DNA of 39,266 bases. Origin: an uncultured Bdellovibrionales bacterium (GTDB lineage Bacteria > Patescibacteriota > Minisyncoccia > Moranbacterales > UBA1568). The notes under the pieces were generated by a model. That model searched no databases. It was not told where the DNA came from and was given only the letters and a program-made list of their open reading frames with translations. Below are positions 1-39,266 of this stretch, piece by piece. The DNA lies in contig CAZCTF010000001.1 in NCBI GenBank assembly GCA_964501755.1, positions 1,314 through 40,579 of the forward strand. The letters are read 5' to 3'. Each line of letters starts with the position of its first letter. Within the stretch, counting starts at the first letter, position 1. The translations under genes were made by a program, and so were the position numbers.

Positions 1-546
1 TTGCCCGAAAGCGATGCTGCGATTATCACCGAAGACAAGGAGATTGCGAACTATTTCGAGTCGGTCGTGAGTGAACTCGGCGCCAAGAAAGATGGAGAAG
101 AGCTCAGGGCCGATGTTGTGAAGGCCATCAAGCTCGCCGCGAATTATTTCATTACTGAAGTTCGGAAGCATCTCTCCGAAACCGGAAAGTCGATTGGCGA
201 GTTCATCGTGACACCAGAAAACTTCGCAGAATTCGTTGTGGTCGTTACTGATGGGACGATCAATTCGAGTGCGGCCCAGACGGTCCTCGCGGAGATGTAC
301 CGGGGTGAAGACAATGATCCATCGCATATCATCGAGCGGCTGAATCTCGCCCAGATGAGCGATACCGGAGAATTGGAGGCGGTTGTGGACGCTATCCTCG
401 CGGCGAACGCGCAGTCCGTCGCGGATTTCAAAGCTGGTAAACAAAACGCGCTTCAGTATCTGGTCGGCCAAGTGATGAAGGAGACGAAAGGCAAAGCCAA
501 TCCCGGCGTTGCCAAAGAGCTCCTCGAAAAGAAGCTTACTGCCTAG
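1..546 (+). CDS. gatB: Asp/Glu-tRNA amidotransferase subunit B, C-terminal part (5' end outside window)
   Basis: Open from window edge to TAG at 544-546; GatB/YqeY-type C-terminal domain (NALQYLVGQVMKETKGKANPGVAKELLEKKL). Confidence 0.85.
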   Translation: MPESDAAIITEDKEIANYFESVVSELGAKKDGEELRADVVKAIKLAANYFITEVRKHLSETGKSIGEFIVTPENFAEFVVVVTDGTINSSAAQTVLAEMYRGEDNDPSHIIERLNLAQMSDTGELEAVVDAILAANAQSVADFKAGKQNALQYLVGQVMKETKGKANPGVAKELLEKKLTA

Positions 547-556
547 TTGTACCTTT

Positions 557-1153
557 ATGCAGCAAGTCGTGGTCATCGGCGGCGGCGATGCGTTCGACAC
601 ATATGATGAATATCTCGCTGCGCTCCGTGAGCGTACATTCGACTTAGAGCGCCTCAGAGGAAAGGGGTGGAAGTCATCTCTCGGCTTGGCGCTTGGAGAG
701 AGGTTTGATGTGCTTTCGCTCCGTATGCCATGCCCAGATAATGCGAAGTATCTCGAATGGAAAATCATTTTTGAGAAACTTCTTCCGCTCCTTTCCAAGC
801 CGACGATATTTGTCGGTCATTCGCTCGGGGGGATTTTTCTCGCTAAATATTTTTCTGAAGCAGCCACTTTTGAACGGGTAAAGGCGCTTTTCCTCGTGGC
901 GGCACCGTACGATGCAGGAAACGAGTATTCGCTGGCGGATTTTTCGATTACGGATGATTTAAAAGGTTTGAGATCTTCGGGTATCCCTGTGCACTTGTAT
1001 CAGAGCGAGGATGATACGATTGTCCAGTACTCGAATCTGGAGCGATACATGCGAGCCCTACCGTCAGCTGTGCAACATCCCTTCGTTGATCGCTGGCATT
1101 TTGTTCAAGAAGAATTTCCCGAGCTTGTCCAAGATATTCTTTCGCTTCAGTAA
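557..1153 (+). CDS. alpha/beta-fold serine hydrolase (YdeN/RBBP9-like)
   Basis: ATG at 557 in frame with ORF 509..1153; nucleophile elbow VGHSLGG; start chosen just after gatB stop. Confidence 0.6.
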   Translation: MQQVVVIGGGDAFDTYDEYLAALRERTFDLERLRGKGWKSSLGLALGERFDVLSLRMPCPDNAKYLEWKIIFEKLLPLLSKPTIFVGHSLGGIFLAKYFSEAATFERVKALFLVAAPYDAGNEYSLADFSITDDLKGLRSSGIPVHLYQSEDDTIVQYSNLERYMRALPSAVQHPFVDRWHFVQEEFPELVQDILSLQ

Positions 1154-1155
1154 AA

Positions 1156-1177
1156 AACGCTACCGACGGGCAGTGTT
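1156..1177. terminator. candidate bidirectional terminator hairpin between convergent genes
   Basis: aacgctaccgacgggcagtgtt forms about a 9-bp stem (one mismatch, one G-U) flanked by an A-run on the left and a T-run on the right. Confidence 0.4.
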
Positions 1178-1178
1178 T

Positions 1179-2072
1179 TTATTTGACGATGGCGAGGGCT
1201 TCGGCAAGGTCTTTGATCCAGTGAATCTTCACACCTTGCTTTTCCAGTCGCCGGAGCGACGAGCGCTGGCGTTTGGCATAGTGGATGATATCGTAGGGGA
1301 GCTTGGCATACAGCTCGGCATCGGTGATCTTTTTCTGGAGGAAACGAACCAGCGCGCGATACTCGAGCCCGAATGACTCGAGTCGCTCATAGGAAAGTCC
1401 GCCCCGGTTCAGCTTCACCGTTTCTTCCAACATGCCGGCTTTCATCCGGGCCATGAAGCGTTCGCGGATTTTCCGATTCAGTTCTTCGACTGCGGGGTTC
1501 AGCCCGATGACGATATAGCGCGAGAGATCGGGGAGAATGGACCGATCAATCACGGGGACTTTGCCGAGCGCCTTGGCGATCTCGATGGCACGGAGCAGTC
1601 GGACTTTATTTGCTTTGTCAATTGTTTTGGCACGCTCTGGGTCCAGCCGCTTCAGATAGCCGTAGAGTTCGCCAACGTCTTTCTTACCCCATTTTTCGCG
1701 GAACACTGGATCGGGGATGACCTTCGGGAGTGGGAGTCCAAGCATGAGTGCCTCGATCCAAAACGTAGTGCCGCCACAGATGATCACGCGTTTGCCGCGC
1801 GCCTCGATGTCGGCAATCGCTTTCGCAGCGTCGGCGAGGAAATGAGAGACATTGTATTCGATTTTTGGGTTGGCAATATCGATGAGGTGATGAGGGGCCT
1901 GCCGCTGCTCCTCTTTCGTTACTTTGCCGGTACCGAGATCCATCCCGCGGTAGACTTGCCGGCTGTCAGCCGAAACAATCTCGGCGCCGATGGTGCGAGC
2001 GAGCTCGATCGCGAGGGAGGACTTCCCCGAGGCAGTCGGTCCGACGACGATGATGATTGGTGGTTTTTCCAT
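1179..2072 (-). CDS. miaA: tRNA dimethylallyltransferase
   Basis: P-loop VVGPTASGKSSLAIELA, DSRQVYRGMDLGT motif; ATG at 2072 preferred over TTG at 2081. Confidence 0.9.
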   Translation of the reverse strand: MEKPPIIIVVGPTASGKSSLAIELARTIGAEIVSADSRQVYRGMDLGTGKVTKEEQRQAPHHLIDIANPKIEYNVSHFLADAAKAIADIEARGKRVIICGGTTFWIEALMLGLPLPKVIPDPVFREKWGKKDVGELYGYLKRLDPERAKTIDKANKVRLLRAIEIAKALGKVPVIDRSILPDLSRYIVIGLNPAVEELNRKIRERFMARMKAGMLEETVKLNRGGLSYERLESFGLEYRALVRFLQKKITDAELYAKLPYDIIHYAKRQRSSLRRLEKQGVKIHWIKDLAEALAIVK

Positions 2073-2112
2073 AAGTGACAACTATACCCTGAAAAATAAA
2101 TTTTGGAAAGAC

Positions 2113-5100
2113 TCAAGGGTTCTGGTCCTCGATTTTGGTCACGCCAGGAAGCACCTCGAGTGCCTTGATTGCCGCCTCGCTTTTTTCGATCGAGAACGAG
2201 GTTTGAATGGTCTGACCAAGGAGCCGGAGCGTGATGCCAACCGGTCCTGGCGGCAAATGGCGCAGCGTTTTCCCGATCTCGTCGAAGAGCCGGGAGTCGG
2301 CGGTGTCGGCACAGTGGATTGCGAGGTGCACTTTCGTCGGTTTCGGTTCCTCAACCTTGCCGTACTGGTATTTTTCATGAGTCTTGGCCACGCGCGCAAA
2401 TTCAGAAACAGTCTCGATACTCATTCGGCGCACATCATCAGCTGCCAGGCGGAGCAGCCCGTCTTTCCGAGCGACTTTCAGATCGATCATCACGATTTCA
2501 TCCTCATTCATGAGTCCGGCGGTACGCTCGGCTGTTTTGCCGAAGACAAGGATGTCGATGCGGCCAGTCATGTCTTCGAGTGTGACGAAATAGAGCGGCT
2601 GGCCGGTCTTCGAGAGCGACTTGCGCGCGCTCGTGATAACACCGCCGATGCTGACGCGCTTGCCGTCTGACTCTTTTTCGAGGTGGCCGATCTCGGTTGC
2701 GGCTTTCTTCAGGTACTCGGCGAATTCCGCCATTGGATGGTCGGTTACATACAGACCGAGGAGTTCTTTTTCCCAGGCCAGTCGTTCCTTTTTGGTCGAG
2801 CGGACCGTTTCTTTCAACGGAATTCTCATTTCAGGCAGCGGCATATCGCCGAAGAGGCTTTGACCATGGGTCTCTTTCAGGGTGCGGAGTTCTTTGCCAT
2901 GGGCGATGATGGCATCGAGATTGTCGAGAACGATCTTGCGTTCCGAGAGACTGTCGAACGCGCCGACTTTGGCGAGTGCTTCGATCGTGCGCTTGTTCAA
3001 GTCTTTCGTTTGGACACGATCCATGAAATCCTCAAGTGAAGTATATTTGCTGCCACGCTTCCGTTCTGCGACGATCTCCTCGGCTGCCATGGTGCCAACA
3101 TTCTTGATCGCATTTAGCCCAAAGCGGATGTGCTCTTTGCCATCGTCGCCCTTGATGACGGCGAAGGTGTCGAAGGATTCGTTCACATCCGGCGGGAGGA
3201 CGTCGATGCCGATTTCGCGCGCCTCGCGGACCTCGATCGCGATGCGGTCTGTGTCGCCCTGGTCGCTCGTGAGGAGCGCAGCCATGAATTCCGCCGGGAA
3301 GTGTGCCTTGAGGTAGGCGGTCTGATACCCGATGAGCGCGTAGCAGGCCGCATGGGAGCGATTGAAACCGTAGCCAGCGAATGGTTCGATGAAGGCAAAG
3401 ACCTTCTCGCCGATGGCACGGCCGACGCCAGTCTTCTCGCAGCCCTCGACGAATTTTACCCGCTGGCCATCAACGAGCTCCTTGATCTTCTTGCCGACCG
3501 CTTTGCGGAGCACGTCGGCTTCACCGAGAGAGAATCCGGCGAGATCGCGTGCGATCTGCATGAGCTGTTCCTGGTAGACCGCAACACCGTAGGTATTCTT
3601 CAGAATTGGCTCGAGCTTCGGATGGAGATACTTCACTTCGCGCGTCCCGTGTTTCCCGGCGATGAAGTCCGGGATGTATTCCATCGGACCTGGTCGATAG
3701 AGCGCGACCATCGCGATGATGTCTTCGAAGACTGTCGGTTTCAATTGCTTCAGGTAGCGTTTCATACCCGTCGATTCGAGTTGGAACACCCCTGTCGTGT
3801 GCGCTTCCTGCAGAACCTTATAGGCGGCTTCGTCGTCGAGCTCGAGTTTCTCGATGTCGGGCACCTCTTTGCCGACTTTCTTGGCAATCTTGAGCGTATT
3901 TTCGATGATGGTGAGGTTCTTCAATCCGAGGAAGTCCATCTTGAGGAGACCGATCTTTTCGACAGCATTCGCCTTGGTCGAGGAAGCGTACTGGGTGACA
4001 ACGGCGTTCTCGCTACCGGCGACCCGCTGAAGTGGCGTGTACTCGGTGACCGGGTCCTTGGTAATAACGACACCACAGGCGTGCATTGATGCATGGCGCG
4101 CGAGCCCTTCGATTTTCTTGGCGGCATCGACGAGTCGGCGCACCTCGCTCGAGCTTTCGTAATGCGATTTGAATTCGGGTACGCCCTCGAGTGCTTCCGC
4201 GATCGAGGTGAACATGGGAATCATCTTGGCCGTCCGGTCGCAGAGTTCGAGCGGGATACCGAGGGCGCGGCCGACATCGCGGATACTGCCGCGAGCCGCC
4301 ATGGTTCCAAATGTGATGATCTGAGCGACATGGTCGGCGCCATAGCGCTGTCGGACATAGTCGAGTACATCTTCGCGGCGGGTATCAGCGAAGTCCATAT
4401 CGACGTCCGGCATGGAGATACGCTCCGGATTGAGGAAGCGTTCGAAGAGGAGGTCGTACTTGATCGGATCGAGGTTGGTAATGCCAGTAAGGTAGGCGAC
4501 GAAGGATCCTGCAGCTGAACCACGACCGGGGCCGACGACGACGCCGTTATTCTTTGCCCAGTTCACGAAATCAGCCACGATGAGGAAGTATGAGGCGAAG
4601 CCAGTCTTTTCGATGACCGAAAGCTCGTAGTTCATACGCTCCTCGCGATCGGGGGTGAGGGTCTCGCCCGGATAGCGCTTCTCGAGTCCGGCGAGGCAGA
4701 GTTCGCGGAGGTATCCATCGGCGGTTTTCCCTGGAGGGAGAGGAAAAGAGGGGAGCTGGTTCTCGCCCATCTTGAGTTCGAAATCGCAGAGCGCCGCGAT
4801 TTTTTCTGTATTGTCGATTGCTTCGGGAAGATCATGAAAGAGCTCGCGCATTTCAGCTTCGCTCCGGAACGAGAGGTCGAATGCTTTCATGCTGAAGCGT
4901 TCGGTGTCGGTCACTTTCTTGTTGTCACGGATGGCGAGGAGGACATCCTGCGTCTCAGTATCCTCAGGGCGGATATAGTGGACGTCATTGGTCGCAACGA
5001 GCGGAATACCAGTTTCGCGCGATATCTGGACCAGTCCCTGATTGGCCGCGATCTGGTTCTCGTGCTCATGCGGCTGAACTTCGAGGTAGAAATTCCCCGG

Positions 5101-5598
5101 GCCGAAGATATCCTGGTATTCGAGCGCAACGTTTTTTGCACGTTCGACATTGCCATAGAGCGTTTCGGCCGGTACTTCCCCCGGGAGCGAGCCGGAGAGA
5201 GCGATGAGTCCCTCGTGGTACTCGCGGAGGAGTGCCTTGTCGGTGCGTGCCTTGTAATAAAATCCCTCGAGTTGGGCGATCGAGATGATCTTCATGAGGT
5301 TCTTGTACCCGGTCTCATTTTTCACCAGGAGGACGAGCTGATTGCGCCGCCGGTCCTCGGCAGTATTGTTCTTGCTGCGGAGGTCTTTGGACACCCAGAC
5401 CTCGGCGCCGATGATCGGTTTTATACCGGCGTCTTTGGCATGGCTATAGAATTCGACTGCCGCATAGAGCGCCGAGGTGTCAGTGAGGGCGAGTGCCGTC
5501 ATGCCAAGTTCCTGGGCTTTGGTGATCAACTGATCCGGTGTCGGGAGTGCGGTCAGGAGGGTATAGTGCGAGTGGGTGTGGAGGTGGACGAAGCCCAT
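2113..5598 (-). CDS. dnaE: DNA polymerase III alpha subunit
   Basis: PHP-domain N-terminus MGFVHLHTHSHYTLL begins at ATG 5598; about 1161 aa with polymerase core and OB-fold region; the upstream 125 codons of the ORF run through repeats and look non-coding. Confidence 0.95.
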   Translation of the reverse strand: MGFVHLHTHSHYTLLTALPTPDQLITKAQELGMTALALTDTSALYAAVEFYSHAKDAGIKPIIGAEVWVSKDLRSKNNTAEDRRRNQLVLLVKNETGYKNLMKIISIAQLEGFYYKARTDKALLREYHEGLIALSGSLPGEVPAETLYGNVERAKNVALEYQDIFGPGNFYLEVQPHEHENQIAANQGLVQISRETGIPLVATNDVHYIRPEDTETQDVLLAIRDNKKVTDTERFSMKAFDLSFRSEAEMRELFHDLPEAIDNTEKIAALCDFELKMGENQLPSFPLPPGKTADGYLRELCLAGLEKRYPGETLTPDREERMNYELSVIEKTGFASYFLIVADFVNWAKNNGVVVGPGRGSAAGSFVAYLTGITNLDPIKYDLLFERFLNPERISMPDVDMDFADTRREDVLDYVRQRYGADHVAQIITFGTMAARGSIRDVGRALGIPLELCDRTAKMIPMFTSIAEALEGVPEFKSHYESSSEVRRLVDAAKKIEGLARHASMHACGVVITKDPVTEYTPLQRVAGSENAVVTQYASSTKANAVEKIGLLKMDFLGLKNLTIIENTLKIAKKVGKEVPDIEKLELDDEAAYKVLQEAHTTGVFQLESTGMKRYLKQLKPTVFEDIIAMVALYRPGPMEYIPDFIAGKHGTREVKYLHPKLEPILKNTYGVAVYQEQLMQIARDLAGFSLGEADVLRKAVGKKIKELVDGQRVKFVEGCEKTGVGRAIGEKVFAFIEPFAGYGFNRSHAACYALIGYQTAYLKAHFPAEFMAALLTSDQGDTDRIAIEVREAREIGIDVLPPDVNESFDTFAVIKGDDGKEHIRFGLNAIKNVGTMAAEEIVAERKRGSKYTSLEDFMDRVQTKDLNKRTIEALAKVGAFDSLSERKIVLDNLDAIIAHGKELRTLKETHGQSLFGDMPLPEMRIPLKETVRSTKKERLAWEKELLGLYVTDHPMAEFAEYLKKAATEIGHLEKESDGKRVSIGGVITSARKSLSKTGQPLYFVTLEDMTGRIDILVFGKTAERTAGLMNEDEIVMIDLKVARKDGLLRLAADDVRRMSIETVSEFARVAKTHEKYQYGKVEEPKPTKVHLAIHCADTADSRLFDEIGKTLRHLPPGPVGITLRLLGQTIQTSFSIEKSEAAIKALEVLPGVTKIEDQNP

Positions 5599-5605
5599 AG
5601 AGGTT

Positions 5606-5637
5606 AGAATGGAGAATGGAGAATGGAGAATGGAGAA
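5606..5637. repeat. tandem heptamer (AGAATGG) x4.5 in the dnaE 5' leader
   Basis: agaatgg agaatgg agaatgg agaatgg agaa read directly; on the dnaE strand it is (CCATTCT)n ending 7 nt before the ATG. Confidence 0.9.
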
Positions 5638-5653
5638 ACAAAGAAAAATACTT

Positions 5654-5681
5654 GAAATTCTTGATTCGAAATTCTTGATTC
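5654..5681. repeat. perfect tandem 14-mer x2 (gaaattcttgattc)
   Basis: 5654-5667 and 5668-5681 are identical; located about 55-85 nt upstream of the dnaE start. Confidence 0.9.
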
Positions 5682-5825
5682 TTCCAACAAAAAATCGCCA
5701 ATCGACATGAAGGGCGAAACTCTGAATGAAAGTAGAAATGTTGACATAAGGTGATTCCCTCAAATGTCCGGCTCGCGCTCTGGACTTTGCAGGGAGGTTA
5801 CTTGCGTTTAGTTTACCAGTTATGA

Positions 5826-5860
5826 AGGAAAGAAAAAAGCTGTCCAGGGGCCGGGACAGC
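5826..5860 (-). terminator. Rho-independent terminator of the 120-aa gene
   Basis: On the minus strand GCTGTCC-cggcccct-GGACAGC is followed by TTTTTTCTTTCC, 34 nt after the stop at 5894. Confidence 0.6.
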
Positions 5861-5893
5861 AGCGGCGTATCGGTTGGTCTGAGGACCCAGTCG

Positions 5894-6256
5894 TCAGGTT
5901 TCGAGCCTGTCGTACTGCGGCATCCAAGGCTTCCCAGCCTGGGGACCGAGGAGCCGCGTTTTGGCGACCTCACTGGTCATCATTTGCCGACGCCGGTGGA
6001 GGAGTCGCTGGAGAAGTTTCGTGTAGATATTCCCTGGAGAAACGATCTCCCAGAAGAATTGCTTCACGAGTTCCGCGACTTGCTCGACAGTCAACCAGAC
6101 TTGTACTTCGGTCGTCTCCTGTGAACCCTCAACGAGCTTGCATTGACAAATGCCGACGCACAACCTGGCGGTATGGTTCTCCTCTTCCACACCGTGAGTT
6201 TTCCCGAGGTAAACTGCGGAGTTCTCGGTGGAGTCGAAAATGAAAGAACTAGACAT
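5894..6256 (-). CDS. hypothetical protein (120 aa)
   Basis: ATG at 6256 preceded by GAGGAGAG Shine-Dalgarno; own terminator; no family recognised. Confidence 0.5.
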   Translation of the reverse strand: MSSSFIFDSTENSAVYLGKTHGVEEENHTARLCVGICQCKLVEGSQETTEVQVWLTVEQVAELVKQFFWEIVSPGNIYTKLLQRLLHRRRQMMTSEVAKTRLLGPQAGKPWMPQYDRLET

Positions 6257-6395
6257 GGCGCTCTCCTCAGAGCTGGGAAATTCCGGAACGGAACTTCTAC
6301 CAGAAGGACAGTATAGCATAAAAATGCCTCAAGTCAATAGTAAAATTGTGGTGCTTTTTGGCTGTAGATAGCCATGTGTGTGCTATCATTTTCAC

Positions 6396-7124
6396 ATGCA
6401 ACTTCCGACATTTGAGCGAGAAAAAGCATGCGCTGAAGGTGGCCTTATTTCGATTGGTATTGATGAGGCTGGACGGGGGCCACTCGCGGGGCCGGTCGTG
6501 GCGGCAGCAGTCACTTTGAAGAATGTGGAATATGGAACGTTGAATGTCGGCAAAGAGGAAGAGGATGCACGATGGAAATTGGTGCGGGATTCCAAGAAGC
6601 TGTCAGAGAAACAGCGCGAAGAGGCCTTTGCTTTTGTTCAAGAACACTTTTATGTTGGTATCGGAATTGTCTCAGCCGAGACGATTGATCGGGTGAATAT
6701 CCTGCAGGCGACGTTTCTCGCGATGCGTTCCGCAATTTCTGAATTGCGGAGAATCATGAATCAAGAATTAGGAATAAGGGGGGAAGAAAAGATGATTCTC
6801 TTGATTGATGGGAATCAGGAACTCCCGAATCTCTCGCTCCAACAGACGACAGTGGTAGATGGCGACGCTTTCGTGAAGTCGATTGCAGCGGCATCCATCA
6901 TCGCAAAAGTGACGCGCGACCGGCTCATCATCCTGGCTGATCATGAGTATCCGGCCTATGGTTTTGCTCGGCACAAGGGCTATGGGACCAAGGAGCACAT
7001 GGACGCGCTCCGGAAATACGGCCCGACCCCGATCCACCGGAAAAGCTTCCGCCCTGTCCAACTCTCCAATCCTGAGACCGTCAATAAACGGTTTTCGAAT
7101 GTGTTGAAGCAAAAAAAGAAGTAA
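6396..7124 (+). CDS. rnhB: ribonuclease HII
   Basis: IGIDEAGRGPLAGPVV, DSKKLS, IAAASIIAKVTRD, HKGYGT motifs; ATG 6396 preferred over GTG 6378. Confidence 0.9.
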   Translation: MQLPTFEREKACAEGGLISIGIDEAGRGPLAGPVVAAAVTLKNVEYGTLNVGKEEEDARWKLVRDSKKLSEKQREEAFAFVQEHFYVGIGIVSAETIDRVNILQATFLAMRSAISELRRIMNQELGIRGEEKMILLIDGNQELPNLSLQQTTVVDGDAFVKSIAAASIIAKVTRDRLIILADHEYPAYGFARHKGYGTKEHMDALRKYGPTPIHRKSFRPVQLSNPETVNKRFSNVLKQKKK

Positions 7125-7176
7125 AAAAATCGCAGCCTATTATTGAGCGGGCTGGAGCGCTAAGACCGAGCTTGAT

Positions 7177-7374
7177 TCAGGCGGACAGTTCGCCAGTGAG
7201 CCAATTGAACTTTTTGGCCCACATGTAGAGCTCAATTTCCTGCTCGTTGAGAGTCTCCTTCTCGCGGAGTTTCGCGATTACGGTCTCGAGCCGATTCCGC
7301 TTCAGGATTGCGCTGTTGAGCGCGAACATGGAAAGGATGACACAAACAAAGAGCAAAACAACAAGGACCCACAT
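7177..7374 (-). CDS. small single-pass membrane protein (65 aa)
   Basis: ATG 7374 preceded by GAAGGAA; N-terminal TM helix WVLVVLLFVCVILSMFAL then a charged helix; alternative start 7389. Confidence 0.45.
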   Translation of the reverse strand: MWVLVVLLFVCVILSMFALNSAILKRNRLETVIAKLREKETLNEQEIELYMWAKKFNWLTGELSA

Positions 7375-7611
7375 GGCACATTCCTTCATCTGGAAGTTGG
7401 GAAATTCCAACAGAAGATAATACCATATATTTATGATGGAGTCAATTATGATAGAAATGGCTTTTATAAAGCTAAAAAGAGGACTCAGTGTCACGAAAAA
7501 AATTGCTTGGTGTGGTACCTTGCCAAGAATCGGTCAGTCTGATACTCTAGCGAAGCCTTGTTAGAGGCTTTTTCTATACGCTACAAGCTATTCGCTAACA
7601 GCCCCCTCCTT

Positions 7612-7815
7612 ATGGCTCTCCCCAAACAACGACATACCCACCATCGTCGCGACCGAGCGCGTAAATTCCTCGAGATGAAACCAGTCTCGACGGCCAAATG
7701 CTCGAAGTGCGGCGCAGATGTCCTCCCGCATCGGGCCTGCAAAGAGTGCGGCCACTACAAGGGACGCGAAGTCGTAAAGACCGCTCCGAAATTGAAGAAA
7801 GAAAAGGCCGCGTAA
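7612..7815 (+). CDS. rpmF: 50S ribosomal protein L32
   Basis: MALPKQRHTHHRRDRAR N-terminus and zinc ribbon CSKCG...CKECG. Confidence 0.9.
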   Translation: MALPKQRHTHHRRDRARKFLEMKPVSTAKCSKCGADVLPHRACKECGHYKGREVVKTAPKLKKEKAA

Positions 7816-7975
7816 AGCGGTCTTTGTCTTAGAATGAAGAATGTTGAATCGGGAATGTCGATCAAAATTCATGCTCTACATTCCCCATTCAAAAAACTGA
7901 TTGTAAGGTGCTATACGGTAGAAGGGGAAAAATGTTATACTCGGAACGAACATAATAAAACTGTTCTTTACCGCC

Positions 7976-8518
7976 ATGGCCAATAGACACCTACAGCGTT
8001 CGGTCGTCATGCAGTCTCTCTTTGAATGGGATTTTCAGGGAAAGCACGATGAAAAAGCGCTTGCCGTCCTCCGCAAGAACATGGAGGAATTCGCCCCCGG
8101 ACTCGAGGATTATACTTTCGCGCGGCGCGTGATGGAGAGCGTACTCAAGAATCGCCCGACGATTGATCAGCTGATTGAAAAGTGCGCGCCTGAGTGGCCG
8201 CTCGAACAGGTGACGGTGGTTGATCGCAATATCCTCCGTCTCGGCATCGCCGAACTCATGTTCGGTGACTATGAAGAGGTCCCGCCCAAAGTCGCCATCA
8301 ATGAGGCGATCGAGCTCGGAAAAAGTTTCGGTTCTGATGCGACCCCGCGTTTCGTCAACGGTGTACTCGGTACTATCTATCGCGAGATGGGAGAACCGAT
8401 GAAAGATGACACGAGCGAGAAACACAAAGCCAAGCGGGCGGAAGAAATGAAATCAGAGACGTCAGCTGAGGCTGCCCCCGAAAAAAAAGCGAAGAAAAAA
8501 ACCGCGAAGAGCACCTAG
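7976..8518 (+). CDS. nusB: transcription antitermination factor NusB with Lys/Ala/Glu-rich C-terminal tail
   Basis: RSVVMQSLFEWDF ... DRNILRLGIAELMF ... INEAIELGKSFG ... RFVNGVLG motifs. Confidence 0.85.
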   Translation: MANRHLQRSVVMQSLFEWDFQGKHDEKALAVLRKNMEEFAPGLEDYTFARRVMESVLKNRPTIDQLIEKCAPEWPLEQVTVVDRNILRLGIAELMFGDYEEVPPKVAINEAIELGKSFGSDATPRFVNGVLGTIYREMGEPMKDDTSEKHKAKRAEEMKSETSAEAAPEKKAKKKTAKST

Positions 8519-8683
8519 GGTCTGCGAAAAATTTCTTTTTCGTGACGAGAAAATTGGTGTTTCGAGCGAAAAGCACGAAAGGCGAGGCGGGCTACTTTGT
8601 AGAGTAACCTAACGAGGTTTGAGTGCTTTGTAGCCGAAAGATCGATTTCAAAGTAGAAAAGAGAGGTTTTTCACAGACCCTAG
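8515..8683 (+). promoter_or_regulatory. candidate structured RNA leader between nusB and rnc
   Basis: Outer 17-bp stem ctagggtctgcgaaaaa (8515-8531) / tttttcacagaccctag (8667-8683), one mismatch; inner stem ctactttg (8592-8599) / caaagtag (8649-8656); further local hairpins. Confidence 0.4.
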
Positions 8684-8721
8684 ACAAGGTGCTTTTCTTG
8701 AAAAGATGAGAGCAACGATGT

Positions 8722-9414
8722 ATGACATTTGACGCCAAGAAAATCGCTACAGCACTCGGTATCCGAATCAGCAACACTGCACTCTTCCAAGAGGCAGTGA
8801 CGCACCGGTCGTATTTGAACGAGCACAAGAGCCATCCGGTGCCGCATAATGAACGGCTGGAATTTTTGGGCGACGCGGTGCTCGAGCTCGCGGTGACCGA
8901 ACGCCTATACGCAGACTTTCCGGATCGCCCCGAGGGCGAGCTGACGGCACTCCGAGCGGCGCTCGTCAATAGTGACATGCTGTCAAAAATCGGTCGTGAC
9001 CTCGAGATTGAGCAGTTTCTCCTCATGAGCCGAGGAGAGGCAAAGGATACTGGCCGGGCACGAGCCTTTCTCATTGCGAACGCGGTCGAAGCAGTCATCG
9101 GTGCGCTGTATCTTGACCAGGGGTATGATGCTGCCAAAGCATTTATCGAGGCTCGCGTTCTGACGCGGATACAGGAGGTACTCGATGCTAAGCTGTACAC
9201 TGATCCGAAAAGCCGTTTTCAAGAACTGTCACAGGAAAAACTCGGTATCACGCCACAGTATCGTGTCTTGCGCGAGTCAGGTCCTGACCATGATCGCCGT
9301 TTTATCGCCGGAGTGTTCATTGGTGACGAGCTTATTGCCGAGGGCGAGGGGTTGTCCAAACAGGATGCTCAACGAAATGCTGCCAAAGAGGGGCTCATCA
9401 AGAAAGGCTGGTGA
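8722..9414 (+). CDS. rnc: ribonuclease III
   Basis: Signature ERLEFLGDAVLELAVTERLY plus C-terminal dsRBD (SKQDAQRNAAKEGL). Confidence 0.95.
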   Translation: MTFDAKKIATALGIRISNTALFQEAVTHRSYLNEHKSHPVPHNERLEFLGDAVLELAVTERLYADFPDRPEGELTALRAALVNSDMLSKIGRDLEIEQFLLMSRGEAKDTGRARAFLIANAVEAVIGALYLDQGYDAAKAFIEARVLTRIQEVLDAKLYTDPKSRFQELSQEKLGITPQYRVLRESGPDHDRRFIAGVFIGDELIAEGEGLSKQDAQRNAAKEGLIKKGW

Positions 9415-9475
9415 GTAGAGCTCGAGCTCTGTTGCTTTCGGTCTGTCGAATAAGTAGTCAGAAGAAGCTTATCTG

Positions 9476-9504
9476 TTGACAGAAGAGTCTTTTTTCTATT
9501 AGAT
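9476..9504 (+). promoter_or_regulatory. candidate sigma70-type promoter for the 160-aa orphan gene
   Basis: TTGACA (9476-9481), 17-nt spacer, TTAGAT (9499-9504); weak -10. Confidence 0.3.
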
Positions 9505-9554
9505 GAAGCCACGTTACTTCCCATCAACCGTTCAAGGCCTCAGAGGAGTCAGTC

Positions 9555-10037
9555 ATGAGTTTCCGAACCGAACTACATGCCGGTATTTCCAAGGCGATCG
9601 CCAAGCACCTACAGCTGCTTGAAACATCGGTCATGCTTGGTCCGCTCATGAGTGATGCCCAGAACGACGCTTGGTGCCGCACCTTCTTGCGGGCGTTGTT
9701 CGAAAGTCGAGTCTTTACCCCGGAAGATTTCCGGGAGGCGGTTACCCAGGCCGTGGGGACGTATGGCCTGGCGATGTACCAACAGGTTCTCCGTGGGGAG
9801 TATCCGGATCACGTCACTTCGCCGCAGGCGTTGGCCTATGTGCTCCGCATCGGGGTTCTCAGCCCCGGCGTGGCGAGCGGAATCCGCTTCGATCATGGCG
9901 AGACGCTGGAGCAGTTCAAGGCACGCTCCGAGGGTCTGATTGAGAAGATCATGAAGCAGCTCACGGATGGACCACGACCCCTGGCTCTCTTGCCCGGTAC
10001 GGACGCAGGAACAATCTGCGAAGGCTGTGGTCAGTAG
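9555..10037 (+). CDS. hypothetical protein (160 aa)
   Basis: ATG preceded by AGAGGAG; followed by a strong terminator; no family recognised. Confidence 0.55.
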   Translation: MSFRTELHAGISKAIAKHLQLLETSVMLGPLMSDAQNDAWCRTFLRALFESRVFTPEDFREAVTQAVGTYGLAMYQQVLRGEYPDHVTSPQALAYVLRIGVLSPGVASGIRFDHGETLEQFKARSEGLIEKIMKQLTDGPRPLALLPGTDAGTICEGCGQ

Positions 10038-10060
10038 GTTTGAGGCGGCGAATTACCGCA

Positions 10061-10090
10061 GGGAAGGCATGCCCCTTCCCTTTTTCTTTT
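10061..10090 (+). terminator. Rho-independent terminator
   Basis: GGGAAGG-catgcc-CCTTCCC followed by TTTTTCTTTT. Confidence 0.7.
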
Positions 10091-10166
10091 GGGATGGGAG
10101 CGGCTATACTAAGGGCATACGAGGAAACAGGCCGCTTGGCCGTTCCTTTATTGATGTTTTCCGCGC

Positions 10167-12467
10167 ATGTATCTCAAGAAGCTCGAATTGAACGGTTTCA
10201 AGTCTTTCGCCACAAAGACGGTTTTGGATTTTCTCCCGGACTGCGATATTGCGGGTGGCGGCAAGTGTGGCATCACGGCGATCGTCGGACCGAACGGTTC
10301 CGGTAAATCGAATGTTGCGGATGCAATCCGTTGGGCGATCGGCGAGCAGTCGTCAAAGAATCTCCGTGGCAAAAAATCCGAAGACGTCATCTTTGCGGGG
10401 ACCGAGGGGAAAGCGCGGCTCGGGACCGCGGCGGTCACACTCTATTTTGACAATACCGACAAACGCATCCCGATTGAATTTTCTGAAGTCGCCATCACGC
10501 GCAAGGTGCACCGGAGCGGCGATAGCGAATACCTCATCAATGGTTCGCGCGTGCGACTCCTCGACGTTGTCGATCTGCTTGCCAAAGCAGGCGTCGGCCG
10601 GGATAGTTATTGCGTCATCACCCAGGGCATGAGCGATGCCGTCTTGAATGCGACTCCGCTCGAGCGGCGCGCTATCTTCGAGGACGCGGCGGGTGTGAAA
10701 CAGCATCAGATCGAGAAGGATCGAGCGCTCCGGAAGCTCGAAAGCACCCGTGAGAATCTCATCCGTGTCGATTCGCTCACGATCGAAATCGAACCGCACC
10801 TCCGGAATCTCCGTCGTCAGGCCGAAAAGGCCTCGCAGGCAAAGGATATCGCCCTGGAGCTCCGCTCAAAGCAAGAGCTCCTGTATGGCTATCTTTGGCA
10901 TGCGTTCAGTGAAGAGCGTGAGAGTCTCGTCTCACGCCGGAAAGCCATCGAAGAAGCGATAGTGAAGCTCGAAGAAGAGACGGCCCAGCTTGAGGAGCGG
11001 TCCAAGTGTGCGGCAGCGGCAATGGAGACAAATGATCGGGAGGAAGTAATCGAAACCGAAATCGGGAAGCTTCGGGAAGAACTGAACGGAATTGTTCGTG
11101 AGAAGAGTATTCTCGAGGGGCGCCATGAGGCCGAAGCGGAAAAACAGAAAGAGCGCGAAGAAATCGAGATTATCCCGGTTGATCTTAATTTTGTTCAGGC
11201 GCGACTTGAAGAGATCGCTACGCTCCAAGCGGAGCTGATTGATAAACTGGCGCATGTAGAGAAATTGGAAGATCTCCAGGATATCCGTGAGTTTGCGACT
11301 GTTGTTCGACAGCGGATTGCTGATTTGCGCACGCAGGCTGGCGAGGGGAGCGTAAAGATGAAGAAAGTCATGGCCCTCTCGGATGCGGAGCGGGAAGCTG
11401 CGGCGGCGCGTATGGCCGAGATCGAATCTGGACTTGCTCGACTCGAGGAAAGCGTTCGCGTGGCCGAAGCAAAAGTTACGGAGAAGAGCGCCGAGCTTAT
11501 GTCGGTGCGCGAGGCGGGTCGGGCGGAGCGCGAGGCGTATTTCAATGCCGAGAAGGAATTCCGCGAGAAAGAGCACCTCCTCCAGCGGAAGAAAGACGAG
11601 CTCAATGACCTGAAAGTCGGACTTGCTCGTGTCGAAGTCCGAGAAGAGGATCTGACAAATCTCGTTCGCGAGGAACTCTCGGTCGCGCCGGAAATACTTC
11701 AGTACGATGGGACGCCGGTCGAACGTGAACGGCTTGAGCGCGAAGTTGCCCGACTCAAAGTGGAAGTTGAGCATGTCGGCACGATTGATCCCTTGATCGT
11801 CGATGAATTCCAGGAGACGGAAAAGCGTTTTGCCTTCCTCTCGACCGAATCGGAAGACTTGAAGAAGGCAGCGGAGTCGCTCAAAGAAGTGATCAAGGAA
11901 ATGGATCACAAGATTGATGCCGCGTTCAAAGATGCTTTCAAAGAAATAGATAAGCGTTTTGCTGAGTATTTCAAGATCATCTTCGGCGGCGGCAAGGCGA
12001 GCCTGGAAATCGTCAAAGTGAAGACACGGAAATCATCGGATGAAGCGACGGAAGATGAAGACGAACTCGATGATGTTGAGCAGGCTCCCGAAGCCTATGA
12101 AGTGGGTATTGAGATTGCTGCCTGCCCGCCCGGGAAGCGGATTCATAATCTCTCCATGCTCTCTGGCGGCGAACGCTCGCTGACGTCCCTCGCACTTCTC
12201 TTTGCGATCATTTCGCACAACCCGCCGCCCTTTGCGGTCCTCGATGAGGTGGAAGCAGCGCTCGATGAGGCAAACTCACGTCGTTTCTCGAAGATGCTCG
12301 CTGAACTTTCGGAGCACACCCAGTTCATTGCTATCACGCACAACCGAGAGACGATGGCACAGGCTGGACTCCTCTACGGCGTGACAATGGCCAAGGACGG
12401 CGTCTCAAAACTCCTCTCCGTCCGACTTGATCAGGTCGGTGAAGGTGGAAAAGTCGAAACGAAATAA
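10167..12467 (+). CDS. smc: SMC-family chromosome segregation ATPase, unusually short (766 aa), no recognisable hinge
   Basis: N-head LELNGFKSF...GPNGSGKSNVADAIRWAIGEQS; C-head LSGGERSLTSLALLFAI and FAVLDEVEAALDEAN; heptad-rich charged middle of about 365 aa. Confidence 0.85.
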   Translation: MYLKKLELNGFKSFATKTVLDFLPDCDIAGGGKCGITAIVGPNGSGKSNVADAIRWAIGEQSSKNLRGKKSEDVIFAGTEGKARLGTAAVTLYFDNTDKRIPIEFSEVAITRKVHRSGDSEYLINGSRVRLLDVVDLLAKAGVGRDSYCVITQGMSDAVLNATPLERRAIFEDAAGVKQHQIEKDRALRKLESTRENLIRVDSLTIEIEPHLRNLRRQAEKASQAKDIALELRSKQELLYGYLWHAFSEERESLVSRRKAIEEAIVKLEEETAQLEERSKCAAAAMETNDREEVIETEIGKLREELNGIVREKSILEGRHEAEAEKQKEREEIEIIPVDLNFVQARLEEIATLQAELIDKLAHVEKLEDLQDIREFATVVRQRIADLRTQAGEGSVKMKKVMALSDAEREAAAARMAEIESGLARLEESVRVAEAKVTEKSAELMSVREAGRAEREAYFNAEKEFREKEHLLQRKKDELNDLKVGLARVEVREEDLTNLVREELSVAPEILQYDGTPVERERLEREVARLKVEVEHVGTIDPLIVDEFQETEKRFAFLSTESEDLKKAAESLKEVIKEMDHKIDAAFKDAFKEIDKRFAEYFKIIFGGGKASLEIVKVKTRKSSDEATEDEDELDDVEQAPEAYEVGIEIAACPPGKRIHNLSMLSGGERSLTSLALLFAIISHNPPPFAVLDEVEAALDEANSRRFSKMLAELSEHTQFIAITHNRETMAQAGLLYGVTMAKDGVSKLLSVRLDQVGEGGKVETK

Positions 12468-12468
12468 C

Positions 12469-12951
12469 ATGCGCATACTCAAAGGCCGCGAACAATCCAA
12501 AGCTGAAGAGTATCTCCAAGAAGCGGCGCTATTAGCACGGCAAGCGACCTGCAAAGACGCGCAGTGTGGCGCAGTGATTGTAAAGGACGGGGAAATCATT
12601 GGCCGCGGGTTTAATTCGCCGCCGACTGGCACGTCGACGCATCGCTGTCAGACCCCGAAGTCGGCCTATCATGCACGGGTGACAGACAAGACCTGCTGCA
12701 TCCATGCCGAAGTCCGAGCGGTCCAGGACACGCTCCGATGCAATCCAGGCAAACTTTTAGGGGCGGCTCTTTATTTCGTCCGGGTGGATGAGCAGGGCAC
12801 ACTGAAGCAATCGGGCGAGCCGTACTGTACGCTCTGTAGCAAACTGGTGCTCGATGCGGGAATCGCGACCTTTCACCTCTTTCGCAAAGAGGGGATCGTG
12901 AGCTATGCGACCGACGAATACAATGAGCGCTCGTTTTCTTATGTCGGGTAA
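12469..12951 (+). CDS. CMP/dCMP-type zinc deaminase
   Basis: CIHAEVRAV (HAE) and PYCTLCSKLV (CxxC) zinc motifs; ATG 12469 lies 1 nt after the smc stop. Confidence 0.8.
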   Translation: MRILKGREQSKAEEYLQEAALLARQATCKDAQCGAVIVKDGEIIGRGFNSPPTGTSTHRCQTPKSAYHARVTDKTCCIHAEVRAVQDTLRCNPGKLLGAALYFVRVDEQGTLKQSGEPYCTLCSKLVLDAGIATFHLFRKEGIVSYATDEYNERSFSYVG

Positions 12952-12960
12952 TCCGGATGC

Positions 12961-13073
12961 CCGTTGACCCCGTTAGAGTTCTGTCAATCAAAGTTCATGC
13001 ACAAAGAGACTTAAGAGTCTTGGGTCGTCTGGTTCGCTCGGTCGTTTCGTCAGAACTCTAACGGGGTTGACGG
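12961..13073. repeat. 113-bp element bounded by 23-bp inverted repeats
   Basis: ccgttgaccccgttagagttctg (12961-12983) pairs with cagaactctaacggggttgacgg (13051-13073): 21 Watson-Crick plus 2 G-U pairs as RNA; 67-nt interior with a small agact-taag-agtct hairpin. Confidence 0.85.
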
Positions 13074-13095
13074 CCTTTCGGAATCAGGCTAGAAT
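13067..13095 (+). promoter_or_regulatory. candidate sigma70-type promoter of rpsP
   Basis: TTGACG (13067-13072), 17-nt spacer, TAGAAT (13090-13095), about 40 nt upstream of the rpsP ATG. Confidence 0.55.
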
Positions 13096-13135
13096 GGCTC
13101 TCGTATATCGCTTTTTACGCTTTTTTAGGGAAACT

Positions 13136-13504
13136 ATGCTCGTCATCCGCCTCAACCGCTTTGGCAAAAGAAATCAGGCTCAGTTCCGGCTCGTCCTCCA
13201 GGAGAAGACCAAGGCTCCGGGACATCGTCATATCGAGATGCTGGGGAGCCATAACCCGCACTCCAAAGTTACGATCCTGAAGAAGGACCGTATCCTGTAC
13301 TGGATCGGCCAGGGCGCACAGCCGTCTGACCGGGTCCATAATATGCTCGTGAAGGATGGTATGATCGAGGGAAAGATCGTTCCGAAGAAAATGCCTCGTC
13401 CAGTGAAGAAAGAAGAAGAGGCCCCGAAGGCGGAAGAGGTTGCACCAGTAGCTGAAGCAGCTGCTGAGGTGGCTGCTCCGAGTGAAGCCCCGAAGGCTGA
13501 GTAG
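13136..13504 (+). CDS. rpsP: 30S ribosomal protein S16 with Ala/Glu/Lys/Pro-rich tail
   Basis: MLVIRLNRFGKRNQAQFRLVL N-terminus; ATG 13136. Confidence 0.9.
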   Translation: MLVIRLNRFGKRNQAQFRLVLQEKTKAPGHRHIEMLGSHNPHSKVTILKKDRILYWIGQGAQPSDRVHNMLVKDGMIEGKIVPKKMPRPVKKEEEAPKAEEVAPVAEAAAEVAAPSEAPKAE

Positions 13505-13510
13505 CCGGGG

Positions 13511-13539
13511 TTGACGCAGCTAGGTTTCTCGGGTACGAT
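13511..13539 (+). promoter_or_regulatory. candidate promoter of rplJ-rplL, followed by a 5' leader of about 145 nt
   Basis: TTGACG (13511-13516), 17-nt spacer, TACGAT (13534-13539); shares the 11-mer cggggttgacg with the rpsP promoter. Confidence 0.45.
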
Positions 13540-13688
13540 AGTGCTACAACTGAATACTTCCAAAGACCTAAAGTGATGTCGCAAGACTCGTAAATCTTTA
13601 GCAGGAACAATGAAAAGCCTTTGGCTTTGCAGATGTTTCGGTCTCCTGGAAGAGGGGATTTTTTGTTTCTTAAGAGGACTACATCACT

Positions 13689-14216
13689 ATGCAGCAGAAT
13701 AAATCACAGAAGACCGAGCTCATCGCCGAGGTCGCAGCCAAAGCAAAAGGCTCGAAAGCGCTCGTCTTCGCCAACTTCAAGGGTGTTTCCGTGAAGGACA
13801 TCACGACCTTGCGTCGGAGCCTTCGCGAGACGGGCTCGAGCTGGCAGGTTTTGAAGAAGACCCTCCTCAATCGGGCGCTCGATGAGGTCGGTGTGAAAGT
13901 AGATGCGCGCAGTCTGGATGGTCAGGTCGGTGTCGCGTTCTCGAGCGATGAAGTCGCTGCCGCCAAGACGATCGCGGATTTCATCAAAGCGAACAAGGAA
14001 TCTACACTCTCGATCGTCGGGGGTTCGCTCGGTTCCGAAGCGCTTTCGGTGGAGGCCGTAAAGGCACTCGCCAAGCTTCCATCTCGGGATGAACTTCGGG
14101 CCAAGCTCGTCGGGACGCTCCAGGCGCCGATTAGCGGGTTCGTTCGGACGCTCTCTGGCAATCTCACTGGTCTGGTGAGGGTGCTCGGTGCGGTGCGGGA
14201 TAGCAGGAGTGCCTAA
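13689..14216 (+). CDS. rplJ: 50S ribosomal protein L10
   Basis: [39 protein letters not shown]; immediately upstream of rplL. Confidence 0.9.
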
Positions 14217-14250
14217 TCAATTTTGTAATAAGGTAATAACCATTACGCAT

Positions 14251-14652
14251 ATGTCAGAAGAAAAGAAGGAAGTCGTGGTGCCAGCGAAGTTCGAGAAGCT
14301 CGTCGCTGAGATCGAGAAGATGAGTGTGCTCGACCTCTCCGAGCTCGTCGGTGTGCTCGAGGACAAGTTTGGTGTTTCGGCTGCCGCTCCGATGATGATG
14401 GGCGCTGCTCCGGCCGCTGCCGCTGAAGCTGTGGAGGAGAAGACTGATTTTGATGTCGAGCTCACCGCCGCTGGTGCCCAGAAGATCAACGCGATCAAGG
14501 CCGTCCGCGAAGTGACTGGTCTCGGCCTGAAGGAAGCCAAGGACCTCGTTGACGCCGCTCCGAAGGTCATCAAGGAAAAGGTTGCCAAGGCTGACGCCGA
14601 AGCGATGAAGAAGAAACTCGAGGAAGCTGGTGCGACCGTAACTTTGAAGTAA
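14251..14652 (+). CDS. rplL: 50S ribosomal protein L7/L12
   Basis: [19 protein letters not shown], Ala-rich hinge, C-terminal domain [18 protein letters not shown]...[10 protein letters not shown]. Confidence 0.95.
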
Positions 14653-14725
14653 GGCGAAAAGCTACCCTGAGTTTATCGAAGGGTGACCCCTCAAATAATC
14701 TCCGTTTCAAGAGATTTTAAAAAGG

Positions 14726-14806
14726 CCCCGCACCATTTTTTGCAATGACCCCTCAATGTGAAGGAGAGGATCTTGTGTAGAAAATGGTGCGGGGTCTTTT
14801 GTTTTG
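14726..14806 (+). terminator. terminator-like long hairpin after rplL
   Basis: ccccgcaccatttt (14726-14739) pairs perfectly with aaaatggtgcgggg (14781-14794), followed by tcttttgtttt. Confidence 0.6.
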
Positions 14807-14831
14807 ACAAAAAATAAGAGAGGAGTAGGAT
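14804..14831 (+). promoter_or_regulatory. candidate promoter of the antiporter gene
   Basis: TTGACA (14804-14809), 16-nt spacer, TAGGAT (14826-14831). Confidence 0.3.
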
Positions 14832-14899
14832 GGCAAAGTATCAGTTTCTGGCCCCGAAAAGGCCTCTTTTGTTTGGTCAAAAATTAGCTTCAAAAAATT

Positions 14900-16990
14900 A
14901 TGTCCCTCGAAGTCGTCTTGGCGGTAGCTGTTTTAATGCTCATTTCCATTGGGACATACTTTGTCGCCGGTCGCTTGAAAGTCCCGTACACGGTGCTCCT
15001 TGTCATCGTCGGTTCTGTCCTTGTTCCGTTATCGAACTTTCCCTTCTTTCATTTCATCAAGAGTTTTCAGTTGACACCAGAGCTCCTCTTTTTCGTCTTT
15101 CTCCCAGTGCTCATCTTCGAGTCGGCCTATAACATGAACATGCGGGAGATGGCCGAGAATATCCGGTCGATCTCATGGCTTTCCGTCGTCAGCCTTATTG
15201 TTTCGGCATTTTTCGTCGCATTCGCACTTTTCTGGGGGCTCAAGCTTATTGGTTTCCCGGTACCGTTCATGGCAACGCTCATTTTTGGTGCCCTCATCTC
15301 GGCGACGGATCCAGTAGCAGTCCTCGCGCTGTTCAAGGAGTTCGGCGTACCACGCCGACTCTCGCTTATTTTCGAAGGAGAGAGTCTTTTCAATGACGGA
15401 ACCTCGCTCGCCCTTTTCTTGATCGTGCTCGAAGTGGCAATCGCTGGCTTTACTGGATTCGGCAGCATCCTCGGTGGATTGTTCATGTTTACCACGATGG
15501 TCTTGGGTGGCGTCGCTTTCGGTCTTTTCATGGGATTTATCTTTTCCAAGATCATCGGAAAAGTGAAAGACAATGAACACATCGAGATCACGCTGACGAT
15601 GCTTGTGGCACATCTCACCTTCATCCTTTCTGAACTCATCTCGCACCATCTTGTCCTCTTCGGACAGGAGATTAAGTTTTCTTCGATCATCGCGACAGTC
15701 ATGGCATCCATGGTGATCGGCAACTACGGCCGTTTCAAGATCTCGCCACGTGTCGAGGAGTATATGGAGAAGTTCTGGGGCTATTTTGCTTTCGTGGCCA
15801 ACTCGCTCGTATTCATCCTGATGGGACTCCTCTTTGCCGACCTCCCAATCCAGTTCAACCATTTCATCCTCCCGATGCTCATTACCGTCGTCGTCGTGCT
15901 CGTCGGGCGCGCCCTCTCGATCTATCCGGTTGTCGCAGCGGTCAATTGGATGAAGAAAGAAAAACCGATTCCGATGAGTTGGCAGCACCTTCTCGCGTGG
16001 GGGAGTCTGCGTGGCGCGCTCGCAGTCACGATGGTGCTCCTCATCCCGGATACGCTCACGCTCCCAGGCTGGAATTATGACTTTACCGTGAAGGAATTCA
16101 TCGCAGCGATCACAATCGGCTGTATTTATTTCACGCTCTGCATCAAAGCGACCTCGATCGGGACGATGATCAAGAAAATGAAATTGTCCGACCTGACCCC
16201 ACTCGAAACAGTAGAGTACCATGAGTGCTCTGCCTTGGTCTATCAGGAAGCGCTCGAGAAACTTGAGGACTTCCATAGCAAGGGGTATGTAAAGAATGAG
16301 ATCTTCGAGCGTTTGAAGCGCGAGTATACGGAGCGCTATGAAGAGTCAGCCGCCTCTTGCAAAGCGCTTTTTGAGGCGACGCCGGCCGATATGGGCCGTG
16401 CGCTCCAGATGTATGCACTCGGCATGGAAAAGCGTTTTCTGAAGGAACTATACGTCTATCAGGAAATATCGGAATCTGAATACAAGGAAATCCTGAATAA
16501 AATTGCTATTCAGACTAATCGTGTCGAAGAAGGGCGGGAGCAGGTGACCGGCCATGCTGAGCGGTTCCAACTCGACTGGTTCGAAACGCTCGTTATGTGG
16601 TTCCGAAAGAAGTTTTACCCAAAGACCCCGAAGCAGGAGCTTCTTGAGGAGTACCGATACTATCGGGCCCAGGAAGTAGTGCTGGCCAAGGTGCTCCGAC
16701 GCCTGAAATTAATTTCAGAGCGCTTCCCCGGGTTGTATGGAGATGATACTTCGATCCAATCGGTTATTGCCATTTATGAGGGGCTCCGGGCCGATGCCGA
16801 GCGGAAGCGTGACGGGGTAGCGGTCAAAATTGGCACCGAACTTGCTTATTTGAATGAGTCTTTCGGTCGGTATGCACTTTTCAAGACCGAGGAACGGATG
16901 CTGGACGAGCTCCTCGAGAATGCGATGCTCCCGCGCAAAGTGGCGAATATGCTCTATAATGAACTGAAAGACGAGGCCTACTCGATCTAG
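14900..16990 (+). CDS. nhaP: CPA1-family (NhaP-type) Na+(K+)/H+ antiporter with large C-terminal cytoplasmic helical domain
   Basis: Multi-TM N-terminal about 430 aa with ISATDPVAVLALFKEFGVP motif; 696 aa in total. Confidence 0.85.
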   Translation: MSLEVVLAVAVLMLISIGTYFVAGRLKVPYTVLLVIVGSVLVPLSNFPFFHFIKSFQLTPELLFFVFLPVLIFESAYNMNMREMAENIRSISWLSVVSLIVSAFFVAFALFWGLKLIGFPVPFMATLIFGALISATDPVAVLALFKEFGVPRRLSLIFEGESLFNDGTSLALFLIVLEVAIAGFTGFGSILGGLFMFTTMVLGGVAFGLFMGFIFSKIIGKVKDNEHIEITLTMLVAHLTFILSELISHHLVLFGQEIKFSSIIATVMASMVIGNYGRFKISPRVEEYMEKFWGYFAFVANSLVFILMGLLFADLPIQFNHFILPMLITVVVVLVGRALSIYPVVAAVNWMKKEKPIPMSWQHLLAWGSLRGALAVTMVLLIPDTLTLPGWNYDFTVKEFIAAITIGCIYFTLCIKATSIGTMIKKMKLSDLTPLETVEYHECSALVYQEALEKLEDFHSKGYVKNEIFERLKREYTERYEESAASCKALFEATPADMGRALQMYALGMEKRFLKELYVYQEISESEYKEILNKIAIQTNRVEEGREQVTGHAERFQLDWFETLVMWFRKKFYPKTPKQELLEEYRYYRAQEVVLAKVLRRLKLISERFPGLYGDDTSIQSVIAIYEGLRADAERKRDGVAVKIGTELAYLNESFGRYALFKTEERMLDELLENAMLPRKVANMLYNELKDEAYSI

Positions 16991-17007
16991 AATCAACCCC
17001 CAATCAT

Positions 17008-17640
17008 ATGGAATTCTTCGGTATCGACATGGTTCAGGCGATTAAAGCGATTGGGTATGTTGGCCTTTTTGCGATTGTCTTTGCGGAAACGGGTCTCTTT
17101 TTGGGTTTTTTCTTCCCAGGAGACAGTCTGCTCTTTGTCGCGGGTGTCTTGGCGGCCCAGGGGTTTTTCTCGCTGCCAATCCTCCTCATGGTCCTTTTTC
17201 TCGCTGCCTTTACCGGCAATATGGTTGGATACTGGTTCGGTGCCTTTGTCGGGCCCAAGATTTTTACTCGCGAAGATTCGCTCCTCTTTCGTAAGTCACA
17301 TATCCTGAAGGCACAGGCATTCTATGAGCGATACGGCGGTAAGACTATCGTCCTTGCACGGTTCGTTCCGATTGTCAGAACCTTTGCACCGATCGTTGCG
17401 GGCGTGGCTCGGATGCACTACGGCACCTTTGCCTTCTTTAACCTAATCGGCGCCTTGCTCTGGTCCGTCGGACTGACCACAGCTGCCTACTATTTAGGGA
17501 CTCTGATCGAGGATATCGACCGCTACCTCCTGCCGATTATCGTGCTCATTATCTTCTTGTCGGTTCTCCCGGGGGTATTCGAATACTGGCGTGACCGGAG
17601 AGAGGCGAAAGCCAGCGGGACTGCGATGGACAAAAGCTGA
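17008..17640 (+). CDS. dedA: DedA/VTT-domain membrane protein
   Basis: FAETGLFLGFFFPGDSLLFVAGVLA and RFVPIVRTFAPIVAG motifs. Confidence 0.85.
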   Translation: MEFFGIDMVQAIKAIGYVGLFAIVFAETGLFLGFFFPGDSLLFVAGVLAAQGFFSLPILLMVLFLAAFTGNMVGYWFGAFVGPKIFTREDSLLFRKSHILKAQAFYERYGGKTIVLARFVPIVRTFAPIVAGVARMHYGTFAFFNLIGALLWSVGLTTAAYYLGTLIEDIDRYLLPIIVLIIFLSVLPGVFEYWRDRREAKASGTAMDKS

Positions 17641-17715
17641 GAGGGGAGTACGCTGGTCGGGTAAAATGCCGGACGCTGACTGCTCGATTTTTTTTCTCTG
17701 AATGAAAGGTTTGTT

Positions 17716-18252
17716 ATGTATCGCATGCTGAAGAAAATTCTGACTACGCCACTCGTTGTACGGAGCGAACGAGAAATCCGCGGAACGGAGATTGAAGCGG
17801 TGGGAATAGCGGTCAAGGAGCGAGCGAAGAAGATATTCGGCGGTTCGATTGCGATTCGCGAAGTCGCTGCGGGATCGAGTAATGCCGAAGAGCAAGAGCT
17901 CACGGCGCTCACCAATGCCTACTATGACGTCGAGCGCTTCGGCGTGCATTTCGTCGCTTCGCCGCGGCATGCGGATATGCTCTTTGTCACTGGGCCGGTC
18001 AGTCGCAACATGGCTGACGGTGTCCGTCATTCATATGAGGCGATGCCGACACCAAAATGGGTTGTCGCCGTCGGAGATGGGGCGATCGATGGGGGCATCT
18101 ATCGGGACTCATATGCTGTCTATAATCGAGTCGAGGATCTCGTCCCGGTGGATTTCAAGATCCCAGGCGATCCGCCCTCGCCCATGGCTGTTTTAAAAGC
18201 TTTACTCGAGATTCTCGATGAGATCGACAGTCGGCGTACAGATAGACCATAG
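17716..18252 (+). CDS. NuoB/HycG/HyfI/MbhJ-like small subunit, cysteine-free
   Basis: DVERFGVHFVASPRHADMLFVTGPV and PVDFKIPGDPP fold motifs; cluster-ligand positions read GSSNAEE, GDGAIDGG, PGDPP; zero Cys in 178 aa. Confidence 0.85.
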   Translation: MYRMLKKILTTPLVVRSEREIRGTEIEAVGIAVKERAKKIFGGSIAIREVAAGSSNAEEQELTALTNAYYDVERFGVHFVASPRHADMLFVTGPVSRNMADGVRHSYEAMPTPKWVVAVGDGAIDGGIYRDSYAVYNRVEDLVPVDFKIPGDPPSPMAVLKALLEILDEIDSRRTDRP

Positions 18253-18255
18253 CCT

Positions 18256-20313
18256 ATGGAATTTTTTCTTACTGAAGACGCATTGTTTGCTCTCCTCGCC
18301 TCTTTTTTTATCGGGGCGATTGCGTCGCTCCTCGCTGGAGCACGAATGAATGATGGTGGTCGGATGGCAAACAGAGTCGGCCACGGAGCGGCAGCATCCG
18401 GTTCGCTTGTTGGTCTTGCGATGTCGGCGGTAGTACTCATGAATGGTCGAGGTGTCAGTTTTCAGTTCGAGAGTGCATTCCCACTCTTTGACCTCTCGTT
18501 CCGAATCGATGGCATGGGGGCGTTTTTTCTCGGTCTCGCTTCGCTTATCGCCCTCCTTGCATCGATTTACGGCTATGGGTATCAAAAGCACTTTATTGGA
18601 AGTGGATGTCTCGGGTCATACGGTTTTTTCTATAATCTCTTCGTTGGAAGCCTACTGCTCGTTCCAGTCGCGAATCAAGCGCTTTTCTTCCTCCTCGTCT
18701 GGGAAGTGATGTCACTCGCTTCATACTTCCTTGTTGTTTTTGAACGAGAAAAACCGGAAAATGTCCGGGCGGGTTTCCTCTATTTCCTCATGACACACTT
18801 CGGGACAGCATTTATCATGCTGGCCTGTCTCCTTGCCTATCAGGCGACTGGATCGTTCTCATTTGACGCATGGCGTGAGGCGTTCGGAACACTTTCTTCG
18901 GGCACCGAACTGCTCATCCTCGGCTTTGCGCTTATCGGTTTCGCGACGAAAGCCGGTCTCATCCCGCTCCATATCTGGCTTCCAGAGGCGCACCCGGCGG
19001 CCCCATCCCATGTCTCAGCACTCATGTCTGGCATCATGGTGAAGACAGCACTCTTCATGCTTTTCCGATTCTTCTTCGACTTTTTCCAGGGTGCGCGTAT
19101 TGAGTGGGGTGTCGCGTTCCTTATCATTGGATCAGTTTCCGCAATTCTCGGTATCCTCTATGCCAATGCGGAACGCGATCTGAAGCGCCTCCTCGCGTAC
19201 AGTACCGTCGAAAACGTTGGTATTGTCACGATTGCTTTTGGTGCCGGACTGACACTCTTCGCGCTCGGTCAGGAGCGAGTCGCACTTTTCGCGCTCGCGG
19301 CTGCTCTCTACCATCTCGTGAATCATGCGATCTTCAAGTCTCTTCTCTTCTTTGGTGCTGGCGCAGTGGTCAGTGCTACGGGGACACGGAATATGGAGGC
19401 CTACGGCGGGCTCTGGCGAGTTATGCCGTATACGGCGAGCTTTTTTCTCGTGGGTTCGCTTGCGATCGCTGCGCTACCGCCCTTTAACGGATTCGTGAGC
19501 GAATGGCTAACTTTCCAAGTTCTTTTTGCCGGGGTCATTGGCGCTCCGCTTGCAGTAAAGACGGCATTTCTCTTCGCCCTCGGAGCGCTCGTTTTCACGA
19601 GTGGTCTTACGATCGCTTGTTTTGTGAAAGTATTCGGTACGGCGTTTCTCGCTCGTCCGCGCACTGCCGAGGCTCGGGCAGCACATGAAGTTTCATGGTT
19701 TCTCCTTTCCCCGATGGCACTTCTTTCGGTGATCGCTCTCGGGCTCGGACTGTTTTCGTCCCATGTGCTTGCGGCATTGACGGGAGTTGTGGCGAGCATC
19801 GGTCTTACAAATCCGACGACGCTGCGTTTCCCGTTCCTCGAAATCGTTGCCTCGCGTCATGCCTTTGCGGATGTGTTGCCGCTCGCAACGATCGTCTTAC
19901 TTCTCGTCGCTTTTCTTGCAGCTGTGTTCGTCGGTATCCGGTTGGCCACACGTGGCCGCATCGTGACGATTGCTCCGACCTGGGACTGCGGGTTTCCGCT
20001 TTCCGAACGGAGCGAGATTACAGCGACGAGCTTCTCCCGGTCGCTTGTGACGATTTTCCAGGGGGTGCTCCGCCCGACGAAACAGTCGACAGTCGAATAC
20101 CATGATGAGCGGACCCGGTACTTTGTGAAGGCGGCGAGTATTGAGACTGGTCTTCGTGACGTCTACCGCGAGCGACTGTACCGTCCTGTTGATACGGCAC
20201 TCAGCTTTCTCGCGAACCGTATCCGACTGGTCCAGACTGGGAACGTGAATATGTACATACTCTATTTCGCCGTCGCGCTCGTTGGTACACTCCTCTGGGC
20301 CGCGCGCAGTTGA
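18256..20313 (+). CDS. HyfB/HycC/NuoL-like antiporter-type membrane subunit
   Basis: LVWEVMSLASYFLV, KAGLIPLHIWLPEAHPAAPSHVSALMSG, NHAIFKSLLFFGAG, C-terminal TWDCGFP extension. Confidence 0.85.
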   Translation: MEFFLTEDALFALLASFFIGAIASLLAGARMNDGGRMANRVGHGAAASGSLVGLAMSAVVLMNGRGVSFQFESAFPLFDLSFRIDGMGAFFLGLASLIALLASIYGYGYQKHFIGSGCLGSYGFFYNLFVGSLLLVPVANQALFFLLVWEVMSLASYFLVVFEREKPENVRAGFLYFLMTHFGTAFIMLACLLAYQATGSFSFDAWREAFGTLSSGTELLILGFALIGFATKAGLIPLHIWLPEAHPAAPSHVSALMSGIMVKTALFMLFRFFFDFFQGARIEWGVAFLIIGSVSAILGILYANAERDLKRLLAYSTVENVGIVTIAFGAGLTLFALGQERVALFALAAALYHLVNHAIFKSLLFFGAGAVVSATGTRNMEAYGGLWRVMPYTASFFLVGSLAIAALPPFNGFVSEWLTFQVLFAGVIGAPLAVKTAFLFALGALVFTSGLTIACFVKVFGTAFLARPRTAEARAAHEVSWFLLSPMALLSVIALGLGLFSSHVLAALTGVVASIGLTNPTTLRFPFLEIVASRHAFADVLPLATIVLLLVAFLAAVFVGIRLATRGRIVTIAPTWDCGFPLSERSEITATSFSRSLVTIFQGVLRPTKQSTVEYHDERTRYFVKAASIETGLRDVYRERLYRPVDTALSFLANRIRLVQTGNVNMYILYFAVALVGTLLWAARS

Positions 20314-20319
20314 TCACCT

Positions 20320-21294
20320 ATGACTATGGATATTCTTTTCTTCACCCTCCAAATCATCGCCGTCCCGGTCCTTTCGCCGCTCCTCGTTGGGATTATCCGG
20401 CGCGTGAAAGCGCGTCTCCAGGGACGGGTCGGTGCGGATGTCATTCAGCCGTACCGTGATCTGCGAAAACTTTTTGCTAAGGACGAAGTCATTTCAGCTG
20501 ACGCGTCATGGATTACGCGCTTCGCTCCCTATCTCATATTTTCGATCACGCTGCTTCTCGGTGCGACCGTGCCGCTTGTCACCACAGTGGCGCCGACGAT
20601 CCCGGGCTATCCTGAACTCATGCTCACGGCGACAGGTGATTTCCTTGTGATTGTTTATCTCTTTGCTCTCATGACTTTTTTTCTCGCCCTCGCCGGCATG
20701 GATGCAGGGGGCGGCTTTGGCGGTCTCGGATCGAGTCGCGAGATGATGGTTGCAGCGCTTGCAGAAGCCGGTCTTATCTTTTCGCTTCTCCCGGCATCAT
20801 TCTTGGCGGGGACGGGTCATATCCTCGATATGGTCGTACAATTGAGCAATCTGCCGATCACCACGGCGTTCCCGCTCTTTGTCGCCTTTCTTGCGTTCGC
20901 TATTGCGCTTTTGGCTGAAAATGCCCGGTTTCCGGTGGATAATCCAGCGACACACCTCGAGCTCACTATGATCCATGAGGCGATGCTGCTCGAGTATTCG
21001 GGTAAGCGGCTGGCGCTCATGGAGTGGGCGAGCGCGAATAAACTCATGATTTTCATCGCACTCGGGGCCAACGTCTTCTTCCCGTGGGGGATCGCTTTCG
21101 AATTCTCCTCCTTTCAGACCTTACTCATCCCAGCGCTCATCTTTTCAGTCAAGGCGCTAGCGTTCCTCGTCGGTATCGCGCTCGTCGAATCGCTCATGGC
21201 AAAATTCCGTATCTTCCGTGTCCCAGATCTCCTCTTTACTTCCTTTGTCCTCGGCATGATCGCAGTGGTGCTCACGGTCTTGCTCACTGCCTAA
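20320..21294 (+). CDS. HyfC/HycD/NuoH-like membrane subunit
   Basis: GMDAGGGFGGLGSSREMMVAALAE and HEAMLLEYSGKRLAL motifs typical of HycD/NuoH. Confidence 0.85.
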   Translation: MTMDILFFTLQIIAVPVLSPLLVGIIRRVKARLQGRVGADVIQPYRDLRKLFAKDEVISADASWITRFAPYLIFSITLLLGATVPLVTTVAPTIPGYPELMLTATGDFLVIVYLFALMTFFLALAGMDAGGGFGGLGSSREMMVAALAEAGLIFSLLPASFLAGTGHILDMVVQLSNLPITTAFPLFVAFLAFAIALLAENARFPVDNPATHLELTMIHEAMLLEYSGKRLALMEWASANKLMIFIALGANVFFPWGIAFEFSSFQTLLIPALIFSVKALAFLVGIALVESLMAKFRIFRVPDLLFTSFVLGMIAVVLTVLLTA

Positions 21295-21304
21295 AGTCAT
21301 CGAT

Positions 21305-21964
21305 ATGGAATTCCAATTGCTCCAACTCGCACTCTCGCTCGATCTCGCCGCATTCGTCGCGGTCGTCCTGCTTCATTTGGTGAAGAGTACGAAATACACG
21401 ATCCGTCTGTATGCCCTTCAGTCCGCCGCAGTCGCTATAGTACTTGTGATTCTCGGCGTGACTGAGGACGAGCGGGGATTTATCGCGATCGGTGCCGTTA
21501 CTTTTGTCGCCAAGGTAATTATCGCTCCGTTCTTTTTCTCTCGGCTGGTCCAGCGGTTCGGACATCTGGTGGCGAGCACCAGCTATCTTTCGATGCCGGC
21601 GACATTGGCGGTACTGCTCGGTCTCATCATCTTTTCAGCTTCTTCGGTCTTCGATCCGCTTTGGGCCGTTGCCGCCGTCACTCCTGATGTTTTTGCCTTC
21701 AATGTAGCAATGGTATTCATCGCTCTTTTCCTGCTTATCAATCGGCAGGGTGTGCTTGCCCAGATTATCGCTGTCCTGGCGCTCGAGAATAGTATCGTGC
21801 TCTTTGCGTTATTCATCGGCGTGAAACAGACATTCGCACTCGAGATGGGAATCATGTTCGATGTCATTCTCTGGATGGTCATCGCCTATGCGTTCCTTCA
21901 GATCATCTATCGGCAATTCGGGTCGCTCGATACACGCGAGATGCGCCAATTAACCGAAGACTAA
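21305..21964 (+). CDS. HyfE-like (NuoK-related) membrane subunit
   Basis: Multi-TM protein of 219 aa in the HyfE position, with LALENSIVLFALF motif. Confidence 0.7.
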   Translation: MEFQLLQLALSLDLAAFVAVVLLHLVKSTKYTIRLYALQSAAVAIVLVILGVTEDERGFIAIGAVTFVAKVIIAPFFFSRLVQRFGHLVASTSYLSMPATLAVLLGLIIFSASSVFDPLWAVAAVTPDVFAFNVAMVFIALFLLINRQGVLAQIIAVLALENSIVLFALFIGVKQTFALEMGIMFDVILWMVIAYAFLQIIYRQFGSLDTREMRQLTED

Positions 21965-21975
21965 GGCAAACTCGT

Positions 21976-23430
21976 ATGATCCTCACCCTCGTCCTCGTTC
22001 CGCTCCTGACCGCACTGCTCGTCTTCCTCTTGCCGACCAAGAAGACGCGTTTTATGGAGGCAAGCGTGATCATCGCGGCTGGCATCGAGCTGGCGCTCGT
22101 ATTCCAAGTGATCACCACGGTAGCCCTCGAGGGCACCATCCGTGGGACTGACGCTTTCGCGCTGGATGGTCTCTCAAGTTATATTGTGCTTCTTATCACA
22201 CTGGTCGGTTTTTTCGTCTCGCTGTATTCCGTCGGTTATCTCCGGACGGAAGTAGGGAAGGGGATTATCGGTCCGCGCCGTGTTCGTCAACTTTTCATCC
22301 TCCTCGAGCTCTTCCTCTTTGCGATGTATCTCGCGGTCTCGACAGTAAATCCGATCATCACGTGGATCGCGATCGAAGCGATGACTTTGCCGACAGTCTT
22401 TCTCATCAGTTTCTACAATAAACCGACCGCGACAGAGGCGGCGTGGAAGTATCTTATCCTGAATTCGATCGGTCTCCTCATTGGCCTCCTCGGTACGCTC
22501 CTCTTTGTTGCCCTCCAAGAAGACCACTCGGGCGCCACGAACTGGATAAACCTCATCACTGCCGCCTCAACCGGTCTTATTCCGGCAGAGGTCGCCAAGA
22601 TTGCTTTTGTCCTCATCTTCATCGGCTATGGGGCCAAAGTCGGTCTCGCGCCGCTGCATGCCTGGTTACCGGACGCCCATAGCAAGGCGCCCTCGCCCAT
22701 CTCGGCATTGCTTTCGGGTGTACTTCTGAACGTCGCACTTTTTGCGGTGCTTCGCTGGAAACAGGTGACTGATCTAGCGCTTGGAAGCGATCAATTCACT
22801 GGCAGCCTACTTATTTTCTTCGGAATACTTTCTGTTTTCCTTGCCGCCTTTATCATCTTTGTTCAGAAGAACTACAAGCGCCTCCTGGCATACTCGAGTA
22901 TCGAGCATATGGGACTCATCGCGATCGGCTTCGGGCTTGGCGGCATCGGGACCATCGCTGGCCTCCTTCATATGCTCTACCACGCCCTCGCTAAATCGAT
23001 GCTCTTTCTCTTGGCGGGAAATATCTTCCTCCGCTACAACTCGACGAAGTTGAAGAATGTTAGTGGCCTCATATCGGCGTTGCCGCTCTCGGGCCCGCTC
23101 TTTTTCGCCGGTATCCTCATCCTGTCGGGTCTCCCGCCGTTCGCACTCTTTGCGACGAAGTTGCTTATCCTCTCGGCAGGCATCGTTTTTTCGCCATGGC
23201 TTGTTGGCGGACTGCTCATCGCGCTCGGCGTCATGTTCTTCGGTTTCTTCCGCTTCGTCACCAAGCTCGCCTATGGACCAGTACCGGAGGGCATCGACCG
23301 CGGCGAGGCGCATTTCCTGACACAACTCCCGGTAGCACTCCTCTTCGCGACACTCCTGGTCCTGAGCTGGTATGTGCCCGAATCGCTCAATACAGTCCTT
23401 GCATCCGTGAACGAGACTCTGTCGCACTAA
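21976..23430 (+). CDS. HyfF/NuoN/NuoM-like antiporter-type membrane subunit
   Basis: IAIEAMTLPTVFL, GAKVGLAPLHAWLPDAHSKAPSPISALLSG, YSSIEHMG, YHALAKSMLFLLAG. Confidence 0.85.
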   Translation: MILTLVLVPLLTALLVFLLPTKKTRFMEASVIIAAGIELALVFQVITTVALEGTIRGTDAFALDGLSSYIVLLITLVGFFVSLYSVGYLRTEVGKGIIGPRRVRQLFILLELFLFAMYLAVSTVNPIITWIAIEAMTLPTVFLISFYNKPTATEAAWKYLILNSIGLLIGLLGTLLFVALQEDHSGATNWINLITAASTGLIPAEVAKIAFVLIFIGYGAKVGLAPLHAWLPDAHSKAPSPISALLSGVLLNVALFAVLRWKQVTDLALGSDQFTGSLLIFFGILSVFLAAFIIFVQKNYKRLLAYSSIEHMGLIAIGFGLGGIGTIAGLLHMLYHALAKSMLFLLAGNIFLRYNSTKLKNVSGLISALPLSGPLFFAGILILSGLPPFALFATKLLILSAGIVFSPWLVGGLLIALGVMFFGFFRFVTKLAYGPVPEGIDRGEAHFLTQLPVALLFATLLVLSWYVPESLNTVLASVNETLSH

Positions 23431-23441
23431 AAACCTCTCCT

Positions 23442-25028
23442 ATGATCGATCCTACTCATTTACTCCAGCGTTTCGGACTTAACGGCCTCGTACCAGTGTC
23501 GGAGGGCAGCCGTGTTCTTTTCGAGGTGAAAGCGACCGATCTGTCGCGTGTCATAATGACGTTGAAAAAGACTCACACACTCCCGCTGAAGACGATGGCG
23601 GCAAGCGATGAGCGCGCAGTCGGCCGGGGTTTTCGCATTTACTACGTCTTCGGTATTCCGAAGGAGAATGTGTTCTTGATCCCGTTCCTCTCAGTGAGTC
23701 CGGAGAATCCTTCCTTCCCGTCAATGACACCGGAAGATCAGGAATTTGCCATGTATGAGCGCGAGATACTGACGTTCTTCGGCCTTATGCCGGTCGGCCA
23801 CCCAGCGCCAGAGCGGATCACACTCCATGCTGAAAATTTTCCTAAGGATATCTATCCGCTCCGGAAAGAGTTCAAATGGAATACGGCAATTACTGAACCA
23901 AAGGAAAAGGAATGGGCAACTTTCAAAAAATACGAAGGACAGGGTGTCTATGAGATCCCAGTCGGTCCGGTCCATGCCGGCATTATCGAACCGGGACATT
24001 TCCGTTTCAGTGTTCTCGGTGAAGAGATTCTTCGCTTGGAACCGCGGCTCGGTTATGTCCACAAGGGGACGGAGAAACTTTTTGAGATGCTCGAATCAAA
24101 CCGGCAGGTGATCCTGGCCGAACGTATTTCGGGTGATAGCTCATTCCATCACGCGCTCGCCTACTGCCAGGCGATCGAATCGCTTGCAGGGGCTGAAGTG
24201 CCAAAACGAGCAACATATCTCCGGATGATCATGGCTGAACTGGAACGGCTCGCCAATCACTACAATGATCTCGCGTTTATCATGCTGGACACGGGGCTTT
24301 CCTTTGGCGGCAGTCAGGGGACGCGACTCCGTGAGCGGGTCATGCAGTGGAATGAGTGTCTTACTGGTCACCGATTCTTGCGCGGCATGCTGACACCGGG
24401 CGGCCTTTTAAAAGACATTCCGAACCATGAGTTGAATGCGCTCAAACTTGATCTCGTTGATCTCGAGAATGATTTTCTCGAAGTGATAGATGCGGTCTCG
24501 GAGAGTCTCTCGCTCCTCAATCGGCTCCAGAATACAGGGCGTTTGGAGTGGACAATCGGGGAGGATCATGGCATCGTCGGGATCGGCGCTCGAGCGATTG
24601 GTATCGAACGTGATGCGCGCGCGGATTTTCCGTATGCTGCCTATGACATGGTTCATTTCTCGGTTCCGACAGAGGATGGCGGCGATGTCTATGCCCGGTA
24701 CAGGGTCCGCGAACGCGAAGTCCATCAGTCATTCAAGATCCTCCATCAGTCGATCAATCACATCGTCTCTCTTTCTGGTCCAATCACTCTCCCGCTCGGC
24801 AATCTTGCGCCGAATGCGCACGCGGTCGGCATCGTCGAGGGCTGGCGAGGCGATATCGTCTATTTCGTTTTGACTGATGCGATGGGCGCAATCACTCGTG
24901 TCAAAGTTCGTGATCCATCGTTCCTGAATTGGCAGGTTTTTCCGTATCTTGTGACGAACGACATGGTTCCAGACTTCCCGCTCATCAACAAAAGCCTCAA
25001 TCTTTCCTATTCAGGGAATGATCTCTAG
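23442..25028 (+). CDS. fused NuoC-NuoD / HyfG / HycE-like large subunit lacking NiFe ligands
   Basis: ATG 23442 lies 11 nt after the preceding stop; GPVHAGIIEPGHFRF, RLGYVHKGTEK; the L1 motif reads ERISGDSSFHH and the C-terminus reads SLNLSYSGNDL. Confidence 0.85.
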   Translation: MIDPTHLLQRFGLNGLVPVSEGSRVLFEVKATDLSRVIMTLKKTHTLPLKTMAASDERAVGRGFRIYYVFGIPKENVFLIPFLSVSPENPSFPSMTPEDQEFAMYEREILTFFGLMPVGHPAPERITLHAENFPKDIYPLRKEFKWNTAITEPKEKEWATFKKYEGQGVYEIPVGPVHAGIIEPGHFRFSVLGEEILRLEPRLGYVHKGTEKLFEMLESNRQVILAERISGDSSFHHALAYCQAIESLAGAEVPKRATYLRMIMAELERLANHYNDLAFIMLDTGLSFGGSQGTRLRERVMQWNECLTGHRFLRGMLTPGGLLKDIPNHELNALKLDLVDLENDFLEVIDAVSESLSLLNRLQNTGRLEWTIGEDHGIVGIGARAIGIERDARADFPYAAYDMVHFSVPTEDGGDVYARYRVREREVHQSFKILHQSINHIVSLSGPITLPLGNLAPNAHAVGIVEGWRGDIVYFVLTDAMGAITRVKVRDPSFLNWQVFPYLVTNDMVPDFPLINKSLNLSYSGNDL

Positions 25029-25127
25029 GCCGGGTCTCAGGCTGTACTGCTTGACAGAATCTTTCCTTTCCTCTGGAAAGCGCTAGACTGGAGGCGCCTA
25101 CACTACCCACGAAAGGAGGGTACAGTT

Positions 25128-25370
25128 ATGGCTTTTTCTCAATTGCCGGAGATCGCTTCCAACTTGACTCAAGAGTCACTGGACGAACAGCCCGAGTCGT
25201 CCGTTCCGTCTGCGGGCTCTGACTTCGATCCTTGGGGGCTCTCGGCCCATTTTTCAAGTGCGAGCATCTTCCCTCCCTGGGAAAAGACGGAAGGCCTACT
25301 CCGTTATTGGATGCTGCTCTGGCAGGATCAGTGGGAGCGGCAACTCCGACTCTTTGGAGTTCTACGCTAG
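25128..25370 (+). CDS. small hypothetical protein (80 aa; acidic N-terminal half, Trp-rich C-terminal half)
   Basis: Strong SD AAAGGAGGG 7 nt before the ATG; own terminator at 25397-25431. Confidence 0.55.
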   Translation: MAFSQLPEIASNLTQESLDEQPESSVPSAGSDFDPWGLSAHFSSASIFPPWEKTEGLLRYWMLLWQDQWERQLRLFGVLR

Positions 25371-25396
25371 CCGCAGCCATGGCGCTTGAATGTTCG

Positions 25397-25431
25397 CAGC
25401 ACCAGTCGAAACGATTGGTGCTGAGTTTTTT
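25397..25431 (+). terminator. Rho-independent terminator
   Basis: CAGCACCA-gtcgaaacgat-TGGTGCTG followed by AGTTTTTT. Confidence 0.65.
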
Positions 25432-25477
25432 GAAAGATGTTTGGGTCTGATCTTTGGCGATCGAGACCGCCACGCAA

Positions 25478-25510
25478 CAAAAAACCGCCCCAGAAGGGCG
25501 GTGTTTTTGT
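25478..25510 (-). terminator. terminator of the csp gene (bidirectional shape)
   Basis: ACCGCCC-cagaa-GGGCGGT with an A-run upstream and a T-run downstream; lies 16 nt beyond the csp stop. Confidence 0.7.
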
Positions 25511-25525
25511 TCGTGGAAGAACGCC

Positions 25526-25723
25526 TTAGGCGCGGGTCACATTGACCGCGGCCGGGCCCTTCTCACCGTCGACGACTTCGAAGCTGACGACATCGCCAAC
25601 CTTGAGCTCATCGAACGTCACGCCGGAGAGCTCCTTGGAGTGGAAGAACAGGTCCTTCGTCTCGCCTTCGCGAGCGATGAAACCGAATCCACGATCCGTG
25701 AGCGTCTTGATAGTACCAGTCAT
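25526..25723 (-). CDS. cold-shock domain protein (CspA family)
   Basis: MTGTIKTLTDRGFGFIAREGETKDLFFH ... FEVVDGEKGPAAVNV. Confidence 0.95.
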   Translation of the reverse strand: MTGTIKTLTDRGFGFIAREGETKDLFFHSKELSGVTFDELKVGDVVSFEVVDGEKGPAAVNVTRA

Positions 25724-25878
25724 AATGGTGCTGCTCTAAATTTCAATTAATCTAGAATGCGGGAAACTCGACTATATTCCTCGACTTCTATGCGCCTATA
25801 CTAACAGGTTTCCAGGGAAAAAGCAAGCTGCCAGGAACCGGGCCGGGCATGCTATGCTGAGAGCAATAAACGAACACT

Positions 25879-26232
25879 ATGCAAAAATACCAGGGAAAAT
25901 GCCATTGCGGCGCTGTGACATTCGAGGTCGAGACTGATCTTGCCTCCGTCTTGGAATGCAATTGTTCGCATTGCAGCGTGAAGAGCCTGCTCCTGGCCTT
26001 CGTTCCGGTGGCCCAGTTCCACCTCCATTCGGGCGAAGCTGACTTGACCGAGTACCGCTTCAATAAGAAGGTCATTCAGCATCTCTTCTGTCGACACTGT
26101 GGTGTCCAACCTTTTGGTCGAGGGCAAGACCCGGCGACAGGGGTGGAGACGGTAGCTATCAATATCCGGACGCTCGCAGGAGTGGATGTTTCGAAACTGA
26201 CGCTGACACCGTTCGACGGAAAAAACTGGTAA
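25879..26232 (+). CDS. GFA/CENP-V family zinc protein
   Basis: Cys pattern CHCGAV ... CNCSHC ... FCRHCG. Confidence 0.8.
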   Translation: MQKYQGKCHCGAVTFEVETDLASVLECNCSHCSVKSLLLAFVPVAQFHLHSGEADLTEYRFNKKVIQHLFCRHCGVQPFGRGQDPATGVETVAINIRTLAGVDVSKLTLTPFDGKNW

Positions 26233-26241
26233 TTGGCTCGA

Positions 26242-26862
26242 CTAGGCGATCAGCCGTTCAAGGAGAGCTTCTCGCGTATCAACGGTCCGAGCGCCAGCGT
26301 GTTCGAGGGCCTCTTTGGAGTTCAGTCCCCACGTGACGGCAACGATCGGTATTCCGGCCTCCTGACAAGCTTCGACATCGCGCACTTCGTCACCGACATA
26401 GAGAGTATCAGCCGGAGCGAGCGACTGTTCACGAAGCGTTCTTTTCAGGACTCTGGCTTTGCCAAAGAGGTTGCTATGGGCGATAAAGTCAACCGTAAGG
26501 CCGTTTGCCTCGAGAATGGTTCGGATAGTGCGTTCCTCGCTCGAAGAGACCATGCCGATCCGATACCCTCGTTCGCGGAGCGCCCTAAAGACCTCTCCTG
26601 TTCCGGGGAAAACCGGTACCTGGCTTGCGAGGGCGTGGTAGCGCGCGCGCCCGGCGCGGAGGATGAACGGGAGCAGGATAATGCGCCAACCGAGCCGATG
26701 GAGGAGAAAATCCCGCAAGTGTAGCTTCTTCAATTCGCCGGATTCGTCGGGAACGATAGGGCTATAGCCAAAACGTGGGGCGAGAGCGTTCACGATATCA
26801 AAAAAAACCGACTCGGAATCGGCAATAGTGCCGTCGAGATCGAAGATGATGGTTCGATTCAT
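26242..26862 (-). CDS. HAD-superfamily hydrolase (phosphoglycolate phosphatase-like)
   Basis: Motif I IIFDLDGTIADSE from ATG 26862; motif IV YVGDEVRDVEA. Confidence 0.85.
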   Translation of the reverse strand: MNRTIIFDLDGTIADSESVFFDIVNALAPRFGYSPIVPDESGELKKLHLRDFLLHRLGWRIILLPFILRAGRARYHALASQVPVFPGTGEVFRALRERGYRIGMVSSSEERTIRTILEANGLTVDFIAHSNLFGKARVLKRTLREQSLAPADTLYVGDEVRDVEACQEAGIPIVAVTWGLNSKEALEHAGARTVDTREALLERLIA

Positions 26863-26954
26863 GCCTTTAGGATAACATAGCAGCGATGATTGAATATATA
26901 ATGACAAGTGGCGCTAGAACAAGCGTACGGCAATTTATCAAATGGAGGGAATTT

Positions 26955-27032
26955 ATGTCGGAACTAGGTCAAGTTATTGGTTTCCAACTTCTGAGTTTGC
27001 TGGCAGCATTCCGCCAGATTTGGGTTGATTGA
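26955..27032 (+). CDS. candidate micro-ORF (25 aa, MSELGQVIGFQLLSLLAAFRQIWVD)
   Basis: GGAGGG 6 nt upstream of the ATG; hydrophobic/amphipathic peptide; its stop overlaps a palindrome. Confidence 0.25.
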   Translation: MSELGQVIGFQLLSLLAAFRQIWVD

Positions 27033-27056
27033 CATGTCAATGATCTCCGGGAGATC
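27028..27056. promoter_or_regulatory. two adjacent palindromes (operator-like)
   Basis: ATTGACATGTCAAT (27028-27041, perfect 14-mer) and GATCTCC-G-GGAGATC (27042-56), about 190 nt upstream of the secreted-protein gene. Confidence 0.35.
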
Positions 27057-27244
27057 GTACGAATATTAGCTGGCGTTTCGAACCAAAAATTCTGTTTTAT
27101 TTAAAGCAACTTGACGTGACAGAAGGATGGGAAATTTGGTTGGAGTATACTATAAGCAGCCGTAGTTCTTTACGGTATGCGAGTTGAGGAATCTCCCGCG
27201 GTCGGTGTCGCATGTAATTGTCTGTAATTCACGAAGCAAAATAT

Positions 27245-27733
27245 ATGGAAAAGATATTTTTGTTCCCAGTTCTTGCGCTTGCTTTTTTACTGGGGGGGGT
27301 AATGACCGTGAGTGCGGCAGGTGGATTTGATGAGTTCGGATATAATGATGGTGCCAGAATTTTTAATGGGACGGGGGAAAGCTGGTCATTAGCAAAGGGT
27401 CTGCCAGCAGACTATCTTGGAGATTATGCCAAGGATAAGTTGATTATGAAGTGGAATGCTGAATGGGATAGAGGGAATTCTGAAGGTTGGACGGATCTGA
27501 ATGGATACGATGCCTGGCTAAATAACGAATGGAACGGAAAAGTTCGGGGTGGTTCAGGTGAAACTGAAATTGTGAAGATAAAGTGGGTTGGTGCCGAAGT
27601 GTGTGAAGAAAAGTCTGCTGCTGATGGAGGGTATTGCATCTGGGGGCAGTTTGAGGTTTTGATGGATCATTACACCGGTCGTTATGGTGAATGGTTTGCG
27701 CACGCCAATCCGACAGGTTACGGTGCGAAATAA
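27245..27733 (+). CDS. secreted hypothetical protein (Trp/Asn/Gly-rich)
   Basis: Signal peptide MEKIFLFPVLALAFLLGGVMTVSAAGG; followed by a terminator. Confidence 0.65.
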   Translation: MEKIFLFPVLALAFLLGGVMTVSAAGGFDEFGYNDGARIFNGTGESWSLAKGLPADYLGDYAKDKLIMKWNAEWDRGNSEGWTDLNGYDAWLNNEWNGKVRGGSGETEIVKIKWVGAEVCEEKSAADGGYCIWGQFEVLMDHYTGRYGEWFAHANPTGYGAK

Positions 27734-27763
27734 GCCCTCTCGGGATTGCCGGTTTCTTGTAGA

Positions 27764-27785
27764 AACAGCTCCTACGGGAGCTGTT
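27764..27785. terminator. bidirectional terminator between convergent genes
   Basis: AACAGCTCC-tacg-GGAGCTGTT followed by TT; A-rich upstream. Confidence 0.65.
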
Positions 27786-27789
27786 TTCG

Positions 27790-28107
27790 TTACTTGAATT
27801 CGTAGAGGATAGAGCGGAAATTCACGATGCGGTCTTTGGTGCCGAGCTCGATACCCTCCTTTTTATATAGCTTCATTCGATTGGCACGGTGCCGGTCGTC
27901 GATCCAGATATGGCCGTCGGCGTAGACGATACGGTGAAAGGGGATGGATTTTTCGCCGTTGTCCCAGGCCTTCCCGAGGATGCTCGTGATGCTCTGCGAG
28001 GCCATCGGACCACCGCCAGCGGCTCGGGCGATGCGACCATAGGTCGTCACTCGACCGGAGGGTATCGAGAGTGCGAGCTTCACCACGCGTTCGCTGAAGG
28101 TTTGCAT
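27790..28107 (-). CDS. MGMT-family DNA-binding protein lacking the acceptor Cys (alkyltransferase-like, ATL)
   Basis: IPSGRVTTYGRIARAAGGGPMASQSITSIL ... IPFHRIV, where MGMT has PCHRV. Confidence 0.75.
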   Translation of the reverse strand: MQTFSERVVKLALSIPSGRVTTYGRIARAAGGGPMASQSITSILGKAWDNGEKSIPFHRIVYADGHIWIDDRHRANRMKLYKKEGIELGTKDRIVNFRSILYEFK

Positions 28108-28111
28108 AGAG

Positions 28112-28780
28112 CTAGAGTATTTTCTTGAGCGTTTCGATGAGTCCAACCCGGCTCTCCATACGAAAATCATGATCGCCATCGATACTGATCACCTGAATCT
28201 GAGGTGAGAGCAGAGCGGTTCTTTCAGCCGAGACGACATCATCCTGATTCGCGAGTACGACGATGAGTTCTGTTCTATCGGAGAGTGCATTGAAAAGCAT
28301 AACAGGATCAATTGCTTCTCGTTCTTTCCAGAATGTTGCGGGAACCAGAGTGAAGCTGCCATCACGCCGGGCGAGTCGCGAGAGACCATCAGGATCGATG
28401 ACGGACCCTGGGCGGCCGGCAAAGCGATTGAGTGACGAAGATGCGAGTTCCAGTGGCGGGGCAATTAATATGGTTCGTCGGATTCCTTCGGGCTGAGCGA
28501 GGGCAACAACAACTGAGCCAATCGAATGCGCGATGATGTCAATTGGTGTATTACCAAGTTGCGCTTTCATTCGAGCGATTTTGGCGAGGAGGATATCTTT
28601 CTGTTCGGACAAGGGGCGGACGGCGAGGGTATTCTCGGTTCGATTCGGGATATTGTAATCGAACATGACATTTTCCGCTCCAGGGAAAGCGGCCGCAATG
28701 TCGGTGAACATCCCGCGCGCGTCGCGCTCGACGCCAAACCCGTGGGAGTAGATGATGACACGCTGTGACTGGTTCGACAT
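28112..28780 (-). CDS. alpha/beta hydrolase
   Basis: VIIYSHGFG and the nucleophile elbow IIAHSIGS. Confidence 0.75.
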   Translation of the reverse strand: MSNQSQRVIIYSHGFGVERDARGMFTDIAAAFPGAENVMFDYNIPNRTENTLAVRPLSEQKDILLAKIARMKAQLGNTPIDIIAHSIGSVVVALAQPEGIRRTILIAPPLELASSSLNRFAGRPGSVIDPDGLSRLARRDGSFTLVPATFWKEREAIDPVMLFNALSDRTELIVVLANQDDVVSAERTALLSPQIQVISIDGDHDFRMESRVGLIETLKKIL

Positions 28781-28887
28781 AGAGAAATCAGGTGAGAACG
28801 TACTTTCTTACGATACCATAAGCCGGGCAGTTCAAAACCTCGGTTTCATGCTAAGGTTGGAGGTGATAATTTACAGGCTTGATAGTG

Positions 28888-30150
28888 ATGAAATACGATG
28901 TTGTGGTCATTGGGGGCGGGCCAGCTGGCATGATGGCAGCGGGGCGGGCGGCGGAGCTTGGCGCCCGAGTCTTGCTATTGGAAAAGAATCCGACACTGGG
29001 CAAGAAGCTCCTCATCACGGGTGGCGGCCGGTCCAATGTGACGAATGCCGAGTTCGATCCGCATCTCTTTCTCGCGAAATTCAAAGCAGCCGCGAAATTC
29101 CTCTACTCGCCGCTCGCGCAATTCGGGGTAGAGGATACGCTCCGATTCTTCGCCGATCACGGGATGCCGACGAAAGTCGAAGCCGAAAAGCGGGTTTTCC
29201 CCGTGAGCGATAGCGCCCAGTCGGTCTGGGATGTACTGGTCCGGTATATGCAGGCGGGCAAAGTGGTCGTGAAGACGGAGAGCGAGGTCGCTGGATTGGA
29301 GACGGCCGATGGTCGTATCATCGGCGTCAATCTGAAAAACGGCGAGCGACTCGAAGCGCATGCGTATATCCTCGCAACTGGTGGGAAATCACGCCCCGAG
29401 ACCGGATCGACCGGCGATGGTTTCCGCTGGCTTAGGAAAATCGGCCACGCGGTCAGTGAGTCCCAGCCATCACTCGTCCCGCTCCGGGTCCGGGAGACCT
29501 GGGCACACCAGCTCTCGGGTCTCAGCTTCTCCGATGCCAAACTCTCGGTCTTTCGCGATGGCAAAAAGCAGGACAGTCGGCGGGGGAAAATCCTCTTCAC
29601 CCACTTCGGTCTCTCGGGACCGCTCGCGCTCAATATGAGCCGGAGCATCAGCGAATCGCTCCCGTATGGGACCGTGACCGTCTCGGTCGACCTCCGGCCG
29701 GAAACGAATATCGGCGAGCTTGATGCCGAGCTCCGGGCGATCTTTGAGACTCAGAAGAACAAGCAATTGAAGAACAGTCTCGATGGCTTTGCGCCCGCAG
29801 CTCTGATACCTATCCTCATCCGGCTCACGGGTGTCAGTCCCGAGAAACCGGTGCACAGCGTGAGCCGGACCGAACGCCTCGCGCTGGTGCGGATTATGAA
29901 GGGCATCACGCTCACGGTGACGGGGCTCCTCGGTACCGACAAAGCGATCGTGACGAGTGGGGGAGTCAGCCTCGACGAAGTCGACTTCAAACACATGCGC
30001 TCGCGGCTCTACCCTAATCTCTACCTGGTTGGCGATGTGCTCGATATTGATCGTCCATCCGGCGGCTACAGCCTCCAGCTTTGTTGGACGACTGGCTTTG
30101 TTGCGGGGTCAGCCGCCGTTGAACAAAATAAAAAATCTCCAAGCAAATAG
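28888..30150 (+). CDS. HI0933/BaiN-like FAD-dependent flavoprotein
   Basis: YDVVVIGGGPAGMMAAGRAAELG Rossmann motif and LITGGGRSNVTN family motif. Confidence 0.85.
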   Translation: MKYDVVVIGGGPAGMMAAGRAAELGARVLLLEKNPTLGKKLLITGGGRSNVTNAEFDPHLFLAKFKAAAKFLYSPLAQFGVEDTLRFFADHGMPTKVEAEKRVFPVSDSAQSVWDVLVRYMQAGKVVVKTESEVAGLETADGRIIGVNLKNGERLEAHAYILATGGKSRPETGSTGDGFRWLRKIGHAVSESQPSLVPLRVRETWAHQLSGLSFSDAKLSVFRDGKKQDSRRGKILFTHFGLSGPLALNMSRSISESLPYGTVTVSVDLRPETNIGELDAELRAIFETQKNKQLKNSLDGFAPAALIPILIRLTGVSPEKPVHSVSRTERLALVRIMKGITLTVTGLLGTDKAIVTSGGVSLDEVDFKHMRSRLYPNLYLVGDVLDIDRPSGGYSLQLCWTTGFVAGSAAVEQNKKSPSK

Positions 30151-30214
30151 TAATTGGAATTTTCCAGGTGTCCCTTTCCCTTTTGAATATATTTGAAGTA
30201 GATGCTGGGTCTGC

Positions 30215-30553
30215 CTACATCTGGTCGTGCTGGAAAGTTTTTTTGAAAATCTCCTCTAGGAGAATAAGCTCAGATTTTTCCGCCGCTATAATCTCTGGCG
30301 TGGCAGTTTCATGGAGTGTCTTTTCGAGAACATCACGCATACGTAGGGCAACGGTCTCTTGGAATGTCCGTGATATTTTCAATTCAGGATTGGCATTGAA
30401 TAGCTCCCTCGCTTTGGCTGCTTGTTCAATATTGTTAAGTTTCCCTGAGTTAATCATATGTGTTAGCAGTACTTCTGGTGACACCACTTCTTTTTCTGGT
30501 GATTCGAACATATATCTATATCTATGAGCGAAGTTATTATACAGTGCCCACAT
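30215..30553 (-). CDS. hypothetical protein (start uncertain)
   Basis: ORF in the AT-richer islet downstream of the Nudix gene; no clear RBS; alternative start 30511. Confidence 0.4.
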   Translation of the reverse strand: MWALYNNFAHRYRYMFESPEKEVVSPEVLLTHMINSGKLNNIEQAAKARELFNANPELKISRTFQETVALRMRDVLEKTLHETATPEIIAAEKSELILLEEIFKKTFQHDQM

Positions 30554-30580
30554 TGTGATGCTGTGAGACGTCGCGGGAAC

Positions 30581-31057
30581 TTATTTAACGAGTGTAAGTG
30601 CTGCGGAGGCATAGCGATAGACGTCCTTGCGTAAACAATGGTCGTTTTTATGCATTTTATCTAACTCTTCTTGAGTGACCCAAACGCACTCGGCATTTTT
30701 ACTCGCTTCTTCGTGAGGGTTTATGTCGCGACTGTCCGACTTTGCCACAAAAATAAAAGAGGAGTGGTCATGGTGCTCATTGATCGAATGTCTATTCACA
30801 AAGATAGGTGGCACCAAATCTTTATTGATGTCAAAGTCTTGTTTGATCCACGCGTCTGGTCCGATCAATTCTACTTTCAAACCAACCTCTTCCCAGACTT
30901 CTCGAAGTACTGCTTGGTTGATATCTTCCCCTGGATCTATATGGCCACCCGGAGCAATCCAGAAATTATACTTCTCATGTAAACGTAAAAGTACCGCGCC
31001 ATTATTCACGATATATGCATCAGCGCAGAGATCAACATAATAATTTAAGTGAGCCAT
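30581..31057 (-). CDS. NUDIX hydrolase
   Basis: Nudix box GGHIDPGEDINQAVLREVWEEVGL. Confidence 0.85.
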   Translation of the reverse strand: MAHLNYYVDLCADAYIVNNGAVLLRLHEKYNFWIAPGGHIDPGEDINQAVLREVWEEVGLKVELIGPDAWIKQDFDINKDLVPPIFVNRHSINEHHDHSSFIFVAKSDSRDINPHEEASKNAECVWVTQEELDKMHKNDHCLRKDVYRYASAALTLVK

Positions 31058-31089
31058 ATATAGAACTGTATTAAATCGTAAAATTTATT

Positions 31090-31131
31090 TGCTGGGGAGG
31101 ATGGGATCGAACCACTCTATTCCACTCAAAG
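31090..31131 (-). pseudogene. 3' half of a second, divergent tRNA-Gln-like sequence
   Basis: Minus strand CTTTGA-GTGGAATAGAGTGG-TTCGATC-CCATC-CTCCCCA-G-CA: starts with the same anticodon-loop CTTTGA, has a T-loop, and has an acceptor 3' strand with A72/G73 as in tRNA-Gln; no 5' half. Confidence 0.5.
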
Positions 31132-31202
31132 CTCGGGGACAGGGACTCGAACCCCGATACGCACCTTCAAAGGGTGCTGTCCTACCATTAGACGATCCCC
31201 GA
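31132..31202 (-). tRNA. tRNA-Gln (anticodon UUG)
   Basis: Manual cloverleaf: acceptor TCGGGGA/TCCCCGA (U1-A72), D stem GTCT/GGAC, anticodon stem GCACC/GGTGC with loop CTTTGAA, T stem CGGGG/CCCTG with loop TTCGAGT, discriminator G; CCA not encoded. Confidence 0.9.
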
Positions 31203-31217
31203 GTTTTGAAAAGAATT

Positions 31218-31895
31218 TTAAATACTGAGACCTTTATTGATGCCCTCTACCCAACCCTTTATCTGACGATTGAGATCGGTACTTTTTTTCACATCAATCC
31301 GGAGCAGTCCGAAATACTCTGCTCGGGTATTCTTTCGGTTCGTTTTGGGAGTATGGCTCTTAAGATATATTTTGTCGATTTTTGTCTGGAGTAGATTTTC
31401 CCAGAATTGTTGAGCCTTTGTTTGGTCTGCTGTTTGATGGATATAGATACTATACGTCAGATCAGACTTTTTTCGTAAACATATTTCCTGTATCCATCGG
31501 TTGAAAAGGGCGATCATAGCTGGGTCCGAGTTGTTGAACGATACTTTCTGCGAAACATTGTGCTGTTTCTGTTTCGTTCCTTCTGCCCAGTAGAGGACTG
31601 TACCGATGAGCCAGAGCTCCCGCTGAGAAATCCTCTTGATTTCTTTGCAGGCTGCAGAAATAAGTCGTATCTCCTTTGTAATCCGTATCTTTTTCCACGT
31701 CTCTTGGGCCTTGATTTGAGCGAGTCGTCTCCTTTCTGTGAATCGTTGCTTTTGTTCTTGAGCAAGGCCGATATCCTTCAACCAAACAGAGAGCGTTGAT
31801 TTTGAAACAGACACTTTCCGTAAGATCTCAGTATAGGAGAGACCCTGCTTTCGAAGTTTGATAGCGGCTTGTTTCTCTTCTTCTTTAGCGATCAT
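31218..31895 (-). CDS. HTH-domain protein with possible LAGLIDADG-like endonuclease fold
   Basis: N-terminal resolvase-type HTH (KLRKQGLSYTEILRKVSVSKSTLSVWLKD); motif LWLIGTVLYWAEGTK resembles a degenerate LAGLIDADG helix; AT-richer than neighbours. Confidence 0.5.
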   Translation of the reverse strand: MIAKEEEKQAAIKLRKQGLSYTEILRKVSVSKSTLSVWLKDIGLAQEQKQRFTERRRLAQIKAQETWKKIRITKEIRLISAACKEIKRISQRELWLIGTVLYWAEGTKQKQHNVSQKVSFNNSDPAMIALFNRWIQEICLRKKSDLTYSIYIHQTADQTKAQQFWENLLQTKIDKIYLKSHTPKTNRKNTRAEYFGLLRIDVKKSTDLNRQIKGWVEGINKGLSI

Positions 31896-31919
31896 AAAAA
31901 CTGTAGATAGGGGCTACAG
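31896..31919 (-). terminator. hairpin plus T-run after dnaX
   Basis: Minus strand CTGTAG-cccctat-CTACAG-TTTTT directly abuts the ATG of the HTH gene. Confidence 0.5.
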
Positions 31920-31953
31920 AAATTATATCTCTAGTTCGGTTTATGTCAAAGAG

Positions 31954-33567
31954 CTAGTTGCTCTCGGTCACGAGCTGGCCGCCGAGCATGGCTATCGCTT
32001 CGTCAATGATGGCTGGTCGTTCGGCTGGCATCTCGGTGGGTGTTTCAGCTGCCTCTTTCTCGGTGACGGCTTTCCAGGGGGCACGAAACCCCAAAATCGT
32101 AACAAAAGCTTGGTCGAGCGTCACTCGATTCGCCTTTTGGTCGAGCCGTTCTTTGTGGAAAGGATACTTCACCTGGAGGAGGAGGTGTCGACCGCGAACG
32201 ATTGGGACGGTGGTCGAGAGGGCGACGCCGAGTGAGGCATTGAGCCGGAGGGCGTGGGCGACGACTGCCTGCCATTGGCGGAGCGCCAAGCCGAGATCGA
32301 CAGTGGCGTCAGACGTGGCTGCTTCCTCGACGGCGGGCTCGACCGGTACGGATTTTTTCGGGGCGACTGGAGTGGGTGTCGGCCGTTCGGGAGTGGATGC
32401 TTTTGGCTGGCTCACCGGCAGCGGCGCGGCCGGGGGAGTGGCTTTGGGTGCTGCCTGGACTGGAGCGGCCGGAACCTGATCGCCCTGGATGAGTTTCACG
32501 AGCGCGATCTCGATCGGGAGTTCGGGCAGTGGTGACACCTTGATAAGCCGGTCGGCGTCTTGGAATTGCTCCAGACACTCGACGATCTTGGCAGAGCCGA
32601 GGGTAGTGGCAAGCGTGAAGAGCTCGGCCTTCTCCTCCTTGGTCAGATCATCGATGAGTTTCTCGGCGGTCGCTTTGTCGACTGATGCAAAGAGGAGTTT
32701 GCGGCAGTACTCGAGCAGCGACAGGGTAAAGCCAGCGAGTTGGGCACCGGTGTCTTTCAGTTCGGCAACGGTCGCAAAGGCGCGCGTCAGGTCACGCGAG
32801 GCAACCGCTGTGAGGAGCGTGTGATTGGCGGCGAGAGTGGTCGTTCCGAGGAGGAGCGCGACGCGTTTGGCGTCGATCGGGGATTCTTCGAGCGTCGCGA
32901 TCTGAGTGAAGAGGATCTCGGCGTCACGCATACCGCCCTGGGCGGTGCGGGCGATGAGCGTGAGTGCCTCTTTCTCGATCTTGAGCTTCTCGGCCTTAGC
33001 GATCTTCTCGAGCTTGGCGACGATCAACTCGACAGGAAAGCGCCGGAGGTCGAGGCGGAGCGTGCGCGACAAAATGGTCTCCGGGACTTTGGCGGCATTG
33101 GTTGTGGCGAGGATGAAGAGGACATGCGTCGGCGGCTCCTCCAGAGTCTTCAGGAGGGCATTCCAGGCGCCGATCGAGAGCATGTGCGCCTCATCGATGA
33201 TATAGACCTTGTGGCTCCCCAGGACCGGGGCGCTCGTGATGGTCTCGCGGAGCTCGCGGATATTGTCGACGCCGGTATGTGAAGCGGCATCGATTTCGGT
33301 CACATCAAGCGAGCGTCCATCGGCCATGGCGACGCAGTGGGTGCATTGGCCACAGGGCTCGAAGCTTTTCCGGTCCGAACAATTGAGCGCCTTGGCGAAG
33401 AGCCGAGCTAAAGTCGTTTTGCCGGTGCCGCGCGGTCCGGTGAAGAGGTATGCGTGCGCGAGCTTGTCGGTCGTGAGGCTTTGGGTGAGGACGGTGACAG
33501 CGGTTTCTTGGCCGATGACATCCTTGAATTGGAGCGGGCGGTATTTGCGGTAAAAGGTCTCGGACAT
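31954..33567 (-). CDS. dnaX: DNA polymerase III subunit gamma/tau
   Basis: YRKYRPLQFKDVIGQE, Walker A GPRGTGKTT, zinc module CGQCTHC, Walker B KVYIIDEAHML; Pro/Ala-rich linker. Confidence 0.9.
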   Translation of the reverse strand: MSETFYRKYRPLQFKDVIGQETAVTVLTQSLTTDKLAHAYLFTGPRGTGKTTLARLFAKALNCSDRKSFEPCGQCTHCVAMADGRSLDVTEIDAASHTGVDNIRELRETITSAPVLGSHKVYIIDEAHMLSIGAWNALLKTLEEPPTHVLFILATTNAAKVPETILSRTLRLDLRRFPVELIVAKLEKIAKAEKLKIEKEALTLIARTAQGGMRDAEILFTQIATLEESPIDAKRVALLLGTTTLAANHTLLTAVASRDLTRAFATVAELKDTGAQLAGFTLSLLEYCRKLLFASVDKATAEKLIDDLTKEEKAELFTLATTLGSAKIVECLEQFQDADRLIKVSPLPELPIEIALVKLIQGDQVPAAPVQAAPKATPPAAPLPVSQPKASTPERPTPTPVAPKKSVPVEPAVEEAATSDATVDLGLALRQWQAVVAHALRLNASLGVALSTTVPIVRGRHLLLQVKYPFHKERLDQKANRVTLDQAFVTILGFRAPWKAVTEKEAAETPTEMPAERPAIIDEAIAMLGGQLVTESN

Positions 33568-33618
33568 AGGATGCGTAATAGGTGGAGCGGTGACTCCTAT
33601 TATACCGGTTCTCTTCCA

Positions 33619-33643
33619 GCAAAACAAAACCCCGCTAGCGGGG
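33619..33643 (-). terminator. Rho-independent terminator after the GtrA-like gene
   Basis: Perfect palindrome CCCCGCTAGCGGGG (33630-33643) followed on the minus strand by TTTTGTTTTG. Confidence 0.7.
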
Positions 33644-33669
33644 CGGGGCGAGTGTCGGGTAGAGAGGAT

Positions 33670-34149
33670 CTATTTCTTGAAAACGAAGAGCTTGTAGCCG
33701 ACGAAGTTCCAGACGAGCGAGAATCCGGTTGCAAGGAGTTTGGCAACGACGACCCAGTTCGCCTCGGAAATACCGAGCATTGGTTGAGTGAACGTAGTAA
33801 TGGCGTATACGACACCGCTGTTGATGCTGATCCCGATGAGGCTGACAATAAAGAATTGCGAAAACTTGAACGGTTCCTTTTCGGTCCGAGTTTTGTCCTC
33901 GAACGTCCAGAACTTGTTCATGAAATAACTGTTCACGACTGCCACCGAGAAAGAGACAGCGTTCAGGACAACGATTCCGACGCCGCCGGTGATGCCTGTG
34001 ACGCCGACCAAAACACGGAGAATGACGATATCGATACCCGTGTTTACTCCGCCGACAATGATGAACTTAGAGAACTGCTTTATGGTGCGGACGAACCATG
34101 CCTGAGAGAAGCGAGCGATTTCTGGGTTTGGCACAGGATTGATATCCAT
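33670..34149 (-). CDS. GtrA-family membrane protein
   Basis: FSKFIIVGGVNTGIDIVIL ... NKFWTFE ... 4-TM layout; ATG 34149. Confidence 0.8.
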   Translation of the reverse strand: MDINPVPNPEIARFSQAWFVRTIKQFSKFIIVGGVNTGIDIVILRVLVGVTGITGGVGIVVLNAVSFSVAVVNSYFMNKFWTFEDKTRTEKEPFKFSQFFIVSLIGISINSGVVYAITTFTQPMLGISEANWVVVAKLLATGFSLVWNFVGYKLFVFKK

Positions 34150-34181
34150 AGTGATGGGCTGGGGAAATTTATTTACTGGGC

Positions 34182-34943
34182 TTAGCGTCCTTCGGCGATC
34201 TCCTTCTCGATCGCTTCCATGTCTTTTACCCACGCATCGAGCGGTGAGAGGTTGGCGCTTGCGGTCGCATCGGGGAGACTCGTCTCAGCCGATGCTTCGG
34301 TTGATTTGGTATCGGCGAGTTCTTTCTTCCAGTCGGCATTCAGGTGGCGTTCGCCGGCGCGTTTGACGGCCGGGACAGCAACGCCGAGCGCGCCCTTCTG
34401 GAGGATATTTTCGATCGCGACCCAAGAAGCGGAGAGATCGCGCGGCATCGTGACAGCGACTTCGTCACCGGGCTCGGCACGGAAGTAGGTGATAGAGGCG
34501 AGGAGGACACGGAACGGTTCACCTTCGACGACGATGTGGTAATTCCCGCTCTCGTCCTGGCTGACAATACCGATGGCGTGACGGCGATCGATCGGCCCGA
34601 TCTGCTTATAGATGAACGAGCCATCAGTCGTGATGGTAAGTTTCAGCATATCGCCCTCGACGAGTTTCGACTTGGAGGCGTAGTTGGCTGGAACCGGATA
34701 TTGTTTGCCGTCGGTACCGAGCATGATCTGGCCATCGAAAGTACCCTCGACAACCGTTCCCGTGGCATCGTCATCGGACTTTTTCGGCCGACCGGTTTTT
34801 TTCTTTCCCTCGATCTGGAGGAGCATCGCCTTGGCACCCTGAATGGTGCGCTCAGCATTCATGATCATATCCCGGAGCGCCTGAATCTTGGCGCCATTGT
34901 CCGGCGCTGACTGAAAATTTGGATCAGTAGAAGAGTCTGACAT
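34182..34943 (-). CDS. hypothetical protein (N-terminal coiled coil, beta-rich core, acidic tail)
   Basis: 253-aa ORF; perfect TATAAT (minus strand, 35003-35008) about 60 nt upstream; no family recognised. Confidence 0.6.
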   Translation of the reverse strand: MSDSSTDPNFQSAPDNGAKIQALRDMIMNAERTIQGAKAMLLQIEGKKKTGRPKKSDDDATGTVVEGTFDGQIMLGTDGKQYPVPANYASKSKLVEGDMLKLTITTDGSFIYKQIGPIDRRHAIGIVSQDESGNYHIVVEGEPFRVLLASITYFRAEPGDEVAVTMPRDLSASWVAIENILQKGALGVAVPAVKRAGERHLNADWKKELADTKSTEASAETSLPDATASANLSPLDAWVKDMEAIEKEIAEGR

Positions 34944-35083
34944 AAAAGTTTATTTTTTTCTGTATTTTTCGGGAAACTTTCTTTTGGGTTTTCCTATGTA
35001 AAATTATACAAGACATATTTGTCAATAGCAAACAAGCTCTGAGACAAGGGATAATCGGGGAGGCGACCAAGGGACCATAACCC

Positions 35084-35113
35084 TTGACAAAATATGGTAA
35101 TATGCGTTAATAT
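35084..35113 (+). promoter_or_regulatory. candidate sigma70-type promoter
   Basis: TTGACA (35084-35089), 18-nt spacer, TAATAT (35108-35113), about 40 nt upstream of the ATG at 35151. Confidence 0.45.
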
Positions 35114-35150
35114 GAGGCGTTCTCAGAAATGCTAATTATCCCTGTTTTTT

Positions 35151-36227
35151 ATGGCTGAAAGAAGGAAAGCAATCGATTCCGTCCGCCTGTCAAGCACCCG
35201 CACTGCGGAGGAGCTCCTGGGCGCTCTCTTGTCATCTTTTCCGGAGCGTTCTGGCGTCATCACACGTGAGCGGTTTGGCGTTATCGACGGAGCTGAAAAA
35301 ACCCTGGAGGAAATCGGCAAGGCGCATGGCATCACACGCGAGCGTGTTCGCCAGATCGTCGATGTCATCATGAAACGGGTCAAAGAAATCATGGCTCGCG
35401 AGACGGACCATATCCTCGTGCACCGTGTTATCGATACCGTGAAGAGTCATGGTGGAATCATGGCGATCGATGATTTGCTCGAAGTGCTCGCGAATGACAC
35501 GGTTTCGGAGAAGAAAGCACTCGCCGCAATCCTCTCGGCGATTCCAGGCATCAAGATTGCCAAGGAGACCGCGAAAAGGAAAACGGTCGTCACAACGGAT
35601 GGTTTTTCGATGTCTGATTGGGAAAAGCTCGTCGCCACTACAGTTGGACTGCTCCAGGAAGCGAGCGATGTGCAGTCGCTCGAGGATTTCTACGCACTCT
35701 ATACGAAGAAATCGGAGTCTTCCGATCTTTCCAAGGATATGTTTGAATCGCTCCTCGCGCCGTCGGCCGAGATTGAGAAGAATGCCTTTGGGCGGTATGG
35801 CTTGTCGCATTGGAGCACCGTGCGTCCACGCGGTACCCGCGAACGTGCTCATCTCATCTTGCAGGTGATGAAGAAACCGCTTCACTTCCGCGAGATCGCC
35901 CGACTCATTGATGAGCACGGTCTCTATAAGTCCGGCAAGAAGACACATCCTCAGACTGTTCATAACGAGCTCATCAAGGACAAGCGTTTCGTCTTAGTCG
36001 GTCGGGGTACCTACGCCCTCTCTGATTGGGGTTTCCGTCCCGGGACAGTACGCGAGGTTCTGAAATCGATTTTGAAAGAGCACGAAGAACCGATGACGCG
36101 TGAAGACCTGCTGAAGGCGGTCATGAAGGTCCGTCAGGTGAAGCGCTCTACGGTCATTATCAATCTCAATAGTTTCTTCACGAAAGTCGGCAAGAATATC
36201 TACTCCATCGCTGATGGCAAGGAGTAA
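35151..36227 (+). CDS. sigma-70 region-4-like HTH plus HARE-HTH domain protein
   Basis: ERFGVIDGAEKTLEEIGKAHGITRERVRQIVDVIMKRV (region 4-like); later HFREIARLI...THPQTVHNELIKDKRFVLVGRGTYAL (HARE-HTH-like). Confidence 0.7.
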   Translation: MAERRKAIDSVRLSSTRTAEELLGALLSSFPERSGVITRERFGVIDGAEKTLEEIGKAHGITRERVRQIVDVIMKRVKEIMARETDHILVHRVIDTVKSHGGIMAIDDLLEVLANDTVSEKKALAAILSAIPGIKIAKETAKRKTVVTTDGFSMSDWEKLVATTVGLLQEASDVQSLEDFYALYTKKSESSDLSKDMFESLLAPSAEIEKNAFGRYGLSHWSTVRPRGTRERAHLILQVMKKPLHFREIARLIDEHGLYKSGKKTHPQTVHNELIKDKRFVLVGRGTYALSDWGFRPGTVREVLKSILKEHEEPMTREDLLKAVMKVRQVKRSTVIINLNSFFTKVGKNIYSIADGKE

Positions 36228-36251
36228 TCGGAAACGTTTGTTCCGTTCTAA

Positions 36252-36280
36252 ACCCCGCTGATAGATGTGGGGTTTTCTGT
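36252..36280 (+). terminator. Rho-independent terminator
   Basis: ACCCCGC-tgatagat-GTGGGGT followed by TTTCTG. Confidence 0.55.
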
Positions 36281-36388
36281 GGCTTTCTGAGTCATCCGAT
36301 CGAGTGACCTGTGGATTTTGCTCCGGATTGAAAACTCTCTATACTACGAAGTGGAGACAATGTTCTCCCTAATGAGTGATATTGCTGC

Positions 36389-37666
36389 ATGTTCGAACTT
36401 TTTCAAAACATGGCTACCATCGCCTCAGTCGCAGGCGATGTCTGGTACTACATTATCCCGTTTGCGTTCTACCCGATTTTCATGATGCTCTGGGTCGACA
36501 GCCGGAATGGGATTTTTGGCTCAAAGATTGAATGGGTACTTCTTGAGATTATCCCGCCCAAGGAGCTCGAAAAGAGCCCTCATCCGATGGAGCTCATCTA
36601 TTCCGGTTTTGGTGGTGTGATCAAGAGTCCGACTACATTTGAAGAATATGTTGTTGGGGAATATCCGGCAAAATTCTGTCTCGAGCTGGTTTCGACCGAA
36701 GGCCAGGTCCATATGTATATCCGGACGCAGAAGTCTTTCCGCAATCTGGTGGAAGCGCATTTTTACGCGCAATATCCAAATGTCGAGATCATCGAAGTCG
36801 GAGACTATACCAAAGAGGTGCCACGAACTTTGCCGAACAAGGATTGGGACCTATGGGGGACCGAGTTCAAACTCTTTAAGCCCGACCTTTATCCAATCCG
36901 TACCTATAAATTCTTCGAGGAATCTGTGACAGGGAAAATGCTTGATCCCTTGGCGGGCCTCATTGAGACAATGGGCAAACTCGGCCCAGGCCAACATCTC
37001 TGGCTACAGTTTTTGGCGACGCCGATCAAAGAAGACTGGGGACCGAAGAAGGGTCAAGCAACGATCGAGGAATTTCTCGGACATGAGGAAGTAGCGAGTG
37101 GAGGGATTTTTTCTCGCGTTTGGCATGATCTGGTGGATGTTTTCCGTAATATCTTCTCAGGCCTTTTGGGCCAGGAGTTGACCTGGACGAGCCTTGCCGA
37201 AGCCGCCAAAAGCGAAGAGCAGCCGATCGAGTTTCGATTGACTCCTGGGCAGAAAGATATCTTGAAAGCGCTCGAGAGCAATATCGGCAAGCCGATGTTT
37301 AAGATCAAAATGCGCCACGTATATCTCGGGAGAAGAGAGCATTTCTCGAAAGCGACCGGTGTGTCAGCATTTATCGGTGCAATCAAACAATTCAACGACA
37401 TCAGTCTAAATAGTATGGTACCAGACGATCTCTCCAAGACGTATGCGTCATATATTATGGTGGATCAACGCACGCGGTACCGTCAGCGTCGGCTCTTCCG
37501 TCGTTACATCACGCGGGATTCCGATCCGGGGGAGAATTGTTTCTTGTTTTCTTCCGAAGAGCTGGCCACGGTCTTTCATCTCCCGGATATGCAGGTACTT
37601 GCCCCGGCTCTCTCTCGTGTCATGACCAAGCGGGGTGGCGCGCCTAATAATTTGCCGGTACAATGA
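36389..37666 (+). CDS. membrane-anchored hypothetical protein, probable partner of the downstream ATPase
   Basis: Single N-terminal TM (VWYYIIPFAFYPIFMMLWV) then a soluble region of about 380 aa; 59 nt upstream of the T4CP-like gene. Confidence 0.65.
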   Translation: MFELFQNMATIASVAGDVWYYIIPFAFYPIFMMLWVDSRNGIFGSKIEWVLLEIIPPKELEKSPHPMELIYSGFGGVIKSPTTFEEYVVGEYPAKFCLELVSTEGQVHMYIRTQKSFRNLVEAHFYAQYPNVEIIEVGDYTKEVPRTLPNKDWDLWGTEFKLFKPDLYPIRTYKFFEESVTGKMLDPLAGLIETMGKLGPGQHLWLQFLATPIKEDWGPKKGQATIEEFLGHEEVASGGIFSRVWHDLVDVFRNIFSGLLGQELTWTSLAEAAKSEEQPIEFRLTPGQKDILKALESNIGKPMFKIKMRHVYLGRREHFSKATGVSAFIGAIKQFNDISLNSMVPDDLSKTYASYIMVDQRTRYRQRRLFRRYITRDSDPGENCFLFSSEELATVFHLPDMQVLAPALSRVMTKRGGAPNNLPVQ

Positions 37667-37725
37667 TGAGCACCCTGGCCCGTTTTCGGACCGCTTTCCT
37701 TTTGCTCTAAAGATCAACGTATCTT

Positions 37726-39266
37726 ATGTCCGAGCTCGATGACAATCCGATTACCGTCTTTGCTAAGACCAATTTCCGCAACCAGGAGCGAGTCTTTGGC
37801 ATTAAAGCCGATGACCGGCGACGCCACATGTACCTCCTCGGCAAGACCGGTATGGGCAAGACCAACTTGCTCGAGAATCTCGCCATCCAAGATATCCAGC
37901 AGGGCCACGGCATCTGTTTCATCGATCCGCACGGCGATGTCGCACTAAAACTCATCAAGGCGATCCCTCCGGAACGCATCAATGACGTTATCTACTTTGA
38001 TCCGGCAGACCAGGCGTTTCCGATTGCCTTTAATGTGCTCGAGCAGGTCGGCGCGGACCAGCGTTCACTCGTGGCTTCTGGTCTCGTCGGAGTTTTCAAG
38101 AAGATCTGGGCTGATTCCTGGGGACCGCGGCTCGAATATATTCTCCGGAATGCTATCCTCGCGCTCCTCGAATACCCGGGATCGAGTCTCCTCGGCGTTA
38201 TGCGTATCCTCGTCGATAAGAGCTATCGCGAGCGGGTGATCGAGAAAGTGACTGATCCGGTTGTGAAGCAGTTCTGGGCCGTCGAGTTTGCCGGCTGGAA
38301 CGAGCGGACGCTCCAGGAGGTCATCTCGCCGATCCAGAACAAGGTTGGACAATTCACTTCGAATAGCTTGATCCGGAACATCATCGGTCAGCCGACGAGC
38401 GCTTTTGATGTGCGCGATATCATGGACAACAAAAAGATTCTCATCATGAATCTCGCCAAAGGGAAGATTGGTGAAGACTCGAGCGCGCTCCTCGGCGCCA
38501 TGATGATTACCAAGATCCAACTTGCCGCTATGGGCCGGGCCGATATCCCAGAGGAAGAACGCCGGGATTTCTACCTCTACGTCGATGAGTTCCAGAACTT
38601 CGCGACGGATTCGTTCGCCAATATCCTTTCCGAGGCGCGTAAGTACCGCCTCTCGCTCATCCTCGCCAATCAGTACATCATGCAGCTCGAAGAAAAGGTG
38701 AGCGATGCGGTTTTCGGTAACTGCGGAACGATCGTTTCGTTCCGTGTTGGTGCGGCGGATGCCGAGCTTCTCGAGAAGGAATTCGAGCCGGTCTTTATGA
38801 TGAACGATTTGGTCAATCTGCCGAAATACAATATCTATCTGAAGCTCATGATCGACGGTATCGCGGGCGATGCATTTTCCGCGACGACGTTGCCGCCAAT
38901 CCTTGTCGAGACGCCGGGTATCAATGAACGGGTCATTGCGGTCACGCGCGAACGTTATGCGTCATCTCAGGCAGAAGTCGAGGAAAAGATTCGCCGCTGG
39001 ACGGGGATGCTGACGGAAGAAGAAAAACAAGCGCTCCGTGCGCCGCTCACTCCTGCCACCCAGCATCTGACTCCTCGGGCAGCTGCTGCACCAGCGTCGC
39101 GCGAACGCTCGCCCTCTCATGGTGGCGAAATGATTGCGAAGCGTGAACGTGTCGCTGAAGCTCCACGTCCGAAACCTACCCAACGTCCCATTGTTCCAAA
39201 GCCAATCCCGGTAAAATTGCCGGAACCGGAAATTGTCACCGAACCAGAACCGGTTGTGGTAATTGA
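37726..39266 (+). CDS. VirD4/TraD/TraG-like type IV coupling-protein-family ATPase (3' end outside window)
   Basis: Hand translation from ATG 37726 is open to the window edge (513 codons). Walker A LLGKTGMGKTN (37840-37863), Walker B FYLYVDEFQNF (about 38569-38601), EARKYRLSLILANQYIMQL motif, Pro/Lys-rich tail. Not listed in the supplied ORF track. Confidence 0.85.
   Translation, partial: MSELDDNPITVFAKTNFRNQERVFGIKADDRRRHMYLLGKTGMGKTNLLENLAIQDIQQGHGICFIDPHGDVALKLIKAIPPERINDVIYFDPADQAFPIAFNVLEQVGADQRSLVASGLVGVFKKIWADSWGPRLEYILRNAILALLEYPGSSLLGVMRILVDKSYRERVIEKVTDPVVKQFWAVEFAGWNERTLQEVISPIQNKVGQFTSNSLIRNIIGQPTSAFDVRDIMDNKKILIMNLAKGKIGEDSSALLGAMMITKIQLAAMGRADIPEEERRDFYLYVDEFQNFATDSFANILSEARKYRLSLILANQYIMQLEEKVSDAVFGNCGTIVSFRVGAADAELLEKEFEPVFMMNDLVNLPKYNIYLKLMIDGIAGDAFSATTLPPILVETPGINERVIAVTRERYASSQAEVEEKIRRWTGMLTEEEKQALRAPLTPATQHLTPRAAAAPASRERSPSHGGEMIAKRERVAEAPRPKPTQRPIVPKPIPVKLPEPEIVTEPEPVVVI

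Follow-up and report, generated by a model that had tools for sequence, protein, structure and literature searches.

An Ehr-type membrane complex of Candidatus Moranbacteria without cysteines at its cofactor sites, and its possible role in ion translocation

What can a membrane complex assembled from hydrogenase- and complex I-type subunits do, when its soluble cap has lost the ligands of every redox cofactor? The question is raised by six plus-strand genes (17716-25028) detected by ORF analysis of the window, that is, the whole stretch of 39,266 nucleotides analysed here. The closest homologues of the operon proteins belong to Moranbacteria/Patescibacteria, and the host is a Candidatus Moranbacteria (CPR/Patescibacteria) with a tiny genome. 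We find that the complex is a six-subunit Ehr-type (energy-converting-hydrogenase-related) complex, neither a hydrogenase nor complex I.

Layout of the operon and its flanks

The ORFs lie exactly where a preliminary description had placed them, separated by 3, 6, 10, 11 and 11 nt, and Pfam and NCBIfam agree with the subunit families it had named. The first gene encodes the NuoB/HycG/MbhJ-like small subunit (17716..18252, 178 aa, or 175 aa from an alternative start at 17725; Pfam PF01058, Oxidored_q6/NuoB, 1.9e-23). It is followed by a HyfB/HycC-like antiporter-type subunit (18256..20313, 685 aa; NCBIfam hydrogenase 4 subunit B, 1e-186) with a HycC-like extension at its C-terminal end, and by a HyfC/HycD/NuoH-like subunit (20320..21294, 324 aa; PF00146, NADHdh/NuoH, 2.7e-38), which would connect the soluble cap with the membrane arm. 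The HyfE-like membrane subunit (21305..21964, 219 aa) is NuoK-like in its C-terminal half; it matches the NCBIfam hydrogenase 4 membrane subunit at 9e-15, under the model cutoff, and PF00420 weakly, and a PDB sequence search with it returned no match. A second antiporter-type subunit is HyfF-like (21976..23430, 484 aa; NCBIfam hydrogenase 4 subunit F, 2e-119). The last gene encodes the large subunit, a fused NuoC-NuoD/HycE-like protein (23442..25028, 528 aa; PF00329, Complex1_30kDa, and PF00346, Complex1_49kDa) ending in SGNDL. Its mechanical ORF starts at 23196; given that the homologues are all about 528 aa long and begin MxDP..., the start was set at the conserved ATG at 23442.

The preliminary description had considered these six genes a single operon. 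The tight cluster is borne out, its six-gene extent is less certain, as two upstream genes on the same strand may belong to it: a DedA/VTT-domain membrane protein gene (17008..17640; PF09335), 75 nt upstream of the operon, and a gene for a 696-aa Na+/H+ exchanger family protein (14900..16990; PF00999, 1.6e-54), 17 nt upstream of DedA. Exchanger and DedA also directly precede the operon in L001, L087, L088 and the distant L090, whereas in L084, L085 and L086 DedA is found without the exchanger. The large subunits of these seven loci are 54-95% identical to that of the window; identity is about 59-64% for DedA of L084, L085 and L090, and 50% for the L090 exchanger. In Moranbacteria, DedA is an accessory that conservedly accompanies the operon, and it may be co-transcribed with it. 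Since the exchanger and DedA genes immediately precede the operon on its strand, an order that is conserved, the transcription unit may comprise eight genes rather than six, with the exchanger gene first. The best sigma-70-like promoter match of the region (TTGACA-16-TAGGAT, plus strand, 14804..14831), a 10/12 match from a consensus scan and not functional evidence, stands upstream of the exchanger gene. A consensus scan also places terminator-like hairpins 3' of the last gene (25397..25502): one at 25397-25423 with a 12-bp stem and a T run on the plus strand, and a bidirectional one at 25484-25502, common to the operon and a convergent cold-shock gene. L001, L087 and L088 share the stretch 25474-25530 at about 90% identity.

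The other genes of the window are housekeeping genes (GatB, DnaE, RNase HII, NusB, RNase III, SMC, L10, L7/L12, DnaX and others), and no ferredoxin-type, NuoI/HycF, NuoEFG, formate dehydrogenase (FDH) or hyp genes were found within it. The absence of a NuoI-type gene from the window, remarked on previously, therefore stands, but it is no special trait, since a NuoI-type subunit is likewise missing from many Ehr operons whose small subunit still has its cluster.

Cofactor ligands of the cap and the place of the complex among Ehr

The small subunit contains no cysteine at all. In a HMMER alignment to MbhJ (6cfw_J) its [4Fe-4S] cysteine positions are occupied by S55, E58, G122 and D152; it was also aligned to 2fug_6. 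These replacements are kept in 120 small-subunit homologue clusters (E58 and D152 in 120/120, G122 in 119/120). Together with D121, the neighbour of G122, E58 and D152 form a carboxylate triad at the former cluster site, which reads S-E-D-G-D or T/D-C-D-D-D, with at least three carboxylates in each variant. The large subunit has changed in a similar manner. Aligned to HycE (7z0s_E), its NiFe ligand positions are S230, S233, S522 and G525, the L1 motif RVCGIC reading RISGDS and the L2 motif DPCYSC reading NLSYSG; across 120 homologue clusters these positions hold S, S or T, S, and G. Only two cysteines are left, C242 and C306, neither of them conserved. Among 120 homologues of each subunit, no alignment column exceeds 50% Cys in the large subunit or 10% Cys in the small one. 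Alignment to Nqo4 (2fug_4) reveals that the quinone ligands of complex I are absent too: I182 and G231 stand where Thermus thermophilus Nqo4 has H38 and Y87. D232 has been gained specifically in Ehr. Judged from these alignments, to MbhJ, HycE and Nqo4, which place no cysteine at the N2 or NiFe positions, the complete loss of Cys ligands proposed for the soluble arm holds, and the cap is unable to bind a Cys-ligated redox cofactor. As the ligand loss is kept in hundreds of relatives, it is not one-off decay. The AF2 models of the small subunit (pLDDT 83.9) and the large subunit (pTM 0.85) are confident, the best fold match of the latter being HycE (TM 0.88), and they too speak against decay.

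The closest solved relatives, for four of the six subunits, are the group 4 [NiFe] complexes E. coli formate hydrogenlyase (Hyc, PDB 7Z0S) and hydrogenase-4 (Hyf). PDB matches include HycE (3e-68), HycC (4e-65), HycD (1e-41) and HycG (2e-23), although for the small subunit MbhJ ranks first and HycG sixth; the best PDB relatives of the HyfB-like subunit are HycC (7z0s_C), MbhH (6cfw_H) and MrpA (7qru_A), and that of the NuoH-like subunit is HycD (7z0s_D). NCBIfam calls genes 2, 4 and 5 hydrogenase-4 subunits B, E and F. Compared with Hyc/Hyf, the window operon has no NiFe ligands, small-subunit cluster, HycF/HyfH, HycB/HyfA or FDH, hyp and hycI genes are not nearby, and the large subunit is without the C-terminal extension cleaved by the maturation protease. 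Complex I (Nuo/Nqo) shares homologous NuoB, C, D, H, K and L/M/N-type subunits and the same antiporter-type Glu/Lys/His chain, yet its N-module (NuoEFG), NuoI and cluster N2 have no counterpart in the window operon, which has only two antiporter-type subunits.

The operon belongs to the Ehr family. Ehr complexes, the CPR clade described in 2020 among them, have the same six subunits with a fused NuoCD-like large subunit, which likewise lacks both CxxC NiFe motifs and carries the same S-G-D-[ST] and S-Y-S-G signatures, and in the large-subunit tree the window operon falls inside the Ehr radiation, in agreement with its earlier classification as Ehr-type rather than a hydrogenase. Related loci were surveyed through two conserved large-subunit motifs (600 pattern matches listed), a procedure that biases motif conservation and proportions. 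Among the matches listed, in 83 loci, 66 of the 80 small subunits scored keep all four cysteines (CCCC), where the Cys-less loci have the conserved acidic triad. Some other Ehr add a NuoI-like 2x[4Fe-4S] domain or gene, of which the Cys-less clade has none. In a large-subunit neighbour-joining tree the Cys-less loci form a single clade, spanning CPR and several non-CPR phyla; the small-subunit gene comes first in it, an order shared by its sister group of CCCC operons. This Ehr sub-family has lost the NiFe site, the proximal small-subunit [4Fe-4S] cluster and the ferredoxin-like subunit. The large subunit is nearly unchanged between FeS-less and FeS-containing Ehr: 87 positions conserved at 90% or more are common to both, and E183, H186, D232, H237, R469 and D527, which surround the former active site, are among them.

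Constraint on the membrane arm and the cap

The residues of the ion path have been retained. The HyfB-like subunit carries the full canonical charged set (E150, K232, H239, K263, H357, K361, E416), invariant in 13/13 Cys-less loci scored, and the HyfF-like subunit keeps E134, K221, H228, H336, K340 and K395, with an Asn at the TM8 position, as in most relatives. The NuoH-like subunit retains the residues of its loop and channel (D128, R140, E141, E149, E200, D207, H212, E214, H219, E220, E225, E235, K241), and across 67 loci the HyfE-like subunit has conserved membrane charges at E161, D186, D209, K70 and R147. Throughout the Cys-less clade the antiporter-type Glu/Lys/His, the NuoH-like acids and the Glu/Asp of HyfE vary little or not at all, and the same residues occur in Ehr that contain FeS and in true NiFe relatives.

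Are these genes nevertheless the decaying remnant of a hydrogenase or Ehr operon, being lost from a reduced genome? Every cofactor ligand is gone, HyfF is split in L001, and L089 has many fragmented genes. Against this, dN/dS of all six genes versus three relatives is 0.02-0.10, indicating strong purifying selection (0.02-0.03 for ribosomal protein L10), and the constraint on the cap, small and large subunit alike, equals that on the membrane subunits. More than 20 loci of several phyla, at 50-95% identity, carry the genes at full length and in synteny, and the replacement residues are invariant. The fragmentation in L089 extends to neighbouring genes of the contig, which fits frameshift errors of an error-prone, probably long-read, assembly, and such errors may also account for the single split in L001. 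Inspection of orthologues for pseudogenes, proposed in the preliminary description, thus reveals purifying selection rather than frameshifts, and decay, highly improbable on these grounds, is effectively refuted.

Possible functions of a cap without cofactors

Our leading candidate, tentative and drawn from sequence and gene context, is secondary ion transport independent of redox chemistry: the complex would exchange cations for protons or convert ion gradients, and would be Mrp-like in role. The HyfB-, HyfF-, NuoH- and HyfE-like subunits would still form a chain of charged residues conducting protons or cations across the membrane, and the cofactor-free cap, rather than carrying electrons, would have been retained to gate the path or to bind ions. 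Either task could fall to two pockets: the former NiFe pocket, lined by Ser, Asp and Glu, and the carboxylate triad E58, D121 and D152. Mrp antiporters (PDB 7QRU, 6Z16, 7D3U) use NuoL/M/N-type subunits independently of redox chemistry, and gene 2 matches MrpA (9e-40) and MrpD (2e-28). NuoH-, NuoB-, NuoC- and NuoD-like subunits are missing from Mrp, whose MrpB/E/F/G are in turn absent from the window operon; therefore the complex is not a member of the Mrp family, and the proposed analogy concerns a possible working mode. Pyrococcus Mbh and Mbs (Mbx; PDB 6CFW, 6U8Y), whose MbhH/M/L and MbsH/M/L match the window subunits significantly, are also instructive: in Mbs a hydrogenase scaffold without H2 chemistry still drives ion translocation, whereas both keep three [4Fe-4S] clusters, ferredoxin input and a full Mrp-like Na+ module, all absent here. 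The gene neighbourhood points to ion-gradient machinery. Apart from the exchanger and DedA, ATP synthase genes (atpG/atpD/atpC) precede the operon on its strand in five loci, L006, L064, L077, L089 and L091, with a gap between 62 nt in L091 and about 1.1 kb in L064; in about half of the Cys-less loci neither exchanger, DedA nor ATP synthase adjoins the operon. Intact proton-path residues together with these neighbourhoods strengthen the redox-independent reading, a reasonable one that the preliminary description had already put forward. On this reading, the complex would manage H+/Na+ gradients in a fermentative cell, together with the F-type ATPase, the CPA-type Na+/H+ exchanger and DedA.

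An ion conduit could also be passive. A regulated leak, channel or scaffold, conducting H+/Na+ in a passive or gated manner without stoichiometric exchange, might support ATPase-driven membrane energisation or pH homeostasis, and the intact ion path and the five loci with adjoining ATP synthase genes suit it as well, sequence alone being unable to separate a leak from an antiporter. We consider it improbable: a leak would require less than a pair of complete antiporter-type modules in which every coupling residue is present, and we know of no precedent for such a role. Similarly improbable is a surviving oxidoreductase, receiving electrons from a partner encoded elsewhere (ferredoxin, FDH module or flavoprotein) or using a cofactor not ligated by Cys. 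It is in line with the literature hypothesis linking Ehr to formate dehydrogenase (FDH-Ehr) in Margulisbacteria/Saganbacteria and Geobacter, and with how little the large subunit differs between FeS-containing and FeS-less Ehr. However, neither cap subunit has a conserved Cys column, and with no small-subunit cluster there is no wire from a docking partner to the large-subunit pocket; NiFe and quinone ligands are all absent. The neighbouring Fe-S or electron-input subunit that was to be looked for is likewise missing: no Fe-S subunit adjoins the operon in 20+ related loci, and none of the Cys-less loci, one of them from a complete 1.2-Mb genome, has an ORF with a CxxCxxCxxxC motif within or beside it. 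To our knowledge, CPR genomes generally have no quinones or respiratory chains.

A question remains, why is the cap so conserved? A plain antiporter needs no cap, as Mrp has none, yet here the cap is equally constrained, which suggests a specific task beyond what the antiporter model explains. A small substrate or effector might bind in the former NiFe pocket; the membrane arm would then couple ion flow to binding or reaction there (DAB/Cup-like), or the ligand would gate ion flow. DabAB and cyanobacterial NDH-1 CupA provide the precedent: in both, PF00361-type subunits operate in a module that receives no redox input, and the DAB/Cup complexes couple a complex I-type subunit to CO2 hydration. 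Equal purifying selection on cap and membrane arm, the conserved Ser, Asp, Glu, His and Arg lining the pocket, and the 87 positions conserved across Ehr classes, pocket residues and D232 included, favour such gradient-driven non-redox chemistry or ligand sensing. We still deem it unlikely, given that there is no candidate substrate, Pfam and NCBIfam see no catalytic motif besides the hydrogenase/complex I scaffolds, and no conserved enzyme neighbour hints at a pathway; moreover, most of the conserved positions are also kept in true NiFe relatives and may be scaffold or proton-path residues.

Ehr complexes have reportedly been named since 2005/2013, by Coppi and by Marreiros and colleagues. According to the literature the function of the family is unknown. 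With the family already named, and with a 2020 paper (PMC7304191) reporting NiFe-less large subunits of Ehr that form a clade specific to CPR, to speak of an undescribed system, as was done initially, is too strong. Relative to that report, the loss of the small-subunit cluster seems to be new, and a literature search that lay outside Coppi 2005 and Marreiros et al. 2013 found no mention of it; the monophyletic Cys-less sub-clade, its conserved acidic triad, and purifying selection combined with an intact proton path also go beyond that report. The Ehr family is thus known, and within it there is a fully cofactor-free branch that is apparently undescribed.

Cofactor ligands lost from the two cap subunits

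The six open reading frames of the operon all lie on the plus strand, at 17716-18252, 18256-20313, 20320-21294, 21305-21964, 21976-23430 and 23442-25028, with gaps of 3, 6, 10, 11 and 11 nt, and these coordinates match the preliminary description exactly. By Pfam and NCBIfam they encode, in this order, a NuoB/Oxidored_q6 protein (the small subunit), hydrogenase-4 subunit B (1e-186), a NuoH/NADHdh protein, the hydrogenase-4 membrane subunit HyfE, hydrogenase-4 subunit F (2e-119) and a fusion of Complex1_30kDa and Complex1_49kDa (the large subunit). The anatomy first proposed for the complex, reading frames and family assignments alike, was largely right. The mechanical open reading frame of the large-subunit gene starts at 23196, within the preceding gene; its homologues, all of about 528 amino acids, start at the equivalent of 23442. 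A search of PDB sequences with the HyfE-like protein returned no match.

We find that the cap, formed by the small and large subunits, binds no cysteine-ligated cofactors. Group 4 [NiFe]-hydrogenases carry an L1 (RxCGxCxxxH) and an L2 (DPCxxCxxH/R) cysteine pair in the large subunit, and four small-subunit cysteines for the proximal [4Fe-4S] cluster, all of which are absent from the window proteins. Alignment of the large subunit with E. coli HycE (7z0s_E) places RISGDS (within RISGDSSFHH) at the L1 motif RVCGIC and NLSYSG (within NLSYSGNDL) at the L2 motif DPCYSC, and the C-terminus falls directly after the L2 position. The counterparts in complex I, the N2 cluster of NuoB and the His38 and Tyr87 quinone ligands of NuoD (Nqo4 numbering), are not kept either: the N2 cysteines are replaced in the small subunit, and alignment with Thermus Nqo4 puts I182 and G231 of the large subunit at the two quinone ligands. 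Given that both the NiFe and the quinone ligands are replaced, the large subunit cannot be classed as a hydrogenase or as a complex I-type quinone reductase. Cysteine is absent from the small subunit altogether. In a HMMER alignment the four cluster cysteines of Pyrococcus MbhJ (6cfw_J) correspond to S55, E58, G122 and D152, an alignment with Nqo6 (2fug_6) agrees with these positions, and the motifs surrounding the former cluster (SPRHAD, VTGPV, PGxPP) are intact.

The replacing residues are themselves kept. Among 120 homologue clusters the large subunit retains S, S or T, S and G at the former ligands; in the small subunit E58 and D152 are fixed in 120 of 120 clusters and G122 in 119. Hidden cysteines or other conserved ligand columns were ruled out by a column survey of both cap subunits, which detected none: no column exceeds 50% Cys in the 120 large-subunit clusters or 10% in the 120 small-subunit clusters, and the sole two cysteines of the large subunit, C242 and C306, are not conserved. 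D232, between the former L1 cysteines, is an acidic residue specific to Ehr, the energy-converting hydrogenase-related complexes. The former cluster site (positions 55, 58, 121, 122 and 152) reads S-E-D-G-D in one branch of relatives and T/D-C-D-D-D in the other, with at least three carboxylates in either variant. Judged from sequence, this pattern looks like a hard-cation or proton site and not like random filling.

The genes that would feed or mature a redox enzyme are likewise missing from the window and from the flanking regions examined. Complex I has an input module, NuoE/F/G, and the 2x[4Fe-4S] subunit NuoI, none of which occurs in the window or within about 10 kb of any related locus lacking the small-subunit cluster cysteines (hereafter Cys-less loci). 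Group 4 hydrogenases have Hyp genes, an endopeptidase and a cleavable C-terminal extension of the large subunit; neither the 39-kb window nor the flanking regions of related loci showed a Hyp maturation or endopeptidase gene. Outside the surroundings of the operon the window holds only housekeeping proteins (GatB, DNA polymerase III alpha and tau, RNase HII, NusB, RNase III, SMC, L10, L7/L12, a cold-shock protein and others), and ferredoxin-type, NuoEFG, formate dehydrogenase and hyp genes are absent there.

A cofactor-free branch of the Ehr family

Ehr complexes are relatives of group 4 hydrogenases without NiFe cysteines, encoded with small-subunit, HyfB-, HyfC/NuoH-, HyfE- and HyfF-like genes (PMC6349859, PMC7304191, PMC10284858), and their function is not known in the literature (PMC6349859, PMC10284858). 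A monophyletic CPR clade of NiFe-less Ehr large subunits was described by Jaffe et al. 2020 (PMC7304191). The window operon combines a large subunit of the group 4 type free of NiFe cysteines with the five expected partner genes, and is a cofactor-free branch of this known family. The preliminary description, which saw here a candidate for an undescribed system, therefore overstated its novelty, since both Ehr and the NiFe-less CPR clade had been reported. In described Ehr the small subunit typically keeps its [4Fe-4S] cluster, often fused to or alongside a NuoI-like domain, whereas the window's clade has no cluster; this loss is the feature that makes the complex an Ehr variant. A full-text literature search found no description of an Ehr small subunit without FeS; Marreiros et al. 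2013 (BBA) and Coppi 2005, which lay outside that search, might mention variants.

The top matches of both cap subunits are assemblies of Candidatus Moranbacteria and other Patescibacteria (CPR). Ehr complexes occur widely among nitrifiers, Acidobacteria, Rokubacteria and other groups. A scan of GTDB species genomes for two conserved motifs gave a motif-selected sample of at least 80 loci, in which every operon was classified. Among the matches listed, large subunits without NiFe cysteines come from Nitrospira, Rokubacteria, Acidobacteria, Verrucomicrobia, Thaumarchaeota, Firmicutes and others. Small subunits with all four cysteines (CCCC) account for 66 of the 80 scored among these matches, and the window's clade reads SEGD, TEGD or xCDD at the same positions. 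Cysteine loss from the small subunit is limited, among the matches listed, to the loci nearest the window, with one apparent exception in Chloroflexota (L082:11507-12337), where the large subunit is of the true NiFe type (CCCC) and the small subunit, scored ECED, has 12 cysteines; this score probably reflects misalignment of a divergent, extended small subunit and not a real loss. About 25 of the best 150 representatives (50% clustering) lack at least three of the four small-subunit cysteines.

A tree built by neighbour joining from 86 large subunits, with the CCCC (NiFe) sequences as root, is distance-based and carries no support values, so its topology is approximate. This tree places the window inside a NiFe-less clade, within the Ehr radiation and outside the true NiFe group 4 enzymes. 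The Cys-less loci are monophyletic and split into two branches, SEGD/TEGD, which holds the window, and xCDD; the sister of their clade comprises CCCC operons of the same gene order, small subunit first. CPR members of the Cys-less clade are Moran-, Davies-, Sacchari-, Falkow- and Magasanikbacteria, joined by MAGs labelled Firestonebacteria, Fibrobacteria, Thermoleophilia, Endomicrobiales and Bdellovibrionales and by a 3-Mb contig.

Some Ehr small subunits are fused to or trailed by a 2x[4Fe-4S] module, and many operons have no NuoI-type partner. NuoB-NuoI fusions (small-subunit genes of 260-350 aa with two CxxCxxCxxxC motifs) were seen in Firmicutes and Acidobacteria Ehr operons (L038, L040, L050, L051, L056, L058-L061, L075), and four loci (L014, L021, L068, L071) have a free-standing ferredoxin gene (about 110-130 aa) between the large- and small-subunit genes. 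Two Nitrospirota loci (L041:4760-19829 and L076:1-14012) each carry two complete Ehr operons in tandem, one with an SSSG and the other with an STSG large subunit, both with CCCC small subunits. In Fibrobacteria (L009) a Cys-less operon is followed by a second, more distant paralogous operon.

Neighbouring genes and transcription unit

Genes for ion-gradient proteins repeatedly accompany the operon. No neighbour is universal; three arrangements recur. Immediately upstream of the operon, and on its strand, the window and L001, L087, L088 and L090 encode a 696-aa Na+/H+ exchanger (14900-16990 in the window) and a DedA protein (17008-17640); the large subunit of L090 is only 54% identical to that of the window. 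DedA without the exchanger lies upstream in L084-L086. In L006, L064, L077, L089 and L091 the operon is preceded, on its own strand, by the genes for ATP synthase gamma, beta and epsilon, at a distance of 62 nt (L091) up to about 1.1 kb (L064). A conserved redox neighbour was ruled out by all-against-all clustering of the flanking reading frames of 15 Cys-less loci, in which the ATP synthase gamma, beta and epsilon subunits were the only recurrent families. A gene for a multihaem cytochrome c552 (NrfA-like) was seen directly upstream, on the same strand, of the Cys-less operon of a Firestonebacteria locus (L008:2661-4292) and in that locus only. The Pfam match of the exchanger covers residues 13-425, leaving about 270 C-terminal residues without a family; residues 205-690, which include most of this part, are 50% identical in L090. 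Synteny with the window, L10/L7-L12 followed by the operon and then cold-shock, GFA and HAD genes, is preserved in L001, which comes from the complete 1.2-Mb Moranbacteria genome CP064975.1.

In a consensus scan of the window the top promoter-like match lies upstream of the exchanger gene and strong terminator-like hairpins lie 3' of the large-subunit gene, and on this ground the transcription unit may comprise eight genes. A seventh subunit downstream was considered and rejected: the 80-aa reading frame at 25128-25370 is not homologous to the 84-85-aa frames at the same position in L087 and L088, and the stretch is poorly conserved except for the terminator region. Rfam and tRNA scans gave no match within or beside the operon. 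Comparison with the closest relative (L088:4815-8523) gives dS of 0.08-0.17 in HyfB-HyfC-HyfE (window 18256-21964), far below the 0.4-1.0 of the flanking genes, which suggests a recent recombination tract inside the operon.

Elsewhere, G+C drops to 0.435 at 30000-32000, against about 0.53 in the rest of the window. The dip holds genes for a NUDIX protein (30581-31057), tRNA-Gln (31131-31202) and an HTH_23 protein (31218-31895), all on the minus strand, and may be an insertion beside the tRNA. Sizeable reading frames without a Pfam match lie at 9555-10037, 27218-27733 (171 aa, with a hydrophobic N-terminal segment), 34182-34943, 36389-37666 and 38065-38520. Another of these frames encodes a 425-aa protein downstream of the sigma70_r4/HARE-HTH gene; the L084 gene in that position carries DUF8128.

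Selection on the operon and its possible mode of action

Selection on the operon is strong. In comparisons with three relatives (large subunits 95%, 89% and 80% identical) dN/dS is 0.02-0.10 for all six genes, similar to ribosomal protein L10 (0.02-0.03), and the cap is constrained as strongly as the membrane arm. The HyfB-like subunit keeps the complete NuoM/HycC-type charged set (E150, K232, H239, K263, H357, K361, E416), the HyfF-like subunit retains E134, K221, H228, H336, K340 and K395, the NuoH-like subunit keeps its loop and channel set (D128, R140, E141, E149, E200, D207, H212, E214, H219, E220, E225, E235, K241), and the HyfE-like subunit retains E161, D186 and D209. These ion-path residues are intact in all four membrane subunits, vary little or not at all in the Cys-less clade, and agree with those of Ehr that contain FeS and of true NiFe relatives. 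Comparison of Ehr with and without FeS gives 87 large-subunit positions conserved to at least 90% in both classes; by that threshold no large-subunit position changes from one class to the other, and in the small subunit D152 alone does so. AlphaFold predicts both cap subunits with confidence (large subunit pTM 0.85, small subunit pLDDT 84), and the top PDB fold match of the large subunit is HycE (TM 0.88), the PDB copy searched by fold holding no Ehr structure. Confidence is low at residues 160-207 and 506-528 of the large-subunit AF2 model, where the best-conserved motifs sit and where homologues touch the small and NuoH-like subunits; therefore the monomer model is uninformative on pocket geometry.

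How would such a machine work? The reading to which we give most weight, though tentatively, is a cation/proton exchanger or gradient converter free of redox input, with a role comparable to that of Mrp and with the cap as a gate or ion-binding module. Mrp is a seven-subunit MrpA-G set (MrpA/D with MrpB, C, E, F and G) without a peripheral arm; it shares with the window complex only the two PF00361 subunits and the NuoK-like half of HyfE. The window complex, unlike Mrp, has NuoH/B/C/D-like subunits, and Pfam, NCBIfam and PDB matching of the operon proteins detected no MrpE/F/G families. The main weakness of the exchanger reading is that a plain antiporter would not need the cap, which is nevertheless equally constrained. 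How a chemical event in the soluble arm is coupled to proton pumping tens of ångströms away is debated for complex I and its hydrogenase relatives. The window complex might be such a coupling module without cofactors, triggered by the binding of ions and not by redox chemistry, an unlikely case in our estimate. A cation or proton would be bound and released by a buried carboxylate triad at the former N2-type site (E58/D121/D152, or D121/D122/D152 in sister lineages) together with the pocket of Ser, Asp and Glu that occupies the former NiFe site, and the resulting change of charge in the same place would set the antiporter-type subunits on their long-range stroke.

That the old active-site pocket senses a ligand, or hosts non-redox chemistry coupled to a gradient, is rather unlikely, and mechanisms outside these readings deserve nearly as much weight. 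A redox partner encoded elsewhere is improbable, the missing wire being hard to reconcile with it, and a gated leak or a structural role is just as improbable. Pseudogene decay is scarcely credible, ruled out by dN/dS of 0.02-0.10 and by full-length synteny. Loci such as L001 and L089 could pass for pseudogenised operons: HyfF is split into two reading frames in the complete genome CP064975.1 (L001:8548-9995), and nearly all genes are fragmented at L089:2500-8000, neighbours included. The L089 pattern fits frameshift errors in an error-prone assembly, probably one of long reads; such errors may also explain the one split in L001. Of the earlier interpretation, a redox-independent ion-translocating or conformationally driven machine, the anatomy largely stands and the mechanism is unproven.

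Should the complex prove to be a large antiporter and no more, the finding would be a modest one; a cap that drives the stroke by binding an ion or ligand would amount to a new mechanism. Were ion binding the trigger, this would be a new class of secondary transporter built on complex I architecture and, as Ehr that contain FeS have virtually the same large subunit, would suggest that Ehr are generally not oxidoreductases. To our knowledge ultra-small CPR bacteria lack respiratory chains, and the complex bears on how they, with an F-type ATPase, control membrane potential and the balance of Na+ and H+, as well as on Ehr function. All redox centres are deleted, yet the cap, the NuoH-type junction and the full proton-path chain are strongly selected, which offers a clean system for the role of cap and junction without electrons. 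Its interest thus lies mainly in a natural experiment on complex I-type coupling machinery and in the bioenergetics of CPR bacteria.

Follow-up and report, generated by a model that had tools for sequence, protein, structure and literature searches.

The first gene of a six-gene operon, in a 39,266-nucleotide stretch of DNA (the window) from a Moranbacteria-like CPR/Patescibacteria organism, encodes a functional protein of the NuoB/HycG fold that cannot bind the proximal, or N2-type, [4Fe-4S] cluster because its four ligand positions are S55, E58, G122, and D152. The six-subunit complex is an energy-converting hydrogenase-related (Ehr) complex, and since it has neither [NiFe] cysteines, quinone ligands, a NuoI/HycF subunit, nor small-subunit ligands, it is without a site for any classical redox cofactor. 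That the CPR Ehr clade is missing the [NiFe] ligands is already known; here the [4Fe-4S] ligands are also gone and the whole complex is cofactor-free. The loss is not peculiar to one gene, being clade-wide and recurrent in other Ehr lineages.

The small subunit and its former cluster site

The sequence-only reading described a cysteine-free product of 178 residues, which translation of the gene (Table 1) bears out. The three segments said to replace the ligand motifs, AAGSSNAEEQE (residues 51-61), VGDGAIDGG (119-127), and IPGDPP (149-154), are all located in the translation, as are the fold motifs DVERFG, SPRHADMLFVTGPV, and PVDFKIPG that were called well conserved. The protein scores 83.1 bits with Pfam Oxidored_q6 (PF01058; cut-off 27) and 123.9 bits with PRK06411, the NuoB subfamily of NCBIfam (cut-off 116). 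In a phmmer alignment with MbhJ (6cfw_J, E 1.3e-24), the four cluster cysteines of MbhJ align with S55, E58, G122, and D152, and the numbering is collinear with Cys55/Cys58/.../Cys152 of HyqI (PMC3357923). The corresponding codons are AGT, GAA, GGG, and GAT, most of which are more than one substitution from TGY. Cysteine makes up 0.52% of residues in the long ORFs of the window, and at this frequency the chance of finding none in 178 residues is P ~0.40. The absence of cysteine by itself is therefore statistically unremarkable; what is significant is that other residues have taken over all four ligand positions.

Table 1. Features of the operon and its surroundings (positions in the window)
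Feature	Position	Strand	Description	Basis
Best promoter-like site upstream of the CPA1-DedA-Ehr genes	14804-14831	+	10/12	Consensus match only
CPA1-type Na+/H+ exchanger	14900-16990	+	696 aa; directly upstream, same strand	
DedA/VTT-family membrane protein	17008-17640	+	210 aa; between CPA1 exchanger and small subunit	
Cluster-less NuoB/HycG-like small subunit	17716-18252	+	178 aa, 0 Cys	Pfam/NCBIfam, MbhJ alignment, AlphaFold2/Foldseek, dN/dS
Former ligand codon S55	17878-17880	+		Alignment to MbhJ
Former ligand codon E58	17887-17889	+		Alignment to MbhJ
Former ligand codon G122	18079-18081	+		Alignment to MbhJ
Former ligand codon D152	18169-18171	+		Alignment to MbhJ
HyfB/HycC/NuoL-like antiporter-type membrane subunit	18256-20313	+	685 aa	Pfam PF00361
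HyfC/HycD/NuoH-like membrane subunit	20320-21294	+	324 aa, 0 Cys	Pfam PF00146
HyfE-like membrane subunit	21305-21964	+	219 aa, 0 Cys; C-terminal half NuoK-like	
HyfF/NuoM-N-like antiporter-type subunit	21976-23430	+	484 aa, 0 Cys	
Fused NuoC-NuoD (HycE/HyfG-like) large subunit	23442-25028	+	528 aa, 2 Cys	
Large-subunit [NiFe] motif 1	24123-24152	+	RISGDSSFHH	
Large-subunit [NiFe] motif 2	24999-25025	+	NLSYSGNDL	
Strongest terminator-like hairpin 3' of the large subunit	25397-25423	+	12-bp stem and T run	Consensus match only

Selection, conservation, and fold

Against three syntenic orthologous contigs, the dN/dS of the small subunit is 0.03-0.05, a value like that of ribosomal protein L10; the other five subunits, L10, and SMC range from 0.02 to 0.05 on the same contigs. 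Purifying selection on all six operon genes is as strong as on housekeeping genes, which answers the question of a functional or a decaying gene in favor of the former. The sequence-only reading also proposed that related genomes be checked for shared substitutions, and the same residues are found at the ligand positions across 120 database homologues (63-100% identity): E58 and D152 in all 120, G122 in 119, and S55 in 113. Entropy is lowest in the segments that once surrounded the cluster (residues 46-76, 116-130, and 144-156; 0.19-0.30 bits), while the termini reach 1.5-2.0 bits. An AlphaFold2 model (pLDDT 78, pTM 0.72) matched only NuoB/PSST/MbhJ/HycG chains in Foldseek, with probability 1.00 and TM up to 0.78-0.82 (0.78 for MbhJ, 6cfw_J); residues 53-69 have pLDDT <50 and give no usable geometry for the substituted site. 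The low dN/dS, the predicted NuoB/PSST/MbhJ fold, and residues fixed in the clade down to 63% identity uphold the view that selection acts on the fold and that the cluster site has given way to other residues.

A decaying pseudogene, or a cysteine-free sequence produced by an assembly or sequencing artefact, has next to no probability. Nothing favors it except the missing cofactor ligands themselves, and the dN/dS argues against it, as does a reading frame that is intact and collinear with its homologues. The same protein, letter for letter, occurs on four contigs, the substitutions are common to 120 homologues from independent samples, and most ligand codons need multiple nucleotide changes from TGY; sequencing and assembly error are thus ruled out.

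Membrane subunits and the large subunit

The small subunit is followed by HyfB-like, HyfC/NuoH-like, HyfE-like, and HyfF-like subunits and a fused NuoC-NuoD large subunit. The number of cysteines in gene order is 0, 4, 0, 0, 0, and 2, so that the complex has six scattered cysteines in total. The HyfB-like subunit matches NCBIfam hydrogenase 4 subunit B at 622 bits and, by alignment to HycC (7z0s_C) and MbhH together with family conservation, keeps Glu150 in TM5, Lys232 in TM7, Lys263 in TM8, His353/His357/Lys361 in TM11, and Glu416 in TM12. The HyfC/NuoH-like subunit aligns with HycD (7z0s_D, E 1.1e-41) and has the conserved NuoH-type TM5-6 loop AENARFPVDNPATHLELTMIHEAMLLEYSG. The HyfE-like subunit matches PRK11492 of NCBIfam (hydrogenase 4 membrane subunit, 9.4e-15) and, weakly, Pfam Oxidored_q2. 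In the HyfF-like subunit the TM5 Glu, TM7 Lys, TM11 His/His/Lys, and TM12 Lys are kept, and the TM8 Lys is replaced by Asn252 throughout the family. Cluster-less operons and those whose small subunit has four cysteines show the same degree of conservation in the antiporter-like Lys, Glu, and His residues and in the NuoH loop.

The start of the large subunit is backed by a 528-residue gene call on the orthologous contigs, and its best PDB sequence match is HycE (3e-68). Alignment to HycE places RISGDSSFHH opposite RVCGICGFAH and NLSYSGND opposite DPCYSCTD; all four [NiFe] cysteines are lost, and the CxxC motifs are also missing in all 79 nearest genomic relatives, Hyq-type operons among them. 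Tyr87 and His38 of Thermus thermophilus Nqo4, the quinone ligands of complex I, align with Gly and Ile, respectively. The hydrogenase-type motif EPGHFR is present, as are Ser, Asp, and His residues at the old [NiFe] site that are conserved in the whole family. Only six columns are specific to either the cluster-less or the four-cysteine large subunits, including a lost cysteine at position 515, and a search of the large subunit for basic residues able to pair with E58 or D152 returned none.

A separate Fe-S subunit was sought and rejected. No ORF with CxxCxxCxxxC, as in the ferredoxin-type 2x[4Fe-4S] subunit NuoI/HycF (HyfH/EchF/MbhN), occurs in the 39-kb window, nor in 24 of the 25 other cluster-less loci; the remaining one (L014) has two, both outside the six-gene operon. 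Among 80 related loci, only two with four-cysteine small subunits (L048 and L049) have such an ORF within the operon. Genes for formate dehydrogenase (FDH), NuoEFG, ferredoxin, the Hyp maturation proteins, and the hydrogenase endopeptidase were not seen among the larger ORFs of the window that were scanned, and Pfam and NCBIfam identified no MrpE/F/G among the six operon genes.

Ehr identity and repeated loss of the cluster

The large subunit resembles that of group 4 hydrogenases without the cysteines that bind [NiFe], and its gene is clustered with those of small, NuoH-like, and antiporter-like membrane subunits, which are the features of Ehr. Ehr was reportedly named in Geobacter sulfurreducens (EhrA-D, EhrL, EhrS), and Marreiros et al. 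are said to have surveyed it in 2013. CPR sequences form a monophyletic clade within an Ehr subclade (Jaffe et al. 2020, PMC7304191), their large subunits are without the metal-binding cysteines, and no function has been assigned to Ehr (PMC7304191, PMC10284858, PMC10432482). No earlier mention of an Ehr losing its last Fe-S cluster was found in a literature search of incomplete coverage, so a prior report is possible.

Most related Ehr/Hyq small subunits retain four cysteines. In neighbor-joining trees of the small subunit, built without named EhrL/EhrS sequences, the cluster-less sequences form three clades with 100/100 bootstrap each that are jointly monophyletic in 0/100, so Ehr has been able to do without the cluster more than once. 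The residues at the ligand positions vary between clades (SEGD, TCDD, TEGD, and D[TPA]DN). A cluster-less homologue is present in the cultured Methanosarcina sp. Mfa9 (complete genome NZ_CP195119.1, locus L031); the neighbors of that locus were uninformative as to functional context.

Genomic neighborhood

The CPA1 exchanger is possibly co-transcribed with the Ehr genes. The CPA1-DedA-Ehr synteny persists on orthologous contigs to ~55% CPA1 identity and is confined to the SEGD (Moranbacteria-like) clade. When the flanking ORFs of 26 cluster-less loci were clustered all against all, no recurrent partner appeared beyond the six-gene core. An 80-residue ORF at 25128-25370 has a good Shine-Dalgarno sequence, but was rejected as an extra subunit because it has no homology to the ORF in the same place on orthologous contigs.

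Possible functions

With no site for a classical redox cofactor, the complex has probably ceased to transfer electrons. The reading preferred here, which we consider to have about an even chance of being correct, is a functional cluster-less Ehr that most likely acts as an Mrp-like cation/proton translocator. Such a complex would carry out secondary cation/proton translocation that keeps pH, Na+, or membrane potential in balance in a host without a respiratory chain, and the peripheral small and large subunits would be kept as a cytoplasmic cap over the NuoH-type channel. The invariant S54-S55-N56, E58, E59, E61, D121, and D152 would occupy the pocket that once held the cluster and could, as a titratable or cation-binding element, gate or couple the entry of ions to the membrane arm. 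The CPA1 exchanger and DedA protein upstream on the same strand fit a role in ion homeostasis; however, they accompany one clade only, and no neighbor is common to all cluster-less loci, which weakens the argument from context. A pure antiporter has no obvious need for an intact peripheral module with strongly conserved former active-site regions, and the different ligand-position residues of the clades speak against a single, exactly defined site for a metal or ion that all would share. A more specific version, in which coupling of the complex I type proceeds without redox chemistry, is doubtful. In it the acidic and polar residues at the N2 site, at the NuoB/NuoD/NuoH junction, would serve as a protonatable or cation-binding switch that actuates or gates the E-channel and the antiporter-like subunits, and this state would have originated separately in CPR, in Methanosarcina/Methanomicrobiales/Dehalococcoidales, and in a third lineage.

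It is improbable that the complex has remained a redox enzyme, with a cofactor held by other means (a metal bound by Asp, Glu, Ser, or His, or a flavin) or with electrons delivered by an unlinked docking partner. Both the former ligand positions and the residues around them are invariant, with many carboxylates (E58, E59, E61, D121, and D152), and the large subunit retains EPGHFR and the family-wide Ser/Asp/His, but without an N2-equivalent cluster or a NuoI-like subunit electrons have no route between the surface and the buried site. No candidate redox partner is present in the window or recurs beside cluster-less operons, the cluster-less clades carry different residues at the ligand positions, and CPR bacteria are, to our knowledge, generally described as being without respiratory chains and quinones. 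Unconventional chemistry in the family has some plausibility, since the Hyq "endo-hydrogenase" of Azorhizobium, the nearest relative studied by experiment, is reported to support, and to be needed for, hydrogenase activity despite its missing [NiFe] cysteines (PMC3357923); partnerships of FDH with Ehr have also been proposed in other phyla (PMC6349859).

The peripheral module may instead perform non-redox catalysis or substrate binding coupled to ion flow in the membrane arm, an idea of similarly low probability that draws purely on analogy with vectorial CO2 hydration by cyanobacterial NDH-1 Cup and DabAB. Conservation is strong both in the former active-site regions and in the NuoH coupling loop, and a coupling machine without redox input requires some other driving or driven reaction; however, no catalytic domain or metal-binding motif was recognized, and the operon has no carbonic-anhydrase-like or other enzyme gene. 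It is equally unlikely that the small subunit is a structural or assembly remnant, in which an ancestral structural cluster was exchanged for side-chain packing and the complex functions as do four-cysteine Ehr, the cluster having no bearing on that function. Apart from the ligands, cluster-less and four-cysteine operons have few systematic differences, repeated independent loss suggests a dispensable cluster, and most four-cysteine Ehr/Hyq operons are also without a NuoI-like subunit, leaving a single cluster with no obvious electron input. This explanation overlaps with ion translocation and names no function, however, and passive packing would not readily explain how extremely conserved the replaced loop is.

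Significance

Complex I, membrane-bound hydrogenases, MBS, and Fpo have a common module of NuoB, NuoD, NuoH, and antiporter-like subunits. In every characterized member known to us, the cluster adjacent to the active site supplies the charge that drives ion pumping. A strongly conserved member without the cluster, [NiFe], quinone ligands, or a ferredoxin subunit suggests that the architecture can be kept for a role other than electron transfer. It also constrains the function of the widespread Ehr, present in CPR, Nitrospira, ammonia-oxidizing archaea, Geobacter, rhizobia, and methanogens, and offers a simplified natural system for communication between the peripheral module and the membrane arm. 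For CPR biology it would be a rare candidate for membrane energization or ion homeostasis without respiratory chains, and the version in Methanosarcina sp. Mfa9 makes the question approachable by experiment. If a redox-free switch exists, the Ehr family would consist of ion-handling devices rather than oxidoreductases, and would include a natural "charge without electrons" variant of the complex I mechanism.

Comparison with known systems

Mrp antiporters are redox-independent and have NuoL/M/N-like and NuoK-like subunits, and the HyfB-like subunit matches MrpA (7qru_A) at 9e-40. Mrp has MrpB/E/F/G, however, and no homologues of NuoH, NuoB, or NuoC-D, so the analogy is functional only and the complex is not assigned to Mrp. 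The fold and flanking motifs of the small subunit are common to MbhJ of the Pyrococcus furiosus MBH (6CFW) and to NuoB/Nqo6/PSST of complex I (N2), but every solved homologue holds a [4Fe-4S] cluster by the four cysteines that are missing here. Complex I requires the nuoA-N set, whereas the operon has six Hyf-type genes and no NuoE/F/G/I was seen among the window ORFs that were scanned.

The subunit types resemble HyfB/C/E/F/G of hydrogenase 4, and Escherichia coli FHL (Hyc, 7Z0S) gives the best PDB matches (HycE 3e-68, HycD 1e-41, HycC 4e-65). The [NiFe] site, the HycG [4Fe-4S] cluster, the ferredoxin subunits HycF and HycB, and the formate dehydrogenase of FHL are all missing here. Group 4 [NiFe]-hydrogenases have L1 RxCGxCxxxH and L2 DPCxxCxxH/R, while the corresponding sequences here are RISGDSSFHH and NLSYSGNDL.

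Hyq from Azorhizobium caulinodans and other rhizobia (hyqBCEFGI; PMC2650096, PMC3357923) has the same six subunit types. Its large subunit shares the motifs R-x-S-G-D-S/T... and NKSxNxSYSGxDL, and its small subunit is collinear with, and ~50% identical to, the one described here; however, HyqI retains Cys55, Cys58, a third cysteine (printed as Cys112), and Cys152, where S55, E58, G122, and D152 are found here. The small subunit is last in the hyq order and first in this operon, and Hyq large subunits have extra C-terminal cysteines that are absent here. Ehr is alike in gene content and lineage, with a large subunit without [NiFe] CxxC, small, NuoH-, HyfE-, and antiporter-like subunits, and an origin in CPR. 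In the literature examined, Ehr is defined by the missing [NiFe] ligands only and continues to be treated as a complex that transfers electrons; in this operon the small-subunit [4Fe-4S] ligands are gone too, and no cofactor site is left.

The small subunit and its ligand positions

The sequence-only reading had described a NuoB/HycG-like small subunit without a single cysteine, and translation of the gene bears this out; the motifs it quoted are all present, AAGSSNAEEQE at residues 51-61, VGDGAIDGG at 119-127, and IPGDPP at 149-154. Its membership of the NuoB/HycG family is clear: the protein scores 83.1 bits against Pfam PF01058 (Oxidored_q6; cut-off 27), and its score against the NCBIfam NuoB subfamily is 123.9 bits (cut-off 116). 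In a phmmer alignment with MbhJ, a subunit of the Pyrococcus membrane-bound hydrogenase (6cfw_J, E 1.3e-24), the counterparts of the [4Fe-4S] ligands are S55, E58, G122, and D152, in agreement with the proposed replacement by Ser, Glu, Gly, and Asp; the third position is G122, not D121. The numbering is collinear with Cys55/Cys58/.../Cys152 of rhizobial HyqI (PMC3357923). The four residues opposite the ligands are encoded by AGT, GAA, GGG, and GAT, and most of these codons differ from TGY by more than one substitution. The bare lack of cysteine is not remarkable in this genome; usage in the window is very low (34/6531 long-ORF residues, 0.52%), and at that frequency 178 residues would include none with P ~0.40. 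It is the replacement of all four ligand positions that matters. Cysteine-free proteins are common in the window, including the DedA protein and three other subunits (Table).

The identical protein is found on four contigs, and the same substitutions occur throughout the best 120 database homologues (63-100% identity): E58 and D152 in all 120, G122 in 119, and S55 in 113, with Asn in the remaining seven. Ten of the 120 have a few cysteines, elsewhere in the protein or within mis-called N-termini. Within the protein, conservation is highest in the three former cluster-binding segments (entropy 0.22, 0.30, and 0.19 bits; termini 1.47 and 2.03 bits). Nei-Gojobori dN/dS, calculated by comparison with L081-L083, three contigs of other samples that share the synteny, is 0.03-0.05 for the small subunit, 0.02-0.05 for the remaining five subunits, 0.02-0.05 for ribosomal protein L10, and ~0.03 for SMC. 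An AlphaFold2 model built on 36 homologues (pLDDT 78, pTM 0.72) matches only NuoB/PSST/MbhJ/HycG chains in the PDB (TM up to 0.78-0.82); only the former Cys1/Cys2 loop, residues 53-69, is predicted poorly. Shared substitutions, dN/dS comparable with that of L10 and SMC, and a retained predicted fold together exclude both pseudogenization and assembly error. The earlier proposal of a selected fold with a replaced cluster site thus stands: the small subunit is cluster-free, functional, and strongly constrained.

The operon and its surroundings

Features of the operon region, with cysteines per protein
Feature	Position	Strand	Cys	Remarks
CPA1 Na+/H+ exchanger	14900-16990	+		directly upstream of operon, with DedA-family gene
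DedA-family gene			0	
NuoB/HycG-like small subunit	17716-18252	+	0	178 aa
HyfB/NuoL-like subunit	18256-20313	+	4	
HyfC/HycD/NuoH-like subunit	20320-21294	+	0	
HyfE-like subunit	21305-21964	+	0	
HyfF-like subunit	21976-23430	+	0	
Asn252 of HyfF-like subunit	22729-22731			TM8 Lys position
Fused NuoC-NuoD (HycE/HyfG-like) large subunit	23442-25028	+	2	528 aa
Ile515 of large subunit	24984-24986			
Residue 521 of large subunit	25002-25004			
80-aa ORF	25128-25370			
Terminator-like hairpin	25397-25423			strongest

The small-subunit gene opens a tight run of six genes on the same strand; the few cysteines that their products contain are all scattered. The mechanical large-subunit ORF begins at 23196, overlapping the HyfF-like 3' end by 235 nt; the true start is almost certainly the ATG at 23442, which gives the length called on L081 and L082. 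A 403-kb Moranbacteria MAG contig is syntenic, with 78-86% amino-acid identity over the operon genes compared, and the nearest relatives carry annotations of Candidatus Moranbacteria/Moraniibacteriota or Patescibacteria.

The large subunit, aligned with HycE (7z0s_E, E 3e-68), has RISGDSSFHH in place of RVCGICGFAH and NLSYSGND in place of DPCYSCTD, so that all four [NiFe] cysteines are gone. Tyr87 and His38 of T. thermophilus Nqo4, both quinone-ligating, align with Gly and Ile. No ORF in the entire 39-kb window has a ferredoxin-type CxxCxxCxxxC motif, and no formate dehydrogenase, NuoEFG, hyp, or ferredoxin genes were found among the larger window ORFs scanned; the remainder of the window consists of housekeeping and unrelated genes.

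Pump residues were assigned by alignment to HycC, MbhH, NdhF, and HycD. The HyfB-like subunit has Glu150 (TM5), Lys232 (TM7), Lys263 (TM8), His353/His357/Lys361 (TM11), and Glu416 (TM12); the HyfF-like subunit has the TM5 Glu, TM7 Lys, TM11 His/His/Lys, and TM12 Lys; and the NuoH-like subunit has the SRE...AE motif and the TM5-6 loop AENARFPVDNPATHLELTMIHEAMLLEYSG. These canonical residues are equally conserved in relatives whose small subunits lack the four ligand cysteines (cluster-less) and in those that keep them (four-Cys). [quoted passage not shown]

The CPA1, DedA-family, and small-subunit genes share a strand and are separated by 17 and 75 bp; the best promoter-like site precedes CPA1, and the hairpin follows the large-subunit gene. 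The linkage of CPA1 and DedA to the operon is retained to ~55% CPA1 identity, within the clade sharing the S55/E58/G122/D152 (SEGD) pattern only. In model bacteria, tolerance of alkaline conditions and Na+ has been linked to DedA proteins and to Mrp or CPA antiporters. The CPA1 C-terminus extends ~270 residues past the Pfam exchanger domain (residues 13-425), with no domain match. A strong Shine-Dalgarno sequence (GAAAGGAGGG) accompanies the 80-aa ORF before the hairpin; this ORF has no homology to the 85-aa ORF at the same place in L081 and L082 and so probably does not encode a conserved subunit.

Apparent repeated loss within the Ehr family

Scanning a single genome for each GTDB species yielded 80 loci. 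CxxC motifs are absent in all 79 recoverable large subunits, which share R-[IV]-S-G-D... and NKSxNxSYSGxDL; such large subunits define the Ehr complexes, rhizobial Hyq clusters included. All HyqI orthologues retain the four cysteines (Sprecher et al. 2012, PMC3357923), as do ~55 small subunits of the 80 loci, including those of Bradyrhizobium, Mesorhizobium, Rhodopseudomonas, and Methylobacter. The cluster-less small subunits form three groups: a CPR/Patescibacteria clade with the SEGD pattern and a T-C-D-D sister group keeping one cysteine; a TEG[D/E] group; and a D-[T/P/A]-D-N group from Methanosarcina, Methanomicrobiales, Dehalococcoidales, and Moduliflexus. When representatives clustered at 50% identity were searched, 94 of the best 150 matches retained the four cysteines, and in ~25 clusters the ligand positions are occupied by polar or acidic residues. 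Gene order differs too: operons of the CPR and TEG groups begin with the small-subunit gene, and those of the Hyq and Methanosarcina types end with it.

Neighbor-joining of four concatenated subunits (1866 columns, 36 taxa) supported each cluster-less clade in 100/100 bootstrap replicates. In none of the 100 replicates did all cluster-less taxa form one clade, nor did CPR and the Methanosarcina type; CPR and TEG did so in 9/100. This distance-based tree therefore suggests that the cluster was lost independently at least twice, and likely three times.

Comparison of large subunits from cluster-less and four-Cys groups gave only six group-specific columns, none with a new basic residue to pair with E58 or D152. 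At the position of Ile515, 90% of four-Cys-partnered large subunits have a cysteine that is lost in all cluster-less groups. Rhizobial large subunits have a second cysteine (NKSFNCSYSG, window residue 521), also absent in all cluster-less groups; both may bear on the reported hydrogenase activity of Hyq.

In the sister CPR clade (L006-L014; Magasanikbacteria, Levybacteria, Kaiserbacteria), only Cys2 is kept (GSTNACEQEL), pointing to a loss in steps or to a thiol that has acquired another role. Cluster-less Ehr is also found in a cultured methanogen with a complete genome, Methanosarcina sp. Mfa9 (L031; NZ_CP195119.1, 1971972-1992391), where the ligand positions are D, T, D, and N and the gene order is hyq-like, and at locus L025. 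CPR-type operons with the same order and 57-70% identity occur on contigs labelled Bdellovibrionales, Syntrophus aciditrophicus, and Thermoleophilia (L002-L004, L011, L014), likely through mis-binning or mislabelling, otherwise horizontal transfer; L002 and L003 also have the CPA1-DedA linkage. On the Moranbacteria MAG contig CAVZUR010000004.1 (L001, 10565-12611), the match to the HyfB-like gene is split into four parts, suggesting frameshifts from assembly errors or real disruption.

Function and comparison with known systems

Lacking [NiFe] cysteines, quinone ligands, [4Fe-4S] ligands, and any ferredoxin motif, the complex as encoded has no site for a classical redox cofactor, and its ion-translocation apparatus is intact. 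We infer that it does not transfer electrons. Ehr complexes are of unknown function, yet have been framed as electron-transfer systems (PMC6349859, PMC10432482, PMC10284858). A redox complex using a non-cysteine cofactor or an unlinked redox partner is unlikely.

The complex most likely works, by analogy, in secondary, Mrp-like cation/proton translocation that would keep pH, Na+, or membrane potential in balance. In this view, the peripheral module would remain as a cytoplasmic cap over the NuoH-type channel, with invariant polar and acidic residues filling the old cluster pocket, possibly as a titratable or cation-binding gate. The upstream CPA1 and DedA-family genes lend circumstantial support to ion homeostasis, but their linkage is limited to one clade, and the ligand-position residues vary among cluster-less clades. 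Mrp, unlike this complex, has no NuoH, NuoB, or NuoD homologues, and the conserved peripheral module is not obviously needed by a plain antiporter. That module could instead carry out a non-redox reaction coupled to ions, which is improbable; equally improbable is a small subunit that is purely a structural remnant, against which the strong conservation of the replaced loop argues.

The complex belongs to the known, enigmatic Ehr group. The accessible literature, of which coverage was incomplete so that prior notice is possible, makes no mention of the Ehr small subunit's cluster; nor were the total absence of cofactor sites (the N2-equivalent cluster included), the fixation of this state under strong purifying selection, or its apparently repeated origin found there. 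The CPR clade is already known at the large-subunit level, its Ehr large subunits without metal-binding cysteines being monophyletic and described as 'likely cannot interact with H2' (Jaffe et al. 2020, PMC7304191). A cofactor-free complex speaks against an oxidoreductase role for at least part of the Ehr family. Methanosarcina is a tractable system in which to test the cluster-less form.

What the first reader, a model, noticed from the sequence alone, without database searches (positions are those of the whole stretch)
23442..25028. Large subunit keeps the hydrogenase fold motifs but both NiFe CxxC motifs are replaced
GPVHAGIIEPGHFRF and RLGYVHKGTEK are typical of HycE/HyfG/MbhL/EchE-type large subunits. 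The N-terminal ligand motif (R-x-C-G-x-C-x3-H) reads ERISGDSSFHH here. The C-terminal motif (D-P-C-x2-C-x2-H/R) reads SLNLSYSGNDL at the very end of the protein. Only two Cys occur in 528 aa (AYCQAI and NECLTG), and neither is at a ligand position. NuoD of complex I also lacks these Cys, but there the partner NuoB keeps cluster N2 and a quinone site is used. Here the partner is Cys-free as well.
Basis: partly seen in the sequence, partly recalled or inferred. Interest (0 to 1): 0.7.

Follow-up and report, generated by a model that had tools for sequence, protein, structure and literature searches.

The report
Cofactor-free Ehr complex of CPR bacteria
This gene is the large subunit of an Ehr complex, a known hydrogenase/complex-I relative of unknown function, and here its partner subunit has also lost its iron-sulfur cluster, so a well-conserved complex-I-like membrane machine has no recognisable redox cofactor site.

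Summary
Window 23442-25028 (+) encodes a 528-aa NuoC+NuoD/HycE-like protein. All four NiFe cysteines are replaced (S230, S233, S522, G525). Its NuoB-like partner (17716-18252) has no cysteine.

The large-subunit part is not new. This is EhrL of the Ehr (energy-converting hydrogenase-related) family, and a CPR-specific Ehr clade without the NiFe cysteines was reported by Jaffe et al. 2020.

What I add:
- The replacement motifs (ERISGD..., NKSxNLSYSGNDL-COOH) are an Ehr-wide, nearly invariant signature.
- Most Ehr operons keep the four [4Fe-4S] cysteines in the small subunit. One clade, monophyletic in a neighbour-joining tree, has replaced them with polar or acidic residues (S-E-G-D here). It comprises this Moranbacteria window, many other CPR lineages and a few non-CPR genomes.
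- No NuoI/HycF ferredoxin subunit and no conserved redox partner gene is present.
- The NuoH-like coupling loop and the Lys/Glu/His residues of both antiporter-like subunits stay invariant, and dN/dS is 0.02-0.10.

Best reading: a redox-independent, gradient-driven ion translocator or antiporter built on the complex-I scaffold. This is inferred, not shown. I rate it a new variant of a known kind, of moderate interest.

The parts
17716..18252 (+). ehrS: NuoB/HycG-like small subunit, 178 aa, no Cys. The four [4Fe-4S] (N2-equivalent) ligand positions are S55, E58, G122 and D152.
   Evidence: Pfam Oxidored_q6 at 1.9e-23. Alignment to MbhJ 6cfw_J. Ligand columns tabulated. AlphaFold2 pLDDT 81.7.
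18256..20313 (+). ehrA: HyfB/NuoL-like antiporter-like subunit, 685 aa. Keeps E150, K232, H239, K361 and E416.
   Evidence: Pfam Proton_antipo_M. NCBIfam 'hydrogenase 4 subunit B', 622 bits. Residue conservation.
20320..21294 (+). ehrB: NuoH/HycD-like subunit, 324 aa, with an intact TM5-6 coupling loop PVDNPATHLELTMIHEAMLLEYSG.
   Evidence: Pfam NADHdh. HycD 7z0s_D at 1e-41. The loop is near-invariant across 70 loci.
21305..21964 (+). ehrC: HyfE-like small membrane subunit (NuoK-like C-terminal half), 219 aa.
   Evidence: NCBIfam 'hydrogenase 4 membrane subunit' at 9e-15. Weak Pfam Oxidored_q2 match.
21976..23430 (+). ehrD: HyfF/NuoM/N-like antiporter-like subunit, 484 aa. Keeps E134, K221, H228, H336, K340 and K395.
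   Evidence: Pfam Proton_antipo_M. Alignments to NdhF and MbhH. Residue conservation.
23442..25028 (+). ehrL: fused NuoC+NuoD/HycE-like large subunit, 528 aa. This is the finding.
24120..24152 (+). Former L1 motif, ERISGDSSFHH (residues 227-237): S230 and S233 replace the Cys, and D232 is nearly Ehr-invariant.
24987..25025 (+). Former L2 motif and C-terminus, NKSLNLSYSGNDL (residues 516-528): S522 and G525 replace the Cys.
14900..17640 (+). Upstream neighbours: an NhaP/CPA1-type Na+/H+ exchanger (14900-16990) and a DedA/VTT protein (17008-17640). They are syntenic with the operon in Moranbacteria only.
   Evidence: Pfam matches. Same layout in L081, L084 and L085. Absent from L082 and from the other cluster-less loci.

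Best explanation
The six genes ehrS-A-B-C-D-L (17716-25028) encode a complete Ehr complex of the complex-I / group-4-hydrogenase superfamily. It has lost every canonical redox cofactor site. There are no NiFe ligands in EhrL, no [4Fe-4S] ligands in EhrS, and no NuoI/HycF-type ferredoxin subunit.

The membrane ion-translocation residues and the NuoH-type coupling loop are fully preserved and under strong purifying selection. I therefore propose that the complex works without electron transfer, as a gradient-driven cation/proton translocator in the manner of an Mrp antiporter. In this reading the NuoB/C/D-like cap is retained as a structural and gating module on the NuoH-like subunit. Polar or acidic residues (S/E/G/D in EhrS; S-G-D-S-S, S-Y-S-G-N-D-L-COOH and D283 in EhrL) fill the former cofactor pockets, perhaps as a hydrated proton- or cation-binding site.

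Shown here: the anatomy, the losses, the conservation and the clade structure. Inferred: the transport function, its direction and its ion specificity.
For: - Subunit identities come from Pfam, NCBIfam and PDB matches.
- Ligand losses were verified by alignment to HycE and MbhJ.
- No CxxCxxCxxxC motif occurs in any frame of the 39-kb window.
- A 3.08-Mb non-CPR contig carries the same six genes alone between housekeeping genes. Among the cluster-less loci, only L007 has a 2x[4Fe-4S]-like ORF within 10 kb.
- The loss is specific to one clade. About 65 of 78 Ehr/Hyf small subunits read C-C-C-C. The window plus L001, L003-L005, L007, L008, L010, L061, L062 and L074 read SEGD, TEGD or [DT]C[DG][DN]. 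They form one clade in a neighbour-joining tree.
- Of 121 small subunits (the window's plus its 120 closest relatives), 114 read SEGD, 6 NEGD and 1 NESD, and 111 have no Cys at all.
- The machinery is intact. The NuoH-like loop P[VF]DNPxTHLELTM[IV]HEAMxLEYSG is the same in cluster-less Ehr, cluster-containing Ehr and the sister true hydrogenases. The TM5 Glu, TM7 Lys, TM8 Lys/His and TM12 Lys/Glu of both antiporter-like subunits are invariant.
- dN/dS is 0.02-0.10 for all six genes, similar to the flanking NhaP and DedA genes.
- No EhrL position distinguishes cluster-less from cluster-containing Ehr. Whatever the EhrL site does is therefore kept without an electron supply.
- In Moranbacteria the operon sits directly after an NhaP Na+/H+ exchanger and a DedA gene.
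Against: - There is no experimental data for any Ehr complex, and papers up to 2023 call its function unknown (PMC10284858, PMC10432482).
- Mrp antiporters work without NuoH/B/C/D-like subunits, so keeping a costly cap needs an explanation that I can only guess at.
- The strict conservation of the EhrL site (S230, D232, D283, S522, Y523, G525, D527) would also fit a catalytic or ligand-binding role.
- NhaP/DedA synteny is limited to Moranbacteria.
- The acidic replacements in EhrS (often D, C, D, D) could bind a metal ion, so the complex may not be strictly cofactor-free.
- The tree is only neighbour-joining.
- I could not read Marreiros et al. 2013. Four of my ten literature searches failed with time-outs, so an earlier description of cluster-less EhrS may exist.
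Confidence: 0.45

Rival explanations
1. The EhrL pocket is a non-redox catalytic or ligand-binding site, formed by S230, D232, S233, H237, D283, S522, Y523, D527, the C-terminal carboxylate and E183. Its chemistry or binding is conformationally coupled to ion translocation. That would make the complex a chemically driven pump, or a gradient-driven enzyme comparable in logic to the CupA/NDH-1 CO2-hydration modules.
For: The replacement residues are not random filler. S230, S522 and G525 are 73-76 of 76 conserved across all Ehr, and D283 is conserved in 69 of 76, against C, C, C and G in the sister hydrogenases. The C-terminus ...NLSY[ST]GNDL is invariant up to the stop codon. The site is unchanged in the clade that lost the cluster, so it does not depend on electrons. 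D283 aligns with Nqo4 D139, the coupling Asp of complex I.
Against: No candidate substrate is known, and no conserved neighbouring gene points to a pathway. AlphaFold2 gives low confidence exactly for residues 162-207 and 522-528, so no pocket geometry could be assessed.
Confidence: 0.2
2. The complex is still a redox enzyme. It would use a non-cysteine-ligated metal centre at the acidic EhrS site (D/E/S ligands, one Cys in many relatives), or a loosely bound organic cofactor, and would receive electrons from a soluble partner encoded elsewhere.
For: The EhrS replacements are strongly biased towards carboxylates and hydroxyls (SEGD, DCDD, DVDD, DIDD, DEDS and others), which resembles a hard-metal site. 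Published models assume Ehr couples a cytoplasmic redox reaction to ion translocation (PMC6349859).
Against: No known electron-transfer centre uses such ligands in this fold. There is no NuoI/HycF subunit and no ferredoxin motif in the window. The quinone-site Tyr and His are absent. No partner gene is conserved nearby.
Confidence: 0.12
3. The complex is a decaying relic, or only a structural membrane scaffold, with no transport or catalytic activity.
For: CPR genomes are reductive. One complete Moranbacteria genome has the HyfF-like gene split in two.
Against: dN/dS is 0.02-0.10 for all six genes. Functional Lys/Glu/His residues and the coupling loop are invariant. More than a hundred 90%-identity clusters across many CPR phyla have intact full-length genes.
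Confidence: 0.05

Closest known systems
[quoted passage not shown] 2013 to my knowledge; as discussed in PMC6349859, PMC7304191, PMC10284858)
   Same: The same six subunit types are present: HyfB-like, NuoH-like, HyfE-like, HyfF-like, a fused NuoC-NuoD large subunit and a NuoB-like small subunit. The large subunit lacks the NiFe cysteines and carries the same SGD / NKSxNxSYSGxD signature. The window falls inside the Ehr clade. A CPR-specific Ehr clade is already published (PMC7304191).
   Different: The small subunit has lost all four [4Fe-4S] ligands, whereas about 65 of 78 surveyed Ehr/Hyf loci keep C-C-C-C. Gene order is S-A-B-C-D-L rather than A-B-C-D-L-S. There is no NuoI-like fusion on the small subunit.
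Hyf/Hyc-type group 4 [NiFe]-hydrogenases (E. coli FHL, PDB 7Z0S)
   Same: HycE is the best sequence and structure match (E=3e-68; TM 0.90). HycD is the best match for the NuoH-like subunit. The membrane subunit set is HyfB/C/E/F-like. The GPxHAGIIEPGHFRF and NKSF..Y..D motifs are shared with the sister true hydrogenases.
   Different: There are no NiFe ligands, no proximal cluster, no HycF/HyfH ferredoxin, no formate dehydrogenase partner, and no C-terminal extension for protease maturation.
Respiratory complex I Q-module and membrane arm (NuoB, C, D, H, L/M/N; T. thermophilus 4HEA)
   Same: The fold and architecture are shared. NuoD likewise lacks the NiFe cysteines. D283 aligns with Nqo4 D139. 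The antiporter-like Lys/Glu pattern and the NuoH loop are conserved.
   Different: There is no cluster N2. The quinone-site Tyr87 and His38 are G231 and I182. NuoI, E, F, G, A and J are absent.
Mrp-type multisubunit cation/proton antiporters
   Same: Both are cofactor-free and gradient-driven. Both contain two NuoL/M/N-type antiporter-like subunits plus a NuoK-like small subunit. This is the closest analogue for how the complex may work.
   Different: Mrp has no NuoH-like subunit and no NuoB/C/D-like cytoplasmic cap. The window has no MrpB/E/F/G homologues.

Membership tests
Ehr complex | Operon with HyfB-like, NuoH-like, HyfE-like, HyfF-like, NuoC-NuoD-fused and NuoB-like subunits | tested here: met
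   Pfam and NCBIfam matches. The composition matches that described in Supplementary Note 4 of PMC6349859.
Ehr complex | [quoted passage not shown] | tested here: met
   Alignment to HycE gives S230, S233, S522 and G525 at the four ligand positions. The same is seen in 76 Ehr sequences.
Ehr complex | Phylogenetic placement with other Ehr large subunits, apart from true hydrogenases and NuoD | tested here: met
   Neighbour-joining tree of 84 sequences. This agrees with the maximum-likelihood tree described in PMC7304191. No maximum-likelihood tree was run here.
Ehr complex | Small subunit carrying the proximal [4Fe-4S] cluster (typical of the family; whether it is defining is unclear) | tested here: not met
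   S55, E58, G122 and D152 replace the four Cys. Most other Ehr loci read C-C-C-C.
Group 4 [NiFe]-hydrogenase | RxCGxCxxxH and DPCxxCxxH/R NiFe-binding motifs | tested here: not met
Group 4 [NiFe]-hydrogenase | Small subunit with a [4Fe-4S] cluster, plus a 2x[4Fe-4S] ferredoxin-like subunit | tested here: not met
   No ferredoxin motif in the window.
Complex I NuoD/NuoB (quinone module) | Quinone-site Tyr87 and His38 (T. thermophilus Nqo4 numbering) | tested here: not met
   The ungapped phmmer alignment to 2fug_4 gives G231 and I182. D139 is matched by D283.
Complex I NuoD/NuoB (quinone module) | Cluster N2 ligated by NuoB cysteines | tested here: not met
   EhrS has zero Cys.
Complex I NuoD/NuoB (quinone module) | Quinone biosynthesis genes elsewhere in the genome | not testable with these tools
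   Only a 39-kb window was available. No such genes are present in it.
Mrp antiporter | MrpA/MrpD-type antiporter-like subunits with conserved TM5 Glu, TM7 Lys, TM8 Lys/His and TM12 Lys/Glu | tested here: met
Mrp antiporter | Seven-subunit MrpA-G set without NuoH/B/C/D homologues | tested here: not met
   NuoH-, NuoB- and NuoCD-like subunits are present, and MrpB/E/F/G are absent.
Mrp antiporter | Cation/H+ antiport activity | not testable with these tools
   This needs a transport assay.

The most novel reading that the evidence does not exclude
The cluster-less clade acts as a natural knock-out. It would show that the conserved EhrL site and the whole complex-I-type coupling machinery can function without any electron transfer. 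On this reading Ehr complexes in general are not oxidoreductases. They would be a distinct class of capped, Mrp-like ion translocators or ligand-coupled pumps, in which the [4Fe-4S] cluster of other lineages is only structural or regulatory. The polar pockets that replaced NiFe and N2 would be the ion- or ligand-sensing trigger.
Probability: 0.3. Interest if true: 0.8.

Novelty: new variant of a known kind. Interest (0 to 1): 0.5.

Why it matters
Complex I, the membrane-bound hydrogenases and Mbx/Mbs all drive ion pumping with redox chemistry at the NuoB-NuoD-NuoH junction. How that chemistry is turned into long-range conformational or electrostatic coupling is still debated.

An abundant, strongly conserved family member keeps the junction, the coupling loop and the pump residues but has no cofactor site. 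That makes it a minimal system for asking what the cap does apart from chemistry.

It also constrains the unknown function of Ehr complexes, which occur in Nitrospira, ammonia-oxidising archaea, Rokubacteria, Acidobacteria and others.

For CPR bacteria, which lack respiratory chains, it may be a major and so far unrecognised element of ion or pH homeostasis.

Tried and rejected
**Hypotheses tested and rejected**
- True hydrogenase after realignment: rejected. The HycE alignment is unambiguous.
- Bona fide NuoD: rejected. Tyr87 and His38 are absent, there is no N2, and the protein groups with Ehr/Hyf rather than NuoD.
- Pseudogene or assembly error: rejected by conservation and dN/dS.
- Hidden ferredoxin-type subunit or small ORF: none. 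The operon genes are 3-11 nt apart, and no CxxCxxCxxxC occurs in any frame.
- Conserved redox partner in the neighbourhood: none found in L081, L082, L084, L085 or the cluster-less loci.
- EhrL residues specific to the cluster-less clade: none found.

**Checks that added little**
- Pocket analysis from the AlphaFold2 model was not possible. The beta1-beta2 region (162-207) and the C-terminus (522-528) have pLDDT below 50 in the monomer model, and coordinates cannot be exported.
- Rfam and tRNA scans of the window found only tRNA-Gln at 31131-31202.

**Literature limits**
- Marreiros et al. 2013 is not held.
- Four of my ten searches and several paper look-ups failed with time-outs.
- I therefore could not verify whether cluster-less EhrS has been described before.

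Full report
**1. Observation**

Window 23442-25028 (+) translates to a 528-aa protein with two cysteines. Pfam finds Complex1_30kDa at residues 28-147 and Complex1_49kDa, plus a sub-threshold NiFeSe_Hases match at 209-273. The best NCBIfam matches are NuoD, NuoCD and FpoD models, all far below their cut-offs.

Against solved structures, the best match is E. coli HycE (7z0s_E, E=3e-68), followed by T. thermophilus Nqo4, MbhL and MbsL.

- In the HycE alignment, L1 'RVCGIC' corresponds to R228-I-S230-G-D232-S233.
- L2 'DPCYSC' corresponds to N520-L-S522-Y-S-G525.
- The protein stops at L528, the position of the mature HycE C-terminus.
- Against Nqo4, Tyr87 corresponds to G231 and His38 to I182. 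Nqo4 D139 corresponds to D283.

The AlphaFold2 model has pLDDT 85.2 and pTM 0.88. Its best Foldseek match is HycE with TM 0.90. The fold is therefore retained. Residues 162-207 and 522-528 are poorly defined in the monomer model.

**2. The operon**

Six tightly spaced genes on the + strand form the unit:

| Gene | Coordinates | Product |
|---|---|---|
| ehrS | 17716-18252 | NuoB-like |
| ehrA | 18256-20313 | HyfB/NuoL-like |
| ehrB | 20320-21294 | NuoH/HycD-like |
| ehrC | 21305-21964 | HyfE-like |
| ehrD | 21976-23430 | HyfF-like |
| ehrL | 23442-25028 | NuoCD/HycE-like |

EhrS has no cysteine. Against MbhJ, the four [4Fe-4S] ligands align with S55, E58, G122 and D152. Its fold is predicted with pLDDT 81.7.

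There is no NuoI/HycF gene. No CxxCxxCxxxC motif occurs in any of the six frames of the 39-kb window.

The rest of the window is housekeeping: DnaE, RNase HII, NusB, RNase III, SMC, L10, L7/L12 and DnaX. Directly upstream lie an NhaP-type Na+/H+ exchanger and a DedA protein.

**3. Organism and family**

The closest homologues are named Candidatus Moraniibacteriota or Moranbacteria. More distant ones come from Howlettbacteria, Wildermuthbacteria and unclassified Patescibacteria.

A scan of species-representative genomes with the peptides HAGIIEPG and PDFPLINK found at least 591 loci. They come from CPR, Rokubacteria, Nitrospira, Acidobacteria, Verrucomicrobia, Firmicutes, Chloroflexi, Thaumarchaeota, Methanomassiliicoccus and others.

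In the 80 loci kept, all large subunits without NiFe cysteines share two motifs:
- E[RKS][IV]SGDxxxx[HN]
- the C-terminus NKS[FL][ND][LQ]SY[SA]G[NT]D[LRM]

Seven sister loci are true hydrogenases, with ERICG[AV]C..SH and NKSFELCY[SA]C.DR.

Positions that separate the two groups are K208, S230, D283, P492, S522 and G525.

This is the Ehr family. The literature describes it as related to group 4 hydrogenases, lacking the CxxC motifs, and of unknown function (PMC6349859, PMC10284858, PMC10432482). The subunit composition matches this operon (Supplementary Note 4 of PMC6349859).

Jaffe et al. 2020 already reported that CPR sequences form a monophyletic Ehr subclade lacking the metal-binding cysteines and 'likely cannot interact with H2' (PMC7304191). 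The headline of the finding is therefore already known.

**4. What appears new**

I tabulated the four cluster-ligand columns of the NuoB-like subunit in all loci.

- About 65 of 78 read C-C-C-C. These include all Nitrospira, Rokubacteria, Acidobacteria, Firmicutes and archaeal Ehr.
- The window and loci L001, L003-L005, L007, L008, L010, L061, L062 and L074 read SEGD, TEGD or [DT]-C-[DG]-[DN].
- These cluster-less loci form a single clade in a neighbour-joining tree of the large subunits.
- They all have the small-subunit gene first in the operon.
- Their sources are Daviesbacteria, Saccharibacteria, Magasanikbacteria and other Patescibacteria, plus a few MAGs labelled Firestonebacteria, Endomicrobiales, Thermoleophilia and Bdellovibrionales. 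L002, L006 (Fibrobacteria) and L009 (Falkowbacteria) also fall in this clade, but no small subunit was recovered for them.

Of 121 small subunits (the window's plus its 120 closest relatives), 114 read SEGD, 6 NEGD and 1 NESD, and 111 have no cysteine.

I also searched 1.84 billion representative proteins. Among the best 150 hits:
- 94 keep C-C-C-C.
- Roughly 25-30 are cluster-less, with replacements biased towards Asp, Glu, Ser and Asn (DAAD, DADN, DSSD, DVDD, DIDD, DDDS, DEDS and others).

None of the six papers I could read mentions loss of the small-subunit cluster.

**5. Evidence of function**

- dN/dS against two close relatives (L084, L085) is 0.02-0.10 for all six genes. This is comparable to the adjacent NhaP and DedA genes.
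- The NuoH-like TM5-6 loop, P[VF]DNPxTHLELTM[IV]HEAMxLEYSG, is essentially identical in cluster-less Ehr, cluster-containing Ehr and the sister hydrogenases.
- In EhrD, E134, K221, H228, H336 and K340 are invariant, and position 395 is Lys or Glu. In EhrA, E150, K232, H239, K361 and E416 are invariant.
- No EhrL position distinguishes cluster-less from cluster-containing Ehr.
- Synteny with NhaP and DedA holds in Moranbacteria (L081 from the complete genome CP064975.1, L084, L085). It does not hold elsewhere.
- A 3.08-Mb non-CPR contig carries the bare six-gene operon between ribosomal and other housekeeping genes.

**6. Interpretation**

The complex cannot be a hydrogenase, a quinone reductase, or any enzyme that passes electrons through the NuoB cluster. 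It nevertheless keeps the complete coupling and ion-translocation apparatus under strong constraint.

The most economical mechanism is a redox-independent, gradient-driven cation/proton translocator that works like Mrp. In this model the cap is retained as a structural or gating element, and polar or acidic residues fill the former cofactor pockets (confidence about 0.45).

The rivals are:
- a non-redox catalytic or ligand-binding EhrL site coupled to ion flow (0.2)
- a cryptic non-cysteine metal or organic cofactor that preserves redox function (0.12)
- a relic (0.05)

All functional statements are inferences. The anatomy, the losses, the clade structure and the selection are shown.

**7. Verdict**

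The large-subunit feature is the known Ehr signature and is already published for CPR. The coupled loss of the small-subunit cluster in a defined, widespread clade gives an apparently cofactor-free complex-I-like machine. I rate that as a new variant of a known kind, with moderate interest (0.5).

Noticed in passing
L079 8657-12337 (Chloroflexota MAG JALYXG010000207.1); also protein P0280: The large subunit keeps the true NiFe cysteines (ERICGACALSH / NKSFELCYACLDR). The adjacent NuoB-like subunit reads E-C-E-D at the four [4Fe-4S] positions. This looks like a hydrogenase large subunit paired with a cluster-less small subunit.
   Followed up: no
window 24288-24290 (EhrL D283): D283 aligns with Nqo4 D139, the quinone-site and coupling Asp of complex I. 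It is conserved in 69 of 76 Ehr large subunits but is Gly in the sister true hydrogenases. This is a complex-I-like trait in Ehr.
   Followed up: partly
L038, L073 (Nitrospirota) and L006 (Fibrobacteria): Two Ehr operons lie in tandem on the same strand. In the Nitrospirota the two large subunits have different L1 variants (ERVSGTSSFAH versus [GS]RVSGDTTVAH).
   Followed up: no
L081 8548-9995 (Moranbacteria complete genome CP064975.1): The HyfF-like gene is split into two ORFs (312 + 173 aa) in an otherwise syntenic operon. This could be a frameshift, a sequencing error or incipient decay.
   Followed up: no
window 25029-25525: About 500 nt downstream of ehrL have no convincing gene. Close relatives (L084, L085) carry an 84-85 aa ORF and a DUF305/DUF4142 gene there. 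The window keeps a cold-shock protein gene (25526-25723, minus strand), a hairpin terminator at 25397-25423 and a bidirectional one at 25484-25502.
   Followed up: partly
window 14900-16990: The NhaP/CPA1 Na+/H+ exchanger (696 aa) has a C-terminal cytoplasmic extension of about 270 aa with no Pfam match. It is syntenic with the ehr operon in all Moranbacteria relatives examined.
   Followed up: no
window 31131-31202 (minus strand): tRNA-Gln (anticodon TTG) is the only RNA gene found by Rfam and ARAGORN in the window.
   Followed up: yes
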